Shown here one piece after another: positions 1 through 64,000 of a stretch of DNA of 64,000 bases; position 1 is the stretch's first letter, and each line of letters opens with the position of its first letter. The notes beneath the pieces are model-generated. The model saw only the letters and a list, made by a program, of their open reading frames with translations. It had not been told where the DNA came from and made no database searches. The DNA lies in the sequence record OZ346189.1; one strand, written 5' to 3'. The translations under genes were made by a program, and so were the position numbers. The DNA comes from a phage.

Positions 1-175
1 CTTATCTGGAGCCCTGTGGGTGAAATGGTGGTACATTGCTTCTGGCAAGCTTCTAAAATGATGGGAGTCCCGTTCCAGATCACAGGTGAATACTTGTGTG
101 GTCGTAATTGGGGTAATTGTCACTAATGTAAACTATCAACACATGGAAGTGTTGTTGAGCAAAGAGGAGACTTTT

Positions 176-460
176 ATGGTAGTAGAACCAACAAAAACAT
201 TTACATCCATGACTATCCCTGTTATTATGCAGGTGGAGTGTGTTCAGGTATCTCAAGTGTGGCCTGGCACCAAAATCCCAACAGGGCCTGATTTCTTTCA
301 GGTTGGGAAAGTGTACAATGTCTGGAAGGCACCAGATTGTTACCCTTTCATTAAAGATGACCGTGGGATGCTGTGGTATCTTGGAAATGACTTGACACTG
401 CACCTTGGGAATGCTATTATTGCAGTATTCAGACTTAACAAGAAGGAGACCGATCAATGA
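176..460 (+). CDS. hypothetical protein
   Basis: ORF track 86..460 (GTG); internal ATG at 176 preceded by AAAGAGGAG RBS; stop overlaps next start (ATGA). Confidence 0.4.
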   Translation: MVVEPTKTFTSMTIPVIMQVECVQVSQVWPGTKIPTGPDFFQVGKVYNVWKAPDCYPFIKDDRGMLWYLGNDLTLHLGNAIIAVFRLNKKETDQ

Positions 461-684
461 CGACTTTGGTTAAAGCCACCTTTGTAGAAGAAAAGATGAC
501 AGACATGTCATTCTTTAAAGAAGGAAAGACCTACGAGGTTTATTCCGATAAAGCTCGTGCAAACAAAATGATTAAAGACGAGGAAGGGGTTGACTGGTAT
601 ATCTCTCACCTGGCAAACGGTGAGTATCATATCTACGGAACCACTTTGCTTGCCAAGTTTGTAGTTGTTGAAGAGGACCTATGA
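457..684 (+). CDS. hypothetical protein
   Basis: ORF with RBS, translationally coupled to neighbours. Confidence 0.5.
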   Translation: MTTLVKATFVEEKMTDMSFFKEGKTYEVYSDKARANKMIKDEEGVDWYISHLANGEYHIYGTTLLAKFVVVEEDL

Positions 685-875
685 AAGTAAAGTATCTTGC
701 TGAAGGTATGAATAGGTATTTTACCCTTGGTGAAGAATATTGGCCCTTTACAAACAACGGCGATGTCTACGTGAAAGATAATTTCGGCACGCCGTGGTTT
801 CTGCACTCTAATGGGCTGGGATACTCCATTTACTGCGGTGCAGTGAACAACACAACTCTTGCAGAGTTCGTTTAG
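681..875 (+). CDS. hypothetical protein
   Basis: ORF, start overlaps previous stop. Confidence 0.45.
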   Translation: MKVKYLAEGMNRYFTLGEEYWPFTNNGDVYVKDNFGTPWFLHSNGLGYSIYCGAVNNTTLAEFV

Positions 876-885
876 AGGAGGTAGG

Positions 886-1257
886 ATGTTAGTAAAAGGT
901 ACCCACACAGTCAAACAACGTATTGAAGTTGAGATTGATGATTGTGAGCTGAAGCATATTTTACGGTCATGCTCCAACGTTTTGCTCCTTAGTATTCTTC
1001 AGGAGCGAGCGGAGAACGAGTTCTTAAATGCATTGGCAGGCCGTCCCGGTGACTTCTGTGTGCGTAAGCGTGGTGACAACAAGTCGTGGTTGTGGGAGAT
1101 CGATGCCGACTGGGATTACCACAAAAATGAGGGTATAGATGAGCCTATTCGTGAACTGACGGACAAAGAGATTCAGATGTACAATGAAGTTTGTCATTGG
1201 GCAACACGCCAACAAATTTACCTAGACCCTGTGTGGCTGATTGAAAATAGTCGTTGA
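886..1257 (+). CDS. hypothetical protein
   Basis: ATG at 886 after GAGGAGG RBS (track ORF 859..1257). Confidence 0.5.
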   Translation: MLVKGTHTVKQRIEVEIDDCELKHILRSCSNVLLLSILQERAENEFLNALAGRPGDFCVRKRGDNKSWLWEIDADWDYHKNEGIDEPIRELTDKEIQMYNEVCHWATRQQIYLDPVWLIENSR

Positions 1258-1282
1258 CAAGAAGTAAGGTTAGATGTAAGAT
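1254..1282 (+). promoter_or_regulatory. sigma70-like promoter (TTGACA-17-TAAGAT)
   Basis: -35/-10 hexamers with 17-nt spacer upstream of ORF 1334. Confidence 0.45.
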
Positions 1283-1333
1283 ACTCCTCACAAACAGAGT
1301 ATTGATTGTTAAATAATTAAGGAGACCTCTAAG

Positions 1334-1588
1334 ATGAAAATCATGTTGAAACCAGAATGCGTTGCAAACGACCGAGCTTTTAAAGATTGCACACTTGGCG
1401 CTACTTATGAAGCAGAGTTTTGTGAGAACCCTTTGGTAAAAGCCCTTTTGGAAGAAGGGGCCCCTCTATCACAAGAAGAGCTTGATGAGCTGGAAAACTC
1501 AGCACAGTGCCTTACCTTTAAAGATGATGAAGGAGACTCTGTCTGGTGCACTGTTAACGAAGTAGTTTTTGTAAAAACTGAACATTAA
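1334..1588 (+). CDS. hypothetical protein (paralog of 1652..1912)
   Basis: ORF with AAGGAGA RBS; shares KP-x-AF(K/R)DCT and DD(E/N)GD-x-V(W/F)CT motifs with next gene. Confidence 0.5.
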   Translation: MKIMLKPECVANDRAFKDCTLGATYEAEFCENPLVKALLEEGAPLSQEELDELENSAQCLTFKDDEGDSVWCTVNEVVFVKTEH

Positions 1589-1591
1589 TAC

Positions 1592-1620
1592 TTGACAACA
1601 GCGATAGGACCTAATACAAT
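1592..1620 (+). promoter_or_regulatory. sigma70-like promoter (TTGACA-17-TACAAT)
   Basis: consensus-like hexamers upstream of ORF 1652. Confidence 0.45.
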
Positions 1621-1651
1621 GGTCCTATCAAAACGAAAGGGGACCACAGCA

Positions 1652-1912
1652 ATGACCAAACAATATCAACGAATTAAAGCCAAGGTTAAGCCAGACTATC
1701 TAGAGAAGGACTCTGCTTTTCGGGACTGCACAGCTGACAAAGTTTACACAGGGGCCGTCCTGTTGAACGATAAACTTGAAGTAGATGTGCTGGGTAAAGA
1801 GGCCGTTATCGAGGATGACAACGGTGACTGTGTTTTCTGCACCACACGAGAGCTAGAAGTCTTAGAATATTTCGGTGAAATCTTCAACTCCTTAGACGAC
1901 GAGGAAGCGTGA
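1652..1912 (+). CDS. hypothetical protein (paralog of 1334..1588)
   Basis: ATG at 1652 after AAAGGGGA RBS and its own promoter (track ORF 1592..1912). Confidence 0.5.
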   Translation: MTKQYQRIKAKVKPDYLEKDSAFRDCTADKVYTGAVLLNDKLEVDVLGKEAVIEDDNGDCVFCTTRELEVLEYFGEIFNSLDDEEA

Positions 1913-2301
1913 TGAAAAATATTTGGGATATCGATATCTTTGAAGCCTCTAAGCTTGACGGTGCTGATGGAGTGATTATGGTGTCTGATGGCAAGGCAAC
2001 ACTAACTTCCGGAGATATCATCTATGCCTTGGACGAGCTGGCGCTTCTGAAATCTACCGGTAACACTTTGGAGGAGCGTCTTCAAGGATTCGCTTTCAAA
2101 GAAGGTACAAATACAGCCATGATGTGCACCACACGGACAGTTCAGGTTGGTAACGGTGTCTATATGATTATTGCTGTGTGTCCTAAATTCAGCAACGTCA
2201 ACAAAGATGATGCTGACGCGGTCAACGATGTGGTTGTTCTCTTCGTGGGTGACGCTATGGCAGATCTGATGAATGCAGGAGAAGCAGCAAATGAAGACTG
2301 A
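1909..2301 (+). CDS. hypothetical protein
   Basis: ORF, start overlaps previous stop. Confidence 0.45.
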   Translation: MMKNIWDIDIFEASKLDGADGVIMVSDGKATLTSGDIIYALDELALLKSTGNTLEERLQGFAFKEGTNTAMMCTTRTVQVGNGVYMIIAVCPKFSNVNKDDADAVNDVVVLFVGDAMADLMNAGEAANED

Positions 2302-2593
2302 AAACATCACCCCAGCAGGGTTCTTAAAAGTATACCGTGAACTGCTATATACTACAGAGGACAGTGTTCTAGAGTATCCAGAATATCTTTTGCTGTATAA
2401 GTATCTGCAGGAGGCTGGTGAAAATCTGCCAGTTAGTGCAGAAGGTGGTCCAAACTGGATATACAGCGCATGGAGAAAGGTTGACATTCTCCCAGACCCA
2501 GGTAAAGATATGGTAGTTTGGCAGCTTATCAACAACATCGGGATTCCAATCTTTGATGAAGCTGTTAAAATCTATTTTGAACTTGACGATTAA
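2291..2593 (+). CDS. hypothetical protein
   Basis: ATG at 2291 after GGAGAAG RBS (track ORF 2273..2593). Confidence 0.45.
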   Translation: MKTENITPAGFLKVYRELLYTTEDSVLEYPEYLLLYKYLQEAGENLPVSAEGGPNWIYSAWRKVDILPDPGKDMVVWQLINNIGIPIFDEAVKIYFELDD

Positions 2594-2610
2594 TATCAGG
2601 AGACCTTAAG

Positions 2611-2856
2611 ATGACTGAAGCAGTTGCTCGCGCAGGACAGAAAGTACGTTGTGTTGAAGTAGGTTTTGGTGGCAAAGGGTGTCAAAACTTGACTCAAGGC
2701 AAGGAATATGCTGTTATCTCTGGTGGTGGCGACGAAAGTATTGTGTTCGAGGGCCACATCCTGGATGCTGAAAACTTTGAAATCTTTGACGACGATGGGG
2801 ATCCGATCACCTGCCTGCTGGACGGGAATTGGGGAACTTTCGAAGTGATTGGCTAA
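2611..2856 (+). CDS. hypothetical protein
   Basis: ORF with CAGGAGA RBS. Confidence 0.5.
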   Translation: MTEAVARAGQKVRCVEVGFGGKGCQNLTQGKEYAVISGGGDESIVFEGHILDAENFEIFDDDGDPITCLLDGNWGTFEVIG

Positions 2857-2939
2857 CAAATACCTATTGTAATTTACAGAAGGGGATGCTAAAATAGTGT
2901 CTCCTTCTATGTTGTTCAAATAAAATCGGAGATTCCATA

Positions 2940-3308
2940 ATGGAACAAATGAACGATCAAGAGTCGGTTGCGATGAACGAGCAAGAACAACCTCAAGAAT
3001 TTTTCTTAGGGTTAAGTAAAGATCAAGTGTCTCTTTTGCTAGTGCTTTCTTCTTTCATGGGAAGACTTCAGGAGCTCACACAACAACCGGAGGCTGAACA
3101 ATTATTTCAGGCTCTGCGTGAAGAAGAAAAATATCGTCGTTTGGACTATGCCTTAGGTTGGGTAGCTCAACAACGAGATATGCTGATGGCCCTCTCTGGG
3201 ACCACAAGTTTTGCAATGGGCCTGTTGGCTCAAGTTCAGGACAAATTAATTCAAGCAGGGTTTGCACACACGGCAAACACTAACGAAGAACAAGGAGACA
3301 AAGAATGA
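2940..3308 (+). CDS. hypothetical protein
   Basis: ORF with GGAGA RBS. Confidence 0.5.
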   Translation: MEQMNDQESVAMNEQEQPQEFFLGLSKDQVSLLLVLSSFMGRLQELTQQPEAEQLFQALREEEKYRRLDYALGWVAQQRDMLMALSGTTSFAMGLLAQVQDKLIQAGFAHTANTNEEQGDKE

Positions 3309-4531
3309 GCGTTATTCAACAATTCGCTAACCCGATGAATCCGCGTGAAACTGTTTTACTGGCTCACGGCATGATTAAACGCGTCAGCATCAAGCCTATC
3401 AAAGGTGCTGATCCTACAACAGGTATTAAAACCACTGTGTGGCAAGGTAAGAAAATTGAATCCAGCCACACCATCTCTTTACTGATTTCTGAACTGGATT
3501 CCTCTGATAACCTACTTCAAGGTGGTGAAGAAGTTTGGATCAGTATGGGCGATAAGCTGCTTAAACCGGGTCATCAAGACTCTGTCTCTGTTAAAATTGA
3601 TGACAAGTGGGAAACCGTAACGCCAGGATGGATCGTAAATATCCCTTTGAAGGCAAACGAGCATAACGGTAAGACCTACTACAAAGGCTCACTGGCTAAG
3701 ATGGTTAAGCTGGGTGCAGGAGAGGCTCCAGCAGCGACTCAGCAGCAAAAACAGCAACAAGGTGCACAATCACAAGGCCAGAAGCAGAAACCTCAGCAGA
3801 ATGCCAATCAGGACGTTTTACGCATCTATGGTGATGTGACTCAGATTGTTGGCAACGTGGTTACTGTAAATGACCACAAGATTGGCGAAGGTGCTATGGT
3901 TGTAACTGATGAGCAGCTTAAAGACCTGGTGGTAGGTGGTCGTGTTGCAGCCATTGTTGACAAAGACACTGGAAACATTATCAGTGGTTTCAAGGCCTAT
4001 CCTCCTAAGGCAGAGAACGGCACTCAAGGCTCCGGTGGCAAGCGTAAATCCTCTTACGACCCTATCGGTGTGGAAACGGGGCATAGCATCAATGCGTTGC
4101 AGATCATCCTGGATCGCGGGTTTAAGGTAGACGACCCACTGGGCGTGGCTAAAACACTGCACGTAGTCACCATTGAGCTTAAGAAAGAGTATGCTCAAGC
4201 CACCAACCGAACTGAAGATGAAGTAGGTGCCAGTGTCGGTAATGCGGTGTTGAACGCTTGTCGCCGTATTGACAAGAAAACGAAAGTTGATGATTTTGCA
4301 GCGGCAATTACTGCAGAAGCAAAAGATGTCTTGACTAATCTGGCTGAGCCGTTGTACGATTGGATCAAGAACGGTGCTGGGTCAACTGACCATCAAGAAC
4401 CTCAGGCTGCCAAACAGGAAGCAGCTCCACAGCAAAACACTGTAGACGCTCCTCCTGTAAATGATGGGGAAGATGACCCGATGGATCAGAATCCAGCACA
4501 GTACGCCTTTGATGATGACATCCCTTTTTAA
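3305..4531 (+). CDS. ssb: single-stranded DNA-binding protein with acidic C-terminal tail
   Basis: 408 aa; C-terminus ends DDDIPF (the E. coli SSB protein-interaction tail); Q/G-rich linker; RBS GGAGACAAAGA. Confidence 0.65.
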   Translation: MSVIQQFANPMNPRETVLLAHGMIKRVSIKPIKGADPTTGIKTTVWQGKKIESSHTISLLISELDSSDNLLQGGEEVWISMGDKLLKPGHQDSVSVKIDDKWETVTPGWIVNIPLKANEHNGKTYYKGSLAKMVKLGAGEAPAATQQQKQQQGAQSQGQKQKPQQNANQDVLRIYGDVTQIVGNVVTVNDHKIGEGAMVVTDEQLKDLVVGGRVAAIVDKDTGNIISGFKAYPPKAENGTQGSGGKRKSSYDPIGVETGHSINALQIILDRGFKVDDPLGVAKTLHVVTIELKKEYAQATNRTEDEVGASVGNAVLNACRRIDKKTKVDDFAAAITAEAKDVLTNLAEPLYDWIKNGAGSTDHQEPQAAKQEAAPQQNTVDAPPVNDGEDDPMDQNPAQYAFDDDIPF

Positions 4532-4545
4532 CAATTAGTTAACAT

Positions 4546-4575
4546 AGCCCTGCCCGAAAGGGTGGGGCATTTTTG
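4546..4575 (+). terminator. rho-independent terminator
   Basis: GC-rich hairpin (agccctgccc-gaaa-gggtggggc) followed by a T run. Confidence 0.6.
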
Positions 4576-4593
4576 TATAAGGAGATCTGAAAA

Positions 4594-5010
4594 ATGACAT
4601 TAGAAGATATCATTGTTAAACCTGAGAACTATGACCAATACAACCTGTCAACTCAATCTGTAGACCTTGGATGCGCCACAGTTAGTGCGTGGCTGGTTAA
4701 TGGAAAAGAGCTGGACAAGTGCTTAGAAGCTCACATGTCTGTTAACAAGTTTCTGGATGAAAATACTCACTGGCTTGAGGGTGCTGGAGTATATGCTTCA
4801 TGGTTGGAGAGCATGGGCTTTGACTATCAATCTGATGAAGGGTGGTGGAGCTATCTGGCTATCTGTCCAGAAACACTGCAATGCTTCATGAAATACTCTG
4901 AAGATCTTGAGTACCGAGCGGTGGTTGATAGTGCTATTGCCCGTTATAGCCGTAAACCTTTTTCCCATGACATTAAAACTGTGGAAGAATTTGTTGAAGT
5001 TTTCTGTTGA
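4594..5010 (+). CDS. hypothetical protein
   Basis: ORF with TAAGGAGA RBS. Confidence 0.5.
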   Translation: MTLEDIIVKPENYDQYNLSTQSVDLGCATVSAWLVNGKELDKCLEAHMSVNKFLDENTHWLEGAGVYASWLESMGFDYQSDEGWWSYLAICPETLQCFMKYSEDLEYRAVVDSAIARYSRKPFSHDIKTVEEFVEVFC

Positions 5011-5106
5011 CACAGGTTGAAAGGTGTGCAATTATAACTTCATAAAACGGGAGGACGCGATGAACGAAGAAAACTGGGATGTATAACTAACAGGAGACCA
5101 CTGCCC

Positions 5107-5304
5107 ATGATTTATCGAATCCGTGTAAGAGAAGATGCACCAGGCTGTTACTTTGACTGGCGTGGGTGGTGGTTTCTCCACCCAATGGATGGACTCACAG
5201 ATAGAATGCTGGATGCTGCCCTTTATACAGATACCGACATAGAATATAATCTCTATCTGAAGGACGGTATAGATAACGGTCTATTTGAAGCAATTCCTGT
5301 GTAA
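5107..5304 (+). CDS. hypothetical protein
   Basis: ORF with CAGGAGA RBS. Confidence 0.45.
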   Translation: MIYRIRVREDAPGCYFDWRGWWFLHPMDGLTDRMLDAALYTDTDIEYNLYLKDGIDNGLFEAIPV

Positions 5305-5372
5305 GAGACTGTGATAGCCATGTTTTATGATCTTCCTGTAGCACCACCACCTGTTGAACCTGGAGAACTAAG

Positions 5373-5792
5373 ATGATCTATGAAATGCCAAAACTGATTC
5401 GTGACGATGCCCAAAACCACACCATTATTATGGGTAAACGCATGAATATCCTTTGCCGTAACGATTTCTGTGGTGTAGAATACGTTGCAGACTACTTCGG
5501 TGAGAATGGTAAACACCCTGTTCAGTTCTTCCTTGACCATGAGGATAACATTATCTGGGAGTTTGAAACTGAAGATATCCGCAACCTCTTCATCTTCCTC
5601 GGTGTCAAGGTTAAGGCCAATTTCGCGGAAGGTGAGTGCGACGATTGTGGATTTTATGAGGTGACAGACTTCTATCTCCCGAGTGGCAAGAACATTTACT
5701 ATGAGAGTCACTTCGGAAACACCAACATGCCTCAAAGCTGGGAAGAATTTTTCAGTATCGTAGAAGAGGAGCTGGCATACCGTGATTATTGA
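5373..5792 (+). CDS. hypothetical protein
   Basis: ORF with CTGGAGA RBS. Confidence 0.5.
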   Translation: MIYEMPKLIRDDAQNHTIIMGKRMNILCRNDFCGVEYVADYFGENGKHPVQFFLDHEDNIIWEFETEDIRNLFIFLGVKVKANFAEGECDDCGFYEVTDFYLPSGKNIYYESHFGNTNMPQSWEEFFSIVEEELAYRDY

Positions 5793-6240
5793 TACTGTAA
5801 AGGGAGATTTAATCTCCCTTTTTAAGAGCGGTGCTGGTCACCTAATCCACGGTTGTAACTGCTTCCACACAATGGGTAAGGGCATAGCAAAACAGATTGC
5901 CCGTGAGTTTCCTCAAGCATTGTCAGCCGACAAAGAGACCAGACACGGTTGCCTAAGTAAACTGGGTGCGTTCTCCCGATGGGAGCACTTATCTCCGAGA
6001 GGTATTGTCTACGGAATCAATCTGTATACTCAGTTCTACCCAGGGCCTAATGCTGAATATTTCTCAATCCTGAAAGGCTTTGAGCTAGTCAATGAGGTAT
6101 TCGAGGGATCGACTTTACCATTCTACATCCCTAAGATCGGATGCGGCATAGGCGGTTTGAAGTGGGAGCACGTAGAGGACGTTATTAACCTCGCCACTTT
6201 TGATATAGATATTATCGTGGTGGAGTACAAAGAGTGTTGA
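5782..6240 (+). CDS. macro-domain protein (TARG1/DarG-like ADP-ribose-processing fold)
   Basis: motif HGCNCFHTMGKGIAKQIAREFP resembles the TARG1/OARD1-type macro-domain signature (HC..DC.MGAGIA..F); GTG start with GAGGAG RBS. Confidence 0.5.
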   Translation: MIIDTVKGDLISLFKSGAGHLIHGCNCFHTMGKGIAKQIAREFPQALSADKETRHGCLSKLGAFSRWEHLSPRGIVYGINLYTQFYPGPNAEYFSILKGFELVNEVFEGSTLPFYIPKIGCGIGGLKWEHVEDVINLATFDIDIIVVEYKEC

Positions 6241-6266
6241 CAGCTGACTTTTGAGATGGTATAGTC
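6238..6266 (+). promoter_or_regulatory. sigma70-like promoter (TTGACA-17-TATAGT)
   Basis: hexamers upstream of ORF 6297. Confidence 0.45.
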
Positions 6267-6296
6267 ACCACAACGATTGAGAGAGGGAGCACCACT

Positions 6297-6497
6297 ATGG
6301 AGACTAAAATCTTAATTCTGGCTGTGATAGATACGACCGAAGGGGCCGTGTTCGAATCTGCAGGAGGGTATTTCTACCTGCCCTACGGAAAAATAACTTC
6401 CGAACCGAGTAAAGATTCAATCCTTAAAGTGTTCCCTTGTGCTTTCTGGCTGGAGATTCTGGTAGAAGATTGCAGAGGATTGGGGAGAGAATTATGA
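6297..6497 (+). CDS. hypothetical protein
   Basis: ORF with GAGGGAG RBS. Confidence 0.45.
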   Translation: METKILILAVIDTTEGAVFESAGGYFYLPYGKITSEPSKDSILKVFPCAFWLEILVEDCRGLGREL

Positions 6498-6688
6498 GAA
6501 ACAAGAAAGAGCTTTACTCTGGCGAGTGGATCAACGATCAACAGGTCGGAGAGGTAACCTGCTTCCGGTGTTTTACTCGGTACAATCTTAAAACTGCACC
6601 AAAAAGTGTTCCAAAGACTGACGGTTATTACATAAAAGAACCTCATTGCCCAAAATGTAAATGCCGATTGTACTGGAGCAATCTATAA
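6494..6688 (+). CDS. hypothetical zinc-ribbon protein
   Basis: ATG at 6494 after GGGGAGAG RBS; CxxC...CxxC pairs (CFRC, CPKC). Confidence 0.45.
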   Translation: MRNKKELYSGEWINDQQVGEVTCFRCFTRYNLKTAPKSVPKTDGYYIKEPHCPKCKCRLYWSNL

Positions 6689-6692
6689 GAGG

Positions 6693-6720
6693 TTGACATC
6701 TGAAAACTGCAGTGTATAGT
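6693..6720 (+). promoter_or_regulatory. sigma70-like promoter (TTGACA-16-TATAGT)
   Basis: hexamers upstream of ORF 6752. Confidence 0.45.
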
Positions 6721-6751
6721 ATACACATAAACTAACAGAGAGCGATGTATT

Positions 6752-6943
6752 ATGGTAATTTTTAACCGGGATGGTATCATAGTTAGACAGCACCCGTTCC
6801 TTGAATACTATCAAATTGAGCAATGGTGCTACGGGGATTGCAGTCACTCCTATGGGCAAAGTTGGGGATATCGTACAGTTTTTGAATCAACAGACCTTGA
6901 CAAAGTAAGACAGAAAGTTTTAGAACTTATTAACAACAAGTGA
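6752..6943 (+). CDS. hypothetical protein
   Basis: ORF. Confidence 0.4.
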   Translation: MVIFNRDGIIVRQHPFLEYYQIEQWCYGDCSHSYGQSWGYRTVFESTDLDKVRQKVLELINNK

Positions 6944-6952
6944 GTATGATAT

Positions 6953-7285
6953 ATGGTAACATTAGAAAGACGTAAAGCTATCGCCGCCACACTGGCAGAC
7001 ATCTTTTGGGATTGCAACTTAAAAGATACCAGAAATTGTGGCGCATCTGTAGATGTATTATTCCCACGGCCCACCATTGTTGCAATGGGAAACCTGTTAA
7101 ACGTAGTGTACGGAGCATGGGACAAAGAAGGTGGATTCTATATCTGGCAACCTGACTACAGAGCCTGGAAAGAGGTAAGGGGTGCGGTTGACTTTGGGCC
7201 TGCAAGTGCTAAGATGGATGGCTGGGAAATTTATGTTGGAAACGACATGAAGCTGAAAGGCGAGATTGTTTACTGGTTACCTTAA
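6953..7285 (+). CDS. hypothetical protein
   Basis: ORF. Confidence 0.45.
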   Translation: MVTLERRKAIAATLADIFWDCNLKDTRNCGASVDVLFPRPTIVAMGNLLNVVYGAWDKEGGFYIWQPDYRAWKEVRGAVDFGPASAKMDGWEIYVGNDMKLKGEIVYWLP

Positions 7286-7305
7286 GAGAATGCAGGAGAT
7301 AAAGT

Positions 7306-7551
7306 ATGAACAAAGGGTGGACATTTGTAGACGGCGTTGAAAACATGCCTCTAGGAAAGTATATTGTAGCCATGGCAGATGAGAATGGCAAGGTTGATTT
7401 CGGAGCTTGCGAGGTTGTTCTTGCAGGATCTGGTGACTATGCTCACAAAACTGGGATAATTAACGGTCATTTCTACTTTGATTACAACCCTGTTGTGGCG
7501 TATATGGCTATGCCAGAGTTCGAGCTCCCAAAGGAGGGTGCGGATGTTTAA
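7306..7551 (+). CDS. hypothetical protein
   Basis: ORF with CAGGAGA RBS. Confidence 0.45.
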   Translation: MNKGWTFVDGVENMPLGKYIVAMADENGKVDFGACEVVLAGSGDYAHKTGIINGHFYFDYNPVVAYMAMPEFELPKEGADV

Positions 7552-7741
7552 GCTTAAATCTGCATGGAACATCGCTGTGGGGGACGAGATCCGCATCCCA
7601 GGTGGAAAGACCATTATGAAGATATCTCGTATCGAGTACGAAGGTGATCGTGTATTTCATATCTTTGCAGAAGATGGTCGAGAAATTTATATACAGGCAG
7701 GCTCTCACATCTATATTCGTAAGAAAGGGGACGACAAATGA
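7544..7741 (+). CDS. hypothetical protein
   Basis: ATG at 7544 after AAGGAGGG RBS (track ORF 7478..7741). Confidence 0.45.
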   Translation: MFKLKSAWNIAVGDEIRIPGGKTIMKISRIEYEGDRVFHIFAEDGREIYIQAGSHIYIRKKGDDK

Positions 7742-8067
7742 CAGAGATCATCATTTCAACTGCAGGGTATGTGTTCCTGACAATCATTGCACTGACCATT
7801 TTGGTGGTGGTATATGGAATTGTTATTCTCCCTATTCTTGAGACAATTAGTTTGTGTCGGTGTTGGAGAAAGGCTTACGGTCCACAGCCGTGGAAGGACT
7901 GGCCCCACCTGGTGCACATAGCGTTCTCTTATGCTTATGATCACGCCAGCAGTGCATGCATAACCGGGTATCACGCCCACAACTGGAGCTGGGAAGGGTT
8001 GAGGAAATGGAATGTTACAAAGACCATACCTCTGCGCATGTACAAACCTAAAAACAAAGACAGCTGA
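7738..8067 (+). CDS. hypothetical membrane protein
   Basis: hydrophobic N-terminal segment; start overlaps previous stop. Confidence 0.45.
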   Translation: MTEIIISTAGYVFLTIIALTILVVVYGIVILPILETISLCRCWRKAYGPQPWKDWPHLVHIAFSYAYDHASSACITGYHAHNWSWEGLRKWNVTKTIPLRMYKPKNKDS

Positions 8068-8099
8068 TACTTGAAAATCCCTGGCATATCAAGTGTAAG

Positions 8100-8600
8100 G
8101 AGGATTTCTAAAATGGATTTCCTCCTTTTGATATTTCACCGGGCCAGATATTTTAAAATTCTTAGAAAATCAGAAAATGGATCGAAAACTAAAATGGATT
8201 TTTCAAGACAGGCACGATAAGATGTGCTGCTCATTCTATCGTTCGCACCGTACTTTAAGTCACTATTCCAGATTTTTCCGCACATACTCTCACCCTTCTA
8301 CCAGAACTTTCCCAGCTTACCTCTGACCTTTTATAACAATAAGTCCATTATTATCAGAAAGTTTCGGCACATCTCTTTCGGTACTCGATCTGTTTTTCAT
8401 TTCAAAGACCTGATTTTCTGAAAATTTTTCTCGATAAATTTCTTAGTACTCGATCTGTTTTTCGTTTTCTGAATCGGATTTTCTGGAAATCGTTCCAGCC
8501 CTCGACCTGAAATTTTTGGGGACGAAATCGATTTTTCGTTTTCAGAAATGGATTTTTAAAATTTCTATATGGGAATATTTTATGGGATACTGTTTTATAG
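8100..8600. repeat. iteron-rich AT-rich non-coding region
   Basis: repeated short motifs (aaatggattt x4, tactcgatctgtttttc x2, cgatttttcgttttc) with no convincing ORF. Confidence 0.5.
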
Positions 8601-8617
8601 GAAATTGTTACGGAGGG

Positions 8618-8635
8618 TAATTAGCATGCTAATTA
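8618..8635. promoter_or_regulatory. perfect 18-bp palindrome TAATTAGCATGCTAATTA
   Basis: perfect inverted repeat seen directly; operator-like. Confidence 0.4.
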
Positions 8636-8671
8636 AATTTATTAAATGCGAGGAGTTCTCATTTAGAATTT

Positions 8672-8745
8672 TGAATGATAATCATTCTCGTTTGCAGAAT
8701 AACGGGCAGGCCCGGTGATTGTCTCCCGGCCCCTGTTGCCCCGGC
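8672..8745 (+). repeat. repeat element R1 (core GGCAGGCCCGGTGATTGTCTCCC at 8705..8727)
   Basis: related direct copy R2 at 8803..8880; inverted copy of the core at 18492..18514 (22/23 nt identical). Confidence 0.55.
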
Positions 8746-8802
8746 TTGTTATTATAGTATCACACAGGACAAAGAAAGCAAGGATTTTTTGCATAAATTT
8801 TT

Positions 8803-8880
8803 AAATGATAATGATAACCGTTCTCATTTTATGCAGCGCCCATCCCCGGTGGTTGTCTCCCCCGTCACCGGTGCCTGCCG
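8803..8880 (+). repeat. repeat element R2 (R1-like)
   Basis: shares AATGATAAT...TCTC.TTT...CCGGTG.TTGTCTCCC with R1. Confidence 0.5.
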
Positions 8881-9344
8881 TCCTTTCGATAGGTATATTG
8901 TGCCACCTGGCGGGGCCGCTGTCAACACTTCTTCAAAAATTTTTTCTAACATAATGCACCAACCGCTGCAACCTGGCGGGGCCAGCCTGGCAGGACCTGA
9001 CTGACCAGGTAGGAGAGAGTGAAAACTTGCAAACCTGGTAGGCCTATGCTACAGGGCAGGTAACAATTGAAGAGGAGGTACAAAAATGAAAAGTAATATA
9101 ATCCCCTGGAAAATGTAGCGATCAACGCCGCTGAAGTTATCACCCTGGTTGAAAAGGCTATGGCGGGAGCGTTGGAACATAAAGAAGAGTACGAAAAATG
9201 ATGGTTAACCTGGCAGGGGCGGCGGCTGGAGAATTCTTCCCAAAAAATAATTCTAACTAATGGTTGACAGCTCGGAGAGTTCTGTTATTCTTATCCTCGC
9301 AAGGTGAACAACACCACACTAATTAACAGAGAGGATAAAAAATC

Positions 9345-9542
9345 ATGAACGCCTACGGAATTAAAGTACGTCGCAACACTCACCAGGCCGTCACCGATCA
9401 AATGGTTTGCCAGGTGGACGTAACCATCAACAACGGGCAAGGCCTTTATAAATTCCGTCGCGGTCAGAGCTATACCCGGCAACAGCTTAATCGTTGCGCC
9501 CTGACAAAAGGCCAGATCAACCACTGGTTTAATAAAAAATAA
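9345..9542 (+). CDS. hypothetical protein
   Basis: ORF with AGAGGA RBS. Confidence 0.5.
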   Translation: MNAYGIKVRRNTHQAVTDQMVCQVDVTINNGQGLYKFRRGQSYTRQQLNRCALTKGQINHWFNKK

Positions 9543-9606
9543 GTATTGACATATAGTCTGACACCAAATACACTAAAAGCACAAAAGACACTAAGAGGAT
9601 AAAATC

Positions 9607-10005
9607 ATGAAAACCACTACCTTTAATTTTGATAATGCGGACTTTTCTTTTTCTGATGTCAAGAACTGCCGCCGGGATCGTGGATTTTACAAGGCTTATA
9701 ATCTGGTGGGCCTGGACGATGACAATAATTTGCACGAAGTAGCTGAGATCCGGTATTATGCCGCCGCCAGCGGGAACACTCAATACTGCGTTTTTTGGAT
9801 TCACGACAACAAGAACAATAAGTACGGTTATACTGGCGGGAAGGCGAGCGGTCACGGTTACGATAAAGCTAATGCAGCACTTGAGAGCGCATTAAATGCT
9901 ATGGGGATCACTGCCAACGGCTGGATCTATGAAGAAGAGTTTTTGTCGGCACTTGCTGACCACCTGGGCTATAAAAAGCACATTGTAACATGCGCCCACG
10001 AATAA
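9607..10005 (+). CDS. hypothetical protein
   Basis: ORF with TAAGAGGA RBS and upstream TTGACA promoter. Confidence 0.5.
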   Translation: MKTTTFNFDNADFSFSDVKNCRRDRGFYKAYNLVGLDDDNNLHEVAEIRYYAAASGNTQYCVFWIHDNKNNKYGYTGGKASGHGYDKANAALESALNAMGITANGWIYEEEFLSALADHLGYKKHIVTCAHE

Positions 10006-10011
10006 AAATTG

Positions 10012-10039
10012 TTGACACGCTGCAAAATTCAAGTAAACT
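10012..10039 (+). promoter_or_regulatory. sigma70-like promoter (TTGACA-16-TAAACT)
   Basis: hexamers upstream of ORF 10088. Confidence 0.4.
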
Positions 10040-10087
10040 AGTCACAAAAGGCGGGAATGTTTCCCGCCAACACAAAGGAAAAAGATC

Positions 10088-10492
10088 ATGAATAAGAACG
10101 TACGCCGCATCATGAACGAACTGGCAAACGATGAAAAAATTATTGACATGCATTTGATCAACATTTGCCGCCGTTGTGTAACATATAACAACCGCGCCGC
10201 AAAAGCGCGTGAGATGAACGCAAAAGGCACCTTAAAGCCATTCCAGGTGGTGGTAAAGGCCATTAAAGATGTAGCTAATACGGCAAACCAGGTACAGGGG
10301 AACACCAACGAGAGTACCAATATTGATCCGGCTTACATCATGAAACGGATCCGGACCTGCAAGAACAAAGAGCAAGTGTATAATGTCATAGACTGGTTGG
10401 ATTCTATGGGCGATGTGGTGTACAATAGATTCTCGGCAGCTATTGAGATCCAGCTTGACAGGTTAGACGGTAAAGTACTTAAAACTTACTAA
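10088..10492 (+). CDS. hypothetical protein
   Basis: ORF with AAAGGAAAAAG RBS. Confidence 0.5.
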   Translation: MNKNVRRIMNELANDEKIIDMHLINICRRCVTYNNRAAKAREMNAKGTLKPFQVVVKAIKDVANTANQVQGNTNESTNIDPAYIMKRIRTCKNKEQVYNVIDWLDSMGDVVYNRFSAAIEIQLDRLDGKVLKTY

Positions 10493-10493
10493 A

Positions 10494-10539
10494 TTTATTT
10501 TTAGATGGCCTTGACTCCAGGGCCATCAATAAAGTAAAT
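10494..10539 (+). promoter_or_regulatory. repeated hairpin-promoter element, copy 1
   Basis: TTTATTTTTAG + ATGGCC/GGCCAT stem with TTGACT in the loop, then CAATAAAGTAAAT; near-identical copies at 11117 and 14853. Confidence 0.45.
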
Positions 10540-10771
10540 TAATCTCAGCTAAGCGAAAAAGGGGGCTTTAAGATGAGCACTACACGCCAATACACAAAGG
10601 TAACTATTATCGCCTGCGTTGTCGGTTACATCCTGGCGCAAATGTTAATGAGTAGCGCTAACAGTTTTGCAAAATTTTTCTTAAATTTTTAATTGACAAG
10701 CTAACTTAGATTGATATACTTAAACACGTAAACGGGAAAACTTCCCAGAACACACAAAAGGAGAAAACACC

Positions 10772-11113
10772 ATGACTACTATGACCGCCGCAGAAAAAGC
10801 TATTCAGATCGCCGCACTGAAAAAACAGATCGCAGACCTTGAGAACAAGATCGATAACTTTGAAATCGACGAGGACAAGTACGACGAAAACTATGATGAA
10901 TGGTTAGACGAGATCTACGGCGAAATTATGATCGGAAACATTTCTTTTCTTCCGTCGCGTATCCTCAAGGAGCTAGATCCTATCACTTACCGCTGCGGAT
11001 TTAGCGACTACATCGACAGCCTGGATATTGAGGACGATGAAGAATACCAGGAATTACAGACAGAGTTAGAAGAAGCAAAAGAAGAGCTTGCAGAACTGGA
11101 AGAAAACGAGTAA
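10772..11113 (+). CDS. hypothetical highly acidic coiled-coil protein
   Basis: ORF with AAAGGAGAAAA RBS; runs of D/E (DEDKYDENYDEW, DIEDDEEYQELQTELEEAKEELAELEENE). Confidence 0.5.
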   Translation: MTTMTAAEKAIQIAALKKQIADLENKIDNFEIDEDKYDENYDEWLDEIYGEIMIGNISFLPSRILKELDPITYRCGFSDYIDSLDIEDDEEYQELQTELEEAKEELAELEENE

Positions 11114-11116
11114 GAT

Positions 11117-11159
11117 TATTTTTAGATGGCCTTGACTCCAGGGCCATCAATAAAGTAAA
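11117..11159 (+). promoter_or_regulatory. repeated hairpin-promoter element, copy 2
   Basis: near-identical to 10494..10539. Confidence 0.45.
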
Positions 11160-11202
11160 CTTTATACTGTTAACACTGAACTAATGCATAGGAGTTAAAA
11201 CC

Positions 11203-11448
11203 ATGGCAGCACTAATCACCAAATATTATGCCCCTACCAACACCAAAAGCGCCCGTATCATGGTAAAAGGCTTCGGACGTAAAAAGGTGTACACCTGGGA
11301 TTATGCCTTAGACACGGAAGACAACTACACCAACGCGATGACCGATTTTATTAATGATCTGAACACGCGGATCTTGACAAATTATAAAATTACCGATATT
11401 GCCTATATAGGGGAAGGCGGGATCTGTTTTGTCGGTATCGTCAAATAA
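11203..11448 (+). CDS. hypothetical protein
   Basis: ORF with TAGGAG RBS. Confidence 0.5.
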   Translation: MAALITKYYAPTNTKSARIMVKGFGRKKVYTWDYALDTEDNYTNAMTDFINDLNTRILTNYKITDIAYIGEGGICFVGIVK

Positions 11449-11523
11449 GCTGTTTTTTCGGTGGTCCTGGTAGCAGGGCCATCTATAAAGATAGTTTATC
11501 AATACAATGAAAGGAGAAAGTAC

Positions 11524-11877
11524 ATGATCAGCGGGGCAAGTTTTATTATTGGCGCTATTGCTACGGCTTTAATTGTAAACAAGATCCAATCTAAAAACGA
11601 AAAAGATAGCAACGCCCTTACAGAATACCCGTTTTGGGTATTCAACGACAATGAAGACTATATTATCAAGTACAAGAATGAGAAGGGCGACCAGGTAACA
11701 CCGCGACCGATCCCGGCTTACAAGATGCAAGAAACACTATACCGCCTAAAGGCTGGAGGCGCAAAAATCGTAGACTTTTGGGGATACGATCACACAGATC
11801 AGGAAGTTATAAAGCGCCGTATCCGGGCTATTCAGGCCAATATTGAAGTTAGCAAGGGGGGAATATATGAAGATTAA
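11524..11877 (+). CDS. hypothetical membrane-anchored protein
   Basis: ATG at 11524 after AAAGGAGAAAG RBS; N-terminal TM segment (track ORF 11461..11877). Confidence 0.45.
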   Translation: MISGASFIIGAIATALIVNKIQSKNEKDSNALTEYPFWVFNDNEDYIIKYKNEKGDQVTPRPIPAYKMQETLYRLKAGGAKIVDFWGYDHTDQEVIKRRIRAIQANIEVSKGGIYED

Positions 11878-12064
11878 TTTTGAGAAGATTGTAAAGCGAT
11901 CTCATGCTTCCGAAGAGCTGCCGGAACGCCGCCAGCGCAACAATAAACTGAATAAGCCAAAAAGATTTGGGAAGATCTGGCGGAATCATTATGATCGCAA
12001 ATTACCGGGCCTGCTTTTGGAACGTGAACGACAGGCGGAACGATACCGCCACAAAGGCAAATAA
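11867..12064 (+). CDS. hypothetical basic protein
   Basis: ATG at 11867 after AAGGGGGG RBS; K/R-rich. Confidence 0.4.
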   Translation: MKINFEKIVKRSHASEELPERRQRNNKLNKPKRFGKIWRNHYDRKLPGLLLERERQAERYRHKGK

Positions 12065-12071
12065 CAACCAA

Positions 12072-12100
12072 CGCCCCGCCATTGTGCGGGGCTTTTTATT
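12072..12100 (+). terminator. rho-independent terminator
   Basis: hairpin CCCCGC-cattgt-GCGGGG followed by TTTTT. Confidence 0.65.
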
Positions 12101-12245
12101 TCTATCCTACGAATAGCGCCCCCGGTTGGCCCTGTAAGCGCCAAAAAGGCCCCACCTATGCAATCGCCCCCCTTTAACCTGAAAACATCGCTTAGGGCCG
12201 TTTTATGGCGTTAAAAATATCATTGATAGTGATTTTATTTAAAGC

Positions 12246-12273
12246 TTGACATCTTAAACAGGTTAGCTATACT
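12246..12273 (+). promoter_or_regulatory. sigma70-like promoter (TTGACA-16-TATACT)
   Basis: hexamers upstream of ORF 12306. Confidence 0.45.
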
Positions 12274-12305
12274 AACCACATCAAAGAGAGAAAGGAGTAA
12301 ACGCC

Positions 12306-12566
12306 ATGCGTAAATTAAAAAATTTTGATAAAGTTGATGTTGTCCTGAATAATTTTTACTACTGCAACAACAAGGCCATTTGGTGGCGTGATAGTTCCAC
12401 CGATAAAGTCAAGGCGCGCTTTCTCCAGGGGCACTGGCAAGGCCGTCCAGTGATTAAAATCATGGGGCAATTGGTAGCGTTTAAAAATTGCCGCCGTGTT
12501 GATGACGTTGAGGAGATTTTAAACATTTTGCGCCACAATAATTTAAAAAATAGTGTTGACAAGTAA
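12306..12566 (+). CDS. hypothetical protein
   Basis: ORF with AAAGGAG RBS. Confidence 0.5.
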   Translation: MRKLKNFDKVDVVLNNFYYCNNKAIWWRDSSTDKVKARFLQGHWQGRPVIKIMGQLVAFKNCRRVDDVEEILNILRHNNLKNSVDK

Positions 12567-12583
12567 ATCTCAATAAGTATAAT
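12556..12583 (+). promoter_or_regulatory. consensus sigma70 promoter (TTGACA-16-TATAAT)
   Basis: perfect -35 and -10 hexamers upstream of ORF 12641. Confidence 0.55.
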
Positions 12584-12640
12584 TAAACACACAGGCGGGA
12601 AAACTTCCCGCCACTAACAAAGAAAACAGGAGAAAATATC

Positions 12641-13264
12641 ATGACCACCGTTAACATTACCACAGGTTACAATTTAGCTTTCGACGTGCTGACCGACGAA
12701 CAAAAAGAAAAAGCCGTTGAAATGGTCCGCGAAAGAGAAGAACACAGCGGGGATAACTTTTTTGCAGAAAGTGTAATTGAAGACTATAAAGAATATATCT
12801 TTCCAGAGTATGGCCTTGAAGATACCGAAGTACATTGGTCCGGCTTTTGGTGCCAGGGCGACGGCGCATCAATCAGTGCGGAAAACGTGGATTTAGAAAA
12901 ATTCTTGCGTAAAGTCAAGTCTCTGACTAAATTCCGCTCAATTCGTCACTTGTTCGGCACAATGCACGATGGCGAGCTATCCGCAAGTGTTGAGCGCGAT
13001 CCATATAGCCGTTATAGTCACGAAAACACTGTAAGCGGGTACATCGATACTACATGGCTAGACCTGACCGCCAAACAAGAAAACAAAGTGGAAGACCTGG
13101 AAGAACTGATCACCGAGACGGTACGGGAGCTATCCCGCAAGGTTTACGTAGACCTGGAGGAGGCCTATCTAGAACAGTTCACCGCAGAAAACCTGATCGG
13201 CCTTATCGAGGCCAATGATTGGCGGTTTGATGTCGATGAATATGGTGAGATGACTTTTTCATAA
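12641..13264 (+). CDS. hypothetical acidic protein
   Basis: 207-aa ORF with AGGAGAAAA RBS; no family recognised. Confidence 0.5.
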   Translation: MTTVNITTGYNLAFDVLTDEQKEKAVEMVREREEHSGDNFFAESVIEDYKEYIFPEYGLEDTEVHWSGFWCQGDGASISAENVDLEKFLRKVKSLTKFRSIRHLFGTMHDGELSASVERDPYSRYSHENTVSGYIDTTWLDLTAKQENKVEDLEELITETVRELSRKVYVDLEEAYLEQFTAENLIGLIEANDWRFDVDEYGEMTFS

Positions 13265-13354
13265 ATAAAGTGTTGCAATAGCCTAAAAACCTGCTATATT
13301 AAAACTCAAGGGGGCAAGACGTTTGCCCCCACACAAAACAAAGAGGAAAACATC

Positions 13355-13735
13355 ATGAAAAACACTACTAAAGCTATTGACACTGTTATGTTTAACCTGG
13401 TTACATTCCGTGAAGATATGAAAGATCTTCCACGTGAAACAGTGTGCGATCACATTGAAAACTATCGCAAACTAATCAAAGAGTTGCCTTTAAAACGTGA
13501 CCAGTATGCGGCTAACGCTATGCTTAACGCCATGATCAAAAAGATGATTCAGTGTGATTTAACTCTGGCCTATGATTATGCAGGTGGTCGTTTTGCAGTA
13601 TACAATCAGCCCGTGCCTGGTATGAGCACCACCGAAGAATTGCACGCGTTAAATCTGAAACAAGATGTATGGGATAACATGCCCCGCGTGGTGGTGTGGG
13701 CAGAAAGCGGAAAGATTTACGGCGATAATTTTTAA
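13355..13735 (+). CDS. hypothetical protein
   Basis: ORF with AAAGAGGAAAA RBS. Confidence 0.5.
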   Translation: MKNTTKAIDTVMFNLVTFREDMKDLPRETVCDHIENYRKLIKELPLKRDQYAANAMLNAMIKKMIQCDLTLAYDYAGGRFAVYNQPVPGMSTTEELHALNLKQDVWDNMPRVVVWAESGKIYGDNF

Positions 13736-13799
13736 TCAGGTAACAGGCGGCATATTTGCCGCCTTATTGTTAAACAGAACTGCAAAAGAGGTACATAGA

Positions 13800-14171
13800 A
13801 TGGAATTTATTATTTTGGCTGTAGTAGTTGCCTTGTTCAACGCCTGGATCGCTGGCAAGATAGGTAGATCCGCTTTTCTATGGTTTGTTATATCTATTTT
13901 CCTGGGAGTGGTTGCAACTATTGTATTGGTTATCCTTGCAATTGTTGACAAGGGCGATAATAGAAAGGGTAAAGTGTTTTCCGACCTGTATGACGCACAA
14001 ACGTTTGTCAACGCCTATTATAGTGATCTTCCAGTCTCCCTACGCTGCAGCCTGGCACAACAGGTTTTTGATGAGGCTAAAACCAGAGACCAAGCCCATG
14101 AGATATGTTTAACTGAAGCGGATCGCCTATTTGAGAGGAATAGAAAATATGTGGACCAGCCGTTTAAATAA
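13800..14171 (+). CDS. hypothetical membrane protein
   Basis: ATG at 13800 after AAGAGG RBS; two predicted TM helices (track ORF 13665..14171). Confidence 0.45.
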   Translation: MEFIILAVVVALFNAWIAGKIGRSAFLWFVISIFLGVVATIVLVILAIVDKGDNRKGKVFSDLYDAQTFVNAYYSDLPVSLRCSLAQQVFDEAKTRDQAHEICLTEADRLFERNRKYVDQPFK

Positions 14172-14511
14172 CGCCACGTTAATTAATCCCTTTAGTGAAG
14201 ATTTGAAGCCAGCCGCCTGGCGTGACGGATTCAATAACGAACGCTTTATTTTCAGGCCTGATCTTGAGGAATTTTATAACAATGGATCGAACAACAGCGG
14301 AGATAATTTTTCTTGTGGTGTGCGTGGTGATAGGACTCCTGGGGGCCATTGTAAACCACGTCACTACTAACAGGAGGGAAGGGGGAGACGATGACAACCA
14401 AGGATAAGCCATGCGCTGATAAGGTGCGCCGTGTTATGGTATGGCTTGAGATTATCGCCCTTGAAATATTGTTAGGCGTAGGGATGTACTTTATCGCTGT
14501 AAGTAACTAAG

Positions 14512-14545
14512 AGCGGCCCCCGATCATGGGGGCCTATCTTTTTAA
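14512..14545 (+). terminator. rho-independent terminator
   Basis: hairpin GGCCCCC-gatcat-GGGGGCC followed by a T run. Confidence 0.6.
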
Positions 14546-14649
14546 AAAATTTTTCTTCCGGGGTGTTGCAATCCGGTCCGGAATGTGGATAATAACAATC
14601 AACGGGGAGCTAATCCCCACCACCACAAAAACCAGAAAGGAGAAACAAA

Positions 14650-14850
14650 ATGAGCAACAATATCCGCGTTATTAACTTCAAAAAAGAAGAAAAAATTGCC
14701 GTGCTGATTGACGGTCAAGAAATCTTCAAGGGCGACTATGAAGATCATCAAACGGCGATTAGTATCACTCGCGTGATTGGTTATCATAATTTCTACCCCC
14801 AAGGCGCTGAGGCAGCAGTTAAACGAATCAAAGAGATTGTAGGCCTGTAA
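14650..14850 (+). CDS. hypothetical protein
   Basis: ORF with AAAGGAGAAA RBS. Confidence 0.5.
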   Translation: MSNNIRVINFKKEEKIAVLIDGQEIFKGDYEDHQTAISITRVIGYHNFYPQGAEAAVKRIKEIVGL

Positions 14851-14852
14851 AA

Positions 14853-14898
14853 TTTATTTTTAGATGGCCTTGACTTCAGGGCCATCGATAAAGTAAAT
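14853..14898 (+). promoter_or_regulatory. repeated hairpin-promoter element, copy 3
   Basis: near-identical to 10494..10539 (TTGACTTCAGGGCCATCGATAAAGTAAAT). Confidence 0.45.
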
Positions 14899-14943
14899 TT
14901 AAACCCTGTTAAAATACCACGCAGTTAACAAGGAGTGATAGAC

Positions 14944-15243
14944 ATGTTTATCCAGGCTAATAATCTTTATTTCTTTGATGGTCAGATCGTAGATGGTGTG
15001 GAAGTGGAGATCACCGGGTGCCCTGGCGGTCAGGCTATGACTTTTCGGAATAATGCCTTTGATGATTCTCATATCGTTATGAGAATGGAAGTTACGAAGC
15101 TGGACGACAAGAAAACACTTATTGACTATTCTGTGAAAGATCATCCAGACTACCGCATGATCCATGGTGATTTGTGCATTGTTGACCGTGACAAGGTGGG
15201 CGGCATTGTGATCGCTATTGTGAACGATGTTTTCTCAAACTAA
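14944..15243 (+). CDS. hypothetical protein
   Basis: ATG at 14944, 11 nt after AAGGAG. Confidence 0.5.
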   Translation: MFIQANNLYFFDGQIVDGVEVEITGCPGGQAMTFRNNAFDDSHIVMRMEVTKLDDKKTLIDYSVKDHPDYRMIHGDLCIVDRDKVGGIVIAIVNDVFSN

Positions 15244-15260
15244 TTTCAGCAGGCGATTTT

Positions 15261-15611
15261 ATGAAAGTCAAACTATATTACCTTAATGAGCTTAACCCCC
15301 TTGCCCAGGTCCGCGCCCTAGCTAATACCTTGATTTGTGAGAAATCTGTATATTGTGTTGAGCTTAACGCCATGCGTGAACGTCTCAAAGGTGGTTACTT
15401 TGACATCCATGCTGCAATCAACGGCCTGAATATGGAATTTATACGCTTACGTAACAGCCGCCGGAATCTGGCAAGAATGGAACAAGATCCGGCCCACCTT
15501 CGTAAGCTGGTTATTGAAAATCATCTGATGTTTAATGCCGAGGGTGATTATTACCATTTTCACCGCAAACGCTGGTACCGTGGCGGCAATACAGGCAAGA
15601 ATGCAAAATAA
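15261..15611 (+). CDS. hypothetical protein
   Basis: ORF. Confidence 0.45.
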   Translation: MKVKLYYLNELNPLAQVRALANTLICEKSVYCVELNAMRERLKGGYFDIHAAINGLNMEFIRLRNSRRNLARMEQDPAHLRKLVIENHLMFNAEGDYYHFHRKRWYRGGNTGKNAK

Positions 15612-15647
15612 GGCCCCTAGCAGGGCCTGCAGCAATATAATCACATA

Positions 15648-15680
15648 AAGGCCATGCGGTTGCATGGCCTTTATTATTTT
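15648..15680 (+). terminator. rho-independent terminator
   Basis: 10-bp stem AAGGCCATGC/GCATGGCCTT followed by a T-rich tract. Confidence 0.65.
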
Positions 15681-15813
15681 GGCGTTACAACGGCATACGG
15701 GGCGCTTAAAAAATTTTTAAAGAAGTACTTGCATCATTCCCGACAATATGGATAATAAGAGTTGTCGAGGGGGAGGCCCCCAATCGTTGACCAGATAGAT
15801 AGGAGTTAAAATC

Positions 15814-16098
15814 ATGGCTATTGTTACCGCTGGCGATGTAGTAGAAATGGAAGCAAAATACTTAAAAGCGGGTATGCACATCCTACGGAATGATCAAGAG
15901 TTATTATTAACGATGGTTGACTATAATCACGGCCAGGATTATCCAAGCATCGACTACTTTTTTGAGTATGTTGATGAAGAGTTGAAAGAGGATGAGGCCT
16001 ATTGCGGTGAGTTCTGCAACTTCTTTTGTCCTGATGAGGTTGTAAAGGTTATTTATCAACCTGGCGTAGCTTTCCCGCTGCACGCTATCAATAAATAA
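15814..16098 (+). CDS. hypothetical protein
   Basis: ORF with TAGGAG RBS. Confidence 0.5.
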   Translation: MAIVTAGDVVEMEAKYLKAGMHILRNDQELLLTMVDYNHGQDYPSIDYFFEYVDEELKEDEAYCGEFCNFFCPDEVVKVIYQPGVAFPLHAINK

Positions 16099-16153
16099 AC
16101 CTGGCGGGGCCGAAAAGGCCCCCAATTATGAAAATAAAGAGAGGCAAATCATC

Positions 16154-16387
16154 ATGATGGAACAAATTAAACGCGCCGAGGCTATTAATGGCAACGTGAT
16201 CTATTTTGTCAGCAAAAACGAAAAAGGCGTACCATATGCGGCAGTAATAGTACAACCTGACGGCGATTATTGGTTTACTGTGTACGGCGCTTATTCTTTT
16301 GGGCGTCCAGTGCATGATAAAATTTTGAAAGTAGCGAACCCTACCGGGAAGAATATCACAGCAGAAAAATTTTTTGAAAATAGTTGA
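16154..16387 (+). CDS. hypothetical protein
   Basis: ORF with AAAGAGAGG RBS. Confidence 0.5.
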   Translation: MMEQIKRAEAINGNVIYFVSKNEKGVPYAAVIVQPDGDYWFTVYGAYSFGRPVHDKILKVANPTGKNITAEKFFENS

Positions 16388-16462
16388 CATGACCATATAA
16401 GACTGTAATATATAAATCAAAGGGGGCAACTAACCCCACCAACTACAAAGAGGATAAAAATC

Positions 16463-16642
16463 ATGGCTATTATTGCAAAGACTGAGATCGTAGGCTTAGA
16501 TTCTATTCTCCTCGCATATGAGGAAGCTATAGAAATGTATGTGGTTTCCTATGGTGAGTATATCCGTGAATATAAATCTATTGATCTGGCTTTTGAATGT
16601 TATATCCGCCAGGTTAATAAAGCGTACGATGATTATCGTTAA
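16463..16642 (+). CDS. hypothetical small protein (59 aa, below the ORF-track cutoff)
   Basis: ATG after AAAGAGGATAAAAA RBS and TTGACA-16-TAATAT promoter at 16384..16411. Confidence 0.4.
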   Translation: MAIIAKTEIVGLDSILLAYEEAIEMYVVSYGEYIREYKSIDLAFECYIRQVNKAYDDYR

Positions 16643-16729
16643 AATAGTTTGACAACAGCCATCTTACAAAGCATAATACATAAGGCGGTGGAATGGTCCG
16701 CCACCTGGAACAAAGAAGAGGTAAACACC

Positions 16730-16975
16730 ATGAAAAGCAATAAAGGTTATAACGGTTACAAAAACAAAACTCATTGGAATGTAAGCCTTTGGATTAATAA
16801 CGATGAGTCATTGTACCGGTTGGCCCAAGGCTTTATTAACGCCAATGCTAATCGTAATGATGCGGCGCGGGATATGATGCTTTTTCTGGAGCTAACCGGA
16901 CAAGATAAGACCCCGGACGGCTTCAAGTACAGCACTACGGCGATCCGTGCCGCGATGGTTGGAATGAAACACTAA
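16730..16975 (+). CDS. hypothetical protein
   Basis: ATG at 16730 after AAGAGG RBS (track ORF 16649..16975). Confidence 0.45.
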   Translation: MKSNKGYNGYKNKTHWNVSLWINNDESLYRLAQGFINANANRNDAARDMMLFLELTGQDKTPDGFKYSTTAIRAAMVGMKH

Positions 16976-17166
16976 AAGCACATAGCTGCCTTACCCTGGG
17001 GCTGTGGTAGCGGCCCCATGAATAAGGTTACTAACAGAAGAGAATAAACACCATGAAACAGAAATTAATCGATGCAGTGATCTTGGTTATTGCCCTGGGT
17101 ATTGGCCTGATTGCAACCATGTCTAATATGATCTTGTCTTCCAACGGTATCGGGTGAGGTTGGCAA

Positions 17167-17382
17167 ATGATCACTAACAAAACAGGCAAAACGGAATTTT
17201 TACGCAACTTACAGATCGGCAAGCCTGAGATCTGGTACTGCACTAAAACACCACGTGACGAAATGAAAGACTTCACCGCCACGCTGCAACGGGTAAAGAT
17301 ATCTATCACGCAGAAAAAGGCCTTACTAGTGGTGGAAGGGGAGATCCCCCAAACCGTTGTTATAGTTGAGCGTACAGCATAG
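17167..17382 (+). CDS. hypothetical protein
   Basis: ORF. Confidence 0.4.
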   Translation: MITNKTGKTEFLRNLQIGKPEIWYCTKTPRDEMKDFTATLQRVKISITQKKALLVVEGEIPQTVVIVERTA

Positions 17383-17473
17383 TTTAATTTATACAGATAC
17401 CTGAAAATTAACCAACAAAGCATAAACAGGCGGTTACCGCCGCCTTAAACGTAGCAGAAAGAGGATAGACACA

Positions 17474-17758
17474 ATGAAAAAGATGATCGCAGTGGTTACC
17501 CTGGTTGTTGGACTTAATGCGCCTGTAATGGCTAAAGAGCTGGCAAAAGAGGTTAATCTAACGGATATTCATGCCGTCAATCAAATCGGGGTTACTTATC
17601 GCTTATGCCTTGCCGCTAAAACTTTTAAGGACGGCACAACAGAGTACTACGGATTCGAGGGTATCCGGTGCGGTGAGCTTGCTCGCGACCTTAAGGAAGA
17701 TCCAGACCTGGAGGATCTGCCCATAACCGTGAACGGAAAAACTTACGTGAACCGTTAA
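17474..17758 (+). CDS. hypothetical secreted/periplasmic protein
   Basis: N-terminal signal peptide (MKKMIAVVTLVVGLNAPVMA); AAAGAGGA RBS. Confidence 0.5.
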   Translation: MKKMIAVVTLVVGLNAPVMAKELAKEVNLTDIHAVNQIGVTYRLCLAAKTFKDGTTEYYGFEGIRCGELARDLKEDPDLEDLPITVNGKTYVNR

Positions 17759-18092
17759 CCATGAGAAAGATAATTATTACCATGGGGATCGTGGCGGCAA
17801 TGTTGGCGATCTTTCCCTTTATGGTTAGGTATGTGCTGATTAATGTTGTCCTGGTAGTCAGCGATCTGGTGTTATATATTAACTCATTGTTTTAGGCGCG
17901 ATAATGACAGCGGAAGAAGTTAAAAAAAGTACTGGCGGTACTGCGTTATCATAATCATTGCAAGGTGAAGAATGATCCTGATTATCTTGATTCATCCCTT
18001 GAAGAGGATACACTACAAGCCATAAGCAACATGCAAGAATTGCTTAAGCGTATGACAGAGAAAAACCGACCGGACTACATAGGGGGTAAAAT

Positions 18093-18404
18093 ATGATCGC
18101 TATTACGCCAACCGTTTTAGATTGGTATCGGCAACGCATAGCGCCTCCGCTGGCTATCTTCAAAGATGCGGAAGCAAAACAACGCCGGATCTCAATACAT
18201 GAGATCATCAACCTTAACGCTGGAGGCACACCATACCGCCCAGGACCTGGCCGTGAGATGGACAATACATTGGCGATCCTGAAGATACGCCGTAAACGGT
18301 CCTCCCTTACGCTGGATTCATTACACACAATGCAGTCCCCGTTCCAGGTGACTGGGAAACGGATCGCCAGGTCCTGGACAAAGGCCAATGACCGGACCGT
18401 ATAA
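18093..18404 (+). CDS. hypothetical protein
   Basis: ORF with GGGGG RBS; preferred over the antisense ORF 18044..18568. Confidence 0.45.
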   Translation: MIAITPTVLDWYRQRIAPPLAIFKDAEAKQRRISIHEIINLNAGGTPYRPGPGREMDNTLAILKIRRKRSSLTLDSLHTMQSPFQVTGKRIARSWTKANDRTV

Positions 18405-18491
18405 ATAAAAAGTGTTTTGGTACTGATTTTGGGGTTGACTTGTTCGGCCCCTTTTGCTATTCTTATTAAACGGGCGGCACTTGGGAACAGG

Positions 18492-18514
18492 GGGAGACAA
18501 TCACCAGGCCTGCC
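18492..18514 (-). repeat. inverted copy of the R1 core (GGCAGGCCTGGTGATTGTCTCCC on the minus strand)
   Basis: 22/23 nt identical to 8705..8727 in inverted orientation. Confidence 0.55.
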
Positions 18515-18539
18515 TGTCATATAAGAACTATAAAAACCG

Positions 18540-18568
18540 TTGACATCTGCCAGGGGGTGGGGTAACAT
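18540..18568 (+). promoter_or_regulatory. sigma70-like promoter (TTGACA-17-TAACAT)
   Basis: hexamers upstream of ORF 18623. Confidence 0.4.
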
Positions 18569-18622
18569 TTATCTTGAAGGGGCAAAGGTGCCCACACAAC
18601 AACCAGAAGAGAGGAAAACACT

Positions 18623-18895
18623 ATGTCAAGCTGGATTAATCAAGAAGTCGAATCACGTTTTAATGCTATTTGGGATCTCATCGAAAAAGAAGACGGCACA
18701 TCAAGCCCCTACCTCAACAATTTGGAATTCCATTTTGTGGAAGCGATGAACGCAGAACATGATCACGAAGGTGGTGCGGACGAGTTCGCTAAAGGGTATG
18801 GCTTCAACAATGCCAACGAAATGATCGAGGCGGTTGTACTCCAGGCTGAGGAAGATTATCAATTAAAAACGCTTGAATTCTGCCGCCGTAAGTAA
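18623..18895 (+). CDS. hypothetical acidic protein
   Basis: ORF with AGAGAGGAAAA RBS. Confidence 0.5.
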   Translation: MSSWINQEVESRFNAIWDLIEKEDGTSSPYLNNLEFHFVEAMNAEHDHEGGADEFAKGYGFNNANEMIEAVVLQAEEDYQLKTLEFCRRK

Positions 18896-18955
18896 TAAGA
18901 TAATGACACGGGCCGGGAGGCCCACTAATCAGAACCACACAAAGAGGTAAACATC

Positions 18956-19219
18956 ATGAAACGTCTTGATCAGCTTAAACTAGTTCAGTACATGGCCTAC
19001 AAAGTTCTTGAAGTCCAAAAAGGTAGCAAAAAAGAGGTTTGCGAGAAAGCATATAAGATCTTTACCCGTAAAAAAGATGATTGGATGTTACGCCAGACCA
19101 AAAAAGCCGATATCCTGGGATACCTGGAAGAAGAGATCCGACTTGAAGAACAAGAAGAGATCCGCCGTAGTGAGGCAGATTATCAGGCAGCTTGGGAAAA
19201 CTGGATGAGCAACAAATAA
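18956..19219 (+). CDS. hypothetical protein
   Basis: ORF with AAAGAGG RBS. Confidence 0.5.
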   Translation: MKRLDQLKLVQYMAYKVLEVQKGSKKEVCEKAYKIFTRKKDDWMLRQTKKADILGYLEEEIRLEEQEEIRRSEADYQAAWENWMSNK

Positions 19220-19285
19220 TACAACAAGTTACATGGTCAGGGGCAATAAAGCCCCTTGATCACATAAAAATTATGCTATCCCTGG

Positions 19286-19314
19286 TTGACAGGGATCGGC
19301 AGTTTTGCTATATT
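19286..19314 (+). promoter_or_regulatory. sigma70-like promoter (TTGACA-17-TATATT)
   Basis: hexamers upstream of ORF 19364. Confidence 0.45.
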
Positions 19315-19363
19315 CTTTTTTGAAGGGAAGTTGTAAGAAAATTAACTAAGAGGTAAAAACACC

Positions 19364-19783
19364 ATGAACATTAAATCTAATAATCCGGCATATAGCTTTG
19401 ATAACGCTTTTTGTCACGGTCCGGCGGCGAAAGGATTCGAAATCGATGGTAAACTAATTATTGTCAATGTTGACGGGGAAGAGGTTGCAGTATATCCGGT
19501 GGCAGACGTAAAAAGCCGTTTACAATGCCGCATGGATGTTACCGCCTATCAGCTTGATCCGGTCCGCATAGTTGCCCTGGTCCTGGAAGAAGAAATTAAA
19601 GCCATGCACCATAGCAACAGATTTATTGGTGACGCGCAGGATAATATGAAAGTATGCCGCCATAAAGTTAATGAAGTGCTTAAAGAGTACGGCTATAAAG
19701 ATCTTATGATCAAACGTGAGGAAAAATTCCGCTACCGTAACGACCTGGCAAATCGGATTTTTGAAATATACGAATCATTATAA
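19364..19783 (+). CDS. hypothetical protein
   Basis: ORF with TAAGAGG RBS. Confidence 0.5.
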   Translation: MNIKSNNPAYSFDNAFCHGPAAKGFEIDGKLIIVNVDGEEVAVYPVADVKSRLQCRMDVTAYQLDPVRIVALVLEEEIKAMHHSNRFIGDAQDNMKVCRHKVNEVLKEYGYKDLMIKREEKFRYRNDLANRIFEIYESL

Positions 19784-19801
19784 TTTTTTAACTGAATTAT
19801 C

Positions 19802-19826
19802 AAGGGGCTTAGGCCCCTTTCTTTTT
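19802..19826 (+). terminator. rho-independent terminator ending the plus-strand block
   Basis: hairpin AAGGGGC-tta-GCCCCTT followed by TTTCTTTTT. Confidence 0.65.
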
Positions 19827-20212
19827 GTCTGCTCTTCCTCCTACCACAAACGGCCCAGCCTGGCAAGTGGAATAATTGACTAGCCATCAATCCCACACAC
19901 TGTACAAATATACATGGAAAATAACTATTGCATAATTTTTCATTGTGTGGTAGCAGGTCCATTTTTACCCGTTTTCTCTCTCAAAATTGCACGTAATGCC
20001 GCTATTGCACAAAATTTAACCTGATGCACATCTTCAATATCTTGTCAACAACTAAAAATCTTTATAAGTCATACACTTACACACTCACAAAAGCGTGTTC
20101 TACGTGAAAAATCGAGTATAACTATAGCCGCCAGATCTCAGAATTTACAAAGGCCATCATTAAAGCTTCAGTAAAATCAGTCATTCCTCACCTCTTGTTA
20201 GTCACTATACTA

Positions 20213-20476
20213 TCATTTATCCTTGTCGTCAAGAACTTTTTTAAATCTTTCAGGGATATCTCCCGTTCTTAGATAGTTCATGACCTCGCAAGGTTCCCAC
20301 TTGAATTTCTTACAGAGCAGGGCGGCTGAGATTGTTTCATTGCGAAAAGAAAGGATATTAATATCCCACTCTGAGAACCCCAACTTCCGAAGGGTAGCTA
20401 CAGAAATCCTCACCGCAACCCAGCAGCAAAAACATGCAACAAACGCCACTGCTACAACCCACATCAGGATGTTCAT
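20213..20476 (-). CDS. hypothetical membrane protein
   Basis: ORF with N-terminal TM segment. Confidence 0.4.
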   Translation of the reverse strand: MNILMWVVAVAFVACFCCWVAVRISVATLRKLGFSEWDINILSFRNETISAALLCKKFKWEPCEVMNYLRTGDIPERFKKVLDDKDK

Positions 20477-20565
20477 ATAAGCACCTTACTGAAATACAAG
20501 ACACAGTGTTAAGGTTACTGACCAGCAAATAATTAACAGTGCCGTTGCAACCTTGGCAAGATTTA

Positions 20566-20853
20566 TCATAGTGCCTCTAAGATTTCATATCCTTCGGGTC
20601 GGAATACAAGCCACTCCGTGGCTCCGTTTGGTCGATACGCTTTATACAGAACAACCTGGTCTCGGCACATGCACATGGCTACATAGTTTTCATCCACACC
20701 TGCAGCCTGCATTGCATCTTCTTCTCCGGCAACTGCTTTGCTTACAACTTCCTTGGTAGGCAGGTGTGCGATCAGCTCGTCACCATCATTAATTCCAAAA
20801 TGGCTGAGTTCGCCGTTGGTATCTTTAATCTTAATCTTAACCAGATCTTTCAT
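20566..20853 (-). CDS. hypothetical small protein (family A-like)
   Basis: ORF in a tandem minus-strand array; C-terminal E-x-x-E-A-L resembles the family A tail. Confidence 0.45.
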   Translation of the reverse strand: MKDLVKIKIKDTNGELSHFGINDGDELIAHLPTKEVVSKAVAGEEDAMQAAGVDENYVAMCMCRDQVVLYKAYRPNGATEWLVFRPEGYEILEAL

Positions 20854-21182
20854 TAGTCTTCCCCCAGGTTCAAAGGTCCTAAGATTTCATATGCCAGATT
20901 AGAAGTTACAAGAGGGTCTTCTGCGTCTTTAGTATTATACCACCCGTGAATAACCAGAGTCCCACTTTGTTTCATGTCCAACTGGAACTCTTCTGCCGTT
21001 TCCTCATCCAGCTCCAAGATTTCCATAAGGTATTTGATGTTAGGGAGGTATGCAGCTGTTACAGTCCCCTCTACCAGACCTTCAGGCCAACCTACATCTG
21101 GATGACAAGTAGGAACCAGATTGGTCAGCTTAATGGTGTACGCTTTTTCTGCACGAGCCTTCAGTAACGGGTCAATCTTCAT
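20853..21182 (-). CDS. hypothetical protein
   Basis: ORF, coupled start/stop. Confidence 0.45.
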   Translation of the reverse strand: MKIDPLLKARAEKAYTIKLTNLVPTCHPDVGWPEGLVEGTVTAAYLPNIKYLMEILELDEETAEEFQLDMKQSGTLVIHGWYNTKDAEDPLVTSNLAYEILGPLNLGED

Positions 21183-21532
21183 TATTCGTCCTCCTCTTCG
21201 GTACCTGCTTCCAGTAATAAGTTAAGAATATCTTCTGCACAAGGCTCATAGAACTCTTGGCCTTCATTATCGATGATTTTGTAGTCATCTCCGCGAATAA
21301 TCAGAGGATCACTCTCAAAATTATCGAGACCTTTAACAACGACAACACGATCGATTGCCATCATTGTAAGAACTTTATCGACATCTTCCTCTGCTACACC
21401 ATACTGCAGCAGAATGTCTTTGGTAGGAGGAACAGCATCCACCACAACACCGTTACCAAAACCTTCCGGTAAGTTAGCTAAAATATCTTCCGGAACCACA
21501 CTAACATCAAAACCAGTAATTTCTACTTTCAT
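21182..21532 (-). CDS. hypothetical acidic protein
   Basis: ORF, coupled. Confidence 0.45.
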   Translation of the reverse strand: MKVEITGFDVSVVPEDILANLPEGFGNGVVVDAVPPTKDILLQYGVAEEDVDKVLTMMAIDRVVVVKGLDNFESDPLIIRGDDYKIIDNEGQEFYEPCAEDILNLLLEAGTEEEDE

Positions 21533-21793
21533 TTACAGCACCTCTTCGTCAACTACTTCATAAAAATGGCCTGGGATTGCAATAGCGTTCTCACCTTCAC
21601 CTACAAACACAGTTCCGTCAAGAATCAACATCATAAGAGTTTCTGGAATATCCTCTTCCTGAACGTTGCCAAAACCTTTAATCAGCTCGTAGGTTGGAAG
21701 ATTTACCTCTAAGATGTCACCATCTTTAGAGCGGAAATCAACACCATCCTGAATCTCTGCCATTTCAAGGTTTTTCAGTTTAATCTTCATCAA
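21533..21793 (-). CDS. hypothetical small protein (family A-like)
   Basis: MMKIKLKNL... ends EVVDEEVL. Confidence 0.45.
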   Translation of the reverse strand: MMKIKLKNLEMAEIQDGVDFRSKDGDILEVNLPTYELIKGFGNVQEEDIPETLMMLILDGTVFVGEGENAIAIPGHFYEVVDEEVL

Positions 21794-21869
21794 TCAGTCT
21801 CCCGTCTTGTTAAGATGAAGGTATTATTTCACACAGGGTTGGCGTTGTCAACACCTGTGTGCAAGAAAA

Positions 21870-22265
21870 TTACTGAAACAGTGCGGATAAATTACCTTCT
21901 GGTGGGAACTTATCTGCCAAAAACGGTGTTAGCACAGTAGCCTTCTGAAGATCTGGGGTCCACTCGTTGTTCAGAACATCCCAGTAGTACGCAATGTTGC
22001 TGTGTGGGTGCCGCATTACGAACTTTTTCCCTTCGTAGTCATCTGAAACCTCTACAGAAGAAATAACAACAGAATCTTCAAGGGTTTCTTCATAGAAAGA
22101 TCCACCTTCAAATTTCCAACGAGATGCAAGAGCTCCTGCCTTGAACGCTGCAGATAACGGACTGTCTGCAAGAACATACATTTCTTGCACTCTGTCGCTG
22201 CGATCTTTGCTTCTTACGTTGTATACAGTATCTGAGCTATACTCAACACGGTATAGGCTTACCAT
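21870..22265 (-). CDS. hypothetical protein, paralog family B
   Basis: shares the HP-x-S...YW....W-TP motif with 24072..24470. Confidence 0.5.
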   Translation of the reverse strand: MVSLYRVEYSSDTVYNVRSKDRSDRVQEMYVLADSPLSAAFKAGALASRWKFEGGSFYEETLEDSVVISSVEVSDDYEGKKFVMRHPHSNIAYYWDVLNNEWTPDLQKATVLTPFLADKFPPEGNLSALFQ

Positions 22266-22597
22266 TACCGCACCTCCTCAATAACTTCCACATCTGAGCC
22301 CACCACAAATGCAAAAGGACAGGTTTCATGAAAGACATCCGGATCGCCGCCAAGCTTGCTAACAATCTCTCCACCACTAATAAACACAAGCTCACCGATA
22401 TTCATCAGATTGCTGAAATAGTACCCATAATGATTAAAGAATGCAGCAGGGTCAGGTAGACTAGTAGCCTCAAGCACTACATCAGTTGAGGTTACTTTCT
22501 TATCATAACCTCTCGCCTTTTGAGATGCAAGATCTGCAGAATCCTCAGGCGACCGGAGATGCACAGGAATTGTTTCACCAATAAAGCGTACTTTCAT
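22265..22597 (-). CDS. hypothetical small protein (family A-like)
   Basis: internal start MKVRFIG at 22597 (track ORF 22265..22624); ends DVEVIEEVR. Confidence 0.45.
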   Translation of the reverse strand: MKVRFIGETIPVHLRSPEDSADLASQKARGYDKKVTSTDVVLEATSLPDPAAFFNHYGYYFSNLMNIGELVFISGGEIVSKLGGDPDVFHETCPFAFVVGSDVEVIEEVR

Positions 22598-22601
22598 ATT
22601 A

Positions 22602-22865
22602 TCACCCAACAACCATAGCTTCAAAAGGGGTCATGAACGAATAAACGGCATCATCATCTGCTTCAGGGAATGCTCCCAAAGACTTCATGTCTGAGCCCTT
22701 GACAAATACAAGGTTTTGATCAAAAGCTTCTTGAGGATCAATCCGATACATATTTCGTAGAATATCGCCTACCTCCTCATCAAGAGGTGAGTATGCTGTG
22801 CACGTTTTTCCGATCAAGCTTTGAGAATCAGGGTATCCACCTGAAGTTTTAAAATAAACAATCAT
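22602..22865 (-). CDS. hypothetical protein
   Basis: ORF. Confidence 0.45.
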   Translation of the reverse strand: MIVYFKTSGGYPDSQSLIGKTCTAYSPLDEEVGDILRNMYRIDPQEAFDQNLVFVKGSDMKSLGAFPEADDDAVYSFMTPFEAMVVG

Positions 22866-22956
22866 ATAGTATCACCTCTGGTAAGAGATTGGGATTCCTT
22901 TCCCACAAATAATTACAAACCTTCCTTATCGAGGAAGTATGCTAATCCAAGCAGGA

Positions 22957-23226
22957 TTATTCCTCTACAATCTCATACACATCCGGAGTTACAATCAACT
23001 CTTCTCCGTTACCCGGTGCAACAAACACCACCATGCCTTCAGGTGTGTGCTTTTTAGCCATCTCGATAACATCTTCTCGCAGAGCTGGCTCCATCAGATC
23101 AAAACCTTCACCCAGGGCATCACGAACCACCTTCATATAGTCAACTGGTTGTGCTTCGACAATCATACCTTCAACCAGTCCACAGTTTTTGTCTGCCAGC
23201 TCAGTTTTGAATAATTTAATTTTCAT
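22957..23226 (-). CDS. hypothetical small protein (family A-like)
   Basis: MKIKLFK... ends YEIVEE. Confidence 0.45.
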   Translation of the reverse strand: MKIKLFKTELADKNCGLVEGMIVEAQPVDYMKVVRDALGEGFDLMEPALREDVIEMAKKHTPEGMVVFVAPGNGEELIVTPDVYEIVEE

Positions 23227-23363
23227 TTAGAGGTCTCCTCAATTATTTGATATTAATAGCCGTAACCTAACACATTAACTACAACTGCGATTGCAAACAT
23301 AATTTCAAAGCATGCAATCTCTACATTTGGAACTAATTTCTTGATCACACCCATTGTAGCACC

Positions 23364-23681
23364 TCATTCTCTAAAGTCAATCTTTACTTTGCCTTTCCCC
23401 TTACCTTTCTTTCCACCGCATTTAGCCAGTTGACGTGCTGCAACATCTACCATACGGTCAGTTGCCTCGTAAGCATCACTGCCTTTAGCTTTGGCAATAA
23501 CTTCTTTTCCAGAATTGTCAAAAATGAACGCCATAACTTCCTGGTGATCATTTTCAACTTTTACACTCACACGTGCATAGTTGGCAGAGGGATGCAAACG
23601 CTCCAGCTTAGACATTTTGTGGGAAATGAAAGACACCATACCTTCAGTGATTTCTACGTTGCCAGTGATTTCAATTTGCAT
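23364..23681 (-). CDS. hpf: ribosome hibernation promoting factor (HPF/RaiA/YfiA family) homolog
   Basis: MQIEITGNVEITEGM...KLE...VKVE...G.D.Y.A.D...ARQL aligns along its length with E. coli HPF (MQLNITGNNVEITEA...). Confidence 0.75.
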   Translation of the reverse strand: MQIEITGNVEITEGMVSFISHKMSKLERLHPSANYARVSVKVENDHQEVMAFIFDNSGKEVIAKAKGSDAYEATDRMVDVAARQLAKCGGKKGKGKGKVKIDFRE

Positions 23682-23763
23682 AACGTGTTCCTTTTAAAGA
23701 AGAGGGAACCAAACCCTCTTTGAAAACAATGATACTAAATCTGAAGCGTTGTGTCAACAGTTT

Positions 23764-24054
23764 TTACAGATTGTTGTCGATAGTTTTTAAAATATCCACA
23801 GCAAGATCTGCCATTTTTCGAACATACTCTGCAAACTCAACAGGATCCTTGATCAAAGAATTCACAGGGTCGTACCCTAGAGCGTTCAAAATGGCTGCAG
23901 CATCTACAACCTTCTCATCATTTGCGAAGATCTCTCCATCAAACTTGTAGGTCCATTTTGAGTCAATCTTGGCAGGGAATGATTGGTCAACGCTTGTTAC
24001 ACCATCCTTTTTAAACGCTCCGGTGTTATCAGTGTCTAGAACTAAATCCATCAT
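23764..24054 (-). CDS. hypothetical protein
   Basis: ORF. Confidence 0.45.
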   Translation of the reverse strand: MMDLVLDTDNTGAFKKDGVTSVDQSFPAKIDSKWTYKFDGEIFANDEKVVDAAAILNALGYDPVNSLIKDPVEFAEYVRKMADLAVDILKTIDNNL

Positions 24055-24071
24055 GTTAGTACCTCACCGTT

Positions 24072-24470
24072 TCAGTTTAGCTTTTCTTCAACAACCCCAT
24101 AGCTCGGGACAGAGTCAAGAGCTTTCTGGTTTAAAAGTGGTGTAGCAGAATCTGCAAACGGTGTCCAAGTTTTTGTTCTGGCATTCCAGTAATGCTTCAC
24201 TCTGGAATCTGGATGCACTATAACAAAAACTTTTTCACTTGTCAACACATTAATTTCTTCTACACCCTTGCTGATAATTTCTCCGTCATAGCCACCAGTC
24301 TGGTATCCTTCGTACCAGGTTCTTGCATATGCATAGCCAGCCTGCCAGCATGCAGCCTCCTCCGAGGTGGAGACTACGTAGAAGTCTTTCTCAAATTCTG
24401 GGATACGCCCTTGCTTTACGCTCCAAGCTCCGCGAATTTTCATTGTAACTTTGAACAGTTTATTTTTCAC
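24072..24470 (-). CDS. hypothetical protein, paralog family B
   Basis: VIVHPDSRVKHYWNARTKTWTP matches VMRHPHSNIAYYWDVLNNEWTP of 21870..22265. Confidence 0.5.
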   Translation of the reverse strand: MKNKLFKVTMKIRGAWSVKQGRIPEFEKDFYVVSTSEEAACWQAGYAYARTWYEGYQTGGYDGEIISKGVEEINVLTSEKVFVIVHPDSRVKHYWNARTKTWTPFADSATPLLNQKALDSVPSYGVVEEKLN

Positions 24471-24482
24471 AACGGTTACCCA

Positions 24483-24737
24483 TCACAGCTCTACAATCTC
24501 TGCATCTGACCCTGCCCCAAAGGCATAATAGGATTCTTCCCCGAAATAATATTCCGGTGCACCAGCAGCGATCAGGTCTGATCCCAAGATAAACACCACG
24601 TTGTGGCCTACATAACTGTGATGTTGCCGCACAGGATCATCCCACGGCAACCCTTCAAAGTATACCGCAGGAACGACCTTTCCCTTCAGGAAGGATTGTC
24701 CCAAGTAGACGTTAGAATCAAGAATTTTAACCTTCAT
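24483..24737 (-). CDS. hypothetical small protein, paralog family A
   Basis: MKVKILDSNVYLGQ...DLIAAGA...EIVEL; close paralog of 24727..24954. Confidence 0.5.
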   Translation of the reverse strand: MKVKILDSNVYLGQSFLKGKVVPAVYFEGLPWDDPVRQHHSYVGHNVVFILGSDLIAAGAPEYYFGEESYYAFGAGSDAEIVEL

Positions 24738-24954
24738 TCTCGTCCTCCACTATCTCTACATCCTCACCAAGGGCAAAGTTGTAGGTCCACTGGCTGTCAA
24801 AGCAGTCCTGAGATGCACCAGCGGAAATAAGATCTGCACCTTTTATTTTTAAAAGGTCAGGATAATCTTCGTTAGGGATAGCGGTAAACACTTTCCCCAC
24901 TAAGGGCTCCTGACCAATATAGAAGCTTGAATCTAAAACTTTAACTTTCATCAA
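24727..24954 (-). CDS. hypothetical small protein, paralog family A
   Basis: MMKVKVLDSSFYIGQ...DLISAGA...EIVEDENEG. Confidence 0.5.
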   Translation of the reverse strand: MMKVKVLDSSFYIGQEPLVGKVFTAIPNEDYPDLLKIKGADLISAGASQDCFDSQWTYNFALGEDVEIVEDENEG

Positions 24955-25238
24955 CGGTCTCCCTCAGGCGGTTGTGGGACGTAAACACTGTTACGAATAT
25001 CGTCAGCAGTGTAGTAATAAGTGGTTCCAACCCTATCTCGGGCTGCAATGTACTCTGCTATACCAATAAGTGCCATTGATTTGGTGGCGTATCTTCCCCA
25101 CTCGTTAGCTCCCCAGTAGAATTTAGACCAGTAGGGAATAATACCGAACAAATATACCTTTTGACGAACTTCCCAGTAAGTGCCTTTTCCGACAAGTTTA
25201 AACTCTACTTCACTACTGTTAATCTTTTTCATTATCAA
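24951..25238 (-). CDS. hypothetical protein
   Basis: ORF, coupled. Confidence 0.45.
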   Translation of the reverse strand: MIMKKINSSEVEFKLVGKGTYWEVRQKVYLFGIIPYWSKFYWGANEWGRYATKSMALIGIAEYIAARDRVGTTYYYTADDIRNSVYVPQPPEGDR

Positions 25239-25531
25239 TCTCCCTCTACCGTGGTCGGATTGTCAGTAAGAAATTGAGCATTGGCTGGAGGCACGCCTGA
25301 CATTTTCCACACAACCATAAGTTTGTAACCAGGAACTCTATTAAGTGCAGATCGAGTAGAGTTTGTGCACGTATACTTTCGCTTTCCAAACCCGTTCTCC
25401 ATCATAATCCAGTACCCAGTATCTTTGTCACCAGGTATCGGTAGACCACCTTCATCAACCCACTGAATGGACCACGGCACGATGGCTACAGCTTTATATT
25501 TAAACTTTTTAAACCACTCAAAAAGTTTCAT
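25235..25531 (-). CDS. hypothetical protein
   Basis: ORF, coupled. Confidence 0.45.
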   Translation of the reverse strand: MKLFEWFKKFKYKAVAIVPWSIQWVDEGGLPIPGDKDTGYWIMMENGFGKRKYTCTNSTRSALNRVPGYKLMVVWKMSGVPPANAQFLTDNPTTVEGD

Positions 25532-25626
25532 AATTCAGCCTCGCATAGACATAATCACTATAAACAGGCAAACAATGAATCCGAATGCCACGCCACCCAT
25601 AAACGTTAATATTGATGCAATCATAG

Positions 25627-25812
25627 TCAATCAGCCTCGCTTGGCAACTCTTCTACCTTAACATGCCGAAAAGTGTTACCGTAATGGTTGATCCATGACA
25701 TCAGCTCGCTTTCTTGCTCTTCCTCTGGGATGAACTCTCGAATGCTGACAAGTTTTAAGAAAACCCAATCACAATCTGCACCCATTCTACCAGACAGGCA
25801 ATAGTGCTTCAT
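25627..25812 (-). CDS. hypothetical protein
   Basis: ORF. Confidence 0.4.
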   Translation of the reverse strand: MKHYCLSGRMGADCDWVFLKLVSIREFIPEEEQESELMSWINHYGNTFRHVKVEELPSEAD

Positions 25813-25830
25813 AAAACCCCCCCACCTGGT

Positions 25831-26025
25831 TTAGAATATTGCTTCTTCCATTGCACCTGAGAGCAACAAAGAGGTGATCTGGCTAACATTCATCTCAGAC
25901 TCTACTTCCTCCCCTTTGAAAGGTTCGCGGCAGAATAGGACTGTTTCAGGACTTTTACTTCGAACAATATAATACAAATCATTCAATGTGTTGTAGTAAT
26001 AAGTGTTAAAACGTAAGTTTTTCAT
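25831..26025 (-). CDS. hypothetical protein
   Basis: ORF. Confidence 0.4.
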   Translation of the reverse strand: MKNLRFNTYYYNTLNDLYYIVRSKSPETVLFCREPFKGEEVESEMNVSQITSLLLSGAMEEAIF

Positions 26026-26309
26026 TTTCTAGTCCCCTTCTTAGATTTTTGTGTAGAAACGCTTTCTGCAATACGAGACAAACGTTCTTCTGAAGCCTTG
26101 CCTATTCCAGGTTTTTTGAGTGGGTTATCTTTATGACCACAATCCAATTGGATATTGGATACCTCTCCAACCTTGTAAGTCAATTCTAGCAAAAGGTTGT
26201 CGTCCTTGTCAAATGTTCTTACGATAAATTTTTTATCGTTCTCCTGAACTTCGTATCGGGTACCCGCAGTATACAACATGGTGCCATCCGCATAGGATAT
26301 CCAGATCAT
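26022..26309 (-). CDS. hypothetical protein
   Basis: ORF, coupled. Confidence 0.45.
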   Translation of the reverse strand: MIWISYADGTMLYTAGTRYEVQENDKKFIVRTFDKDDNLLLELTYKVGEVSNIQLDCGHKDNPLKKPGIGKASEERLSRIAESVSTQKSKKGTRK

Positions 26310-26653
26310 TGAACCTCCTTCTGCTGCAACAGCATTAACTCTTTGTTGGAGATTTTTACTGCTGTTTTTATTGTTCCATCTTCACGAAACCACGACCAGA
26401 ACTCTACAGTGTCCCCACTGTCAAGCAAAGCATACCCGTGGTAGAAGTCTTTGTCCTTAGACAGTTTCTCATCTATGTCTGCATCGACACATTCGTGATC
26501 CATAGCATTTTGCCTGAATGCATCGGTTATACCAATGCACGCCTTGCTCTCAAGACTGGTATATCCGATATCTTTTAATTCAGTTTCCCAAGTCCAGTAC
26601 CCTATAAAAGCTAAAACAGCTACCCACATTAATAACGTTTTAATCTTTGGCAT
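26306..26653 (-). CDS. hypothetical protein with N-terminal signal/TM segment
   Basis: ORF; hydrophobic N-terminus. Confidence 0.45.
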   Translation of the reverse strand: MPKIKTLLMWVAVLAFIGYWTWETELKDIGYTSLESKACIGITDAFRQNAMDHECVDADIDEKLSKDKDFYHGYALLDSGDTVEFWSWFREDGTIKTAVKISNKELMLLQQKEVQ

Positions 26654-26715
26654 TCTCTCTACCTCTTTCTTAGTTTATTTCACTATGGCACATCCTTTGT
26701 GCCATATCTCAACCA

Positions 26716-27177
26716 CTACTTAAATAGTAGTCCAAAATAGTGCAAAATTAACAGAAGTTGAACTACACCTAGTGCAACGGCGAGTATGTTAATCTTAGAA
26801 TCGAAAAACTTCTTAACTTTTACTCTAAAAGGTTCCTTAATGTCCTTTACGATCCTATTTATAGATGATTTCATATCCCTGATTACCATCCTAAACATTA
26901 GAGACGGATCTTCCTTCTCTGTAATAGAATCGAAAACATACTCTCTTCGGTCATAAGGACCTCCAGATCTGCGTATTAACCTCTCCACAGAGACCTCGTA
27001 CGACACACCTGTAACGTAATCATCTATGATAAGTAGTGACGGGTCTTTATCGTCCAAGGGTATTAAAGTTATCTTTCCAGATTTTGTTAAAATTTCTCCT
27101 TTTTCAAGCAAGGTGTACCAATGCTCTCTACCAAGATTGTTGAGGCACGTTTTTACATATTTAACAAACATCGTCAC
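26716..27177 (-). CDS. hypothetical protein with C-terminal TM helix
   Basis: ORF. Confidence 0.45.
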   Translation of the reverse strand: MTMFVKYVKTCLNNLGREHWYTLLEKGEILTKSGKITLIPLDDKDPSLLIIDDYVTGVSYEVSVERLIRRSGGPYDRREYVFDSITEKEDPSLMFRMVIRDMKSSINRIVKDIKEPFRVKVKKFFDSKINILAVALGVVQLLLILHYFGLLFK

Positions 27178-27359
27178 CCCTCATAGCACGTCTGATATAA
27201 CCACTCTATGAAATCTTGATACCATTCGCCCTCTGAGCGCTCCGTAGGCCAATAATCTTCACCCTCTCGTGCATTAAAATCTGAGTATTCAACTTTCCAC
27301 TCCTTTACCAGCTCGTGGAGAAGGTTTTCAGCCTGCTCTAAAGATTTATTTTTTGCCAT
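27174..27359 (-). CDS. hypothetical protein
   Basis: internal start MAKNK at 27359 after AAAAGGAGACAGC RBS. Confidence 0.4.
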   Translation of the reverse strand: MAKNKSLEQAENLLHELVKEWKVEYSDFNAREGEDYWPTERSEGEWYQDFIEWLYQTCYEG

Positions 27360-27578
27360 TGCTGTCTCCTTTTTCAAGATAGTTATACATCAGAACTGCA
27401 CCACCTAAGATGGCTACCAGTAACAATATCCCAGATAGCATCTCAATAAACATGGCTTGAAACACTGGAAGGTCTCCCTAAATTAACGCACCATTTTAAA
27501 TACATGCTCTTTTCCCATAAAGGTGCCTGGCTAAGATCTGCGTAGAACGCAATCTCTTTAAGAACAGTATAGATAGTT

Positions 27579-27806
27579 TTAGGTGCGGTCTCCATCCCTA
27601 CTCTCCTTCCTGATATTCTTGTAGTAATCAACTAGGCACATTATTACGATGAAGATAACAACAGGCCAAAAAGGTGCAGCAGTGATGATGGTGATAAAAT
27701 CATCAAACTTCACCCTTCGTCTGGACACGATGCATACACCTGTCAAGAATACCGCTGTTATAACGGACATTACCAGGTAACCTATTAGCACAACATTTAT
27801 ACTCAT
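27579..27806 (-). CDS. hypothetical membrane protein
   Basis: start MSINVV at 27806 after AAAGGGGAGGA RBS; two TM helices. Confidence 0.4.
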   Translation of the reverse strand: MSINVVLIGYLVMSVITAVFLTGVCIVSRRRVKFDDFITIITAAPFWPVVIFIVIMCLVDYYKNIRKESRDGDRT

Positions 27807-27837
27807 TGGTCCTCCCCTTTGTAGGTTAAATTGTATA

Positions 27838-28371
27838 CTACAAATGGTCGCTGAGGGTGTCAAGAAAATTATCCCGTTCTTTCTCAGAGTTTTCATGTGT
27901 GTAGCTGAAAAACATATCGAGAATAACCTTATTGATATATTCCAGCTCCTCTGTGTTCAGATGCTTAGCAGGATCTACAATGACATCCCAAATATCATAC
28001 AGACCACACTCATGATACCCATAACGCCACTCAATTGTCAAGCTGAGCGGCAAATCTTTACCGTCACAAACAACCTTCCATCTACATATGTTGGTATCTG
28101 GTCGTACCTGTGCACGGTACACCTGTACAAAATCCAATTTGAATTTGAGGTACTCGTCATACAATTTAAGCACAAAGCTCTCGATTTGTGGAGACACTTT
28201 TGCAGCAAACTGTGCGTATTTGTACTTGCACTGGATGATCTTTCTGCGTTTTGCAGTTAAATTTTTTGCCGCCAGTTGTTCTTCAGTGTATCTCCACCTA
28301 CGATCAACAAACGCAACAGGGTCTTTGTCCCCATAGAGGTCTTCCCAGTTAATCAGAAGCATACCTGTCAC
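27838..28371 (-). CDS. hypothetical protein
   Basis: ORF, coupled. Confidence 0.45.
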   Translation of the reverse strand: MTGMLLINWEDLYGDKDPVAFVDRRWRYTEEQLAAKNLTAKRRKIIQCKYKYAQFAAKVSPQIESFVLKLYDEYLKFKLDFVQVYRAQVRPDTNICRWKVVCDGKDLPLSLTIEWRYGYHECGLYDIWDVIVDPAKHLNTEELEYINKVILDMFFSYTHENSEKERDNFLDTLSDHL

Positions 28372-28601
28372 TCCTCCACAACTTCAAGGCCTTTACCGCC
28401 TCGCTCTGGCAGATTACTTAAAGATAGGTAATACATATAATCAGGAGAGATCCTGCCAGACTCTGCACCTGCAGCTAGTAAATCCTTCCCTTTAACCAGG
28501 ACAACATTCTCGTTTGCAGATAGCCGTTTTGCTTCCACAATTTTACCAACACAGTCAACCAAGGAAGGGTACCCTAAATCTGTAAGAAATTTAACTTTCA
28601 T
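28368..28601 (-). CDS. hypothetical small protein, paralog family A
   Basis: MKVKFLTDLGY...DLLAAGA...EVVEE. Confidence 0.5.
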   Translation of the reverse strand: MKVKFLTDLGYPSLVDCVGKIVEAKRLSANENVVLVKGKDLLAAGAESGRISPDYMYYLSLSNLPERGGKGLEVVEE

Positions 28602-28638
28602 GCTACCTCCTACCTACCATCCCTGGTAAGATAAATTA

Positions 28639-29037
28639 TTACTGAACAGAGCGCGGTGCTGGGAAGGATAACTCTTCTAAAGAGAAGATTTCATTTCCTA
28701 CCACCCAAGTTGCTGGGTCATCTGGATCAACAGGTTGGATAATCATTACCTCATCAGCCTCGCACACACGTTTCCCACCCATAGTAGCGTCAGCCACTAA
28801 CATACGCGGCTCTTCAGAAATGCACAGGTAGCCACCTCGGCCCACTGTTCCTTCCACGGGATCCTGCCCTTTGACCACAATGAATACCTTCTCTCCTGTG
28901 GCGATATTACTTTTCACACTAACAGTTTGACCAACTTTAGATGTACCGATCTTGGTGGCTTCAAACATTAAATCCCGAATTACTGTTGCATAGTTGCCGG
29001 ACACTTTCTTACCTTCTTTAGTAATCTCAATCTTCAT
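28639..29037 (-). CDS. hypothetical protein
   Basis: ORF. Confidence 0.45.
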   Translation of the reverse strand: MKIEITKEGKKVSGNYATVIRDLMFEATKIGTSKVGQTVSVKSNIATGEKVFIVVKGQDPVEGTVGRGGYLCISEEPRMLVADATMGGKRVCEADEVMIIQPVDPDDPATWVVGNEIFSLEELSFPAPRSVQ

Positions 29038-29273
29038 AATCTAGGCTCCTTAAATGAATCTATGTAATCAATTAAATCCCAAGCATCGCGATGGGCTGTC
29101 AGAGGGTATACTTCTCCGAGAGGGATCATAGCAATAAGTCTATCAAAAACCCAGTCTGGACGCAACATTTTATGGTGATATTCCCACTCACCTTCCACAG
29201 ATTTTTTCTGAGTTATCAGGATCTCTGTGTAGTGTTTCTCCTGTCTTGAGTAGATTGAAAATGACTTGTACAT
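29034..29273 (-). CDS. hypothetical protein
   Basis: internal start MYKSF at 29273 after AGAGGGGG RBS. Confidence 0.4.
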   Translation of the reverse strand: MYKSFSIYSRQEKHYTEILITQKKSVEGEWEYHHKMLRPDWVFDRLIAMIPLGEVYPLTAHRDAWDLIDYIDSFKEPRL

Positions 29274-29309
29274 AAATGACCCCCTCTTGTTGAAAACAAC
29301 AATACACAA

Positions 29310-29594
29310 CTACCAGGTTACTGTCAAGTAGGCAACCGTATTATTTTTCTCTGGGGAGATGCCAACAACATCTACCTGCAGACCTCCTGCCCTTAAATCT
29401 CCAACAATGTGAGGGAAGTAATCTGAGAGATGCGAGGGTAGATTTATCGAAAATCCGCACCCCAGAAAGCCTGCTAACGCTTTATTTTGTATCTCCCCCA
29501 CAATCGCATCATAAATGGAGTTAAGCTCGTCAGGGAGCGTTACAGGACGTTTTAGCGCTAACTGGTGTAATTTGTCCTTAGCACTCATTTTCAT
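29310..29594 (-). CDS. hypothetical protein
   Basis: start MKMSAK at 29594 overlapping the upstream stop. Confidence 0.4.
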   Translation of the reverse strand: MKMSAKDKLHQLALKRPVTLPDELNSIYDAIVGEIQNKALAGFLGCGFSINLPSHLSDYFPHIVGDLRAGGLQVDVVGISPEKNNTVAYLTVTW

Positions 29595-30124
29595 TTCAGG
29601 TCTACCTCTGGAGGTGCCAACCACATAAACGGCGGCAAGTCTAAACGGTTTTTCTTATCCCACACAAAATATGCATATGCTTGCCCGTCAGTTCTGCCGT
29701 TTGATTGAAATGATGGACGCTTAGATATTGTGATCACAGTAGTAGGTGCATTATCAAGCCACCATTCAAATCTGGCTTTGCTTTCCAGAAAATTAAGACG
29801 CAAAAGCATAATAACTACGTCAGCATCTTTCAACGCCTTGTCTACAAACTCACGAGCCAGGCTGTATGGTGGGTTGGTGATAATACAGTCAACATGGTTG
29901 TATTCTGTATTCAGATAGTCAACACCTTCTTGTATTTCTCCCCATGCAGATCCTAACGGCATACGGGAGTAGAACACACCTGAGGCACTATTCCTGCAAG
30001 GCTCTAAGTAGGTCCAGTCTTCTGGGAACGGAATAAGGTCATACAGCCCTTCTGCACACCACTCCGGTGTCACATACTCATCGTAGGCGTTACGTTGTTC
30101 ATCAGGTTTTCGAGCACAAGTCAT
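29591..30124 (-). CDS. phage Dam-type DNA N6-adenine methyltransferase (small)
   Basis: ITNPPYS catalytic motif plus N-terminal YVTPEW...LEPC pattern typical of small phage N6-adenine methyltransferases. Confidence 0.5.
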   Translation of the reverse strand: MTCARKPDEQRNAYDEYVTPEWCAEGLYDLIPFPEDWTYLEPCRNSASGVFYSRMPLGSAWGEIQEGVDYLNTEYNHVDCIITNPPYSLAREFVDKALKDADVVIMLLRLNFLESKARFEWWLDNAPTTVITISKRPSFQSNGRTDGQAYAYFVWDKKNRLDLPPFMWLAPPEVDLK

Positions 30125-30175
30125 GCAAATCTCCAGATCATAAAAGCCCTCCGAAGAGGGCTTTAGAATTAATGT

Positions 30176-31225
30176 TTAAGCTTCTTCGACAATTCCTGCA
30201 CCCAGGATTTTTTCATTGAGCTCTTTTGCTGTTTTAATAATATTGTCCACCAGACGCTTGCGAGTCTTATCTTTTACCTTAACCTCTTCACCGCCGTTTA
30301 GGGTTGTCTTCAATTGGGACAAAATGTCTTGAAGTTCAACGACAGAGAATCGCTGCAGATCTTCTGAGGTAATCTCACCTAAGGCAATCTTAACGGTCTC
30401 ACCACTTTCCATCTGCAGGTTCAGGAACACAGTGTGAACATCACCTTTCGAACCACCAGCTTTTGCAGATTCAACAGCATGAACTAACTCATCTAAAGAG
30501 GTACACTGGTGAATCTCCGGGAGACCTGCTTCACCTAACACACCTTCTTCATCACCTTTTGCCAGAAGCTTTTTCGGTTTTTGTCCGTTCTGGATGCGTT
30601 GTATGTTACCTTCATCCAGAATGATAGCTCCAGTTCGAGCTGCCAGCTCCTCTCCGTCCAACCACACTTCACCACCAGCTGTGATGGATGCGATCTCATC
30701 TTCTGTCAGCACCCAACCGTAGTATTTTTCGATCAGGCGTTCGAAACGCTTTTTCCAGTAGCTGACCTGAGTATTCATGTTCACACCGTTACCATAAGTG
30801 CCACCTTGATAGTAGTGGAACATAAATTCTGTGTCCGGAGCCACAGTACGTTCTTTGCAACCCAGCCATAAGATTGTTCCCGCAGAGCAGCACATCCCTT
30901 CCGCATGTGCAACAACGCTTGCCTGAGACTCGCGGAATGCCTGCAGATAAGCCATCGCAATGTGCACGCAACCACCAGGGCTGTTAATGATCACTCGAAT
31001 GCTTTCTTCAGGCTGAGCCATACGGATCGTCTGCAGGCGAGACATATGATCCTGCAGGTCTTCCAAATCGTCGATATAAAGAACGTGGTCAACAACAGGT
31101 GTTGGGTAGCTGTATGTCTCCATAATACCACCCGGCATACCGAACATTTTATTACTCATAGGTTCGAAACCGTTCTGTTTTTCTTTCATGCCGTGTACCA
31201 TGGTGCTGCGAGGTGTTAAATTCAT
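30176..31225 (-). CDS. ClpP/S49-family serine protease-like protein
   Basis: INSPGG motif in the N-terminal half; acidic coiled C-terminal half. Confidence 0.55.
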   Translation of the reverse strand: MNLTPRSTMVHGMKEKQNGFEPMSNKMFGMPGGIMETYSYPTPVVDHVLYIDDLEDLQDHMSRLQTIRMAQPEESIRVIINSPGGCVHIAMAYLQAFRESQASVVAHAEGMCCSAGTILWLGCKERTVAPDTEFMFHYYQGGTYGNGVNMNTQVSYWKKRFERLIEKYYGWVLTEDEIASITAGGEVWLDGEELAARTGAIILDEGNIQRIQNGQKPKKLLAKGDEEGVLGEAGLPEIHQCTSLDELVHAVESAKAGGSKGDVHTVFLNLQMESGETVKIALGEITSEDLQRFSVVELQDILSQLKTTLNGGEEVKVKDKTRKRLVDNIIKTAKELNEKILGAGIVEEA

Positions 31226-31285
31226 GAGAAATCCTTAATATTGGAAGTTGAAAGCTATTTATTTAAACCTGATTCACATTTACCT

Positions 31286-31597
31286 TTATTTAGCAATCAC
31301 TAGTGAATACTTACGATTGTCAGAAGCATCACAGCTCAATGATTGCCAGTCTACCACATACCACGTATCATTGTCAACAATTACTTTATCGCCTGTTCTG
31401 TAGCAGGTACTGCTTTCAATAATCCGAGACTCGATAAAGAATCTGTGTCGGCGCTCACGTAGCAACGCTAAGTTGATTATATTACCACCGCTGTCCTTGA
31501 TCCACACATTCTTGGATCCTTTATTTGCCAAAATTGTCTCGCCGTTGTAGACAAACAGGCAGTATATTTTATTCAGTTTCTCTTGTATTGTAGCCAT
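31286..31597 (-). CDS. hypothetical protein
   Basis: ORF. Confidence 0.45.
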   Translation of the reverse strand: MATIQEKLNKIYCLFVYNGETILANKGSKNVWIKDSGGNIINLALLRERRHRFFIESRIIESSTCYRTGDKVIVDNDTWYVVDWQSLSCDASDNRKYSLVIAK

Positions 31598-31698
31598 ACT
31601 GTCCTTCTCTCTGTTTTGTCCGATAATAATATCTAAAGCTTACCTATTTGTCAACAACTGTTTTAGATATTTAAGGGTGGAATAACCACCCTTCTGTA

Positions 31699-32487
31699 TT
31701 ACTCGGAAACAGGGGTCCAAATATGGTTTGCACGATCCTCAATAAGATTGAGTGCGATCTGACGACCCAACCCGGAACGAACGACATCGTCTGGACTATC
31801 AAAGCTGATCATTCCAACCTCAGGATCTGGATGACGAGTAAAGAAATCCGTCACCCATGCAAGGCCAGATTTACCAGGGATGTCACGTTGGCTATTATCA
31901 CCCATAATTACAAGGGTGGCCTGATCAGAGATCCTTGTGATAATTGACAACATTTCTTCAGGGTTAGTTTGCTGTGCCTCGTCAATCAGGACAAAGCATC
32001 GCTCATCGAAACTACGACCACGAATGCTTTCAACTTCACAAATCTCGATACGACTGTTCTGACCGTCTCCCAGCATTGCGGCAAAAGCACCTTTGCCAAC
32101 ACGACGACAAATCGTGTCCATCATGCTTCGAAGATAGGGCCACAGTTTCTGCATTGCATTTCCGGGTTTAAATCCTGAAGTCTTTCCTGTCTGGACGTAA
32201 GGACGTGCAACAATGATCTTATCAATCTCGTTCTTACGCAGAAGATCACCTGCATATGCAGATGCCATAAATGTCTTACCGGATCCAAACACACCGTTTA
32301 CAATAATAATCTTACGTGACCCCAGATAATCAAGATACTTTTGCTGCTTCTTATTCATTGGTCGGAGAGCTGGAGCGGTGTGCTCTCTTTCGTCAGCAAA
32401 TTTCTCAGCAGCCTTACGCAGGCGATCAGATTTGCGAGCCTCTCTAGCTTCATCACGCATGCGTTTTGTTTCTTTAGCTCGACCCAT
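31699..32487 (-). CDS. phoH: PhoH-like ATPase
   Basis: Walker A GVFGSGKT and PhoH-like core. Confidence 0.75.
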   Translation of the reverse strand: MGRAKETKRMRDEAREARKSDRLRKAAEKFADEREHTAPALRPMNKKQQKYLDYLGSRKIIIVNGVFGSGKTFMASAYAGDLLRKNEIDKIIVARPYVQTGKTSGFKPGNAMQKLWPYLRSMMDTICRRVGKGAFAAMLGDGQNSRIEICEVESIRGRSFDERCFVLIDEAQQTNPEEMLSIITRISDQATLVIMGDNSQRDIPGKSGLAWVTDFFTRHPDPEVGMISFDSPDDVVRSGLGRQIALNLIEDRANHIWTPVSE

Positions 32488-32525
32488 GTTGGGACTCCTT
32501 TCAGATTGAGATGTGCCAAGTACTT

Positions 32526-32876
32526 TTACTGCAACAGTTTTTCAATAGCCGCTTCCATGCTGCTTGCAACAGCCTGAACTCGGATATTCATCTCTTCTTG
32601 GTGGATCAGCTCCTTAAGCTCTTTAATGGTAAATTCTTTAGAGAAACCTTCCACCATAATCTTGTGCAAGGCTTCTTGCGTGTCTACTTGCAAGAACTTT
32701 TCCAGTTTGTTGGCAGAGGCTTCTAAATCAGCCCGAATACGAGGGTCATCTGTGCGATTCAGCATTAGGCGTAAGCCATCAAGATTAGTAGAAATAGCAT
32801 CTGCATGTTGAGTAACTAACCGTGGCAAAATGAGGTCTACAAACTTATTAGCCAAATCGATACGTTCTTGTGTCAC
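32526..32876 (-). CDS. hypothetical protein
   Basis: ORF (GTG start). Confidence 0.4.
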   Translation of the reverse strand: MTQERIDLANKFVDLILPRLVTQHADAISTNLDGLRLMLNRTDDPRIRADLEASANKLEKFLQVDTQEALHKIMVEGFSKEFTIKELKELIHQEEMNIRVQAVASSMEAAIEKLLQ

Positions 32877-32986
32877 TGTTGCACCCCCTCTTCATCTTCA
32901 TGATGTTTCTTTTCACGCTTGTGTTTTTTCTTAAGCTCAAGCGCAATCTCTTTCTTGTACGCCTTCTTCAAGGCTTTTTTAGCCAT
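32873..32986 (-). CDS. hypothetical lysine-rich small protein (37 aa)
   Basis: MAKKALKKAYKKEIALELKKKHKREKKHHEDEEGVQQ; GGAGGTG RBS; not in the ORF track. Confidence 0.3.
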   Translation of the reverse strand: MAKKALKKAYKKEIALELKKKHKREKKHHEDEEGVQQ

Positions 32987-33048
32987 TTGGCACCTCCTCT
33001 GCTTTCATTACGCTAATTATAACCAACTTAACAAAACTTTGTCAACAA

Positions 33049-33522
33049 TTAGTCAACCTGAACCCAACCACCTGCTGCCTTTTTAAACATTCTTTGGTTA
33101 TCACTACCTCTGAAGGGTTTTTTGGTTGGGTTATCTTTTTCGTACTTACCATCCATAATGTAATCGACACTATCTTTAATGTAATCGGGAACCTCTTCAA
33201 ACAAATACCCTGTGTACACCCAGATAGTTTTTGTGTTGCCGAAGTGTTCACGGATAGCGCTAATGATCGAGTACATACCCTCAATATTGTAAGGCGCTAA
33301 AGGTTCGCCACCGCATAATGTAACGCCAGTAATGTGTTTCGGCTCTATAGAGTGAAGTATACTCTCAATAGTGTCATTTGTTAACGGTTCCCCTTTAGCT
33401 GGTGACCAAACACTTTTGTTTTGGCAACCGACGCAGTGATGTGGGCAACCAGAACAGAACACCGTTGTCCTAATGCCTGGGCCGTCAACCATGCTACACT
33501 CTATAATATTAACAACATTCAT
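33049..33522 (-). CDS. nrdG: anaerobic ribonucleotide reductase activating protein
   Basis: CPHHCVGCQNKSVW radical-SAM cysteine cluster typical of NrdG; about 157 aa. Confidence 0.75.
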   Translation of the reverse strand: MNVVNIIECSMVDGPGIRTTVFCSGCPHHCVGCQNKSVWSPAKGEPLTNDTIESILHSIEPKHITGVTLCGGEPLAPYNIEGMYSIISAIREHFGNTKTIWVYTGYLFEEVPDYIKDSVDYIMDGKYEKDNPTKKPFRGSDNQRMFKKAAGGWVQVD

Positions 33523-33755
33523 TCCTTATCCTCTTTTAGGTAAGGATATTCAGGCCCACAATAAGCTCTATCCAAGAAAACAGCTTCTTCCCCTCTGGAA
33601 TCAGTAGATCTATAATACCCATCACCATGGTAACTAACGAACCAGTGGCACCCATCATCGCTTTCTACTGTTGTGGCTCTGTCCGAATGAAAGATAATTT
33701 CGTAATCCTTACCGAATGTAAACCATCTGTTAGCTTTTACACAGACACCTATCAT
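33519..33755 (-). CDS. hypothetical protein
   Basis: ORF, coupled. Confidence 0.4.
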   Translation of the reverse strand: MIGVCVKANRWFTFGKDYEIIFHSDRATTVESDDGCHWFVSYHGDGYYRSTDSRGEEAVFLDRAYCGPEYPYLKEDKE

Positions 33756-34086
33756 AAGGAACCTCTCTTCTGTGGTGTGCTTCTATTCAAGATAAACCTA
33801 TAAAAGTCCATTTGATGAAGCCGTATAACTTTTTATACTTACGCTTCAGTGCTAACAATTTTATCTTGATTTTCTTGATAGATTCCCGCATTTCGACCCC
33901 TTATGCTTATAAGTACTCCGCATCGCATTCAGGGCAATGCCAAATAAAATCGTCCAGTGCCTTGCACCAACGAAGATTGCAACGACAACCACACTTGCAA
34001 ATTTTATAAATACCTTTAGACATACTGTACCCCCCAGCTCACTGTGTGTCAATAATATGCCACATCCTTGTGGCTTTTGTCAAGTA

Positions 34087-35292
34087 TCAGCAACTACAAC
34101 TTCCATAGTGCTTAACTCGCTCGATAACTTCCGCTTGCTTACCTTTATTGTAAGGACGGGAGTTAGGACTGGAAAGGTATCCAGACACACGTCGAATTAC
34201 ACTGATCGTTCCCTCTTCATGGTTTCCACACTCTGGGCATACAAAGCCTTTAGCTGTTGCACTGAACTCACCAGAGAAACCACACTTGAGACATTTATCC
34301 ACAGGTTGGTTAATACCAAAATACATAATATGTTTATACCCGAAGTCAACAAGAGCCTCTAAAGCATCCAGGTTGTTTTTCAGGTTAGGTGTCTCTACGT
34401 ATCCAATGTTGCCACCAGAGGAGATCATAGCAAAACCTTCCTCATACTCCCACTTATCAAAAGGAGAGCTATTTATCCACACTGGCTGATGGAAACTGTT
34501 GGTGAGATATTCATGCTCGTGCTTTAACACTTCTGGATATTCACGATCCAGACAGGTTGCAGCTTTATAGCATAGACTCTCAGAAGGAGTGCCGTACAAG
34601 CTAAATGCTAGTCTACTTTCCTTCTTGTATCGCTCACAAGCATCTCTCATGTGCTGAAGGATTCCAAGAGCTAAAGCCTTGTCACCTTCTCTGCCCAAAA
34701 TCTGACAGGTTTCATACACACCAATATACCCAATACTGATGGAAGCGTACCCGTCATAGAAGAGTTTATCAATACTTTCTTCGGGATCCAGGCGAGCAAG
34801 AGCGCCTTCACACCACATGATGGGGTTCTGCCCTGCCTTTGTTCCTTTTAGACGGTTAACCCTTACAAGGTGAGCCTCGTATGCAAGATCCAAGTATTCG
34901 TCAAGAACTGCAAAGAAATCAACACATTCCGTCTTAGCTTTTGCCGCAATCATTGGCAGGTTAAGGCTAACAACACCCAAGTTGAATCTGCCGAGGTATT
35001 TCTCCTCACCTGTTTCCAAGTCATTGTATTTGCTAAGAAAACTCCGGCAACCCATACTCGTTACTTTGCCATCTGTCGAGCCTGTCACTTTACGATTTAG
35101 TGGAACAGAAACAAAGTCAGGATAAATCCGCTCTGCAGAGCATTCCAGAGCTAATCGTTTCAAATCATAGTTAGGATCTCCGGGGTTCATGTTGACACCC
35201 TCTTCTAGGAAGAACAGCACTTTAGGGAACACAGGTGTGATACGTTCTTCACCAAGACCCATTTTGTGGACTTTCAAGTAATTTTTGGTAAT
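34087..35292 (-). CDS. nrdD: anaerobic ribonucleoside-triphosphate reductase, exon 2 (C-terminal part)
   Basis: C-terminal zinc ribbon (CLKCG...CPECG) and glycyl-radical motif RRVSGYL; the 5' boundary (3' splice site) is approximate. Confidence 0.65.
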   Translation of the reverse strand: MTKNYLKVHKMGLGEERITPVFPKVLFFLEEGVNMNPGDPNYDLKRLALECSAERIYPDFVSVPLNRKVTGSTDGKVTSMGCRSFLSKYNDLETGEEKYLGRFNLGVVSLNLPMIAAKAKTECVDFFAVLDEYLDLAYEAHLVRVNRLKGTKAGQNPIMWCEGALARLDPEESIDKLFYDGYASISIGYIGVYETCQILGREGDKALALGILQHMRDACERYKKESRLAFSLYGTPSESLCYKAATCLDREYPEVLKHEHEYLTNSFHQPVWINSSPFDKWEYEEGFAMISSGGNIGYVETPNLKNNLDALEALVDFGYKHIMYFGINQPVDKCLKCGFSGEFSATAKGFVCPECGNHEEGTISVIRRVSGYLSSPNSRPYNKGKQAEVIERVKHYGSCSC

Positions 35293-36143
35293 CATTCTAC
35301 CAAAGACCGAGGTATCCAGTCCTAAACTTAATGTGATGAATGGAGTCTGCTGTCTCCTCCCTGTGTTTCCACAGGGCCAGACTATCTATTACTCTACTTC
35401 AATAAGATAATAACCCTTTATTGTGAGATGCTTACCTTCGGCATTTCCTTCGATAGCCCTGTGAACGTTACCTACGTTCAAATTTAAGGCTTTTGCACAG
35501 GCGTAGAGTGAAGGATATTCACCCACCAAGATTTTCCCTTTGTATGCCTGCACTTTCCTATAGCACTTACCTGGACAAAGTCCTGTTCGGAAAGCATGTC
35601 TCTTATTATCTTCCGGCAAAACCCACTCTAGGTTAGACGGATGATCATTCAATGTATTGCCATCTTTATGATTCACTTCCCAGTTTTCAGGGTCTTCTGG
35701 GACATCTGGCAAACAATACAAGGCAACAACCCTTGAGGTTTGGATTCGAATCTTTTTACCTTTGTGGTTGAAAGAGTACATATAACGGCGTTTAACATGC
35801 TTATTACCTTTTCCATAACCTCCCCACAATATTGGGTGCAGCATTCCACGTTTTCCGTATACGTTTCCAACTTCATCAATCACATAGTTTGATTCTTCAC
35901 CATTAAGAATGATCTTTTTCATAGAGCCTCTCCATTTCGAAGTTAGTATTTCAACTAACCCCTACACTACTTGGTTCAGAAATGTTTGTCAAGCATCTCT
36001 GCCTTTCGTTAGTCGTTACAACCGTTCCAACTCCTGTAAGAACTAGTCACGGGATTGGCATAGCTTTCGCCTTAGCGTTCCCCGTTAGCCGGATTTACCG
36101 ACCCCTCTTATGAGGTTAGGAGAGTTTTACAACGGCCAGTTTG
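35293..36143 (-). other. group I intron (IA2-like) within nrdD
   Basis: exon 1 ends ...AACGGU then UAA; intron contains UAACGGGGAAC and CAAUCCCGUGACUAG as in the T4 td intron, an R-like GUAACGACUAAC element, and UAGAUAGUCUGG (S-like) after the HEG; boundaries approximate. Confidence 0.55.
35389..35922 (-). mobile_element. HNH homing endonuclease encoded within the nrdD intron
   Basis: HNH motif EVNHKDGNTLNDHPSNLEWV; GGAGAG RBS. Confidence 0.7.
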
Positions 36144-37007
36144 TTAACCGTTGACAGAAGTTAACGTATTGATTTGATAGAGCAAAGTCTGCATGCTGTC
36201 AAATACGTCTTTATCTGTCATTTGCATTGCAACAGTCTCAGCATCTGGCAACCAATGTTCCTGGCAAAATTTAAGGTTCTTCTCATAAGTCGCCTCAGCA
36301 TACTGTGCCAAATAATGGTCAATATGGCTCATAGTCTGACCCCCATATTGAGCACTAGCTACTGCACTAGAGATTTGGCTAAGGATTGTTGTTGCAACCC
36401 CTATTGACTTCGGCTTACTGACATGGGCGTTACCAATGTTGAATCCGTTTTCCAACATATCTGGATAATTTACCAAACAACAGTTTGTTAACGGACTGAT
36501 CAAGTAGTCAAGATCATGCACATGGATGAAGCCTTTATTGTGCTCTTCTGAGACACGGTCTGGCAGGATCTGTGTTGATGCAAGGTGTTTGCTAAGGATG
36601 CCTGCAAGCAGGTCACGATGAGTGTGTACATGATTGGTAGGCTTATTTGCGTTTTCTTTTGTAAATTCATCACAAGTTCGATCCAAGAAGCCACTAATAT
36701 CTGCAAGCAGTTTTCCACCTGCCTCTCTGTTATTATCTCTTGTCTGTCTATACTGGATGTATTCTCTGGCTGCACATTTTAAACCCATATCCATAAGAGC
36801 ATCTTCAACAAGGATATGGATATTTTTTACAGAGATCGTGCACTGGTCGGTTGGTAGATTGTTAGCAACAACTTCATTAACCGCACAAGCGATCCGGTAA
36901 GCTTCTTCTTCAGTATGTCCAGACTCAAGTAAGGCGGACTCTGCCGCCTTGATCACCTTAATTCCGTTATAGACCTCTTCTCTACCGTCCCGTTTTACAA
37001 CTTTCAC
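36144..37007 (-). CDS. nrdD: anaerobic ribonucleoside-triphosphate reductase, exon 1 (ATP cone and N-terminal catalytic part)
   Basis: FIHVHDLDYLISPLTNCCLVNYPDMLENGF is the NrdD signature; ORF ends in a stop at the 5' splice site. Confidence 0.75.
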   Translation of the reverse strand: MKVVKRDGREEVYNGIKVIKAAESALLESGHTEEEAYRIACAVNEVVANNLPTDQCTISVKNIHILVEDALMDMGLKCAAREYIQYRQTRDNNREAGGKLLADISGFLDRTCDEFTKENANKPTNHVHTHRDLLAGILSKHLASTQILPDRVSEEHNKGFIHVHDLDYLISPLTNCCLVNYPDMLENGFNIGNAHVSKPKSIGVATTILSQISSAVASAQYGGQTMSHIDHYLAQYAEATYEKNLKFCQEHWLPDAETVAMQMTDKDVFDSMQTLLYQINTLTSVNG

Positions 37008-37282
37008 TTTTTCTCTCCAAAACCATTCTTAACAAAAGAGATGAAATCGTCGGCACCGCCTATATGGACACTTTCAAGATTGCTTTCTAAGAAGATCTGC
37101 GGCAACGTTCTGGGGACAATTGGACTACACTTCTCAATAAGCTCTTCTTTTGTGTAGCCCTCGCCAAGTGTCTTATATACAAAAGGCAGACCTTTGCTGA
37201 TTGCAAATTCTTTTGCTCTGACACAGTGTGGGCAGTTATCCTTACCGTAAATGATGATGAAAAAAGATTTTTCGCAGCTCAT
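37004..37282 (-). CDS. glutaredoxin/NrdH-like redoxin
   Basis: CPHC active site in a 92-aa thioredoxin-fold ORF next to the RNR genes. Confidence 0.7.
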   Translation of the reverse strand: MSCEKSFFIIIYGKDNCPHCVRAKEFAISKGLPFVYKTLGEGYTKEELIEKCSPIVPRTLPQIFLESNLESVHIGGADDFISFVKNGFGEKK

Positions 37283-37285
37283 ATA

Positions 37286-38374
37286 TTAAAACTCCCAAAT
37301 TTCTTCTTCAGCGTCGTTAACAGTTGTGTTGACGCGGTAGTCAGTGTTCGACATTTCTTGGTTCGCCGTCTGTTGCAATGAAGGTTTCATCCACACCTGC
37401 ATAAACGGTAGCGGGTCCTTTGTTGGCGGCACAAAGTCTTTGTCGATGTCGTAGTAATCATAAATCGGTGAGCAGTTATAGTCAACCCATTCTTTAAGCA
37501 ACGGTGAGTTAAGACCTATAATCGCTCTTCCTTCGCTGAAAATATAGTCACTCCAACCGTACTCTTTGGTTCGCACTTCATCAAGAATCTCTTTTAACTC
37601 CCCTTTTATCTCAAGGAAGCTTTTCTCCCATGCGGGATCATTAAGCAGGATATCAATGATGGCAAAATCACCTTTCGAATGTAGCATTTCGTCAAGCATG
37701 ATTTTTTGAACAAGCTGCGCCACCTGAACAAAGATACCCTGTTCAGCTACTGCGAAAGTGCATGCAAAACTTGCAATAAACTCAATACTTTCCAGAGCTA
37801 AAAGTGCAAAAAGCGCTCTAAGAATGCATTTCCGCACAACATCTTCTTCAACACTAGAAGGATCCAGTCGGTATTTTGCACCAATAACCTCAAGCTCTTG
37901 CATGTATTTGACAATAACGCCGGATCTGCTCAGAACGTTTTGGTTTTCCTGAATCTCTTCTATAATCTCACGGGCATTGGGGAGGCATTGTCTAACAATC
38001 TCTGAGTAAGTTAGTGCGTGAAGAACTTCAATCTCCGACTGTTTCATCAATAGAGTGAAAAGCTCACTATTAGTGATGAATGGTGAAAAGAGGCAGATGA
38101 TCGATCTTGCCGCAACGCTATCAGCCTCCCATTGCCACATCAAGGTCTGAACCATCACATCATAAGTTGACTTTGAGCATGTTACAAAATCTGAAATAGA
38201 TTGCGACAAATCCACTTCATCCTCTGCCCAGTCTTGTTCTTTTTGTTTTTTGTACAGTTCGAACAGTTGTGGATATTTTTTGTTGATAGAGTCGTACATA
38301 CCCATTTGCTGTCCCAGAAACAGCGGATAGTCACCAGTTTTATGAGCGGTGTTCTCAGCATTAAATACAGCCAT
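37286..38374 (-). CDS. nrdB: ribonucleotide reductase class Ia beta subunit
   Basis: NrdB-like sequence; start MAVFNAENT at 38374 after GAGGTAG RBS (track ORF extends to 38434). Confidence 0.8.
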   Translation of the reverse strand: MAVFNAENTAHKTGDYPLFLGQQMGMYDSINKKYPQLFELYKKQKEQDWAEDEVDLSQSISDFVTCSKSTYDVMVQTLMWQWEADSVAARSIICLFSPFITNSELFTLLMKQSEIEVLHALTYSEIVRQCLPNAREIIEEIQENQNVLSRSGVIVKYMQELEVIGAKYRLDPSSVEEDVVRKCILRALFALLALESIEFIASFACTFAVAEQGIFVQVAQLVQKIMLDEMLHSKGDFAIIDILLNDPAWEKSFLEIKGELKEILDEVRTKEYGWSDYIFSEGRAIIGLNSPLLKEWVDYNCSPIYDYYDIDKDFVPPTKDPLPFMQVWMKPSLQQTANQEMSNTDYRVNTTVNDAEEEIWEF

Positions 38375-38412
38375 TATTCTACCTCTAAAATGGGGCCGAA
38401 GCCCCTTTAAAA

Positions 38413-40728
38413 TTATAGTGCACAGCTTTCGCAATACGGATCTTCAACTGAACTATCTGCAATCAAAGGATAGTTCTTTCTGGTTTCATCTTCAGCCTGT
38501 TTCTTGGCATGAAGTTCCTCTGCCAAGGAGTCACCCGCACCAACCCTAGAGTTTAAATAATACCATGTCTTCATTCCGAATTTAGTGGCACGGATAAGGT
38601 ACCCTAGCTGCTCCTTCATTGAAATTTTACCATCTTTCAACTTGGTGTAGTCTATGTATAAATCCGCGCTGATTGCCTGACCTGTGAATTTTTGAATCAC
38701 AGCATACATATCGATCATGTCGTTAGTATCAACGTCCCAAGCCGAAGTGTAATACTCTTTCAACTCATCATAGTCAGGAACGATAAACAGCACCTGCCCT
38801 TGTGGCGACTTTTTAAAGATAATGTGCTCACGGACAGGATAAACCCCGTTAGTGGTGTTTGTTGCCAGCGAAGAGCTTTCATTAGGCATATATGCTTCAA
38901 GAACGCTATTACGTAGCCCACCATTTTCAACGATTTCTTTACGTAACCCTTCCCAATCCTGTTTAAGAGAAGGATCTTTCACCACGCTATCGACCTCTTT
39001 GTTATAGGTGTCGATTGGTAACCAACCTTCTGGATATTTTGTTTTATGCATCCACTCGCAGACACCACGCTCTTTTGCCAACCGTAAACTTGCCTTATGC
39101 AAGCTGTAGCTGTGAAGTTCTGCAAGATCGTGAACGAGCTGTTTACTTTCAGGAGACCCGTAAGTAACCTTGTGGCTGGCAATAAAATGTGCAACATTGG
39201 TAAGGCCAACCCCGATGGATCTGCGTTTTTTAACTGTGCTTTCCATATTTTCATACGGATATGTCATGATTTCCATAACATTGTCAATCATAAGCACCGT
39301 ATAGTATGCAACATCCTCATACTCCTCTGGAGTAACCCTCCCAGCTACAAGAGATGACAGGAAGCACAATGCAACCTCTCCATCATCAGCATCGTACTTG
39401 AAGATATTACGCATATCTGAATAGCCTTTTGTCGGGAGGGCTATTTCTGCACACAGGTTGCTTGAATAGATCACATCTTTAAAAGGTGTATGTCTATTCA
39501 TCTCATCTGTCCAGTATACGTACAGCCTTCCCACCTCAGTGCGCTGCGTGATCAGTTCAACAGCAAGATCTCTAGCTCGGATCCATGTTTTAGGAATACT
39601 GTCATCTTTAGCAATACGATCAACCTCTGCATCAAACTCCTCTATAGACATGGTGAAGATACCCTCATGCAGTTGAGGCGCGTGCTTATAAGAAACAAGC
39701 ATCCAATCTAAATTCTTAGCCACACGGTTGATAAACGACCTATTAATACCGATGGAGTAGTCCATGGTGTTGATTCTTTTTGAAGCAACAGTCATAGGGT
39801 TTCTCAAACGGATTAGCTCATCAATCTGCGGGTCCAGTGCAAGGAATGATACTGTTGCAGAACCACCACGTGATTGTTGTCTGTTCTCCTTAACCCCAGC
39901 ATCAATACCTCGATAATATGGAATCTTACCCATATGTTTAATAGTGTTACCACGAACACCATCGCCTGCAGATCTTGAGGATAAGTAGTAGCCGATACCT
40001 GCTTGGTTAACCGTCATTGTGTACGCAACTTCACGTGCCACACCAATAGATTTTGCTGTATCGTCAGCTTTTATTACACAACAAGATGCATACCCTGTCT
40101 TACCTGTGCGCAGCCCGTTTAAGTACGGTGTCGGGGCATTGATCTTTAAGTCGGACAGGTAAGTGTATAATTTTACAACATCGTTGATACGACGTTCTTT
40201 CGGCATATTCTTCATGACAGCCATTGCTATCCCCATAAACATCATCTGGGGAGATTCAAACAAGGTGTCTTTAAGAGTATCCTTGATCCCGTATTTGTCG
40301 CGAAACTGTTTAAGGACTGCATAGCCATAACCGAGATCTTTACTGTGATCAATAACAGTGCCTAAAGTGTTTAACTCGGTAAAGCTATAACCCATATCCT
40401 CCCAATACCCTTTCTCAACCATGTCGTTGTAAAATGATGGTAAGGAAGGGATCTTTGTAAACCCTCCAAAAGCCTCTTTATAAATCTGACCAATAAGAAC
40501 ACGACCAGCCATACGGGAATGTGCTTCGTCTTTACGGCTAACACAGGAGTCTATGATAGCTTGGTTAACTTCTTTGGTTGTACATCCATCATACAGTCGT
40601 TTGTATGCATCCAGTGCAATGTGTGACCAATTGCCGTTACCGTCGTCACCGAAAATAGCTGCCTTATTTAAACGTTCTGGATCGAATGCCACTTCACATC
40701 CGTTGCTTTTAATTACCTTGGTGATCAA
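38413..40728 (-). CDS. nrdA: ribonucleotide reductase class Ia alpha subunit
   Basis: 771 aa; N-terminal ATP cone; active-site motif SNLCAEIALPT. Confidence 0.85.
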   Translation of the reverse strand: MITKVIKSNGCEVAFDPERLNKAAIFGDDGNGNWSHIALDAYKRLYDGCTTKEVNQAIIDSCVSRKDEAHSRMAGRVLIGQIYKEAFGGFTKIPSLPSFYNDMVEKGYWEDMGYSFTELNTLGTVIDHSKDLGYGYAVLKQFRDKYGIKDTLKDTLFESPQMMFMGIAMAVMKNMPKERRINDVVKLYTYLSDLKINAPTPYLNGLRTGKTGYASCCVIKADDTAKSIGVAREVAYTMTVNQAGIGYYLSSRSAGDGVRGNTIKHMGKIPYYRGIDAGVKENRQQSRGGSATVSFLALDPQIDELIRLRNPMTVASKRINTMDYSIGINRSFINRVAKNLDWMLVSYKHAPQLHEGIFTMSIEEFDAEVDRIAKDDSIPKTWIRARDLAVELITQRTEVGRLYVYWTDEMNRHTPFKDVIYSSNLCAEIALPTKGYSDMRNIFKYDADDGEVALCFLSSLVAGRVTPEEYEDVAYYTVLMIDNVMEIMTYPYENMESTVKKRRSIGVGLTNVAHFIASHKVTYGSPESKQLVHDLAELHSYSLHKASLRLAKERGVCEWMHKTKYPEGWLPIDTYNKEVDSVVKDPSLKQDWEGLRKEIVENGGLRNSVLEAYMPNESSSLATNTTNGVYPVREHIIFKKSPQGQVLFIVPDYDELKEYYTSAWDVDTNDMIDMYAVIQKFTGQAISADLYIDYTKLKDGKISMKEQLGYLIRATKFGMKTWYYLNSRVGAGDSLAEELHAKKQAEDETRKNYPLIADSSVEDPYCESCAL

Positions 40729-41033
40729 TTTGCTTCCTCCACTTCATTAACGTATTTATCAAGGCAGGTATCAGTATCTTGCTGGATAAAGGTATCCTCT
40801 TCTACAGAGATATTTATAATTTTACCTGTATACTCGTCATAATAAACATCATCATACATTTTAATATCGTTTGTCAGGCCGTTGAACCAAAGCCAACCAA
40901 CATACTCTGCCCGACTTGCAAAACCAAGATCCTTCCACTTGGAGTTATGACTCATCTTCACCACCTTAGCTTTCAATACCGAATAATTTTTCCAGGCGAT
41001 GCAGATCTTCAAAATTAAAAGGTTCATCAACAA
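40725..41033 (-). CDS. hypothetical protein
   Basis: ORF, coupled. Confidence 0.4.
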   Translation of the reverse strand: MLMNLLILKICIAWKNYSVLKAKVVKMSHNSKWKDLGFASRAEYVGWLWFNGLTNDIKMYDDVYYDEYTGKIINISVEEDTFIQQDTDTCLDKYVNEVEEAN

Positions 41034-41466
41034 TATGAATATCTTCAGCCTTTTCAGATTGTTTTGTATACTTTCTTACATTAACACGATCCTCTACAGG
41101 GATATCATACGGAAGATCTTGAACAAGCATTGCCTCACCGGGTGCTTTATCTACATCTAAAATATCTACACCGTTATACATTTGCGGGTATCTAAAGTCT
41201 GCACGCATGACACCAGCAAATACATCTGCCTTTCGATAATGTGTTGGCTTATTTTTGCATCGAACGTTTTTTCCACGAAGAACATCAATACTTTTTAAAT
41301 CAAACCCTACGGCAAAGAGTGCAGCTCGGAGACCGTTTCGTGTGCGAACGTTAAACCCGGGAACGGTAGATAGGAAATCCAAAGTAACTGAAATAAATGT
41401 CTTTTTAGGAATCATAACATTACTCATATCTGTCTCCATTTCTGGCCCACTAACAAAGTGAGCCAT
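40966..41466 (-). CDS. hypothetical protein
   Basis: ORF; start uncertain (overlaps the downstream gene). Confidence 0.35.
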   Translation of the reverse strand: MAHFVSGPEMETDMSNVMIPKKTFISVTLDFLSTVPGFNVRTRNGLRAALFAVGFDLKSIDVLRGKNVRCKNKPTHYRKADVFAGVMRADFRYPQMYNGVDILDVDKAPGEAMLVQDLPYDIPVEDRVNVRKYTKQSEKAEDIHIVDEPFNFEDLHRLEKLFGIES

Positions 41467-41525
41467 TATTATAGATTATCTAATACTATTAGTCAACACA
41501 AAAATTACCTATCGCTGTGATAGGA

Positions 41526-42509
41526 TTAACCTTTCACGAAGTGGTTATTAAGCAGTTGTCTGTGCTGAACCCACCCACAAAAGTTGGCAGACCAGAATTT
41601 ACCATCACGATCTTGATGGGTTACACCTTCCTGCCAAGTACTGATGTCTTGTGTGATTTCACATGAAGACAGGTAGTAGTTTAAACGTTCCATTGCGTTA
41701 TCGTGATCCATAGGTGTCGCCTGGTGCTCGTAAGGGCTTGCATGAATACGATCCCCACCAATCAATTTTTTAGCCACACTGTCTGCCTTTTCAAACGTGC
41801 TGTCAATATTTCGATAAGATACTTGTGCACAGCAACTAGCACTGATAGACAGAGCTTCTTTAGTATCGAGAATGCAAAGCTTTCCTTCTGTGTCACGTAC
41901 AGCGTAGTTAAACTCTCCGTCCAAATAAACGTGCTCTACATATGGGGTGTGCCATTGACCCGGTTTAAGGATTTCAGGAGTGCTATTCCCAAGAGCCTCC
42001 CACATACAATTAGCCAACATCTGAATCGTAGGATCCGCATCGTGCCAGCAACGGAGGTGGAAAAAATTATTCCACTCGGTGCTTGTTACAACTGTTTTCA
42101 TGCGCTGGAATGGCTCCACTAAGCGGTTACATACTTGCTTATGGTAACCAGCAAGGGCGAACTTCTCTGCATGCCAAGCGGCGTTTTTTGCAGCTTCTTT
42201 CCAAAACTCTTCAGGAGTTAGCTCCATGTCAGTGTACTCTACACGGATCTTTTGATCGTGTTCCCCACCATCTTCCATTCCTCGCTTATTTACACCGAAG
42301 CGAACTGGCATTGCCGGATTCTCCACAATCTGTTGCAGCATCTTGCCGACAGGTACTGCACGGGAAGACATGGCGTTTCGGCTGAACACTCGGTGCGTCA
42401 TAAGCTCTGAGTGAATAATTCGAGGATACTCTAGTTCAAAAGTGGTGATACGCTTACCTTTCTCGGAAATGCTGTCAGCAATAATCTTTGCAGTGCACAG
42501 TTTTAGCAT
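41526..42509 (-). CDS. ThyX-like protein (flavin-dependent thymidylate synthase family)
   Basis: HSELMTHRVFSRNAMSSR matches the ThyX signature (H-E-L-I-R-HR-x-FS-x-S-x-x-S-x-R) with T for the first R; 327 aa is long for ThyX. Confidence 0.45.
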   Translation of the reverse strand: MLKLCTAKIIADSISEKGKRITTFELEYPRIIHSELMTHRVFSRNAMSSRAVPVGKMLQQIVENPAMPVRFGVNKRGMEDGGEHDQKIRVEYTDMELTPEEFWKEAAKNAAWHAEKFALAGYHKQVCNRLVEPFQRMKTVVTSTEWNNFFHLRCWHDADPTIQMLANCMWEALGNSTPEILKPGQWHTPYVEHVYLDGEFNYAVRDTEGKLCILDTKEALSISASCCAQVSYRNIDSTFEKADSVAKKLIGGDRIHASPYEHQATPMDHDNAMERLNYYLSSCEITQDISTWQEGVTHQDRDGKFWSANFCGWVQHRQLLNNHFVKG

Positions 42510-42709
42510 TATTTAGCTCTCCTTGTTTTAATTTTGGAAATTTCGTCTGGGTTTATGTTGGCCTTAAATGCAAGGTATCTGTTGAACATGTCAGAGCACA
42601 TATCTTGGGTGATCCTAGAGGCATACACTAGCTTACCTCCTAGATCATACACCTCTAGCCAGTCACCGTATCTGACTACAGGATCGCCACCTTTAGAACA
42701 TCTGCCCAT
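42509..42709 (-). CDS. hypothetical protein
   Basis: ORF. Confidence 0.4.
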   Translation of the reverse strand: MGRCSKGGDPVVRYGDWLEVYDLGGKLVYASRITQDMCSDMFNRYLAFKANINPDEISKIKTRRAK

Positions 42710-42710
42710 T

Positions 42711-43304
42711 TCAAATACCTTCTAAAAATTTTCCTATTTTATACCAGCTATTAGCGGTATAGTCAACACTGACCTTTAACTCCTCGAATTGCTCATAAGG
42801 CGTATCTTTTAGGATTTTAATAACTTCAGGTCGTGAAGCGAATTGGTTCAGGTATTCATGCCTGTCGTCAATTATAACATCTACAGCCACATTCCCTTTG
42901 AAATGTGTGGCGTAGAAGCCGTGGCCCTGGGTGTGATCGTCCAGATCCATAAAATCACTGGTCCAACGCTTTAAGAACCTTGATTTAGATGCAAGGTGAC
43001 CTTTCTTGCATACCGAGATAAATGCAAGCTTGTGACCACGAGCCACCAAATCTTTCATAACCTCAATAGCCCCCTCTTCAGGCTTAAGGAAGTCGTAGAG
43101 GAACGGATCACTCCAGAAATCAAAAGGTCCTATGATGTTTTCTTTGGGACGATCAGGCCAATACTTTGACAGATCGTAGTACATTAGCCCATTAGAAGGT
43201 TTAGCTACTGTCTTACTGGCTGGACCATACAAACGCTCCAACCACTCCCACCATGCTGTTCCTGAATCTACCAGTGTCAGATCTACATCAATTCCGATTA
43301 ACAT
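42711..43304 (-). CDS. HAD-superfamily phosphatase (nucleotidase-like)
   Basis: N-terminal DxDxT motif (IGIDVDLTLVD). Confidence 0.55.
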   Translation of the reverse strand: MLIGIDVDLTLVDSGTAWWEWLERLYGPASKTVAKPSNGLMYYDLSKYWPDRPKENIIGPFDFWSDPFLYDFLKPEEGAIEVMKDLVARGHKLAFISVCKKGHLASKSRFLKRWTSDFMDLDDHTQGHGFYATHFKGNVAVDVIIDDRHEYLNQFASRPEVIKILKDTPYEQFEELKVSVDYTANSWYKIGKFLEGI

Positions 43305-43912
43305 TCTTCTTGGGCCTCTTTAGCATCAATATACTTGCACACAATCTCCGATGCACACTCCCAAGGTGCACCTTCAGGGTTTACAACATCAAACTCAACC
43401 CCTTTTATTCCGTTCTTTTCCAGACTTAGATAGGTTCTGGAATCATTTCCCCAGTCATATCCTACACGGTGAATACGGAACAACAACAGATCTCCACCTG
43501 TGCTGTATGCGTACTCGCTAAGGCATGCCAGCTCCTCTTTGAATCCCCCATCGGAGTAAACAATAACCCCTTTACCTTCAGGGAAATCTTTCTTCAAAGA
43601 TGCGACTGAGGCTTTACCGAAAGCATCTTCACCAAAGATAGGTTTAATCAGATTTTCACTACAATGGATCATCCATTCTCGCGGAGAAACATGCTTGCCG
43701 TCTATCATTAAGAAAGGGCAAGGCTCTTCTTTGTAGTGGCGGTCATAAAGTGCATTCCAGAGTTGAGGAGTTACACCAGCTGCCTTAATTGCCACACTGA
43801 AGAGCATTTCCTTAACCTCACGGTGGTGTGAGTTAGGAATAGCTTCCAACAAGAGATCTGCAATGTGATCCTTACCACTGCTGGGTGGGGCGTTAAGAAC
43901 AATAATATCCAT
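43298..43912 (-). CDS. P-loop nucleotide kinase (dNMP kinase-like)
   Basis: P-loop LNAPPSSGKD near the N-terminus, similar to T4 gp1-type kinases. Confidence 0.5.
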   Translation of the reverse strand: MDIIVLNAPPSSGKDHIADLLLEAIPNSHHREVKEMLFSVAIKAAGVTPQLWNALYDRHYKEEPCPFLMIDGKHVSPREWMIHCSENLIKPIFGEDAFGKASVASLKKDFPEGKGVIVYSDGGFKEELACLSEYAYSTGGDLLLFRIHRVGYDWGNDSRTYLSLEKNGIKGVEFDVVNPEGAPWECASEIVCKYIDAKEAQEEC

Positions 43913-44115
43913 TAAAAACCTCCGTGGTATTCTTCAACTGCATCAATAATACTTTTACACTTATCTACCAGCTCGTTAGCCACTACAGCATCGTCTTCCC
44001 AAACAGCCTCCTCAATCTGATCAAGCAATGATCGCATCTTACTCATCATTTCTGGGATAAAGTTTTCTGAAAAGCTGTCTGGAATTGTTAACTCTAGTGT
44101 CATTTCGGTCTCCAA
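43912..44115 (-). CDS. hypothetical acidic protein
   Basis: ORF. Confidence 0.4.
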   Translation of the reverse strand: METEMTLELTIPDSFSENFIPEMMSKMRSLLDQIEEAVWEDDAVVANELVDKCKSIIDAVEEYHGGF

Positions 44116-44130
44116 TCATACTATGCGTTA

Positions 44131-44589
44131 TTAGAAGTTTGTTTTTACACGTCCCTTCTCATCAACCTCGTTGTTAGCTAAAAGCGTTACAAAGTCTGTG
44201 AAACGAACATGAAGAACCCTTTTCTTATCAAGGTATCCTAAAGCCACCCCTGAGAAATTTAGCATCAAAGGGGCTAAAGAAGCTCTGGCACTGAAATGCT
44301 GTTGTTCTACCCTTCCAACACCCTTAGTGTAGGATGGGTTAAGATTGTAAGTTCTGAATCCCAGTTTTGTTGGAGCTTTAGAATTAAAAACGACTTTATA
44401 GCGTTTCTTACTCAACTTATGCTCCAGGATAAGCATTCCCTTATCACCTTTGATAAGTTGAAAATCTGTAAAGTGCTCTTTTAAGACGAAAGGTAGTGCC
44501 AGTCCCATCGCCTGTCCTCTTTGTACCGCTGTCTCACCAAAAGCTTTTGCATCAGTAAGTTCTTTGGTCAAGTCTATGCTTTTGATCAT
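44131..44589 (-). CDS. hypothetical protein
   Basis: ORF. Confidence 0.4.
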   Translation of the reverse strand: MIKSIDLTKELTDAKAFGETAVQRGQAMGLALPFVLKEHFTDFQLIKGDKGMLILEHKLSKKRYKVVFNSKAPTKLGFRTYNLNPSYTKGVGRVEQQHFSARASLAPLMLNFSGVALGYLDKKRVLHVRFTDFVTLLANNEVDEKGRVKTNF

Positions 44590-45400
44590 ACCTGGTCTCC
44601 AAAATGTATTGTAGTTCTTTCTTACCTATACTCTTCATTCCAGCAGTCTTACCTGCTTCTTCTTGAAAAGAAGAATAGCATTCAGCAAACACTCTGTCAA
44701 CACCGTTAACTAAAGATTTTATGAAATATGTTGATTCTTCAGATTTTGGGTCATCATCCCCCAATACTTTTCCAGCATTATACCCAACACGTCTTACACA
44801 GAAGTCGTAGTCATCTGGTGTGCTAAAAGAAAATAACTTATTCTCTCCAATCTCTACAGGATCCCTATTGCACGCCTTTTTCTCCCAAATTTGGAAAACA
44901 CATGGCACGTCATAAGGTTTGCCATTAAGTAAAAACGAATTCTTAGGGCACCTTTCGCTGTAGACAAGGTGCATCGACATGTCCAGTTTGTTTGCAAAAA
45001 ATATTTTTTCAAATGTCCGTGGCAAGATGAAGGCTATAGCCCCTCCAAGCTCTAGCAATGATGCACAATGGTTAAAGAATTTGCAAGCTAAGGATGAATT
45101 CTTGCCAAATGGTGGGTTACCTATGAAGACATCTGCCTTGGGATGCACCTCCAAGAAGTTTGCCTGAATGCACGGTGTTGGTCCTTCAAATTCAGGATCT
45201 GGTACTAAATCGTACGACAGTATCTCTGAAAATAGTTTTGAAAAAGAACCCCTTCCAGCAGAAGGCTCAACGTATGCACAATTCCCATACTTATCTTTTA
45301 CTTTACCAACAAGATATTCTGCATACTCAGGGTTTGTGTAGTATTTGTCGTTGGACTCTTTCTTGCTCAAAGTGCCTCCAAAAGGAAAAGGGAGGCGCAA
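44552..45400 (-). CDS. DNA N6-adenine methyltransferase
   Basis: SAM-binding motif VEPSAGRGSF and catalytic IGNPPFG. Confidence 0.6.
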   Translation of the reverse strand: MRLPFPFGGTLSKKESNDKYYTNPEYAEYLVGKVKDKYGNCAYVEPSAGRGSFSKLFSEILSYDLVPDPEFEGPTPCIQANFLEVHPKADVFIGNPPFGKNSSLACKFFNHCASLLELGGAIAFILPRTFEKIFFANKLDMSMHLVYSERCPKNSFLLNGKPYDVPCVFQIWEKKACNRDPVEIGENKLFSFSTPDDYDFCVRRVGYNAGKVLGDDDPKSEESTYFIKSLVNGVDRVFAECYSSFQEEAGKTAGMKSIGKKELQYILETRYDQKHRLDQRTY

Positions 45401-45415
45401 GCCTCCCTATAATTG

Positions 45416-46399
45416 TTAGATTATCTGAATCAGGGTATTTTTCATTTCTTCTCTGGTGCGGATGTTGTTACGGTCACGAACAACAGATCCACAACCTTCG
45501 CAGCGGTATGTTTTAAATGCACTCAGTTGAGTATACGCCAAAGCTTCTTCCTCGTGAAGGTGTTCTCCACCACAGCGTGGGCAACGAACTTTTGGCTCCT
45601 CATCCTGGTAGTACAATGACATGTTGGGGTGCTGCTTAGCAAACGGGCGAGCCAGCAAATACAGGCCTTCCAGAGATAGGATATCGCCAACATTGTACTC
45701 CCGCATCTGTTTAAACGCCTCAAGATCACCGTGAACACACTTGATCCACATTTCAAATGTGTGGTCAATCAGTTTCTGTCGGGCAAGTTGGAAGTATTTG
45801 CATGCATACTCCAAAGTGTTTGCATTCAAACGGAATGCCTTCTTGATCATTTTAAGGGTGTCAACCTCTTTGTAGGGGCTTGTTGGAGGCAATCCGTGAA
45901 ATGCAAATCGTTGGTTGGCCCACCCACAGTCAAAACCTGAATTGTGGGCTACTGCGACATCACATTTATCCAGATAATACCACAAATCCTGAATCAATTC
46001 GAGATCATTGTGAATATCCTCATCCCACATTTTGTAATCAGGAAGAGCGCAGTCAACCACACTAGGACTGTCTAACCACTTACCTGCGAAAGTTAGCATG
46101 TAGGGCATAATTTCAATACCGCAGGTTTGAATGTTGGTCTTATAGTGCCCAAAGAACCAGCCGTTTGTTGGAGATGTCTCTGTATCATACACCCAAACTT
46201 TAGCACCTTTGTGCTCTTCAAGGAAGCGCTCCGTTGCTTCTCCTACAATCTCTGACATATTCTCTTGTGCACGTTTAAGCTGTAGTCGGATCCAGCTCTC
46301 ACGTGACTCACGGCCTAAAAATTCACGAGCAATTTGTCTATTAGTGTATCCCTGTTGCTTTAGTGTTAAAATTTGCTCAAGAGTTAACTTTGTCATCAT
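45416..46399 (-). CDS. DnaQ-like 3'-5' exonuclease with C-terminal zinc finger
   Basis: Exo I VYDTETS, Exo II AHNSGFD; CPRCGG...CEGCGS. Confidence 0.55.
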   Translation of the reverse strand: MMTKLTLEQILTLKQQGYTNRQIAREFLGRESRESWIRLQLKRAQENMSEIVGEATERFLEEHKGAKVWVYDTETSPTNGWFFGHYKTNIQTCGIEIMPYMLTFAGKWLDSPSVVDCALPDYKMWDEDIHNDLELIQDLWYYLDKCDVAVAHNSGFDCGWANQRFAFHGLPPTSPYKEVDTLKMIKKAFRLNANTLEYACKYFQLARQKLIDHTFEMWIKCVHGDLEAFKQMREYNVGDILSLEGLYLLARPFAKQHPNMSLYYQDEEPKVRCPRCGGEHLHEEEALAYTQLSAFKTYRCEGCGSVVRDRNNIRTREEMKNTLIQII

Positions 46400-46411
46400 C
46401 GTTAAGATTCC

Positions 46412-46633
46412 TTAGTAAAACTGAAGAATGTCTTTTAAAGCGAAGTCACGATATTCGCCCTTGTCTACATCGAAGGCACGCATCAACCACTGCTCTTCTT
46501 TATGATACTCTGTAGAGCCAAACCATAAATTAGGCTCAGTAACGCAGCGATCTGCAACAACACCTTTCCAGTTACGGTATTTCATCCTGATCAGGACTGA
46601 GTCGCAAGGATTGAATACCTTTTTCATCCCCAT
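46412..46633 (-). CDS. hypothetical protein
   Basis: ORF. Confidence 0.4.
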   Translation of the reverse strand: MGMKKVFNPCDSVLIRMKYRNWKGVVADRCVTEPNLWFGSTEYHKEEQWLMRAFDVDKGEYRDFALKDILQFY

Positions 46634-47177
46634 AGAAATCTCTCTCCTCAGTTTTCTTTATAAACTCCTGCATGTAGGACTCAATAGCCTCATGCTTGGT
46701 GCACTCTGGATTAATGACAAGATTGAGATCTGATTCTGCTCGTGCAATGATCGTAGCTTTAGAGCATCTCCTCAAGAACTTTGTCATATCATCTCTGTAG
46801 TTTTTGTGGAGCGGGAAGTCGCTGTAGTCTTTCTCCAAATAGTCAGCCATCCGGCGCAACGCCTCTGATAAACTGCAATCTGTATACTCGTTACAGTATT
46901 TCATCCAGTATTTAAGCACATACCCCTCAAAGGTATTAGTGCATTGTGACAAAACACCCCTGCAACGACCAGTCAGATGGTCATGATCCAAACAAGGCTT
47001 ACGAAGTGGCTCGCACAAGATCGGATCAAGACCATCCTGCTCCTCTGACAATTCTTTTCGAAAGTTGGCTATGTCCTTAGAATCTTTTAGCCACCCGCTA
47101 TGAACGGGGGCTTTGACAGCTTTCTTTCTTATTTTACGCTTTGCGATAACCCCTCCAGATGCGCCCTGCCTATCCAA
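46572..47177 (-). CDS. Endonuclease VII-like (T4 gp49 family) nuclease
   Basis: CLDHDHLTGRCRGVL...C motif of the Endo VII/HNH family; true start may be internal. Confidence 0.55.
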   Translation of the reverse strand: MDRQGASGGVIAKRKIRKKAVKAPVHSGWLKDSKDIANFRKELSEEQDGLDPILCEPLRKPCLDHDHLTGRCRGVLSQCTNTFEGYVLKYWMKYCNEYTDCSLSEALRRMADYLEKDYSDFPLHKNYRDDMTKFLRRCSKATIIARAESDLNLVINPECTKHEAIESYMQEFIKKTEERDFYGDEKGIQSLRLSPDQDEIP

Positions 47178-47758
47178 TAAGCATCGGCGAGATCGGCCTT
47201 ACCTTGTACCAAATTGATCCCATCTAGGAACCCAGGTTCAGATACTTCGCAGGCCTTAACCATCAACTTTTTATCCATCGTAACAGGTTTCTTCACAGTA
47301 TGCTCTTTACCTGTCTTTTTGTCAAGCTTTTTCTTCTCCTCAAAAGCAAGTTCCTCAGGAAGATGACTACGAGCAAACTTTTTGGCAGTTGTTGGTGTCA
47401 CGGTGTGGACCTTAAACAGGCCGTCATTTTCACAATCAGCTAAAGCATCCCAAAGCATAACTTCAAGACCGTAAAACAACCCAGCCAGTTCGCGTGTGGC
47501 ATCCCCGCGTGATCCAAAGGAAAGCCCTTCCATAACCACGGTGTCAACGCCGTGCGTGTGGATGTAATATCTGACCTGTTTGCAGATCCAGTCAATACGC
47601 TCAGCAGCTGTTGCAAAAGAAACCGTCCCTGGTTTCTTCTCTTTTGCAGATGAGCTTTGAGTTCGTAACACAACCTTATGAACAGGCTTTCCATCGTCCC
47701 ATACAACGCAAGCTGTGTGTGTCAACGACTGGTCTATGGATAATAGACGCTCTCTCAT
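47129..47758 (-). CDS. RuvC-like Holliday junction resolvase
   Basis: RNase H-fold pattern LLSIDQS...VVMEGLSF...LADAYWIG consistent with RuvC-type catalytic residues. Confidence 0.45.
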   Translation of the reverse strand: MRERLLSIDQSLTHTACVVWDDGKPVHKVVLRTQSSSAKEKKPGTVSFATAAERIDWICKQVRYYIHTHGVDTVVMEGLSFGSRGDATRELAGLFYGLEVMLWDALADCENDGLFKVHTVTPTTAKKFARSHLPEELAFEEKKKLDKKTGKEHTVKKPVTMDKKLMVKACEVSEPGFLDGINLVQGKADLADAYWIGRAHLEGLSQSVK

Positions 47759-48087
47759 GCTTCCTCGTCCTCCTCTCCTTCATCAGGAGCATAAGCCTTA
47801 TCTTTGAACAAGACGAGAGAGCAAAGCTTAACATCTGTTTCCACACTGGTGAACATGCATAACCGCTCGCCCTCAATCAGCTCACAATCCTCTTTTAAAA
47901 CAGCAGACCATACACGGTCATCTGCGTAATCATCCGTGTACAGGATGTATGAAATGGTGTCATCTTCATACAACCGCCACATACCTGTGGCAACAACGAA
48001 TGTATTTTTTGTTTTAAGTGTCCCTGTTGTGTGATCATCCTCAAAAACAGCTTCCATAATTGCGTTATCTACAGCATTTTTAGTCAT
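47755..48087 (-). CDS. hypothetical protein
   Basis: ORF, coupled. Confidence 0.4.
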   Translation of the reverse strand: MTKNAVDNAIMEAVFEDDHTTGTLKTKNTFVVATGMWRLYEDDTISYILYTDDYADDRVWSAVLKEDCELIEGERLCMFTSVETDVKLCSLVLFKDKAYAPDEGEEDEEA

Positions 48088-49226
48088 CAGATTGCTCCAA
48101 CATTTCTAAGAACGTTAACAAGTTTTGTCTGGTCATTAAATGTCCGCTTCATATACAAACAGTCAAAAATTATACTCATCCATTGACCTACGGAAATTCT
48201 ACGATCAATACCATTGAAGTCAGTATACTTAACAACACCTTTCGGGAACCACTTCTTGTACTGATCAATAATAGCCACCCACATCTCCTTTGGAGTGCTG
48301 CACTGAGACAGTAGGTAGAATGCTGAGGCATCCCCGAACTTACCCTTACCGATAAGTCCTTGATACGGCTTGATGTTGTCAGCAGAGTCACCACACAGCA
48401 TTTGGTATCCGAAGAACAGCATCCCGTAACCGCCAACCTCTCCATTAGGCTTCATGAAGATGTTCCCCATACCGTTATCGATCAGCATAGGGGTTTCCCT
48501 TACAAAATCTCCCTTATCGTTTCGCATGGGATCGAACACAAGCCCCGGTAGTGTTCTTTGGTCCTTATCAATAGAGATAATAAACTTGTTGAACTTACCT
48601 GTTTTTTGGTAGTGGTTCCAACCTTCAAATTGCTGGATAGCTAACCAGTCGTCAGCCTCGATACCGTTGATCACTTGAGCATTATACTGCTTTTGGAGAT
48701 ACTGTCTTGCATCTCCAAGCAGCAGTGGTCTAAGAGTATTGTTACGGTTGGCTTTATATCTTTCCGGCATGGGAAGATCTAGTCTGAAATTACCTGTGCC
48801 TCCAAGTACCCCCACGCACCGATCTTCCGGAATACCGAGATAATTAAGGACTGCATTAGCTTTACACTTAATTGTGTGCAAGCAGTTCTCTACAGGATCA
48901 GGGGTTTGGATATCCAAGACATCGAAATCTTCTCGTGTCCACGGAATAAACTCCTTGCCAGCCTTTTTACATGCAGCTTCACGGTTGGTATTCTCAGCTT
49001 TTAACCAACCACCAACGGTGTTCTTCTGCCGCCCCCAGAACTCTGTTCGTGTTTTAAACATCTTCTTACGTCCGGAGGCTTTGTGTGTTACCTCAATTGT
49101 CCTTTTTTCACAACTTGCTGCAGCTTGATATGCAACCTGATCGAAGTCATAATAAACTATAGCGTCAGGTTCAAGAAGATCAGCTAGACAATCTATGGAC
49201 TCAATAAGTGGATATTCTCTACTCAA
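48087..49226 (-). CDS. 5'-3' exonuclease / flap endonuclease (FEN/RNase H-type)
   Basis: EADDWLA motif and H3TH-like CGDSADNIKPYQGLIGKGKFGDA. Confidence 0.5.
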   Translation of the reverse strand: MSREYPLIESIDCLADLLEPDAIVYYDFDQVAYQAAASCEKRTIEVTHKASGRKKMFKTRTEFWGRQKNTVGGWLKAENTNREAACKKAGKEFIPWTREDFDVLDIQTPDPVENCLHTIKCKANAVLNYLGIPEDRCVGVLGGTGNFRLDLPMPERYKANRNNTLRPLLLGDARQYLQKQYNAQVINGIEADDWLAIQQFEGWNHYQKTGKFNKFIISIDKDQRTLPGLVFDPMRNDKGDFVRETPMLIDNGMGNIFMKPNGEVGGYGMLFFGYQMLCGDSADNIKPYQGLIGKGKFGDASAFYLLSQCSTPKEMWVAIIDQYKKWFPKGVVKYTDFNGIDRRISVGQWMSIIFDCLYMKRTFNDQTKLVNVLRNVGAI

Positions 49227-49527
49227 AGACCCTCCTGTTAGTTATTCTGCAAGATGGTTGGATGCTGTAATGAAATGCATCATCACTCTCTGCAATAAGT
49301 GACTCAACATCCCAATACTTTTCAAAAAGGAACGGATTAGACCCCCAGTGGTGGGTTATTTTCATCAATGAGTCTGGTAGCAGATAGCCACAGATCTTAA
49401 TTACATCACCAGGTTGAATTGTGTTTTCATAGAGGTTGCTTTCCTTCTTCAGAATAATACCTTTATGATTCTCGTTTGCATACAACTGGACAATATCTTT
49501 ATCTTCAACAATAAAAATTTTAAGCAT
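49219..49527 (-). CDS. hypothetical protein
   Basis: ORF. Confidence 0.4.
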   Translation of the reverse strand: MLKIFIVEDKDIVQLYANENHKGIILKKESNLYENTIQPGDVIKICGYLLPDSLMKITHHWGSNPFLFEKYWDVESLIAESDDAFHYSIQPSCRITNRRVFE

Positions 49528-49586
49528 GTCTAGTTCTCCTAGTTTATAAATATCTGACTGATAATATCAGATTAATAACACTTTTG

Positions 49587-49883
49587 TCAAGACTTTTTAG
49601 TCTTTCTTGGAGAGCTTTTTGTTGATCTTTTCCTTTTGTGGTAGATTCCAAGTGCAGCGTTTTCTTGGGCGCACGTTTTAACAGTTCTCAGAGAAGAACT
49701 TTCAGCTTTAGGCAGGTTTAACTCCCACCAACCGAGCCAGTAAAGTTCTGATTCCGACAGCTGCTCAGATTCAGCCTTCCGATACAATGATTGCATACCT
49801 CTAATGATGTCGTCCAGAGGTGTATCGAATACAAAAGCTGTCTTATCAAATTTCTCTTTTACAGGTTTCTTAGCCATGCTCAC
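49587..49883 (-). CDS. hypothetical basic protein
   Basis: ORF. Confidence 0.4.
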   Translation of the reverse strand: MSMAKKPVKEKFDKTAFVFDTPLDDIIRGMQSLYRKAESEQLSESELYWLGWWELNLPKAESSSLRTVKTCAQENAALGIYHKRKRSTKSSPRKTKKS

Positions 49884-50754
49884 CTCTCACACAATCATCC
49901 ACTGACTTCATAAACTCTTGCACCCAAAGTGCCCCTATTTGAGGAACTATGGCGTTACCGAAGCCTTTGTGGCGAGACAATCCCATTGGGGTGGATAGCC
50001 CATCAACCAACAAGGGAATGCCGGGTTCAGGAAGTTTACGCCATTTTCCGTCTCGGCATAGATACTGTCTTGTATGCTCCCACACCCGTAATACATCCTC
50101 ACCTGCTCCCACAGATTCCCAGGACTTAATGACTTCCTGCCAGTTGCTAAGCGTTGTTGCTTGCGCCTTTCCATCGCTTCCTGAGATCTGCACCCTACCT
50201 GAGTTACCGTAGGGGTTAACCACGTTGCTAACTGCCCCGAAGTAAAGTCGTTCGCGGCGGTGCGGGGCGTTGAGGATTGCAGCATTAAGTATGGAAGCCC
50301 CGAAGCTGTAACCAGCGTTTTCCATTTCATTCTGCATATCGTCGAGCCATCCGGATTCAATCGCTTTTGCAACCTGCTCTCCAAACATGAACTCAGGTTT
50401 AAGCTGTTTAACGAGCCGGAGGTATGTTGGTGCAAGATGTCTTGGGTCAAATTTTCCACGTTGCTTACCTGCTTGAGAGAAAGGTTGGCAGCACGGAGAT
50501 CCTGTGCATACCGACCAAGTTTCTGGAATGCCAGCAAGTTTCAAGGCCAAAGGCCATCCACCTATACCAGCGAAGAAGTGCCACTGTGTGAAACCTCTAA
50601 GATCTTCTACAGTAACCTCTGTAATAGAACGATCATCCACCTCGCCTTGAGGAAGTAGTCCTAAAGATATTAGATTCTTCAACCAAGCAACTGCATCTTT
50701 ATCATTGTCATTGTAGTATACCACACTTAATTCTCCAAATACTGATGTATCCAA
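49870..50754 (-). CDS. DNA (cytosine-5)-methyltransferase
   Basis: motif I FFAGIGG, motif IV GSPCCQPFSQAG, motif VIII HRRER, motif X GNAIVPQ. Confidence 0.65.
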   Translation of the reverse strand: MDTSVFGELSVVYYNDNDKDAVAWLKNLISLGLLPQGEVDDRSITEVTVEDLRGFTQWHFFAGIGGWPLALKLAGIPETWSVCTGSPCCQPFSQAGKQRGKFDPRHLAPTYLRLVKQLKPEFMFGEQVAKAIESGWLDDMQNEMENAGYSFGASILNAAILNAPHRRERLYFGAVSNVVNPYGNSGRVQISGSDGKAQATTLSNWQEVIKSWESVGAGEDVLRVWEHTRQYLCRDGKWRKLPEPGIPLLVDGLSTPMGLSRHKGFGNAIVPQIGALWVQEFMKSVDDCVRGEHG

Positions 50755-51173
50755 GAAAAGTCAGTCTTCCATTCCGGAACCTTGCTAAGCTCCCGCCACT
50801 CTGCAAAGCAGTCTCGATAATAAGCCTCTGCCATGCCCTTGGTGATCTTATTCACCTTAGCCAACTGATTAACTGCCTGAGCATACTTTCCACGGATATT
50901 TGCTAACCCAGGGTGCACCGATGTGTGACAATCCGGGCACAACGCTATCAGTCCGACAAGACGGATCACTCCATCTTCGAAAGTGTAAAGTTCATGACAC
51001 TCCACTGGGTGTTTGCTGCCCTTACCGCCGCACACCTCACAAGTGTAGTTGGCTTCTCTGTAGCACTTCTTACGGATCTTATCCCACTCACTCTTCTTCA
51101 CAGCGTTTCGGAGGTTATTATACCAAGCTGTTTCTGGGATCAGTTGCACAATAAGCCTGCGTTCAGACTTCAT
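50727..51173 (-). mobile_element. HNH endonuclease (free-standing)
   Basis: CEVCGG...HPVECHELY...CPDCH motif; start MKSERR at 51173 (track ORF to 51242). Confidence 0.5.
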
Positions 51174-51201
51174 TAAACGTCCGTCTTCCACGTGTTCTCC
51201 C

Positions 51202-51408
51202 TCATTCAAAGAAATGGGTGCGAGGGCAGGAACCTGCCTCACCTTGTTTCACAAGCTCGTAGAGCTCACCTTGGCCTGTCTCATAAAGGCAAATACGTTT
51301 ACCATTGTCCCGATATACATCGACAAGATACGCTGTTTCACCTGCAAACACGACACCACAGGCCAGACATGCTGTCATGAACAAAATTGCCAACAGAAAA
51401 TCTTTCAT
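51202..51408 (-). CDS. small secreted protein (signal peptide)
   Basis: MKDFLLAILFMTACLACGVVFA signal-like N-terminus; immediately downstream of the endolysin. Confidence 0.4.
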   Translation of the reverse strand: MKDFLLAILFMTACLACGVVFAGETAYLVDVYRDNGKRICLYETGQGELYELVKQGEAGSCPRTHFFE

Positions 51409-51471
51409 GGTTAAACCCTCCTAAACATTTTATGAGGTAACAATACCACGTCCGTGTGGTTATGTCAATGA

Positions 51472-51942
51472 TCAATCCAGGACAACGCCACCTGCTTTTT
51501 TAAACACATCGATCAACTTCTCGATCTTCTGTTCATGCTGACCATATCCAGCACCAGGTAGCGAAGCCCAGCGGGAACGGCATTTGTGGATAGCTTCGTG
51601 GATACGCCCTTCGTCAATGTCAGCGAGAGCCTTGCACTCACGGATCAGTTGCAACGCAATCTTGTCCTGACTGGCAGGGCCAAAATCTGGTAATCCTAGC
51701 TGCTTCATATAGTGTTTAGCGAACTTCTCCAAAACCTGGTAACGCCCAGCAGCGGAGGAGGTAAGTTTAGCATTTAGCTTAACGTAAACACCGGGATGCT
51801 TGCTGTAATCGCTGAACAGCTTGCCACCGACTATGACATCGTATCCACGATCCTTGGTAGGTTGTCTACCATTATCTGTGCCTTCCGAATATGCGATCAT
51901 ATCCAAGAAAGCTTTTCGTTGAACATTTTTATCAAGTTTCAT
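51472..51942 (-). CDS. endolysin, lambda R-like lytic transglycosylase
   Basis: QRKAFLDMIAYSEGTDNGRQ...GYDVIVGG...AGRYQ...WASLPGAGYGQ closely matches phage lambda R. Confidence 0.85.
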   Translation of the reverse strand: MKLDKNVQRKAFLDMIAYSEGTDNGRQPTKDRGYDVIVGGKLFSDYSKHPGVYVKLNAKLTSSAAGRYQVLEKFAKHYMKQLGLPDFGPASQDKIALQLIRECKALADIDEGRIHEAIHKCRSRWASLPGAGYGQHEQKIEKLIDVFKKAGGVVLD

Positions 51943-52066
51943 TTTTCATACTCTCCAGTTTACTCATAACTAACCCGATCAACAACACTGCATAGTGTGG
52001 TTATGTAGGTGCCAATTGAAAAACCATCATTCAATTGACTACCGTTGCCTACTAAACCTTCCTACA

Positions 52067-53350
52067 TCATTCCAGCACCTCCCAAGTGTCTGGGTTAACA
52101 TTCCGGACGCAGATACCGACAGGGAATTGGTAGTTGTTGTCTTCTGTCCTTGCTTGATATTTGAAGGTGACAAACTTGCCGATCATTTCCTGCATTCTGT
52201 CATAGCTACGCTCCTCGTGCGTACCTTTCATCTTCATTTTAACAACAACACCTTCCTTGTCAACACAGATAAGAACACCTTCATCATTCTTATCTTTCTC
52301 AACGTCAATAACTTTCACCTCTGCGTCGTTGAACTTTTTCCATTTCAATGCTTCAGATGTTCGCTGACCATACTCATATTTACCGCAGAAATTACGCATG
52401 ATAGTACCTTCATATCCTTCGGACATGAATATACCAACAGATTCTTCGCAATGATCAACTGTGTACGCAAGCTCTGCGTCAACAACCTTGATATGATCAA
52501 GCATCAGAGTGGTAACGGTATCCTCTGCATCCATAAGATCCTTGCAGCGTCCAGACTCTGTTTCTGGATCCCACCACACCTTGTCGCTAGGAATATCAAA
52601 AATGTGATACTCCAGATCGTAGCTACAGTATCCACCGTAACGCAAATCATCACGAACAGGCTCAACATCGACAGGAATATCTACCTTGTTGAAGTTTTTG
52701 TATGTTGATAAGCCTGCCTTAATTGCTGCATGACGGCGTTTTTTATCTGCCTCATAGTCTTTATCGATCTCGGCCTGAATCTCTTCCTGTGTGCGCCACC
52801 GTTTAGCAAGAGACACTATTTTCTGCAAAGGAAGACCATGAATGTATAGTTCCCCATCAAGTTGTTTAATCCCAGTGGTAGAATGGAAAGAACGAAGTTG
52901 CTCTAAAAGCTTTCCTTGAATAGGGTAGGACTTATTACCACGGGAAATAAATTTAGGCTCACCATTTTGGAAAACAACAAGCAGACGAAGGCCATCTAAC
53001 TTACGCAAGATCCAGCAAGGTAATTTAAGTGCCTTGCCACGCTTCAGGTAGTCATGCACCAGCATAGGTAAAAGATCAACACCCTGCTCGCAATCTTCCA
53101 TGTTTTCAACATACCCCAGACGGACTTGTTTTTCCCACTTGCTGATAGCCTCAAGCTCGGCCTGTTGCTCAGCTGTAGTCTCGTTGGCACGACCTACGTT
53201 TTTAGGTGTGCATACCGTCTCTTTGTACTGCAATTTACCGTCAAGCTTGCCAAACTCTACGATAACCTTTTCGCCATCAGTGAATACTTTCCACTGTTGG
53301 TAGCTGCCATCTTTGTTCAGTGCGTACAGTGTTGTTTTGATTTGATGCAT
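52067..53350 (-). CDS. ATP-dependent DNA ligase
   Basis: adenylation motif I RKLDGLR (KxDG), motif IV EGTIMR, motif V LKWKK. Confidence 0.75.
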   Translation of the reverse strand: MHQIKTTLYALNKDGSYQQWKVFTDGEKVIVEFGKLDGKLQYKETVCTPKNVGRANETTAEQQAELEAISKWEKQVRLGYVENMEDCEQGVDLLPMLVHDYLKRGKALKLPCWILRKLDGLRLLVVFQNGEPKFISRGNKSYPIQGKLLEQLRSFHSTTGIKQLDGELYIHGLPLQKIVSLAKRWRTQEEIQAEIDKDYEADKKRRHAAIKAGLSTYKNFNKVDIPVDVEPVRDDLRYGGYCSYDLEYHIFDIPSDKVWWDPETESGRCKDLMDAEDTVTTLMLDHIKVVDAELAYTVDHCEESVGIFMSEGYEGTIMRNFCGKYEYGQRTSEALKWKKFNDAEVKVIDVEKDKNDEGVLICVDKEGVVVKMKMKGTHEERSYDRMQEMIGKFVTFKYQARTEDNNYQFPVGICVRNVNPDTWEVLE

Positions 53351-53619
53351 TACTCGGCCTCTTCCTTAAAAATTTTAAACATCTCTTCTTTACTCATTAC
53401 CAACCAGTCTCCCATAAAGTCAACTAACCAATCTCCCTGGTACAAAACCAAGTTGCCAAACGGCTCAACAAGCTCACACATGCGACGAATATCTCTGGTC
53501 CGAACAGGTGACGATGTAAACACACCTGTATCAATCCACCGTTGCAGATCAGATACTGATGAAGAGCTTCCATCAAACTGGTGTGCTTCTACAGGTTTAG
53601 CAAGATTAAATAACGGCAT
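53350..53619 (-). CDS. hypothetical protein
   Basis: ORF, coupled. Confidence 0.4.
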   Translation of the reverse strand: MPLFNLAKPVEAHQFDGSSSSVSDLQRWIDTGVFTSSPVRTRDIRRMCELVEPFGNLVLYQGDWLVDFMGDWLVMSKEEMFKIFKEEAE

Positions 53620-53914
53620 TGCAGTCCTCCTTCTGTAGTAGGTCTTTTATAGGATAAACAAGTAAGTGTGGATCGGAATAACGTATAGTCCTATTCTGCC
53701 ATACTATGAACTTTATTACAACCAAATTTACAATATCTTTATCACCATGTAGCCCAACACACACATTTGTCCATATTTTGTGGTTGAAGATCTTGCTATC
53801 GATGTAGATTTTAGTGTCAAACTTATCTTCCATTCTACCTATAAGTTTGATCAGCTCCTTCATCTGGTCGCCAAACACAGCATCTTTTTCAAGATCTCTG
53901 GAATGCTTGTACAT
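53606..53914 (-). CDS. hypothetical protein
   Basis: ORF. Confidence 0.4.
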   Translation of the reverse strand: MYKHSRDLEKDAVFGDQMKELIKLIGRMEDKFDTKIYIDSKIFNHKIWTNVCVGLHGDKDIVNLVVIKFIVWQNRTIRYSDPHLLVYPIKDLLQKEDCNAVI

Positions 53915-53976
53915 AACTAACTACCTCACTGCATACTTTCCATAATAAGTAAAGCCGGGTAATCCCGGCTATGTTG

Positions 53977-54690
53977 TTAAATATACTCTGTTACATCCTT
54001 GAAGCTCGAAGGCTTCATAATCTTACCTTTACTGTCAAGGAATATAATAGCTTTATTACCGTTGTAGAACTCCTCTTTAGCAACGAAACCTTCGTAGCGA
54101 CCACCAAAACGACGCTCAAGATCTTCAATCTCTAACTCTATGAGCAATTCAGTAGACATATCTGCACTGGCACCGTGAGAATATCGTAGATGGTTGATCC
54201 GTGCAAACTTGCTGTCATTAGATTTGAGAACCTTCCGCATCATCCCACACACATCGCCGCGAAGCTGGAACAGCAAAGCTGTTGACAACTCCGCTAAGCG
54301 GTAAGCTGACGCTCTTTGCTTGGATGTGTTTTTCGCAGCGATCAGTGTATCATAGAACTCACCGATCTTGAACTTAAGACCTCGTGGATTATCAAACAGG
54401 TTTGACCACTTTTCGTGATTATCATTAACAAGATAAGCGGCATAACTTGTGACAACGTGAAGATCGCAGGCCTCTTTTAGCAGGTGATCTCCACCATCAC
54501 CTTTCTCCAGCTCTTCCAAAACCTCATTGAACTCTTCCTCAATGAAGCTAAGCTGTAATTCGAATGGTGTGTATGATTTTTTCACTTTAGCTGCCACACG
54601 GTTCCAGTTTTCCACCCAGTTGGCAGACCAAAGGTAGTTTTCAGGCTGAGACAGTTTTTCCAGGTTGTCGATCAGTTTAGTATTCAGCAT
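53977..54690 (-). CDS. hypothetical protein (weak MazG-like EExxE pattern)
   Basis: ORF; EEEFNEVLEELEK resembles all-alpha NTP pyrophosphatases but is not diagnostic. Confidence 0.35.
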   Translation of the reverse strand: MLNTKLIDNLEKLSQPENYLWSANWVENWNRVAAKVKKSYTPFELQLSFIEEEFNEVLEELEKGDGGDHLLKEACDLHVVTSYAAYLVNDNHEKWSNLFDNPRGLKFKIGEFYDTLIAAKNTSKQRASAYRLAELSTALLFQLRGDVCGMMRKVLKSNDSKFARINHLRYSHGASADMSTELLIELEIEDLERRFGGRYEGFVAKEEFYNGNKAIIFLDSKGKIMKPSSFKDVTEYI

Positions 54691-54703
54691 TGAAGGTCTC
54701 CTT

Positions 54704-55465
54704 TTAAAGTTCCATAAAGTTTTCTACAGTTTCAATAAATGCTTTATCAGAGAAAGCGTCAACAGCACCGTTAAACCATACAGGGATCCCGCGATCCTCA
54801 TATTGATAAAGGTCGCTACGTGAAATGCCACTTCCATCTGCACTCTGCGAGTCATACTTGTTTACAATCAGCAGTTTTGTGCCTTTACAAGTAGCAGGAA
54901 ACAATTCCCAGTTAAAATTAATAACTGTGTTAGAACAACCTACTAGGATCACCATATCATTGCTTGTGAGAGATGTCAACAGGTCATACATGTCTGTATA
55001 CTTAGGAGCAACCTCACCGAAGAACACTACATTGGGCTTAACCCAGGTATACTTGCCTGTATCTACCTCCGTGTATCCGATATTTTTAATTACATCATTA
55101 CCTTCAGCATCTTCGTAGGTGATTTCAGGCAAATACCCGTGGACATGTAAAATATCTTCATGTTTTACACCAGCACGCTCCAGCAAATCATCTACATTGG
55201 TGGTAAGGTTGATCACACGACCAGACCAGCGGGAATACCACTCAGCGATCCGAAGATGTGCAAGGTTAGGATCAACACTGCCCAGAGCTACACGACGTGC
55301 ATTGTAAAAGTCATGCACCTTATAGTAATTCTTGGCAAAGGTGTGAATGTTGCACACCTCATCGATGCTGAAATTCTCCCACATTGCAGTGCTACCAGAT
55401 CGGAAAGTGGGAATACCAGATTCAGCGCTCAAACCAGCACCGGAGATAATAATCAGTCGTCGCAT
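54704..55465 (-). CDS. Sir2-family (sirtuin-like) NAD-dependent protein
   Basis: N-terminal GAGLSAESGIPTFRS matches the sirtuin NAD-binding signature (GAG.S..SGIP.FR); no obvious CxxC zinc ribbon. Confidence 0.65.
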   Translation of the reverse strand: MRRLIIISGAGLSAESGIPTFRSGSTAMWENFSIDEVCNIHTFAKNYYKVHDFYNARRVALGSVDPNLAHLRIAEWYSRWSGRVINLTTNVDDLLERAGVKHEDILHVHGYLPEITYEDAEGNDVIKNIGYTEVDTGKYTWVKPNVVFFGEVAPKYTDMYDLLTSLTSNDMVILVGCSNTVINFNWELFPATCKGTKLLIVNKYDSQSADGSGISRSDLYQYEDRGIPVWFNGAVDAFSDKAFIETVENFMEL

Positions 55466-55473
55466 AAGTGTCC

Positions 55474-55824
55474 TCAGTAGATGTTTTGTTTAATCTCTAT
55501 TCCAAACTTCTTGAATGAGTCAGCAGCAAGCATAAATTTACGAGCTGCCGATGGATTAGAAGTATGCACGAAAATAATCACGTTGTCAATAAGTGGTGGC
55601 TTTCCGAATACAAGTTTCTCCTCTAGCGCAGAGAAGCAGTCGTACCCTTCAAGCACTTCACCTAGATCATTGTCAAAATACCACTCAGATACGCGTCTGT
55701 AGAGCTTTCTCTTATCATTAAGAAAATCCATAAACTCAGAAGAATTCTTTAGCCACAGAGCGTCTGGGAGTCCATAATCTGACGGATCTCTAAAATCATC
55801 AAGCCACACAATCCACTTCTTCAT
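55474..55824 (-). CDS. receiver-like (CheY-fold) small protein
   Basis: KKWIVWLDDFRD, FDNDLGE, IIFVHTSNP and a late K resemble the receiver-domain layout; weak. Confidence 0.35.
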   Translation of the reverse strand: MKKWIVWLDDFRDPSDYGLPDALWLKNSSEFMDFLNDKRKLYRRVSEWYFDNDLGEVLEGYDCFSALEEKLVFGKPPLIDNVIIFVHTSNPSAARKFMLAADSFKKFGIEIKQNIY

Positions 55825-56756
55825 TGCATATAGTCCTCGTTGTGGAAATAGTAGTCCAGTATCTCACGACGCTCCTGCTCTAATAAGCAATTCCACACAT
55901 CTTCTGTATAGTTGCTACGAATAAATTTTACCATACCGTAAAACTCTTCGTCAACACGTTTAAAGATATCATCATCCCAAATCTTCCAAGCTTTACCCCT
56001 CATTACTGCCTTCTGTGCCAGATAGTATGGAGACTTGATCTTCAGCTGCAGATCATAAGGGTAGTAAGGCTTACGAATCATATACCCTTCACCTCTTGTT
56101 TCTGCAGCTAATTCTTTTGCATAGCTGAACGGAATTTCACGCACAGTGTTAGGACGTTTTGCACCAAGGTATTTGGCAATCCCATCTAAAGCTGCTTCTG
56201 GTAGCATTATTCCAGAATCATTATATCTGCAACCTATCAAATATGCGCCATGGTCTTCTTGAACAATATGCGGATCTGAAGGGTGACAAATTTCAAACAT
56301 GAATGTCATGTTTTCATTGCCCATAACCTTCTTGATAAGATCTAAATTACCACATTGCTCTTGGATGGTTTCCTTTGCAAGGTTACAATATGGAGAATCA
56401 AGAGACCCGGTTGTTGAGAACAATAGGTCACCTTTATGAGATGATACCACACCAAGGAATCCGTTCTTTTTCTCTACCGCAGTCACAAGCTTATTGTCAG
56501 GCAGGTTGGTGGAGTTTTCTCCCAAGTTAAACACTTTTGTGAAGGGCCATGCCACAACATTTCCTTCATTACCTACAACAATGCCTCGGCACTCCAGTAA
56601 ACGAGGGGACAAATGCCATAAATTGTTGTAAAATACTTTTCTAGCATATTTATAGATCTTTAACCCGAGATCTGGGTAATACCTACTGGTTGCAAGACCT
56701 TTGTCAACTAGGTCGTCTGCATTAAAATACTTCATTATATGTTCCTCATTTGTCAT
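55821..56756 (-). CDS. RNA ligase-like nucleotidyltransferase
   Basis: ligase-superfamily motifs KKNGF (motif I variant), EGYMIR (motif IV), LKIK (motif V); adjacent to polynucleotide kinase. Confidence 0.5.
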   Translation of the reverse strand: MTNEEHIMKYFNADDLVDKGLATSRYYPDLGLKIYKYARKVFYNNLWHLSPRLLECRGIVVGNEGNVVAWPFTKVFNLGENSTNLPDNKLVTAVEKKNGFLGVVSSHKGDLLFSTTGSLDSPYCNLAKETIQEQCGNLDLIKKVMGNENMTFMFEICHPSDPHIVQEDHGAYLIGCRYNDSGIMLPEAALDGIAKYLGAKRPNTVREIPFSYAKELAAETRGEGYMIRKPYYPYDLQLKIKSPYYLAQKAVMRGKAWKIWDDDIFKRVDEEFYGMVKFIRSNYTEDVWNCLLEQERREILDYYFHNEDYMQ

Positions 56757-56856
56757 TTTGTCAGTCTATCCTGCCACACAAATAACTTAGTGTCAACACT
56801 TGAAATTAACAAAACAGTTAGGTATACTACCGTTGAAATTAAAACGGAGGGTCGCT

Positions 56857-57267
56857 ATGTCTAAAATGCTATATATCGTGCGTGGTCTACCAGGGTCTGG
56901 CAAATCAACACTGGCAAATGCGCTATCTTTAGAGGGTCTGTATCCACATTTTGAGAACGACATGTTCTGGTATGACGATGACGGCAATTACAACTGGGAT
57001 GCAAGTAAAGTAACACTCGCAGCAAAATGGTGCAAAGATAACGTAGAAGATATGATGCGTATGGGATACGACCGTATCGTGGTAAGTAATACGTTTACAA
57101 AAGAAAAACATGTGCAGGAATATGTTGACATGGCAATCACTCATGGGTATAGTTATACCGTGATCGTGGTTGAAAACCGCCACGGCAATAAAAGCATTCA
57201 TGATGTTCCAGACAAGGTTGTGGATCGTATGGAACGCCAGCTTAAAAACTGCATTAAACTTAAATGA
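56857..57267 (+). CDS. polynucleotide 5'-kinase (T4 Pnk kinase-domain-like)
   Basis: P-loop GLPGSGKST and C-terminal HDVPDKVVDRM resembling T4 Pnk; ACGGAGGG RBS. Confidence 0.65.
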   Translation: MSKMLYIVRGLPGSGKSTLANALSLEGLYPHFENDMFWYDDDGNYNWDASKVTLAAKWCKDNVEDMMRMGYDRIVVSNTFTKEKHVQEYVDMAITHGYSYTVIVVENRHGNKSIHDVPDKVVDRMERQLKNCIKLK

Positions 57268-57274
57268 GGAATGT

Positions 57275-57829
57275 ATGAAATACTTTGTAACAAGCGACAC
57301 ACACTTTCTCCACCAGCGGGTCATGGAGTTTGATTCATGTCAAAAACACAGATCTCAGTATGATCACAATCTTGACAGTATGAATGCGGGAATCATCACC
57401 AAGTGGAACTCTGTTGTGTCACCTGCAGACACTGTGTTCCACTTGGGAGATATTGCATGCACTAATGATAAGAATATCAACAAATTGCTCCCAGATATTC
57501 TAAATATGTTGAACGGACATATTATTCTTGTTCGTGGCAACCATGACACAAGGACGACTGTCAAAATTATGAAAGAGTTCGGTCATGAGGTTGTAGATTA
57601 TTACGAGCTTCGCCACAACAAGAATTTGATCTGTATGAGCCATTACCAGTTTGCAAAGTGGAACAGAAAGCCTCACGGATCAGTCCAACTGTTCGGTCAT
57701 GCTCACGGAACCACACAACAGTTGTTTGGCAGGCAGCTTGATGTCGGTTGGGATGTGTGGGGGAGACTCTTACCATTAGAAGAGGCATACCGTATTGCAA
57801 TGAGTTTTGATATTGACAGCAGGGAGTAA
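57275..57829 (+). CDS. calcineurin-like metallophosphoesterase
   Basis: motifs SDTHF, GDIA, GNHD. Confidence 0.65.
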   Translation: MKYFVTSDTHFLHQRVMEFDSCQKHRSQYDHNLDSMNAGIITKWNSVVSPADTVFHLGDIACTNDKNINKLLPDILNMLNGHIILVRGNHDTRTTVKIMKEFGHEVVDYYELRHNKNLICMSHYQFAKWNRKPHGSVQLFGHAHGTTQQLFGRQLDVGWDVWGRLLPLEEAYRIAMSFDIDSRE

Positions 57830-57876
57830 TCCCTGCTATTTTAAAGAAAATTGCCACACAAGGAGAATCAGGAGAT

Positions 57877-58227
57877 ATGAAAGATGGGGATAAGCTGCTA
57901 TATCTTAAAGTCCCCCTTGAAATACTATCTATGTCAAAAGTTTTGAATGACACAACTGGGGAGGTTGTTGTTCTTGACTTGTATGACAAGATCGTATACT
58001 GCTACCTGCACAACTGGTATAAGCTTGGAGGAAATTCACGCTTCACACCAAGCACAAGGAAAATTGCAGCAGATGTTGGGATAAAGAAAACAAAAGCAGC
58101 AGCGTGCGTTAAAACTTTAGAATGTGCAGGAGTGGTTGAAACATCCACACAAGGGAGAGGTAAAAGATGCACATTTTCCAAAGTTTTGCCACCAGAAGAA
58201 GTTATTCGGATGTCAACAACTGGTTAG
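57877..58227 (+). CDS. putative HTH DNA-binding protein
   Basis: helix-turn-helix-like segment PSTRKIAADVGIKKTKAAACVKTLECAGVV; GGAGAA RBS; directly upstream of palindromic repeats. Confidence 0.4.
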   Translation: MKDGDKLLYLKVPLEILSMSKVLNDTTGEVVVLDLYDKIVYCYLHNWYKLGGNSRFTPSTRKIAADVGIKKTKAAACVKTLECAGVVETSTQGRGKRCTFSKVLPPEEVIRMSTTG

Positions 58228-58297
58228 ACCAGTAAAAACTTAAATATCTGTACTATAAGGATTCGTATGTTTTATGTTCGCCATGGAACGGATACTA

Positions 58298-58366
58298 TTA
58301 ACTGTCCGTGATACGGACACATCTGCCCGTAATACGGACACTAACTGTCCGTGATACGGACACATA
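58298..58366. promoter_or_regulatory. two identical palindromic sites TAACTGTCCGTGATACGGACACAT plus a related half-site, followed by an AT-rich tract
   Basis: perfect inverted repeat TGTCCG-N5-CGGACA at 58303..58319 and 58349..58365; CCGTAATACGG between. Confidence 0.55.
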
Positions 58367-58866
58367 AAGAATATAACTAAAATAACTAAATAATAAAAAA
58401 TAAAAGATCTAGTACTTATGGTACTAAGTACATATACTTAACTTATGTAGAATATACTAGATCCTAAGTACCATGTTTTAAATTTATTACTTACTATGGG
58501 CAGTGTCGGCCCTTCATTGGCACTCGCCTACGAGGGGCGAGATGCCGGGCCTCCTTGGTGCACACAATAACAGAAGTTCATACATGCAGGTCTGTTAACA
58601 TGTGTGGGAGCGAAGCGATAGCGCAGGCCAAAGGCCGAGCACTGATGTGGACCACCGACGAAAGCTTGCCAGCGCCGTAAGGAGTCGGTTGAGAGTCTCC
58701 CGCACGAGCTTGGATGAAGTTTATGTGTGGAAACTGACAAGAAGGCCCCTAAATCGCTCCACAGCTATATAAACTATACCAGGTAATGCAATCGCACCAG
58801 TTTGATAGAAAAGCTCGTTACAAAGCGATACAGTGAGTTTTTCTATAACTTGAAGAGGAGGCAGCT

Positions 58867-59445
58867 ATGGGTTCACGCAAAGATGACCGTGAAAAGATTG
58901 CAAAACGTTATCAGAATGAAGAACAGATGGAGAAAACTTTCAAGTGGAAGCCAGGTTTCCAGCGTAATCATTCTAACGCTCGTGATCGTAAGCATCCGGA
59001 TAAGTGGTTAACACCGCCAAATGATGGCATGCAGGTTGGGGATGAGAAGGAGCTGTCACCTGGAAAAGATGGCAACTACATTCGCACTAAGGAAGCAGGT
59101 CCAAAGGATGACAGCTATCTTGTAGATAAGGTTCTTGACGGTGTTGATGTAGGTGTTGACACTGTACGAAACCTTTTTCTTGGTTGGTATCGCACAGGGT
59201 TTTTCGACATCAAGGCTATTCGTCGTGTTTGTGATATTAAAAAGTCTGCCTACGATGATGATTCCCTACATCGCACTCTGAGACAATACTCAGAGAGGTA
59301 CGGTCATCCAGTTATCACTCTTGACGATATTAACGAAGTTATGTATCATGTAGAGGTTGTTGCAGGTAGGTTCGGTGATGCATATCTCGGTATTCTTTCT
59401 GCAAAGGATGAGGTAATGTTAAATAAGATTTACTATGAACGCTGA
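58867..59445 (+). CDS. hypothetical protein
   Basis: ORF with GAGGAGG RBS. Confidence 0.5.
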   Translation: MGSRKDDREKIAKRYQNEEQMEKTFKWKPGFQRNHSNARDRKHPDKWLTPPNDGMQVGDEKELSPGKDGNYIRTKEAGPKDDSYLVDKVLDGVDVGVDTVRNLFLGWYRTGFFDIKAIRRVCDIKKSAYDDDSLHRTLRQYSERYGHPVITLDDINEVMYHVEVVAGRFGDAYLGILSAKDEVMLNKIYYER

Positions 59446-59455
59446 GGGGCGATTA

Positions 59456-59644
59456 ATGAACAATCCGGTAGCAAAGAACTGTAATAAATTCAACAAGTCT
59501 GCGATTCACACTGACAGGAAAAAGAGTTGGTTTCCTGACATTGACGAGGAGCTTGAGAGTTACTTTGAAGATTTAGTCACCAATGCAGATGAGGTTGCGA
59601 TTAAAGAATACGCAGACAGGAGGGATAAGGCCGGAATCTGTTGA
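59456..59644 (+). CDS. hypothetical protein
   Basis: ATG at 59456 after GAGGGG RBS. Confidence 0.4.
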   Translation: MNNPVAKNCNKFNKSAIHTDRKKSWFPDIDEELESYFEDLVTNADEVAIKEYADRRDKAGIC

Positions 59645-59669
59645 CAAAAATAATGTTACCTGATAAGAT
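59641..59669 (+). promoter_or_regulatory. sigma70-like promoter (TTGACA-17-TAAGAT)
   Basis: hexamers upstream of ORF 59721. Confidence 0.45.
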
Positions 59670-59720
59670 CTGCAATATGATGTGATACAATTTTAACTTA
59701 CGAGGTCTACAGGTAATGCT

Positions 59721-59963
59721 ATGTTTAAGGTTAAGCTCGTTTTTCGTTCCATGAATGAGGATTATTTAGAAGATGAAGGTGAATTTCGTGCACTGGATGA
59801 TGCAATAGATTTTGCCAACGACTTAGCTTGTATGAATACGGGTTATGGGCTATGCTGTTGGGATGGTGGTGTTCAGATCGGTGATAGCAAGATCTTCTAC
59901 TTCTACCCTGAGCCTGATAACAAACAAATTAAGTATGTTTTATTTATTTGTGCTTTACAATGA
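59721..59963 (+). CDS. hypothetical protein
   Basis: ORF. Confidence 0.45.
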   Translation: MFKVKLVFRSMNEDYLEDEGEFRALDDAIDFANDLACMNTGYGLCCWDGGVQIGDSKIFYFYPEPDNKQIKYVLFICALQ

Positions 59964-60250
59964 GGTTGTTTTCGTGTATCATGATGAATATCCAATTTAA
60001 AGATGAATTTGATGGCTTTATCTCCGGATGCTTTGAAACAGGGTTCGGAGAAGGCTGAGTTCCCCTTAGAGGGCTTGATAGTGCACCACACTTAAAATGG
60101 TAGGGGCAGCCAGCACATGACGATGTGACCCCAGCCAACCTGTAATAAGGTCGAGCCAAAGTGCGGTAATGGGCTCTGGTAACCCACTTGTTGGGTCTTG
60201 CTGGTCCAGGACGCTGGACAAGTCGCAGGGAATACCACCCTGCGGCGAAC

Positions 60251-60279
60251 TTGACAATCAGTATTTGCTATGATAAAAT
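60251..60279 (+). promoter_or_regulatory. sigma70-like promoter (TTGACA-17-TAAAAT)
   Basis: hexamers upstream of ORF 60308. Confidence 0.45.
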
Positions 60280-60307
60280 CCACCTATCACGTGATAATGG
60301 AGGAAAC

Positions 60308-60646
60308 ATGGCGGATACAACTAAAAAGCGTCGCCGTAGAGGCAGACCTCTGAAAGAGGAGTCCAACGCCATTCAGCTAGAGAAGAACATCCTTGATATG
60401 AAGGAATCTTTTATAGCGATGGTTCCAGAAGCTCACAAAGTTTTAAGAGAGCTGATGTTGGACCCGAAAACCAAACAAAATATTCGTCAAAGCATTGCAG
60501 AGTATGTTCTTGATAAGGCAGACCGAATGCAGGAAGAATATGATGAGATGTTTGGTGAAGAGGAAGAGGTGGTAGTGGAAGAGGCTGAAAAACCAGCACC
60601 TTTTATGCCATTTACTACAGAAATACAGCCTGTTAGCAATAGCTAA
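60308..60646 (+). CDS. hypothetical protein with basic N-terminus and acidic C-terminus
   Basis: ATG at 60308 after GGAGGAAAC RBS (track ORF 60188..60646); KKRRRRGRP. Confidence 0.45.
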   Translation: MADTTKKRRRRGRPLKEESNAIQLEKNILDMKESFIAMVPEAHKVLRELMLDPKTKQNIRQSIAEYVLDKADRMQEEYDEMFGEEEEVVVEEAEKPAPFMPFTTEIQPVSNS

Positions 60647-60655
60647 AATATTTTC

Positions 60656-60684
60656 TTGACAAACTTTGCTTAACAGTGTAATAT
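60656..60684 (+). promoter_or_regulatory. sigma70-like promoter for the tRNA cluster (TTGACA-17-TAATAT)
   Basis: hexamers about 60 nt upstream of the first tRNA. Confidence 0.5.
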
Positions 60685-60742
60685 TGTAAACATGGTCTCC
60701 CACCTTTTCTGGCGGCTAAGGTGTAAAAGAAAGCCACCCAGT

Positions 60743-60817
60743 GCCCTGTTAGCTTAGTGGATAAAGCAGCGGCCTTCTAAGCCGTTGACACTGGTTCGAG
60801 TCCAGTACGGGGTGCCA
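60743..60817 (+). tRNA. tRNA-Arg (anticodon TCT)
   Basis: hand-folded cloverleaf: acceptor GCCCTGT/ACGGGGT, anticodon stem GCGGC/GCCGT with loop CTTCTAA, T-arm ACTGG-TTCGAGT-CCAGT, encoded CCA. Confidence 0.65.
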
Positions 60818-60821
60818 AATT

Positions 60822-60900
60822 GGGGAGTTATCCCGTAGAGGTAGCGGTGTAGACTGTAAATCTATTGTCATTGCGACTCGGGTGGTTCGACTCCACCACT
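60822..60900 (+). tRNA. tRNA-Tyr (anticodon GTA)
   Basis: acceptor GGGGAGT/ACTCCCC, anticodon loop CTGTAAA, long variable arm, T-arm GGTGG-TTCGACT-CCACC, CCA. Confidence 0.65.
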
Positions 60901-61022
60901 CCCCACCAAATTTATATTTTTAGATGCATAAATAATACAGATAATGGCATTGATATTTATCGTCGTTTATACTAGTCACTAACTGCTCGAAAATCAGTGT
61001 CATTATCAGTATAATTTATAAA

Positions 61023-61113
61023 GGAGGGTAGGGAGCAATGGTGCTCAAGCGGTCTTGAAAACCGTCCCGTTGAGGATGACTCGATGATGGTTCGATTCCA
61101 TTACTCTCCGCCA
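61023..61113 (+). tRNA. tRNA-Ser (anticodon TGA)
   Basis: class II fold: 3-bp D stem, anticodon loop CTTGAAA, long variable arm, T-loop TTCGATT, CCA; acceptor has one G-U pair. Confidence 0.55.
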
Positions 61114-61210
61114 CATTGTTGACCTTGTAATTAAGCGAAAGCCGGAAGCAGAACCGGATTATCAAATGTTACAGTCGTCATCGCCGACTAGCAACATGGT
61201 CAACATACTG

Positions 61211-61308
61211 AGCTAGGTAAGCCCTTTGGCAAGGGCGAGGATTTTTAATCCTGAAAATAGACGAGGTAGTCGTTGAATACATAGGTGGTTCGATTCCATC
61301 ACCTAGCA
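61211..61308 (+). tRNA. atypical tRNA-like sequence (anticodon loop reads TTTTTAA, possibly Lys-TTT) with an approximately 30-nt insertion in the variable region
   Basis: acceptor GCTAGGT/ACCTAGC, D-arm GCCC/GGGC and T-arm GGTGG-TTCGATT-CCATC are recognisable; anticodon stem has only 4 bp; no encoded CCA. Confidence 0.3.
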
Positions 61309-61315
61309 CCTTTTT

Positions 61316-61391
61316 GCTGATGTAGCACAATCGGTAGTGCAATTGATTTGTAATCAATAGGTTGTAGGTTCAAGTCCTGCCATCAGCACCA
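61316..61391 (+). tRNA. tRNA-Thr (anticodon TGT)
   Basis: acceptor GCTGATG/CATCAGC, anticodon stem ATTGA/TCAAT with loop TTTGTAA, T-loop TTCAAGT, CCA. Confidence 0.65.
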
Positions 61392-61392
61392 A

Positions 61393-61467
61393 GGCCCTGT
61401 AGCTGGAAGGTTCAAGCAAGCGACTCATAATCGCCAGACGGTGGTTCAATTCCACCCAGGGCCACCA
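61393..61467 (+). tRNA. tRNA-Met or tRNA-Ile2 (anticodon CAT)
   Basis: acceptor GGCCCTG/CAGGGCC, anticodon loop CTCATAA, T-arm GGTGG-TTCAATT-CCACC, CCA. Confidence 0.6.
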
Positions 61468-61478
61468 AATAGTAAATA

Positions 61479-61555
61479 CTCCGCGTAGCTCAGCTTGGTA
61501 GAGCGCCTGATTTGGGATCAGGAGGTCGAGTGTTCGAATCACTCCGTGGAGACCA
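61479..61555 (+). tRNA. tRNA-Pro (anticodon TGG)
   Basis: acceptor CTCCGCG/CGTGGAG, D-arm GCTC-AGCTTGGTA-GAGC, anticodon stem CCTGA/TCAGG with loop TTTGGGA, T-arm GAGTG-TTCGAAT-CACTC, CCA. Confidence 0.7.
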
Positions 61556-61601
61556 CTTTCAGTTATACTTTAAACATATATAAACAAAAGGAACCTTTAA
61601 A

Positions 61602-61871
61602 ATGTATACACTTAAAATTGTAGAGCGTGTAAATCCAACTCATACCGTAGATTTTCGTGACGATTTCAATCCTCTGGCTGTAAATCTTCGAGAGTCATAT
61701 CATGAACTCAGCTGCGATGCAGTGGTGGTCTTTTTTGAAGACAACTCTGAAGGGGCGGTAGCTTGTGTTGTTGATAGTGAGCAGAAGTTTTATATTTACA
61801 GAGATGTAGATGCATACTTGATGAATGAAAATGCAGTTACTGTTAGAATCATCCACCGAGTGCCTCGATAA
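61602..61871 (+). CDS. hypothetical protein
   Basis: ORF with AAAGGAA RBS. Confidence 0.45.
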   Translation: MYTLKIVERVNPTHTVDFRDDFNPLAVNLRESYHELSCDAVVVFFEDNSEGAVACVVDSEQKFYIYRDVDAYLMNENAVTVRIIHRVPR

Positions 61872-61923
61872 GTATTAGTCTCCTTTTAGTTAGTTTCGAT
61901 CTATTTAGGTTACTCAATTTTAA

Positions 61924-61958
61924 CCCGCCCCGTTAGCTGTATAGCTGCGGGGTTTTTT
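61924..61958 (+). terminator. rho-independent terminator
   Basis: GC-rich hairpin followed by TTTTTT. Confidence 0.55.
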
Positions 61959-61976
61959 CGTTTCTGGAGCCTTAAA

Positions 61977-62375
61977 ATGATTTCAGTTTTAACATGGCTG
62001 AGCAGGTATAAAGGGATCATAAAAGGTTTAGTTTTTGCAGCTGCGATAGGTACAGCTTATCTTGGGGCCGTGTATTGGTTTAACTCTAAGCTTAATGATG
62101 CCTACCAAGAAGGTGTGTCAGCAACAGAGTTAAAGTGGGAACGGATCCTTGATCAGCAACAAAAGCAGGCCGACAAAATTAAAATGGGCCACGCAGAGGA
62201 GGTTAAAAACCTTGAAAAATCCCTTTCTGATCTGCAGGATAAATTAAATATAGCTGAGAAGGCAGGTAAAGAAAAGCAGATTATCTACCTCCAGTCACCT
62301 GAAGGCAAGAAGTCAACACTTCCTGATCAGCTTATAGATATTTATAATGAGAGTATCAATCAGGAGGATCAATGA
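61977..62375 (+). CDS. i-spanin (Rz-like inner-membrane spanin)
   Basis: N-terminal TM helix then coiled-coil periplasmic domain; followed by an overlapping lipoprotein gene. Confidence 0.55.
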   Translation: MISVLTWLSRYKGIIKGLVFAAAIGTAYLGAVYWFNSKLNDAYQEGVSATELKWERILDQQQKQADKIKMGHAEEVKNLEKSLSDLQDKLNIAEKAGKEKQIIYLQSPEGKKSTLPDQLIDIYNESINQEDQ

Positions 62376-62659
62376 GAGTTGCTACACTGTTTATTGTGTG
62401 CTTGTTATTATGTGGGTGTGCAACCAGCGTTGAGAGAGAATACAAGATTGACCCTCCTGATGTAGGAAGGTTGATTGTTAAACCCCCGGAAGGTGCCATG
62501 AAACCACCTGCTAAAGCTATGCCTTTGAAGAAAGGTGCGCCAGATGCAGTGAATTCTGGCATTATGAGGGATAATAATCTGTCTTGTAGCAATGATAGAG
62601 CTAAATTGATCATTTTGCAAGACTATATTAGAACACTTTTTCCAAAGGAGAGAGGTTAA
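62372..62659 (+). CDS. o-spanin (Rz1-like outer-membrane lipoprotein)
   Basis: signal peptide with lipobox-like LLCGC; proline-rich mature region. Confidence 0.55.
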   Translation: MRVATLFIVCLLLCGCATSVEREYKIDPPDVGRLIVKPPEGAMKPPAKAMPLKKGAPDAVNSGIMRDNNLSCSNDRAKLIILQDYIRTLFPKERG

Positions 62660-63087
62660 TGTCTAAGATTTACGGACCGTGTTCTGAAAAGCAGAAGATG
62701 ATCCTAGAAAACGATGCAGATATTTTGGTAATCGGCGGTGCCGCAGGGTCTGGCAAGTCGTTCCTCTTGCAATTGATGCCACTTAAAATTATTGATGACC
62801 CCCACAGCTCTGTGGTTATGTTCCGAAGAACAACCCCACAGTTGGAAGGTGAGGGTGGATTATGGCCTAAAGCAGTAGCTATTTATAGTGATCTGCCTGA
62901 AAACATTAAGCCAAAGTTTAGAGAGAAGGATCATAAGTTCATTTTTCCACGGTTTGATCCGAACACTGGCAAGTGGGATAGAAGCAAAAAGGGAGCTGTT
63001 GTAAAATACTGCCACATGGAGTATGTACAAGATAAGCTTAACCATCAGGGGCTTGAGTACACCATGGTTTGCTTCGATGAGGGTTAA
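62659..63087 (+). CDS. terminase large subunit, exon 1 (ATPase N-terminus)
   Basis: Walker A GGAAGSGKS preceded by Q..L..DADILVIGG; RRTTPQL; Walker B MVCFDE; ORF ends with a stop directly after the exon-final GGT. Confidence 0.6.
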   Translation: MSKIYGPCSEKQKMILENDADILVIGGAAGSGKSFLLQLMPLKIIDDPHSSVVMFRRTTPQLEGEGGLWPKAVAIYSDLPENIKPKFREKDHKFIFPRFDPNTGKWDRSKKGAVVKYCHMEYVQDKLNHQGLEYTMVCFDEG

Positions 63088-64000
63088 TTTGTAGCTCTCG
63101 TAAAACCTCCCTAATTGCGGGGAAATCTTTATTATTGACACCACCAACCTGTCATGGTAACATGACAGAGGCTTCGAAGAGAGATCGAAGGTATGGTAAC
63201 AGTGTGTTAATTTAGATAATCCGCAGCGAAGCATCCGAGAGGATGAACGTTCAACGACTAGTCGAAAGACGTAGAATCAAGCGATTCGAAACGGGAGGGT
63301 GAATGTGTAATACTAAGAAATGTATGGATTGCCAAAGAGTTCTACCTATTGATGATTTCTTTTTATCATCTAAGAGCAAGGATGGATACTCAGGTACATG
63401 CAAGGAATGCTATATGTACTACAGGAAGGGTGGATCTCGTAAAAACAAAAATATGGTTAAGAGAGATGATGCAGCATTGTTTATTCAAGACTTGCTGAAG
63501 AAAGGTGAACTTTTTGAATGCAAATCTTGTCATGAAAGTATGCTCGCTGATAGTTTTTACACAAAACGTGACTATGGTAAAGTATATCTGGTTACGAACA
63601 GGTGTAAGATGTGTGAAAAGTTTTATCAGATTGAGAAGAAATTTAACATAACAAAAGATGAATACTATCGTCTACTCTCAGATCAAGATCATAAGTGTGC
63701 CATTTGTAGAATATCCCTTGATGAGTATAGGACGCAAGGGTATAGAGATTTCTTTTGTGTTGATCATGACCATAAAACTGGTGCTGTAAGAGGGTTGCTT
63801 TGTGATAAATGCAACAGAGCTTTAGGTTTCTTCCAAGAGGATGAGGAAACTATTCTTAGAGCGGCAGAGTATTTACACATTCATAAGATATAGTCTGGTC
63901 TGCATGGAGACATGCAGCTGCCTGAAAATGGCGGGGCAAGACTAGCGACCTTGCCCGAACATAAACGACACAATTCGAATGGGAGCAGATAGACTACCTG
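63088..64000 (+). other. group I intron in the terminase large subunit gene (partial; continues beyond the window)
   Basis: begins after an exon-final U; contains P element AATTGCGGGGAAA (63113..63125) and R-like GTTCAACGACTAG (63248..63260); UAGUCUGG follows the HEG stop. Confidence 0.55.
63303..63893 (+). mobile_element. Endonuclease VII-type (HNH-like) homing endonuclease within the terminase intron
   Basis: CAICRISL...FCVDHDHKTGAVRGLLCDKCN, the T4 Endo VII family motif; GGGAGGG RBS. Confidence 0.7.

Follow-up and report, generated by a model that had tools for sequence, protein, structure and literature searches.

An orphan macrodomain protein of a Vequintavirus belongs to the Tk.4/AdfM family, carries a glutamine at the position of the catalytic lysine and probably counters DarT2

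The gene described here encodes a stand-alone macrodomain protein of a Vequintavirus. We consider it probable that this protein is an ADP-ribosyl-glycohydrolase of the Tk.4/AdfM family, an orphan which protects replicating phage DNA from DarT2. Its fold, structural class, family membership and active-site residue pattern were established in this analysis. As for its role, the most likely one by analogy with phage T4 is that the Vequintavirus copy counters DarT2. Thereby a likely anti-DarTG2 function is assigned to a gene that mostly goes by 'hypothetical protein' in Vequintavirus records. Since Vequintaviruses are candidates for therapy owing to their broad host range, their resistance to host defenses is of practical interest.

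The gene and its genomic surroundings

The window, i. e. the whole stretch of 64,000 nucleotides that was analyzed, comes from a Vequintavirus, an rV5-like myovirus of E.coli. The macro gene is located at positions 5782..6240 on the + strand and encodes 152 amino acids, with a GTG start and a TGA stop in the ORF list. In the surrounding 3 kb, identity to Escherichia phage MaxTheCat (BASEL Bas57) amounts to 98.6%, and about 120 records reach 80% or more; besides the prevailing label, a few of these name the gene 'macro domain protein' or 'O-acetyl-ADP-ribose deacetylase'. It lies 3' of the DNA polymerase gene within a long series of small ORFs on the + strand. For its ten neighbors, PHROG and Pfam searches yielded no function in any case and revealed neither an ART domain nor a DarT-like gene. 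Thus the macro protein is an orphan and not one half of a toxin-antitoxin pair. No ART gene is annotated in the window. Truncated copies of the macro gene were found on otherwise full-length phage contigs of about 135 kb (P0017, P0062), as is expected for an accessory gene.

A Shine-Dalgarno-like sequence, GAGGAG, can be read 10 nt 5' of the GTG (5766..5771, + strand). The macro ORF overlaps by 11 nt with the upstream ORF (5373..5792, + strand), which codes for a 139 aa member of the function-unknown family PHROG 8157 and is an annotated CDS in MaxTheCat. The two genes are probably co-transcribed and translationally coupled. The N-terminal sequence MIIDTVKGDLI is the same as in RB49 Tk.4, and alignment with T4 Tk.4 (MIVKYIKGDIV) is likewise possible from residue 1. 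The Shine-Dalgarno-like sequence, the overlap and the alignment from residue 1 support the GTG at 5782 as the start. The GenBank start of Pr121LW, which lies 81 nt farther upstream, is unsupported by the N-terminal alignment with RB49 and T4.

A consensus scan revealed an enrichment of sigma-70-like matches in positions 1..9000 (30 versus 16.7 +/- 3.3 expected). With this density of sigma-70-like promoters, early transcription of the macro gene by the host polymerase is plausible. According to the same scan, the nearest strong promoter match 5' of the ORF group at 5107, 5373 and 5782 is a candidate at 5007..5035 (+ strand; TTGACA-17-AATTAT, TG extended). Another candidate, TTGACA-17-TATAGT (6237..6265, + strand; 11/12), overlaps the stop codon of the macro gene and would open the next transcription unit. 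An intrinsic-terminator-like hairpin followed by a T-run (4547..4568, + strand) was picked up by consensus scan 3' of ORF 3305..4531 and is predicted to delimit the upstream unit.

Macro fold and class

The preliminary description of this DNA had seen a macro-domain signature of the TARG1/OARD1 type in the gene. Both the ORF and the motif, HGCNCFHTMGKGIAKQIAREFP (residues 23-44; 5848..5913, + strand), were confirmed, the signal being far above chance. The motif comprises the nearly invariant H23, the invariant G24 and N26, and the phosphate-binding loop G32-x-G34-I-A. The profile search proposed in that description gave a match to Pfam Macro (PF01661) with 28.5 bits, above the gathering cutoff of 22 (E=1.6e-6), and a match to PHROG 335 with E=2.9e-60. 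In NCBIfam and PADLOC the only matches were DarG models (7e-13 and 3e-14, respectively), which were also the sole defense-related matches.

When the single sequence was compared with the PDB, the closest solved relative was the Mtb DarG macrodomain (5m3i, E=8e-8), followed by yeast Poa1p, Bacteroides BT1257, Streptomyces SCO6735, T.aquaticus DarG and human TARG1. With a family profile built from 82 homologs, the best matches were BT1257 (8e-19) and SCO6735 (1e-16), then Mtb DarG, TARG1 and Poa1p, spanning 1e-19 to 1e-14. The first 15 matches of this profile all belonged to these same proteins (BT1257, SCO6735, DarG, TARG1 and Poa1p; 1e-19 to 6e-10). TTHA0132 was reached at 9e-5 and viral nsp3-type macrodomains at no better than 0.013.

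The structural comparison likewise bore out the expected fold. An AlphaFold2 model computed on the alignment of the 82 homologs had a mean pLDDT of 96.7 and a pTM of 0.91 and showed a mixed sheet with helices. In a Foldseek search against the PDB, TARG1 was the top match (4j5r, TM 0.78/0.84), and Poa1p, DarG, BT1257 and SCO6735 came next. At E<=1e-3 this search gave 165 matches, of which the 50 listed were macrodomains or serine hydrolases designed on macrodomain scaffolds. The results confirm a macro fold of the ALC1-like class (TARG1, DarG, SCO6735, Poa1p) and not of the MacroD, PARG or viral nsp3 types.

A glutamine at the position of the catalytic lysine

The active site was examined in two MAFFT alignments (A1 and A3), in the alignment of the 82 homologs (A2) and in HMMER profile alignments. 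The TARG1 sequence used in A1 and A3 matches the one in the PDB alignment; for SCO6735, BT1257 and Mtb DarG, fragments from the output of the PDB search were used. In A1, A3 and the profile alignment, Q84, which closes the strand end N80-L-Y-T-Q84 (6019..6033, + strand), falls on the position of the catalytic lysine, i. e. K84 of TARG1 and K80 of T.aquaticus DarG, where SCO6735 has Gln85. In the same three alignments G124 takes the position of D125 of TARG1. It is part of the second glycine-rich (diphosphate/distal ribose) loop, P117-K-I-G-C-G-I-G-G125 (6130..6156, + strand), which was delimited from the alignments. N26 has its counterparts in N27 of SCO6735, N22 of T.aquaticus DarG and N23 of PhiKZ AdfM. 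Both Q84 and N26 are predicted to lie in the pocket, judging by how the sequence and the family profile align with solved structures.

Conservation within the family is high at these sites. Q84, N80, N26, G24, G34 and G120 are invariant in the 82 homologs, whose identity goes as low as about 30%. H23, C27, T83 and G125 are nearly invariant. In A2, P117, I119, G120, G122 and G125 of the second loop are conserved.

The preliminary description had tied its claim to a predicted macro fold and to the presence of the catalytic and binding residues. The fold is indeed predicted. However, the residues known to be catalytic in TARG1 (K84 and D125) and in DarG (K80) (PMC9411070) are not present in the phage protein, which has Q84 and G124 instead. 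This does not make it inactive, because the Gln-type enzyme SCO6735 is active on the same substrate: it outpaces DarG and TARG1 in clearing the thymidine-linked ADP-ribose made by DarT from ssDNA, is inactive on guanine-linked ADP-ribose and rescues E.coli from DarT (PMC9411070). Gln85 of SCO6735 is essential, as the Q85A and Q85E variants are inactive, and N27S is nearly inactive; a water-mediated mechanism has been proposed for it, with the glutamine positioning the distal ribose (PMC9411070). Judged by these alignments, the phage protein is a member of the Gln-type branch of the ALC1-like class.

Membership in the Tk.4/AdfM family

The annotated tblastn matches of the protein are gene tk.4. 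Over 99% of the length, it shares 69.5% identity with RB49 Tk.4 (about 69-70%) and 39-41% with T4 Tk.4. In the reverse search, T4 and RB49 Tk.4 match only 5782..6237 in the window. The motifs HGCNCFHTMG, NLYTQFxPGPN (NLYTQFQPGPN in T4) and P(K/R)IG are common to the Vequintavirus protein and T4 Tk.4. As T4 Tk.4 carries HGCNCFHTMG and NLYTQFQPGPN, it is also of the Gln type. By sequence, the window protein thus represents the T4 Tk.4/AdfM family (PHROG 335) in Vequintavirus.

The likeness to T4 Tk.4 extends to size (155 versus 152 aa), to the stand-alone, single-copy arrangement and to the common motifs including the glutamine. Unlike the Vequintavirinae gene, however, T4 tk.4 belongs to Straboviridae and is surrounded by vs, regB and tk genes. 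None of these is found here, where the flanks are function-unknown PHROGs. The DarTG2 phenotype is known for T4 only.

This phenotype comes from transposon sequencing of T4 (HIDEN-SEQ), in which tk.4 was the sole significant depleted gene on a DarTG2 host, and from a clean tk.4 knockout, which was sensitized to DarTG2 (10.1101/2025.11.20.689424). The gene was named adfM, 'anti-DarT factor Macrodomain', in November 2025; that Tk.4 removes ADP-ribose from DNA is an inference of the authors, who do not discuss the Lys/Gln difference (10.1101/2025.11.20.689424). Some Vequintavirinae (Bas60-62) additionally encode a NADAR enzyme against DarTG1. A literature search for Vequintavirus together with DarTG returned nothing relevant.

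Of 50,697 phage records searched by tblastn, 2,812 contain the macro protein, with one place per genome for the annotated tk.4 matches. The lineages include T-even-like phages, Felixounaviruses, Pakpunaviruses, Ackermannviridae and Vequintavirinae, among others.

Proposed function and alternatives

The preliminary description had suggested that an early phage macrodomain could reverse DarT-based immunity of the host. Support for this now comes through the genetics of the T4 orthologue tk.4/adfM, from which we infer the activity of the window protein. During infection of E.coli with DarTG2, DarT2 would ADP-ribosylate thymidines in single-stranded phage DNA and thereby block replication. The macro protein, probably made early from host-type promoters, would hold the ADP-ribose in the macro cleft formed by the loops G32-x-G34 and G120-C-G-I-G-G125, with N26 and Q84 positioning the distal ribose. 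The bond between ribose and thymine would then be hydrolyzed in a water-mediated and lysine-independent reaction, as proposed for SCO6735. ADP-ribose would be released and the intact base restored, so that replication could proceed.

A natural correlate speaks in favor of protection from DarT2: phage T5 is DarTG2-sensitive and serves as the standard sensitive phage (10.1101/2025.11.20.689424), and it has no detectable macro homolog. Counted against it were the identity of only about 40% to T4 Tk.4, the missing catalytic lysine of DarG and TARG1, the absence of the longer mobile loop of SCO6735 and BT1257 and the pI of 6.05. The class is also promiscuous, acting on Glu/Asp-linked ADP-ribose of proteins and on U-ADPr RNA too, and this was likewise counted against.

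An unlikely alternative is that the protein cleans up soluble ADP-ribose derivatives, i. e. acts as an ADP-ribose-1''-phosphate phosphatase or O-acyl-ADP-ribose deacylase similar to Poa1p. Its substrates would be by-products of RNA repair by the phage sirtuin, RNA ligase and polynucleotide kinase, or of NAD-consuming defenses of the host. The labels of PHROG 335 and of GenBank ('phosphatase', 'A1pp motif', 'O-acetyl-ADP-ribose deacetylase') point in this direction, but 'phosphatase' is an old motif-based name and does not derive from an assay. Poa1p is among the best matches in sequence and fold and has I-H23-x-C-N26-C in common with the phage protein. Furthermore, the same genome contains a sirtuin whose neighbors are a phosphoesterase, an RNA ligase and a polynucleotide kinase. 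This is the 'phage V5' module, for which Iyer et al. predict a use of NAD in RNA end repair; in their view, soluble ADP-ribose derivatives are the chief targets of phage Macro domains.

Yet the sirtuin module is about 49 kb away from the macro gene and on the opposite strand. T5 has a sirtuin (57% identity) without a detectable macro protein; the sirtuin occurs in 1,023 records as compared with 2,812 for the macro protein, and the lineage spectra differ. An obligate link between the macro gene and the sirtuin/RNA-repair cluster is thus ruled out by the distribution. T4 is not known to have a sirtuin, and no Tequatrovirus appeared in a spread sample of the sirtuin records. Moreover, no genetic phenotype other than sensitivity to DarTG2 is known in the family. 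Clean-up of soluble derivatives and protection from DarT2 are not mutually exclusive.

That the protein removes ADP-ribose not from DNA but from RNA or proteins, and in this way counters other ADP-ribosyltransferase defenses or toxins or reverses modifications made by the phage itself, is distinctly improbable. U-ADPr on ssRNA is a further substrate of TARG1, DarG and SCO6735, Glu/Asp-linked ADP-ribose on proteins is removed by SCO6735 and TARG1, and a family present in 2,812 phage records is perhaps too widespread to serve against one defense system. However, SCO6735 strongly prefers DNA over protein, and the T4 gene scored on DarTG2 alone among the tested conditions. The window has no annotated ART, and RNA ADP-ribosylation at adenine of the CmdT type has so far been described as irreversible.

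A non-catalytic action, in which the protein would inhibit DarT2 stoichiometrically or soak up signals derived from ADP-ribose, is highly improbable. Some macrodomains are readers only, the dead variants SCO6735 Q85A, DarG K80A and TARG1 K84A remain inhibitors of DarT in vitro through interaction (PMC9411070), and AdfB of ICP1 neutralizes DarT, probably through direct binding. But N26, Q84 and both glycine loops, which the Gln-type enzyme requires for catalysis, are invariant over 82 diverse homologs, an enzyme-like pattern, and the C-terminal DarT-binding domain of DarG is absent.

Comparison with known macrodomain systems

The anti-defense role of the family has been in the literature since 2025, and PhiKZ followed in 2026 as a parallel case; the gene is therefore of a kind already known and does not represent a new class of system. 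The sole new point is that throughout the Tk.4/AdfM family, to judge from the alignments, a glutamine of the SCO6735 type replaces the lysine of DarG and TARG1. In consequence, inhibitors or mechanistic models based on K80 of DarG may not transfer to this family.

DarG proper has the same fold (macrodomains of Mtb, 5m3i, and T.aquaticus, 5m31/5m3e; TM about 0.75), the conserved asparagine and likewise a glycine at the position of TARG1 D125. Nevertheless the phage protein is not a DarG. With the NCBIfam model NF048014 it scored 48.5 bits, far short of the cutoff (250), and covered only positions 2-143 of 338, and the PADLOC match was limited to positions 3-141 of 329. The phage protein ends at residue 152 and so leaves no room for the C-terminal domain, there is no adjacent darT, and the catalytic lysine, which follows a conserved threonine in T.aquaticus DarG, is replaced by the invariant Gln84. 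Assignment to TARG1/OARD1, which is of similar size and also has a histidine opening the first motif, was rejected on account of the missing Lys84/Asp125 dyad. Poa1p shares the IHxCNC motif but has a large insertion. It presumably has no glutamine at the position of Q84, which we take as a lead only.

SCO6735 and BT1257 (PDB 5e3b and 2fg1) have the His-x-Cys-Asn motif in common with the phage protein, and also the asparagine and glutamine of the strand end, which reads A-N-M-I-G-Q there, the glutamine being at the position of the catalytic lysine. Q85 and N27 of SCO6735 correspond to Q84 and N26, which are both invariant, so that the Gln/Asn feature of the SCO6735/BT1257 type is present. SCO6735, too, is an orphan with no partner toxin; it hydrolyzes dT-ADPr DNA and neutralizes DarT. 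Both, however, are cellular and not phage proteins and share only 22-27% identity with the phage protein. Their mobile loop, which clamps DNA, exceeds that of DarG and TARG1 by five residues, and the phage protein lacks this extra length: after Q84, FYPGPN stands against HGIYKDSKGLPP of BT1257 with a gap of six residues, which gives a loop length like that of DarG and TARG1. K89 of SCO6735 has no counterpart either. The phage protein is mildly acidic (pI 6.05), whereas SCO6735 and BT1257 have a pI of 8.7-9.9 and the DarG macrodomain is basic as well. As a discriminator for DNA binding the pI is uninformative, since the proven AdfM of PhiKZ is also acidic.

PhiKZ gp104, named AdfM as well (2026), removes ADP-ribose made by DarT2 from DNA in vitro (PMC13309987). 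It resembles the window protein in its structural class, in being an orphan macrodomain encoded by a phage and in its proposed task. However, this chimallivirus protein is of the Lys type (N23/K78, as in DarG) and is imported into the phage nucleus. The identity between the two is about 19% (tblastn E=0.023 in the window). On these grounds PhiKZ AdfM is assigned to a separate lineage which by coincidence bears the same name.

As the Tk.4/AdfM family is of the Gln type, phages seem to have turned two macrodomain lineages of different mechanism against DarT. A tentative possibility goes further: the Tk.4-type macrodomains of about 2,800 phage genomes could as a whole be a separate Gln-type lineage with a lysine-independent mechanism, recruited independently of the chimallivirus AdfM and not derived from captured DarGs. 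Their substrates could then extend beyond DNA modified by DarT2 to U-ADPr RNA, ADP-ribosylated proteins and soluble products of the sirtuin module, which would make them multi-purpose erasers of ADP-ribose. By its defining features the window protein corresponds neither to DarG nor to TARG1, and in its predicted mechanism it resembles SCO6735.

Probable unannotated genes in the counterpart of a region intolerant of transposon insertion

In the record of Escherichia phage MaxTheCat (Bas57), a close relative, the counterpart of window 19784-22287 carries no annotation and appears as intergenic. The equivalent stretch of about 2 kb in Bas54, another Vequintavirus, tolerated zero transposon insertions in the HIDEN-SEQ preprint (10.1101/2025.11.20.689424). 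Within the window's version lie six abutting minus-strand ORFs (21870..22265, 21533..21793, 21182..21532, 20853..21182, 20566..20853 and 20213..20476), each of which has a full-length match, at 1e-56 to 1e-75, to a PHROG of unknown function. A non-coding element would be the other reading of this stretch; here an Rfam search gave no match, a tRNA search found none, and only weak repeats are present. The stretch probably consists of unannotated genes, and these are possibly essential.

Relatives and naming of the macrodomain protein

The Vequintavirus macrodomain protein (5782-6240) shares 69.5% identity with Tk.4 of the Krischvirus RB49 (2501-2956 in the RB49 sequence, L005), whereas its identity to T4 Tk.4 is only about 40%. 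This difference suggests that unrelated lineages of myoviruses have exchanged the gene laterally. The sole neighbour recognisable by Pfam is a small ORF two genes downstream (6494-6685), which matches the "Phage zinc binding domain" (PF23903, 8e-23).

T4 Tk.4, which is of the Gln-type, was named AdfM in a 2025 preprint (10.1101/2025.11.20.689424), and the Lys-type PhiKZ gp104 was likewise named AdfM (Cell Rep 2026, PMC13309987). Two unrelated phage macrodomain lineages share one name, which causes confusion when annotation is transferred.

tRNA cluster and sirtuin neighbourhood

Seven tRNA genes are clustered at 60743-61555. For one of them (61212..61310, 99 nt) ARAGORN reports a four-base anticodon, "atcc", and assigns no amino acid. 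Its MaxTheCat counterpart is a 97-nt feature annotated as tRNA-Lys. The tRNA may contain an intron or be of an unusual kind.

A sirtuin-domain protein (54704..55465, minus strand), which has 57% identity with the phage T5 protein T5.102, is encoded together with an RNA ligase (55821..56756, minus strand), a polynucleotide kinase (~56857..57267, plus strand) and a phosphoesterase (ending at 57829, plus strand). This gene set (54704-57829) corresponds to the sirtuin-centred neighbourhood of "phage V5", which Iyer et al. predicted to be an NAD-dependent RNA-repair system.

Follow-up and report, generated by a model that had tools for sequence, protein, structure and literature searches.

Several described regulatory, replication, and DNA-entry loci share features with the untranslated phage locus analysed here. 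Like this locus, the enterobacterial iron promoters (aerobactin iucA, fepA-fes, fepD-entS, and fepB-entC) have a 19-bp AT-rich inverted repeat, arranged as several adjacent boxes of which the proximal one covers both the spacer and the -35 hexamer of a sigma-70 promoter (a candidate promoter in this locus). The face-to-face switches of coliphages 186 and P2 combine convergent promoters a few tens of base pairs apart with an operator over one of them, an arrangement that the predicted sites repeat here. Lambda-type iteron origins, and also positions 58299-58480 of the DNA studied here, place direct repeats beside an AT-rich stretch at a locus that is unique in the genome. The T7 primary origin and T4 oriF/oriG have promoters that point into AT-rich DNA, as do the predicted tandem promoters of our locus, which belongs to a phage with a T7-like polymerase and primase-helicase. 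Finally, the injection-stop (iss) region of T5 shares dense direct repeats and palindromes, arrays resembling Fur boxes, and a position that bounds a terminal block of early genes; eight DnaA boxes, conserved as a set and arranged in inverted repeats, mark the T5 region, which depends on proteins A1 and A2.

The window, the whole 64-kb stretch of DNA that was analysed, is a segment of a Vequintavirus (rV5-like) genome from a phage of E. coli. Its untranslated module extends from 8068 to 9085 (about 1 kb), so that the iteron-rich region delimited as 8090-8640 in the preliminary description is the left two-thirds of the actual non-coding gap. The gap does lie between two gene blocks, both on the plus strand: the long replication/early operon on one side and, on the other, the final ~11 kb of early genes leading up to the genome terminus. 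Conservation over much of the module is higher than that of the flanking genes. More than 110 Vequintavirus records share the region, and other genera have its repeat units and the adjacent operator array; the region therefore passes the test of conservation in related phages that had been named earlier. Pfam and PHROG searches of the flanking genes found a Macro domain upstream only, with unknown families downstream, and no DNA-binding or replication domain in the neighbours of the module. No iron-related gene was found adjoining it. Elsewhere, the phage encodes NrdAB and NrdDG, a T7-like DNA polymerase, and a primase-helicase.

The earlier view that the region has no convincing open reading frame (ORF) holds for the full gap, in which most small ORFs are disrupted by stops or frameshifts in some of ten relatives. 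The ORFs at 8113-8220, 8136-8285 (minus strand), 8224-8421, 8516-8620, 8626-8718, and 8675-9004 were rejected as genes on the basis of stops, frameshifts, or lost starts in some relatives; the first of these (35 codons) also has variable ends and is interrupted by a stop in relative L130. One minus-strand ORF (8663-8794) is intact in 11 of 11 phages, but the DNA is near-invariant there and the start codon is missing in another genus. Third-position bias is absent from every small ORF of the module on both strands in the 11-phage comparison. In database records the gap is either left blank or annotated with "hypothetical proteins" that disagree from record to record. The "non-coding" box in a figure of the rV5 paper is not equatable with the module. 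The rV5 record has a larger empty region at 104.0-106.6 kb.

Table 1 Features of the untranslated module and its predicted control elements (window coordinates)
Feature	Position	Strand	Description
Putative Rho-independent terminator of upstream operon	8097-8131	+	stem 8097-8104/8120-8127, then T-run
Near-invariant AT-rich block	8132-8204	+	one-orientation (T/C)GGATTT(T) words
Fast-evolving spacer	8205-8380	.	C-rich, G-poor on + strand (C 0.28, G 0.13)
Repeat unit 1	8371-8435	+	core GTACTCGATCTGTTTTTC 8381-8398, then GATTTTCTG, GAAAATTTTTC
Repeat unit 2	8436-8509	+	core 8446-8463; GATTTTCTG at 8477; palindrome CTGGAAATCGTTCCAG
Repeat unit 3	8510-8556	+	degenerate, 74% identical to unit 2
Most AT-rich linker	8557-8644	.	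70-78% AT; contains 18-bp palindrome
Candidate Fur operator array A	8645-8692	.	strong box 8674-8692 (AATGATAATCATTCTCGTT, 2 mismatches to 19-mer)
Candidate Fur array A, decayed box	8645-8663	.	29 nt left of strong box
Candidate rightward promoter P(+)	8671-8700	+	TTGAAT-18-CAGAAT under Fur box A; predicted start ~8707
Leader word A	8713-8726	-	GGAGACAATCACC on - strand, then CTGCCCGTTAT; conserved
Candidate leftward promoter P(-)A	8752-8782	-	TTGCTT-19-TATAAT, A/T-rich upstream tract; predicted start ~8745
Candidate Fur operator array B	8804-8828	.	overlapping boxes 8804-8822 and 8810-8828, 3 mismatches each
Leader word B	8847-8860	-	GGAGACAACCACC on - strand; paralogue of A (repeat family D7)
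Candidate leftward promoter P(-)B	8897-8925	-	TTGACA-17-(TG)-CACAAT, 10/12 matches; predicted start ~8890
Variable right flank	8926-9085	+	ACCTGGYRGG words at 8905, 8971, 9033; weak rightward promoter candidates

At the left end of the module, the sequence TAAGGAGG (8097-8104), which had been read as a strong ribosome-binding site, is instead the 5' arm of a predicted terminator hairpin. The RNA fold is more stable on the plus strand (-16.7 kcal/mol, z = -3.35) than on the minus strand (-11.6 kcal/mol, z = -1.75). Substitutions among relatives preserve the stem: L130 has the compensatory pair G8103A with C8121T, and L001, L132, and L133 have A8101G opposite T8123, a G.U pair that is possible only in plus-strand RNA. 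With its stable stem, U-run, and compensatory change, the element has the features expected of a Rho-independent terminator, with a long loop (15 nt, partly paired) in which the ATG at 8113 is located. The AT-rich block to its right reaches an identity of 0.99 at 8160-8200 across 11 phages. The word AAATGGATTT occurs at 8111 and 8192 and aaatggatcg at 8176, and related GAAATGGTTTTC words are found at the same relative place in Seunavirus and Mydovirus. Identity in the spacer that follows is 0.68 to 0.79 among the 11 phages. The window, Kashira, and anhysbys clearly share its C-rich, Rho-utilisation-like composition, which does not extend to all other genera.

The short repeats reported previously are parts of three units of 65 to 74 bp (repeat families D1/D2), beyond what is expected by chance. 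For aaatggattt, four copies had been claimed; there are three exact ones (8111, 8192, and 8546), the only copies in the 64 kb (0.41 expected) and in the 138-kb rV5 genome, and two further, degenerate copies (aaatggatcg, aatcggattt). The two copies of tactcgatctgtttttc were found as described, at 8382-8398 and 8447-8463, and the 18-mer core to which they belong has two exact copies, compared to 0.05 expected within three mismatches in 64 kb. In contrast, cgatttttcgttttc, also listed as a repeated motif, is present once (8529-8543), with a relative, tgtttttcgttttc, at 8456. Words in one orientation are enriched, GATTTT[CT] occurring six times (0.15 expected) and [TC]GGATTT four times (0.09 expected). 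Unit 2 is nearly invariant in relatives. Unit 3 could form a 16-bp G.U-rich hairpin on the plus strand only (8512-8549; -15.9 kcal/mol, z = -2.8), followed by GGATTTTT. A promoter scan of both strands found no sigma-70 promoter-like site within the units, and the H-NS nucleation motif TCGATAAATT has one exact copy (8431-8440) and no clustering.

Homologous units are present in at least five genera of Vequintavirinae, with homologues in Seunavirus, Mydovirus, Certrevirus, Kashira, and metagenomic relatives. The order in all homologous loci is repeat units, Fur boxes, and GGTGnTTGT, the units always lying directly left of an array of near-consensus boxes for the host regulator Fur, and the three phased units keep their orientation across genera. 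Six loci have three clear units; there, the start of the last one precedes the first Fur box by 115 to 119 nt, a near-fixed distance that the window fits. The repeat cores, the Fur boxes, and AAATGGATTT are found nowhere else in the complete rV5 genome. Phapecoctavirus and Justusliebigvirus have a different repeat in the same position.

Candidate Fur boxes were identified by comparison with the 19-bp consensus GATAATGATAATCATTATC or its 6-nt-shifted form AATGATAATCATTATCATT. The sequences at 8674-8692 and 8804-8828 match this consensus with at most three mismatches; no other site in the 64-kb window does so (0.04 expected), nor does any further site in the complete rV5 genome. GATAATGATAACCGTTCTC at 8807-8825 agrees with 16 of the 19 positions of the classical Fur consensus. 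The phage boxes match the consensus as well as or better than real E. coli operators, with two to three mismatches compared to three to five for the proven operator regions of fepA-fes, fepD-entS, and fepB-entC in the same scan. Every genus examined has an array of one to five boxes, with most adjacent pairs 29 nt apart. We infer from these matches that the boxes are operators for host Fur. If Fur binds here, as the sequences suggest, the setting differs from that of the iron promoters in several ways: the boxes are in a virulent phage with no iron gene nearby, they are mostly 29 nt apart and vary from one to five by genus, and they face predicted convergent promoters and adjoin 70-bp repeat units. 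A BLAST comparison of the Fur-box segment with E. coli genomes gave nothing of use, the motif being so short. The literature searched contained no relevant report of Fur boxes in virulent phages.

Fur box A overlaps the putative rightward promoter P(+), and box B is without a clear plus-strand promoter. P(+) is kept at the promoter-proximal Fur box in most genera (as TTGAAT-18-TAGAAT in L151) but is weaker in Mydovirus, which has a non-canonical -10 element (CTGAAT), and in Stephanstirmvirinae, which have a poor -35 element. Facing it, at distances of about 40 and 180 nt, are two leftward promoter-like sites that come close to the consensus. In 10 of 15 segments from several genera, the top sigma-70 match is a minus-strand TTGnnn-16/17-TATWWT at the position of P(-)A, the spacer being unconserved. 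At P(-)B, the third position of the -10 element is changed in relatives, giving CAAAAT or CATAAT. The promoter assignments are inferred from such matches. In the rV5 genome the leader word occurs three times, always immediately downstream of a predicted sigma-70 promoter. A third promoter-like site with leader word is located at 18436-18510 of the window.

These near-consensus leftward sites, the conserved leader word, the lack of a conserved ORF downstream, and the third promoter and leader copy could also indicate a locus for non-coding RNA. The leftward promoters would then make small or long A-rich RNAs across the Fur boxes and units, and the sequence would act as RNA. However, a search of 7000-10000 and of five relatives against Rfam 15 gives no match at E <= 1 (elsewhere in the window, tRNAs alone match), the leader has no consensus fold or covariation on either strand among 14 sequences, and no minus-strand terminator was seen. 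The spacing between units and boxes and the palindromic operator sequences argue instead for recognition as duplex DNA, and we consider an RNA locus improbable.

The region is more likely a transcription control region than a replication origin. The preliminary description had offered a replication origin, a packaging or partition site, or a multi-operator regulatory region; the last fits best, given the phased units that adjoin a Fur operator array and face-to-face promoters, the origin is weakened, and packaging is unlikely. We tentatively propose, as a possibility falling a little short of an even chance, that the module is a protein-loaded transcription boundary or switch with an iron input through Fur. 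The terminator at 8097-8131 would end transcription of the upstream operon. The repeat units would load a sequence-specific DNA-binding protein, which is probably phage-encoded, since the repeat in this position is a different one in phi92-like phages, and Fur-Fe2+ would bind the operators. The unit-bound protein and Fur could form one nucleoprotein complex that insulates the two operons and sets the direction of RNA polymerase from the face-to-face promoters, either right into the terminal early block or left into the repeats. Early phage transcription would in this way respond to iron status. The boxes could also titrate Fur as phage DNA multiplies and so de-repress host iron uptake, which would suit a phage that encodes iron-dependent ribonucleotide reductases. 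In comparison with the 186 and P2 switches, the module belongs to a virulent phage, its promoter pair lacks flanking repressor genes, and its operator is that of a host regulator. Several observations count against transcription control: P(+) is weaker in Mydovirus and Stephanstirmvirinae, no iron-related gene adjoins the module, the Fur boxes lie 60 to 75 nt downstream of the predicted leftward starts, an unusual place for repression, and the direct repeats, adjacent AT-rich DNA, and inward-pointing promoters also fit an origin.

An origin here, primary or secondary, would be one activated by transcription, with the units as binding sites for an initiator or organiser and the AT-rich linker (8525-8660) as the unwinding element, a role for which its 70% to 78% AT is suitable; the leftward promoters would provide the activating or priming transcript, as in the T7 primary origin or T4 oriF/oriG, with Fur modulating the firing. 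Consistent with this, the direct repeats adjoin the most AT-rich stretch, tandem strong promoter-like sites point into AT-rich DNA without a conserved ORF to express, the module is unique in the rV5 genome, the phage has its T7-like replication proteins, and the predicted terminator would insulate the site from upstream transcription. However, the units (65 to 74 bp) are not the phased 17- to 22-bp iterons of lambda-type origins, which are about 20 bp long at two-turn spacing, and no initiator gene adjoins the repeats. DnaA and IHF consensus sites are absent from the module or not conserved, and GATC is not enriched (3 in 1 kb compared to 5.6 per kb overall). The GC skew does not turn at 8-9 kb, a weak test because skew follows transcription direction in this phage; the rV5 paper reports that skew turns only at changes of transcription direction. 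Compared to the T7 and T4 origins, the module has predicted promoters of the host sigma-70 type, with Fur boxes placed between them and the AT-rich DNA.

The canonical pattern is located elsewhere in the same window. A winged-helix gene (57877-58224) that matches PHROG "replication initiation protein" families and falls just below the Pfam HTH_36 cut-off is directly followed on its 3' side by three 21- to 22-bp iterons (58299-58365) and then by ~115 bp of very AT-rich DNA. This locus is kept in 118 records, and its length differs by ~21 nt between records, equal to one iteron. Since 58299-58480 combines iterons and an AT-rich stretch beside an initiator-like gene, it appears to be the better, more canonical origin candidate, and the earlier suggestion of an origin in the module loses weight, an origin there now being unlikely. 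Nothing relevant to the origin of rV5-like phages was found in the literature searched.

The 18-bp perfect palindrome in the linker (TAATTAGCATGCTAATTA, 8618-8635) is present as first reported. A perfect palindrome of this length arises in 26% of simulated 64-kb sequences, one-sided changes make it imperfect in five of ten relatives, and it is absent from the equivalent linker in other genera. As a hairpin it has a weak RNA fold (-3.9 kcal/mol, z = -0.9), and as an operator it is not conserved among relatives. The palindrome is thus probably incidental.

The module is large, untranslated, and repeat-rich like the T5 injection-stop region, and each of the two borders a terminal group of small genes without known function, transcribed toward the end in this phage. 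In T5, copies of annotated direct repeat C and palindromes E-I in the iss region (9468-9637, beside the 7.9% nick) appear to be near-consensus Fur boxes, for example AATGAGAATCATTATCATT at 9577, and DT57C-like phages show the same. HdK5, of the same genus as the window phage, has a 459-bp terminal repeat, and the module lies 11.2 to 12.2 kb from that end, or 8.0% to 8.8% of the genome; the corresponding distance in KPP-1, from a sister genus, is about 6%. The rV5-like, the phi92-like, and the unrelated T5-like phages would keep Fur arrays about 6% to 8% from the end that possibly enters first, which raises the idea of a cis-acting DNA-entry checkpoint, like the first-step-transfer region of T5, some 8% from the entering end. 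Fur and the unit-bound protein on incoming DNA would make transfer pause, or regulate it, until expression of the terminal early genes. Nevertheless, two-step injection has never been reported for rV5-like phages, and the module lies outside the short terminal repeat, whereas the T5 region lies inside a terminal repeat of 10 kb. The set of eight DnaA boxes that defines the T5 region is missing (8068-9086 contains no TTWTNCACA, and some relatives have only isolated boxes here and there). The terminal block has no gene for a large A1-like protein, and A1/A2 were not seen in this phage. A checkpoint of this kind is quite unlikely in our assessment.

The terminal repeats also bear on whether the module could be a genome terminus or a packaging (pac or cos) site. 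Packaging sites commonly have non-coding DNA that is rich in repeats and A/T tracts. Packaging at the module is nonetheless extremely improbable because the HdK5 terminal repeat lies ~11 kb away, in a convergent non-coding region; similarly, in KPP-1 the 514-bp terminal repeat, which coverage and PhageTerm identified, and the Fur site are 8.3 kb apart.

Therapy and biocontrol make wide use of Vequintavirinae and related phages, yet the regulatory DNA of these phages is essentially unannotated. Fur-like operators are kept in at least seven genera, with hosts in Escherichia, Klebsiella, Salmonella, Serratia, Cronobacter, Pectobacterium, and Erwinia. If Fur binds them, a strictly virulent phage reads, or manipulates, the iron status of its host through borrowed operators, and iron-dependent infection outcomes are predicted in the gut and in infected tissue. 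The likeness of the T5 injection-stop repeats, long known yet unexplained, to Fur boxes would provide a concrete candidate protein for an old question. Two further outcomes of the analysis are the better candidate for an origin, at 58.3 kb, and corrections to the gene calls of many records. The right boundary of the module is the ATG (9086) of a small gene, which has a frameshift in this phage.

The module lies between genes that are all on the + strand. The preliminary description correctly treated 8090-8640 as non-coding, but its limits were too narrow, since the true gap extends from the stop of a 109-codon gene (8067) to an ATG at 9086. The region is conserved in close relatives of this Vequintavirus (an rV5-like myovirus), with over 110 phage records 88-94% identical to 7700-9300. 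About sixteen GenBank records labeled "Campylobacter phage" (MG0656xx, host given as C. jejuni) are ~92% identical across the region to the E. coli rV5-like phage studied here, and their host label looks doubtful. In public records the gap is either left without annotation or given hypothetical ORFs that differ and are mutually inconsistent. Most small ORFs on both strands are broken in some relative by stops, frameshifts, or lost starts, and none in the gap shows third-position bias, in agreement with the earlier view that no convincing ORF is present. Only the - strand ORF at 8663-8794 is intact in 11 of 11 phages; it sits in near-invariant DNA, and its start codon is missing in another genus. 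In the 11-phage alignment, 8160-8200, 8440-8560, and 8640-8920 are 97-99% identical, above the flanking genes, and 8205-8380 and 8930-9085 are fast-evolving. The gap DNA is thus under strong constraint although apparently non-coding. To its right, a small gene (9086-9260; 57-58 codons where annotated) is frameshifted in this phage and three relatives and intact in several others; it contains a short C-run of varying length near 9101-9105.

Our best-supported, still tentative reading is that the module forms a composite boundary or switch for transcription, loaded with protein, where two early operons meet. Host Fur would be one input, and a putative binder on the 70-bp units would be another. 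Since the phage has iron-dependent reductases, titration of Fur by replicating phage DNA is a plausible additional effect. We infer all functional steps of this model from sequence and conservation.

Features of the module and of the other loci discussed (L003, L004, L134, L136, and L151 are relatives outside Vequintavirus)
Feature	Sequence	Coordinates	Strand	Motif or remark
Predicted terminator stem	window	8097-8104 with 8120-8127	+	AAGGAGGA pairs with TCCTCCTT; T-run next
Direct repeat units	window	8371-8435; 8436-8509; 8510-8556		spaced 65 and 74 nt
Fur-like box A	window	8674-8692		AATGATAATCATTCTCGTT
Fur-like box B	window	8804-8828
Candidate leftward promoter	window	8782-8752	-	TTGCTT-19-TATAAT
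Candidate leftward promoter	window	8925-8897	-	TTGACA-17-CACAAT
Third promoter and word copy	window	18436-18510		TTGACT-17-TATTCT, then GGGGGAGACAATCACCAGGCCTGCCTGTCAT
ACCTGGYRGG	window	8905; 8971; 9033; 9208; 16099	+	five copies, 0.19 expected
Winged-helix gene	window	57877-58224		116 codons
Iterons	window	58299-58365		TAACTGTCCGTGATACGGACACAT; three, 21-22 bp
Early Macro (ADP-ribose-binding) domain protein	window	5782-6237		152 codons; Pfam E = 1.6e-6
Cluster of six tRNA genes	window	60743-61552	+
GC-rich element	L004	2645-2740
GC-rich element	L134	2170-2260
GC-rich element	L136	2150-2245
GC-rich element	L003	2690-2770
GC-rich element	L151	1950-2040
Injection-stop region	T5 (AY587007)	9468-9637		untranslated
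Fur-box-like repeats	DT57C-like phage	6369; 6726-6981

At the left edge, the hairpin at 8097-8127 folds better as + strand RNA (-16.7 kcal/mol, z = -3.35) than as - strand RNA. One relative carries a compensatory pair (G8103A and C8121T). In three others A8101G faces T8123, and the two can form a G.U pair in + strand RNA but not in - strand RNA. The hairpin and its T-run are the predicted terminator of the upstream operon. The sequence TAAGGAGG, previously taken as a ribosome binding site, is located correctly but forms the 5' arm of this stem.

The palindrome and the duplicated tactcgatctgtttttc were found where first placed, and AAATGGATTT occurs in three exact copies rather than four. The short motifs belong to three longer direct repeat units. 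Words that keep one orientation, such as GATTTT[CT] (6 copies, 0.15 expected) and [TC]GGATTT (4 copies, 0.09 expected), show strong enrichment. The perfect 18-bp palindrome is not remarkable by itself, because 26% of 64-kb sequences in simulation contain one, its fold is weak, and one-sided substitutions spoil its symmetry in 5 of 10 relatives. Overall, the initial observation was largely right, less so for the palindrome and the supposed ribosome binding site. Clearly homologous units, two to four each, are present in Seunavirus (LNA4, PVP-SE1), Mydovirus (KpS8, AV124), Certrevirus (KaOmega, PBES02), Serratia phage Kashira, and several metagenomic contigs, reading GGTWCTCGATCG.TTTTTC ... CGTATTTTTTCT ... 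GAAAAAATTTTT and recurring every 65-78 nt. A search of viral contigs by pattern gave 23 loci, of which 13 look genuine; all 13 have the order units, Fur-like boxes, and the word GGTGnTTGT. Where three units are clear, the last begins 115-119 nt ahead of the first box, a spacing that the window fits if its degenerate third unit and decayed first box are included. Phapecoctavirus and Justusliebigvirus have a different repeat at the equivalent place, a pattern that co-evolution between a phage-encoded binder and its sites would be expected to leave. The gap is the only place in the complete rV5 genome that has the repeat core, AAATGGATTT, or a strong Fur box.

In a distant-homology search, only 8626-8790 of the gap proved to be conserved at the DNA level in other genera and another subfamily. 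It includes box A, two mismatches from the Fur 19-mer. Boxes A and B are the only matches of such quality in 64 kb (0.04 expected). In the same scan, the E. coli K-12 enterobactin cluster gave 3-5 mismatches at the control regions of fepA-fes, fepD-entS, and fepB-entC, so the phage sites are no worse than proven operators. One to five Fur-like boxes are present in every genus examined, with most neighboring pairs 29 nt apart. Over 100 unrelated viral contigs also contain the exact 20-nt box, a spread more in keeping with a general operator of the host than with a phage-specific one. A literature search found no paper describing Fur boxes in rV5-like phages.

The promoter-proximal Fur box lies inside a promoter-like TTGAAT-18-CAGAAT (TAGAAT in one relative). 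Facing promoter-like sites on the - strand, with near-consensus hexamers and unconserved spacers, are present in almost every genus. Downstream of each candidate leftward promoter comes a conserved leader word, GGAGACAAYCACC...CTGCCYGYYAT, for which no consensus RNA fold or Rfam match was found. A third copy of the sigma-70 promoter-like site and its word is in the intergenic region 18405-18622, where a second promoter (TTGACA-17-TAACAT) and then a gene follow; this region contains no Fur boxes. Two or three ACCTGGYRGG copies fall within spacers of promoter-like sites, and similar words occur in relatives' promoter spacers. Relatives outside Vequintavirus carry a ~90-nt GC-rich conserved element (..ctaccggcgatccacc..gccccgccttt.cgccgtgggg..), absent from the window, which has its own near-consensus leftward promoter where examined (PVP-SE1, KaOmega); a small - strand gene lies to its right in several genera. 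It has no Rfam match and may be a small RNA.

T5-like phages are among the unrelated carriers of the box. In the T5 injection-stop region, the annotated direct repeat C copies and palindromes E-I are near-consensus Fur boxes adjoining the 7.9% nick, and a DT57C-like phage has similar repeats. A preprint that compares this region makes no mention of Fur. T5 palindrome D (tactgtataaatatacagta) resembles a LexA box. The module, at 8.0-8.8% from the genome end in the same-genus phage HdK5, resembles the T5 region in place and content, which is the basis for considering it a DNA-entry checkpoint. However, T5 has DnaA boxes, a long terminal repeat, the A1/A2 genes, and evidence of two-step transfer, all missing here, making the checkpoint reading improbable.

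Repeats, AT-rich DNA, and inward-pointing promoters could together make 8090-8640 a replication origin, and the phage has a T7-like polymerase and primase-helicase. We consider an origin here unlikely, because a far more canonical locus, 57877-58480, is the best origin candidate in the window. Its winged-helix gene has PHROG matches to families called "replication initiation protein" and narrowly misses the cut-offs of Pfam HTH_36 and DUF6945. Directly 3' are the iterons and then a very AT-rich stretch of ~115 bp. Conservation of the locus extends to 118 records, between which its length varies by ~21 nt, one iteron length. At the module there is no turn in GC skew; the turns lie at ~19.5 kb and 56.5 kb, at changes of gene orientation, and the rV5 genome authors likewise reported turns only where transcription direction changes and could not place an origin.

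The suggested packaging site is very unlikely. HdK5 has a 459-bp direct terminal repeat, with the module 11.2-12.2 kb from that end, and the published 514-bp repeat of the sister-genus phage KPP-1, in a convergent region, is 8.3 kb from that phage's own Fur site. Judging from these relatives, the module is not the genome terminus. The HdK5 record opens with its repeat; its first ~1.1 kb has no match in the window, and 1140-1485 maps to 20148-19803. The convergent, largely non-coding stretch at ~19800-21300 probably contains the terminus of this phage.

Follow-up and report, generated by a model that had tools for sequence, protein, structure and literature searches.

The window, the whole 64-kb stretch of DNA examined here, derives from a Vequintavirus (rV5-like) phage of E. 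coli. Towards its left end lie a 1-kb non-coding region (8068-9086) and a block of small plus-strand genes, and a 23-nt sequence, GGCAGGCCCGGTGATTGTCTCCC, present at 8705-8727 on the plus strand recurs with a 22/23 match at 18492-18514 on the minus strand. The features concerned are as follows.

8371-8556: three iteron-like direct repeats with cores of 47-50 nt at spacings of 65 and 74 nt, carrying GTACTCGATC; 35% GC
8557-8694: AT-rich stretch between element copy A and the iterons, 27.5% GC, containing the palindrome TAATTAGCATGCTAATTA
8671-8695: Fur-box-like palindrome just downstream (RNA sense) of copy A, matching GATAATGATAATCATTATC at 15/19 and 14/19; second-best region in the 64 kb
8695-8754, minus strand: element copy A (profile 56.8 bits, E 1.3e-16; 60% GC), whose core 8705-8727 forms the left repeat arm
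8751-8778, minus strand: promoter-like site of copy A, TATAAT at 8756-8751 with a weak -35 (CTTTCT) and a 16-nt spacer; 8/12, the -10 ending 25 nt before the motif
8801-8831: Fur-box-like sequence just downstream (RNA sense) of copy B, with the window's highest match, 16/19, at 8807-8825
8833-8882, minus strand: element copy B, core GGGGGAGACAACCACCGGGG (profile 32.7 bits, E 4.4e-9, and an alignment; 74% GC)
8897-8925, minus strand: promoter-like site of copy B, TTGACA-17-CACAAT with an upstream TG; 10/12
9345-19783, plus strand: conserved block of 24 small ORFs (at least 60 aa) with host-like codon usage
18435-18463, plus strand: promoter-like site of copy C, TTGACT-17-TATTCT with TG, the -10 ending 30 nt before the motif
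18464-18524, plus strand: element copy C (profile 47.5 bits, E 1e-13), whose core 18492-18514 forms the right repeat arm
19802-19819, plus strand: terminator-like hairpin ending the block, from the terminator scan

The inverted repeat with one mismatch described in the earlier note is real and exceeds chance (0 of 100 shuffled sequences gave two 23-mer matches), and at 90% identity it lengthens to 29 nt (8699-8727 and 18492-18520). With a sequence profile, an element of about 60 nt with the core GGGAGACAAYCACC was found in exactly three copies in the 64 kb, the next-best match reaching only 4.4 bits. The related copy suspected at 8803-8880 was thereby placed at 8833-8882 on the minus strand as copy B. 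Copies B and A stand in tandem on the minus strand inside the non-coding region, and copy C lies on the plus strand within the gene block.

The same note had taken the intervening DNA for an accessory island and proposed that the repeats mark a recombination-prone cassette, a mobile or invertible segment, or shared regulatory RNA structures. An inverted repeat of 23-29 nt enclosing genes that differ in codon usage would suit a cassette that is mobile, invertible or prone to recombination, with the repeats as its ends, and short inverted repeats around some 10 kb recall the Gin, Cin and Hin invertible segments and transposons bounded by inverted repeats. In contrast to those systems, no recombinase or transposase was seen in 20 ORFs compared with PHROG, all of which fell in phage-only families of unknown function, nor in ten proteins compared with Pfam (nine from the block and the left-hand neighbour, ORF 7738-8067), where no match was obtained; the repeats are flanked by no target-site duplication, their outer flanks TTTGCAGA and ATAAGAAC being unrelated; and neither inversion nor presence/absence polymorphism occurred among the relatives' records compared. 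Positions 8000-20500, junctions included, were collinear on one strand with 92-100% cover in the 26 best records, and cover was at least 80% in 56 records, in one place each. Of the two observations that would together have refuted the note's reading, one was thus made: related genomes across Vequintavirus carry the segment with identical junctions. Its codon usage, however, does differ from the flanks. The arrangement of a minus-strand copy A and a plus-strand copy C, separated by 8-10.6 kb, was also found in rV5, Mt1B1_P17 and nepoznato, and both element and layout are kept in the Vequintavirinae and in another subfamily, the Stephanstirmvirinae. In Phapecoctavirus, which shares the layout, the core of copy A, GAGACAAACACC, differs from that of copy C, GAAGAUAAUCACC, indicating that identity of the repeat arms is not maintained. 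Nor do the repeats bracket the block, since copy C is internal to it, with three host-like ORFs (18623-19783) further to the right. Hence, it is highly improbable that the repeats are the ends of a cassette, and the island and mobile-segment readings are not supported.

Each copy is instead read in the GAGACAA sense from a predicted sigma70-type promoter of its own, the element lying 25-37 nt downstream of the -10 box in the three copies of the window. The TATAAT of copy A is kept in rV5, isim, L021 and L032, the site of copy B is one of only two strong minus-strand sites within the plus-strand part at 1-20 kb, and the -35 of copy C falls in the loop of a terminator-like hairpin (18431-18451). 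Among 34 distinct elements, an upstream promoter match of at least 9/12 was present in 22 in the sense orientation compared to two in antisense, and the distance from the -10 end to the motif was 25-31 nt in 28. Judged from these promoters, which are consensus matches only, the 12-mer GAGACAAYCACC would start approximately 20-30 nt into the predicted transcript in the GAGACAA sense. The inverted orientation of copies A and B relative to copy C arises because they are paralogous units transcribed in opposite directions, and they are therefore not terminal repeats. The 23-nt inverted repeat is thus probably the core of a promoter-linked unit occurring three times rather than the two ends of a mobile or invertible island.

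Conservation of the element extends far beyond the genus. In unannotated intergenic regions of Phapecoctavirus, Justusliebigvirus, Mydovirus, Seunavirus and Certrevirus it was found with a DNA identity of 72-89%, and likewise in those of phages of Erwinia, Serratia and Pectobacterium. With the copies at a fixed promoter distance and in the same sense, the evidence favours shared regulatory RNA structures among the three options of the first reading.

The predicted folding points in the same direction. In 11 sequences belonging to other genera, 89.8% of the closing helix was paired, compared to 24-56% when slid, and this helix holds nine G.U cells that pair only in the GAGACAA sense. The hairpin 5' of the motif was 85% paired (36-58% when slid) and is capped by GGAA, GCGA, GGGA, GAAA or GUGA loops; in copy C, the hairpin CACUUG-GGAA-CAGGGG lies immediately 5' of GAGACAAUCACC. 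From this we infer that the element acts as RNA in the 5' part of a transcript, where a closing helix and a small, often GNRA-capped hairpin would abut an exposed conserved 12-mer. The sense strand folded slightly better than the antisense strand in 21 of 34 elements (p = 0.04), the mean folding z-score was only -1.0, and RNAalifold on MAFFT alignments recovered almost no structure. The fold is not settled, for the sequence 5' of the motif could pair with upstream or, alternatively, with downstream partners.

Conservation is mainly one of primary sequence, and covariation is weak: a double change was seen in one pair only per tested helix, and column shuffles equalled the observed score in 186-188 of 500 runs. 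Together with the fixed promoter distance and the linkage of the element to iterons and palindromes, which are DNA-binding sites, this would agree with a site acting at the DNA level, where the 12-mer at about +20 to +32 binds a phage or host protein, such as an iteron-binding initiator or a repressor at promoter clearance, and RNA structure is irrelevant. We consider this unlikely, as the GNRA-type loops and G.U pairs occur in the sense strand only, the helices flanking the motif remain paired despite sequence differences between genera, and the element always has the same orientation to the promoter, a constraint not needed by a symmetric operator.

A promoter for each unit, a 12-mer shared by two or three copies, and a motif kept across genera without coding potential could also describe a trans-acting small RNA. 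An SD-like GGAG lies within the motif, whose sequence also recalls the SD-plus-spacer of the phage itself. A short hairpin RNA might expose GAGACAAUCACC early in infection as a seed or decoy for host or phage RNA, or titrate a protein. However, no intrinsic (Rho-independent) terminator or terminator-like site was found behind copy A, B or C on the sense strand, which gives the element the appearance of a leader rather than of a stand-alone small RNA. Moreover, no complementary target was enriched within the window, where a search for the 23-mer with up to three mismatches returned the copies alone and near-matches to a 13-mer scarcely exceeded chance (41 compared to 27.8). A trans-acting role is accordingly doubtful. 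Scanning the whole window against Rfam 15 at gathering thresholds detected tRNAs only, E-value scans of 8050-9100 and 18380-18640 gave chance-level matches only, and no description of the element was found in the literature; it is thus a candidate family absent from Rfam.

The put RNA of phage HK022 suppresses pausing and termination through the zinc-binding domain of the RNA polymerase beta' subunit. The putL and putR sites encode short structured, non-coding RNAs right behind early sigma70 promoters and in opposite orientation (PMC9378689). Our element is likewise non-coding, about 60 nt long, located directly behind sigma70-like promoters and present in several copies of opposite orientation, and transcripts from the promoters of copies A and B (PA and PB) would run across iterons and protein-binding palindromes. 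A nascent element that binds host RNA polymerase might therefore render it resistant to pauses, terminators and protein roadblocks. In contrast to put, which consists of two long stems of about 70 nt, the element is predicted to form a single closed helix; its profile found no match in the HK022 PL-putL region, and it has no sequence similarity to putL. In the window, no minus-strand genes follow copies A and B and no terminator separates copy C from the end of its unit at 19802. In addition, half of the members have A at position W, so that conservation of the -10-like hexamer GACAAT is lacking. Altogether, a put-like cis-acting function appears even less probable than the DNA-level or trans-acting ones.

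The surroundings of copies A and B provide a further context for the element. In the GAGACAA sense, both copies point through AT-rich DNA and Fur-box-like palindromes towards the three iterons, and the GC content falls from 60-74% in the elements to 27% immediately downstream and 35% in the iterons. Three direct repeats and an adjoining AT-rich stretch, as in iteron-type origins, were thus found at 8371-8694. Homologous iterons are present in SSE121, CR3 and the uncultivated contig L014, and the element is followed downstream by iterons in the window, in SSE121 and CR3, and in the contigs L014, L018, L042 and L031. These four contigs, which carry similar promoter-element-iteron modules, were found by the motif search itself, and the profile cannot tell L014 and L018 from chance coding matches; L014 has three element copies, a Fur-like box and an iteron resembling that of CR3.

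Transcription-activated or RNA-primed origins are exemplified by the primary origin of T7, with tandem promoters and an AT-rich stretch, by oriE and oriF of T4, and by RNA II of ColE1. In a similar manner, the tandem PB and PA aim into AT-rich DNA and iterons, and a GC-rich structured RNA would open the transcript. The 12-mer has no counterpart in those origins, however, and the third copy lacks iterons. Our preferred mechanism, in itself less likely than not, is an origin-like control region with transcription from PB and PA. Host RNA polymerase would start at the two promoters, make a GC-rich structured RNA and then enter the AT-rich and iteron DNA, where the transcript could activate replication or serve as its primer, or could be recognised through the 12-mer by a factor of the phage or the host; copy C would represent a second site of the same type. 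Since neither iterons nor a Fur-like box adjoin copy C, it fits a pure origin role poorly. Relatives also possess a separate non-coding box of 2.6 kb, which has other iterons and is mostly absent from the window, and this box could equally be the origin. The best reading makes the element a new RNA motif, of a leader or another non-coding RNA, that lies close to its promoter and is tied to a control region resembling an origin, with the mechanism itself inferred.

Ten Fur-like sites of at least 14/19 occur in the window, compared to 3.4 in shuffled sequence, and the two best (16/19 and 15/19) adjoin copies B and A. The palindrome next to copy A recurs in conserved, near-perfect form as AATGAGAATCATTCTCATT beside the element in CR3, SSE121, BIS47, Mt1B1 and L022. 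In contrast to Fur-controlled small RNA promoters such as that of ryhB, the boxes are located downstream of the element and of its own promoter and not over it; a weak promoter-like site on the opposite strand, TTGAAT-18-CAGAAT, was seen across the Fur-like box by eye only, antisense scores being at most 8/12. The boxes may be sites for a phage protein, and they offer a handle on whether these lytic phages sense host iron. A bolder proposal, which we regard as unlikely in its entirety, is that the 'GAGACAA-CACC' element represents a class of phage non-coding RNA not described before, which host RNA polymerase makes as soon as infection begins, that it is integral to an iteron-type replication or control module common to Vequintavirinae, Stephanstirmvirinae and uncultivated phages unrelated to them, among these a 328-kb contig, and that the Fur-box-like palindromes make this module iron-responsive.

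Non-coding RNA has precedent in this subfamily, as the Certrevirus phage PhiTE carries a pseudo-ToxI locus in intergenic DNA (PMC3475682). That locus is similarly non-coding and intergenic in an rV5-like phage, but it is a tandem 36-nt repeat mimicking a type III antitoxin and lies elsewhere, whereas our element is not tandemly repeated. A ToxI-like sequence was not found in the PhiTE record (L038), which carries an A-type copy of the element. The rV5-like and phAPEC8-like phages are broad-host-range therapy candidates whose early regions are annotated almost entirely as 'hypothetical' and whose origins and early regulation are unmapped, and a conserved promoter-linked element beside iterons and Fur-like boxes gives experiments a concrete point of entry to the question of where replication or early control begins.

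As for the gene block, the description of about 25 small genes with promoters and terminators of their own agrees with its 24 ORFs, eleven plus-strand sigma70-like sites (at least 10/12) and several terminator-like hairpins, but promoter density is equal elsewhere in the window. Transmembrane- or signal-like segments were seen in three of the 24 ORFs. The block is more GC-rich only weakly (GC 0.443 compared to 0.41-0.448; GC3 0.478 compared to 0.39-0.44). Its enterobacterial codon usage was, in contrast, clearly borne out, the RSCU correlation with an E. coli K-12 codon table being 0.725 compared to 0.32, 0.23, 0.15 and 0.00 in the other gene blocks. The RSCU distance between block and rest was 0.318 against a null of 0.132 +/- 0.017 (reached in 0 of 500), and the per-gene codon difference from the left-hand plus-strand block was also significant (p = 4e-4). 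AGA and ACA codons are depleted in the block, and the phage encodes tRNA-Arg(TCT) and tRNA-Thr(TGT) at 60.7-61.4 kb. Because the codons served by the phage's own tRNAs are the ones depleted, the simplest explanation of the host-like usage is that the block is translated with the tRNA pool of the host, and the 10-kb block thereby presents a clean within-genome partition of translational strategy.

The inverted repeat on which an earlier note had built its proposal of an accessory island is real. The 23-mer at 8705-8727 on the plus strand recurs on the minus strand at 18492-18514 with one mismatch, two such matches were never found in shuffled sequences, and a repeat finder extended the match to 29 nt at 90%. 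When the three places named in that note were aligned in the orientation that reads GGGAGACAA, similarity continued well beyond the 23-mer, and a profile built from 16 homologues identified exactly three copies of an element of about 60 nt in the 64 kb:

8695-8754, minus strand: element copy A, profile match
8833-8882, minus strand: element copy B, profile match
18464-18524, plus strand: element copy C, profile match

The conserved motif GGAGACAAWCACC within the repeat (8714-8726 and 18493-18505) resembles the phage's own Shine-Dalgarno sequence and spacer without the start codon (AGGAGAAAACACC-ATG, as at the gene start at 10756-10779), and near-matches to it are weakly enriched (41 vs 27.8 expected).

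A record comparison returned 316 phage records matching the stretch 8000-20500, led by Escherichia phage A6-1 (96.7% over 100%) and followed by inoa, rV5 variants and rV5; because these are the best matches, the window is a Vequintavirus (rV5-like) myovirus of E. coli. The rV5 counterpart of the region is ORFs 198-164 in transcription unit '10-1-238-164'. The segment and both flanks are collinear and on one strand, with a cover of 92-100% in the 26 best records, and the segment is covered to at least 80% in 56 records. No target duplication was found, the outer flanks of the repeats being unrelated. The stretch from 9345 to 19783 (hereafter the block) contains 24 ORFs of 60 aa or more, three of which have transmembrane- or signal-like segments. 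All 20 ORFs scanned fell into phage-only PHROG families of unknown function and Pfam gave zero matches for ten proteins (nine from the block and the left-hand neighbour ORF), thus providing no sign of host genes, a recombinase or a transposase. A- and C-type copies also lie on opposite strands, 8-10.6 kb apart, in rV5, and this layout recurs in Stephanstirmvirinae, namely in Mt1B1_P17 (at 13.2 kb / 2.65 kb) and in nepoznato (at 73.6 kb / 65.8 kb). The A and C cores of Phapecoctavirus are not the same (GAGACAAACACC vs GAAGAUAAUCACC), indicating that identity of the arms is not what is maintained. An invertible segment or transposon was therefore rejected, since every defining test except the inverted repeat failed, and the mobile or invertible island is refuted. 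Among the readings offered in the earlier note, only a shared regulatory RNA survives, for which the RNA folding itself is suggestive.

The impression, gained by eye, that the block has a more GC-rich and enterobacterial codon usage was borne out for codon usage, while the higher GC is marginal. The region is not distinguished by its windowed GC (0.40-0.47), and coding GC was 0.443 in the block vs 0.41-0.448 elsewhere, with a GC3 of 0.478 vs 0.39-0.44. The RSCU distance between the block and all other genes was 0.318, compared to 0.132 +/- 0.017 in a resampling null (0 of 500), and the shift was also seen against the neighbouring plus-strand block at 1-8.1 kb (p = 4e-4). When RSCU was compared with an E. 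coli K-12 codon table, the correlation was 0.725 in the block and 0.32, 0.23, 0.15, and 0.00 in the four remaining gene blocks. Codons CGC, GGC, AGC, GCC, and ACC were up and AGA, ACA, CCT, TCT, and GCA down, and copy C lies inside this codon-usage block. The phage carries tRNA-Arg(TCT) and tRNA-Thr(TGT) genes at 60.7-61.4 kb; AGA and ACA, codons of these tRNAs, are depleted in 9345-19783 and enriched in the rest of the window. One genome here holds two gene sets, one host-tRNA-adapted and one phage-tRNA-adapted. In the same tRNA cluster, a tRNA called by ARAGORN at 61212-61310 has an anticodon of four bases (atcc) and scores only 35.5 bits with the Rfam tRNA model; it may contain an intron, be frameshift-suppressor-like or be degenerate. 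Promoter density as a sign of an 'immediate early' block was rejected, since the coding strand is just as rich in strong sigma70-like sites throughout the window, and these thus do not single out the block. Such sites on the coding strand were likewise noted in rV5 (PMC3606486).

The element is conserved in the unannotated, otherwise diverged intergenic DNA of many phages.

Phages carrying the element
Phapecoctavirus: Mt1B1_P17, ZCKP1, ESCO37, nepoznato
Justusliebigvirus: KKP_3264; also Antha, unclassified in its record, with the same GAAGAUAAUCACC variant
Mydovirus: BIS47
Seunavirus: SSE121, 4MG
Certrevirus: CR3, CR9, KaOmega, DU_PP_IV, PhiTE
Others: Erwinia phage Hena1, Salmonella phage SSBI34

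Scanning IMG/VR for the exact pattern yielded more members as well as four lineages that are uncultivated, L014 (86 kb), L018 (328 kb), L031 (183 kb), and L042 (93 kb), of which L014 and L018 are, with a sequence-only profile, not separable from chance coding matches pre-selected by the motif. A PHROG scan gave the neighbours of the element in distant contigs no useful identity. E. coli genomes and plasmids held no similar sequence except one rV5-like phage filed as a plasmid, no Rfam family matched the element in scans at gathering and at E-value thresholds, and a literature search returned nothing relevant on the motif, sRNA, non-coding RNA, origin, Fur box, iterons or transcriptomes in these phages.

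The sense of the element was assessed on 34 distinct elements. A sigma70-like promoter matching at least 9/12 positions lay upstream in 22/34 elements on the sense strand vs 2/34 on the antisense strand, and the -10 box ended 25-31 nt ahead of the motif in 28/34. The promoter-like sites in the window are as follows:

PB, serving copy B: TTGACA-17-CACAAT, consensus match
PC, serving copy C: TTGACT-17-TATTCT, consensus match
PA, serving copy A: consensus TATAAT with a poor -35

A window scan found no intrinsic terminator on the sense strand after A, B or C. The conserved 12-mer, its fixed promoter distance and its sense are the firmest facts obtained. A 50-nt module recurring at 10491-10540, 11112-11161, 11447-11496, and 14850-14899 forms a terminator-like hairpin (GATGGCC...GGCCATC) whose loop holds the -35 TTGACT of the next promoter, and the sequence upstream of copy C (18431-18463) has the same design. 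The motif ACCTGGCGGGGCC, which contains a CCWGG site, occurs at 8901-8917, 8967-8983, and 16095-16111, two of these sites being just upstream of the copy B promoter.

A closing helix between the first 8 nt after the predicted start and the last 8 nt of the element was assessed in 11 A-type sequences of other genera, where 89.8% of its cells were paired, compared to 24-56% in the slid control, with AU/GC/GU alternation at one pair and nine G.U cells where the other strand would have A.C. The C- and B-type copies showed a hairpin of 4-6 bp ending exactly at the start of GAGACAA (85% paired vs 36-58% slid), with loops GGAA, GCGA, GGGA, GAAA, and GUGA. Double changes were limited to one pair in each of the two tested helices, and of 500 column shuffles, 186-188 attained the observed helix score. 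When all copies, or the C-type copies, were aligned with MAFFT, RNAalifold recovered no more than 3-6 trivial pairs, as the registers of the 5' arms differ. The sense strand was slightly more stable than the antisense in 21/34 elements (p = 0.04), with a mean folding z of -1.0, and, judged by eye, the sequence immediately 5' of the motif is able to pair either upstream or downstream. Since covariation is scant, RNAalifold near-null and the 5' segment open to alternative pairings, folding of the element as RNA is suggestive, not proven.

The put RNAs of phage HK022 similarly lie behind early promoters with copies in opposite orientation (PMC9378689). In contrast, the HK022 putL region has no similarity to the element profile, and nowhere in the window is there a need for antitermination beyond A, B or C. 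The element may work like put, but it is not a member of the put family. The antisense of its core (GGTGATTGTCTCC) slightly resembles ToxI (AGGTGATTTGCTACC). PhiTE, a Certrevirus, carries a non-coding pseudo-ToxI RNA (PMC3475682), but this is a different, tandem-repeat locus. ToxI and pseudo-ToxI were rejected, as the element has no tandem repeat and no match in the PhiTE locus. The hairpin with AUAAUCACCG is loosely like the end of the I-E repeat, and a CRISPR-repeat mimic (RNA anti-CRISPR) was dropped as this likeness is loose only. A T7-type primase site, a DnaA box, a sigma70-dependent pause (-10-like GACAAT) and ops each suit only some variants and were also dropped.

Copies A and B lie in a control region (8068-9086) with no convincing ORF. 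In RNA sense it reads PB, B (74% GC), an AT-rich stretch (27% GC) with the best Fur-box match of the window (16/19 at 8807), PA, A (60% GC), a second AT-rich stretch (27.5% GC) with the next-best Fur-box region (15/19 at 8671), and three iteron-like repeats containing GTACTCGATC (8371-8556). This order is kept in other genera, where the near-perfect palindromes AATGAGAATCATTCTCATT number two to four and the iterons GGGTCTCGATCG...CGTATTCTC number three; in Certrevirus a palindrome of the same kind follows even the C-type copy. Direct repeats again lie downstream of the element in the uncultivated contigs. L014 (1480-3380) has three element copies, two tandem and one divergent, together with a Fur-like GATAACTATTCTCATTT and iterons GGTCTCGACAGATTTTCAC resembling those of CR3, yet shows no BLAST similarity to any known phage, and the module thus seems to travel as a unit.

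The recurrent module of promoter, GC-rich leader, AT-rich palindromes and iterons is as would be expected of a transcription-activated origin, for which T7, T4 oriE and ColE1 are the comparison systems, or of a similar control region. Several points speak against a role purely as an origin: the window's copy C is without iterons, and in rV5 a separate non-coding box of 2.6 kb carries different iterons and additional Fur-like boxes, most of this box being absent from the window (junction 20148/20150). The best description of the element is that of a new motif, a conserved promoter-proximal leader or non-coding RNA, with three paralogous copies and a link to an origin-like control region; its identity and orientation are well supported, and we infer its mechanism.

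A perfect 18-bp palindrome, TAATTAGCATGCTAATTA, lies at 8620-8637 within the AT-rich stretch between A and the iterons. The first ORF after the control region (9087-9119) has a strong RBS and stops after 10 codons, and phage isim annotates a 59-aa CDS (isim_29) at the matching place; the ORF at 9087 may be a pseudogene or a mis-annotation. In the control region of Phapecocta-, Mydo-, Seuna- and Certrevirus, a further GC-rich element (...GCCGTGGGGTGGCG...) is conserved and follows a promoter-like site of its own on the minus strand (L003 1660-2090, L004 1660-2020, L005 1610-1980, L006 1610-1760), and that of Phapecocta-, Mydo- and Seunavirus contains an ORF of about 60 aa on the minus strand (an annotated one in L003 and L004, an ORF reading in L005); neither was seen in the control region of the window. 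Compared to rV5 and most relatives, about 4.5 kb is missing at 20148-20150 (12983-17504 in rV5 locus L001), corresponding to ORFs 156-163 and most of the rV5 'non-coding' box, which holds GT(G/A)AACAGT iterons and further Fur-like boxes.
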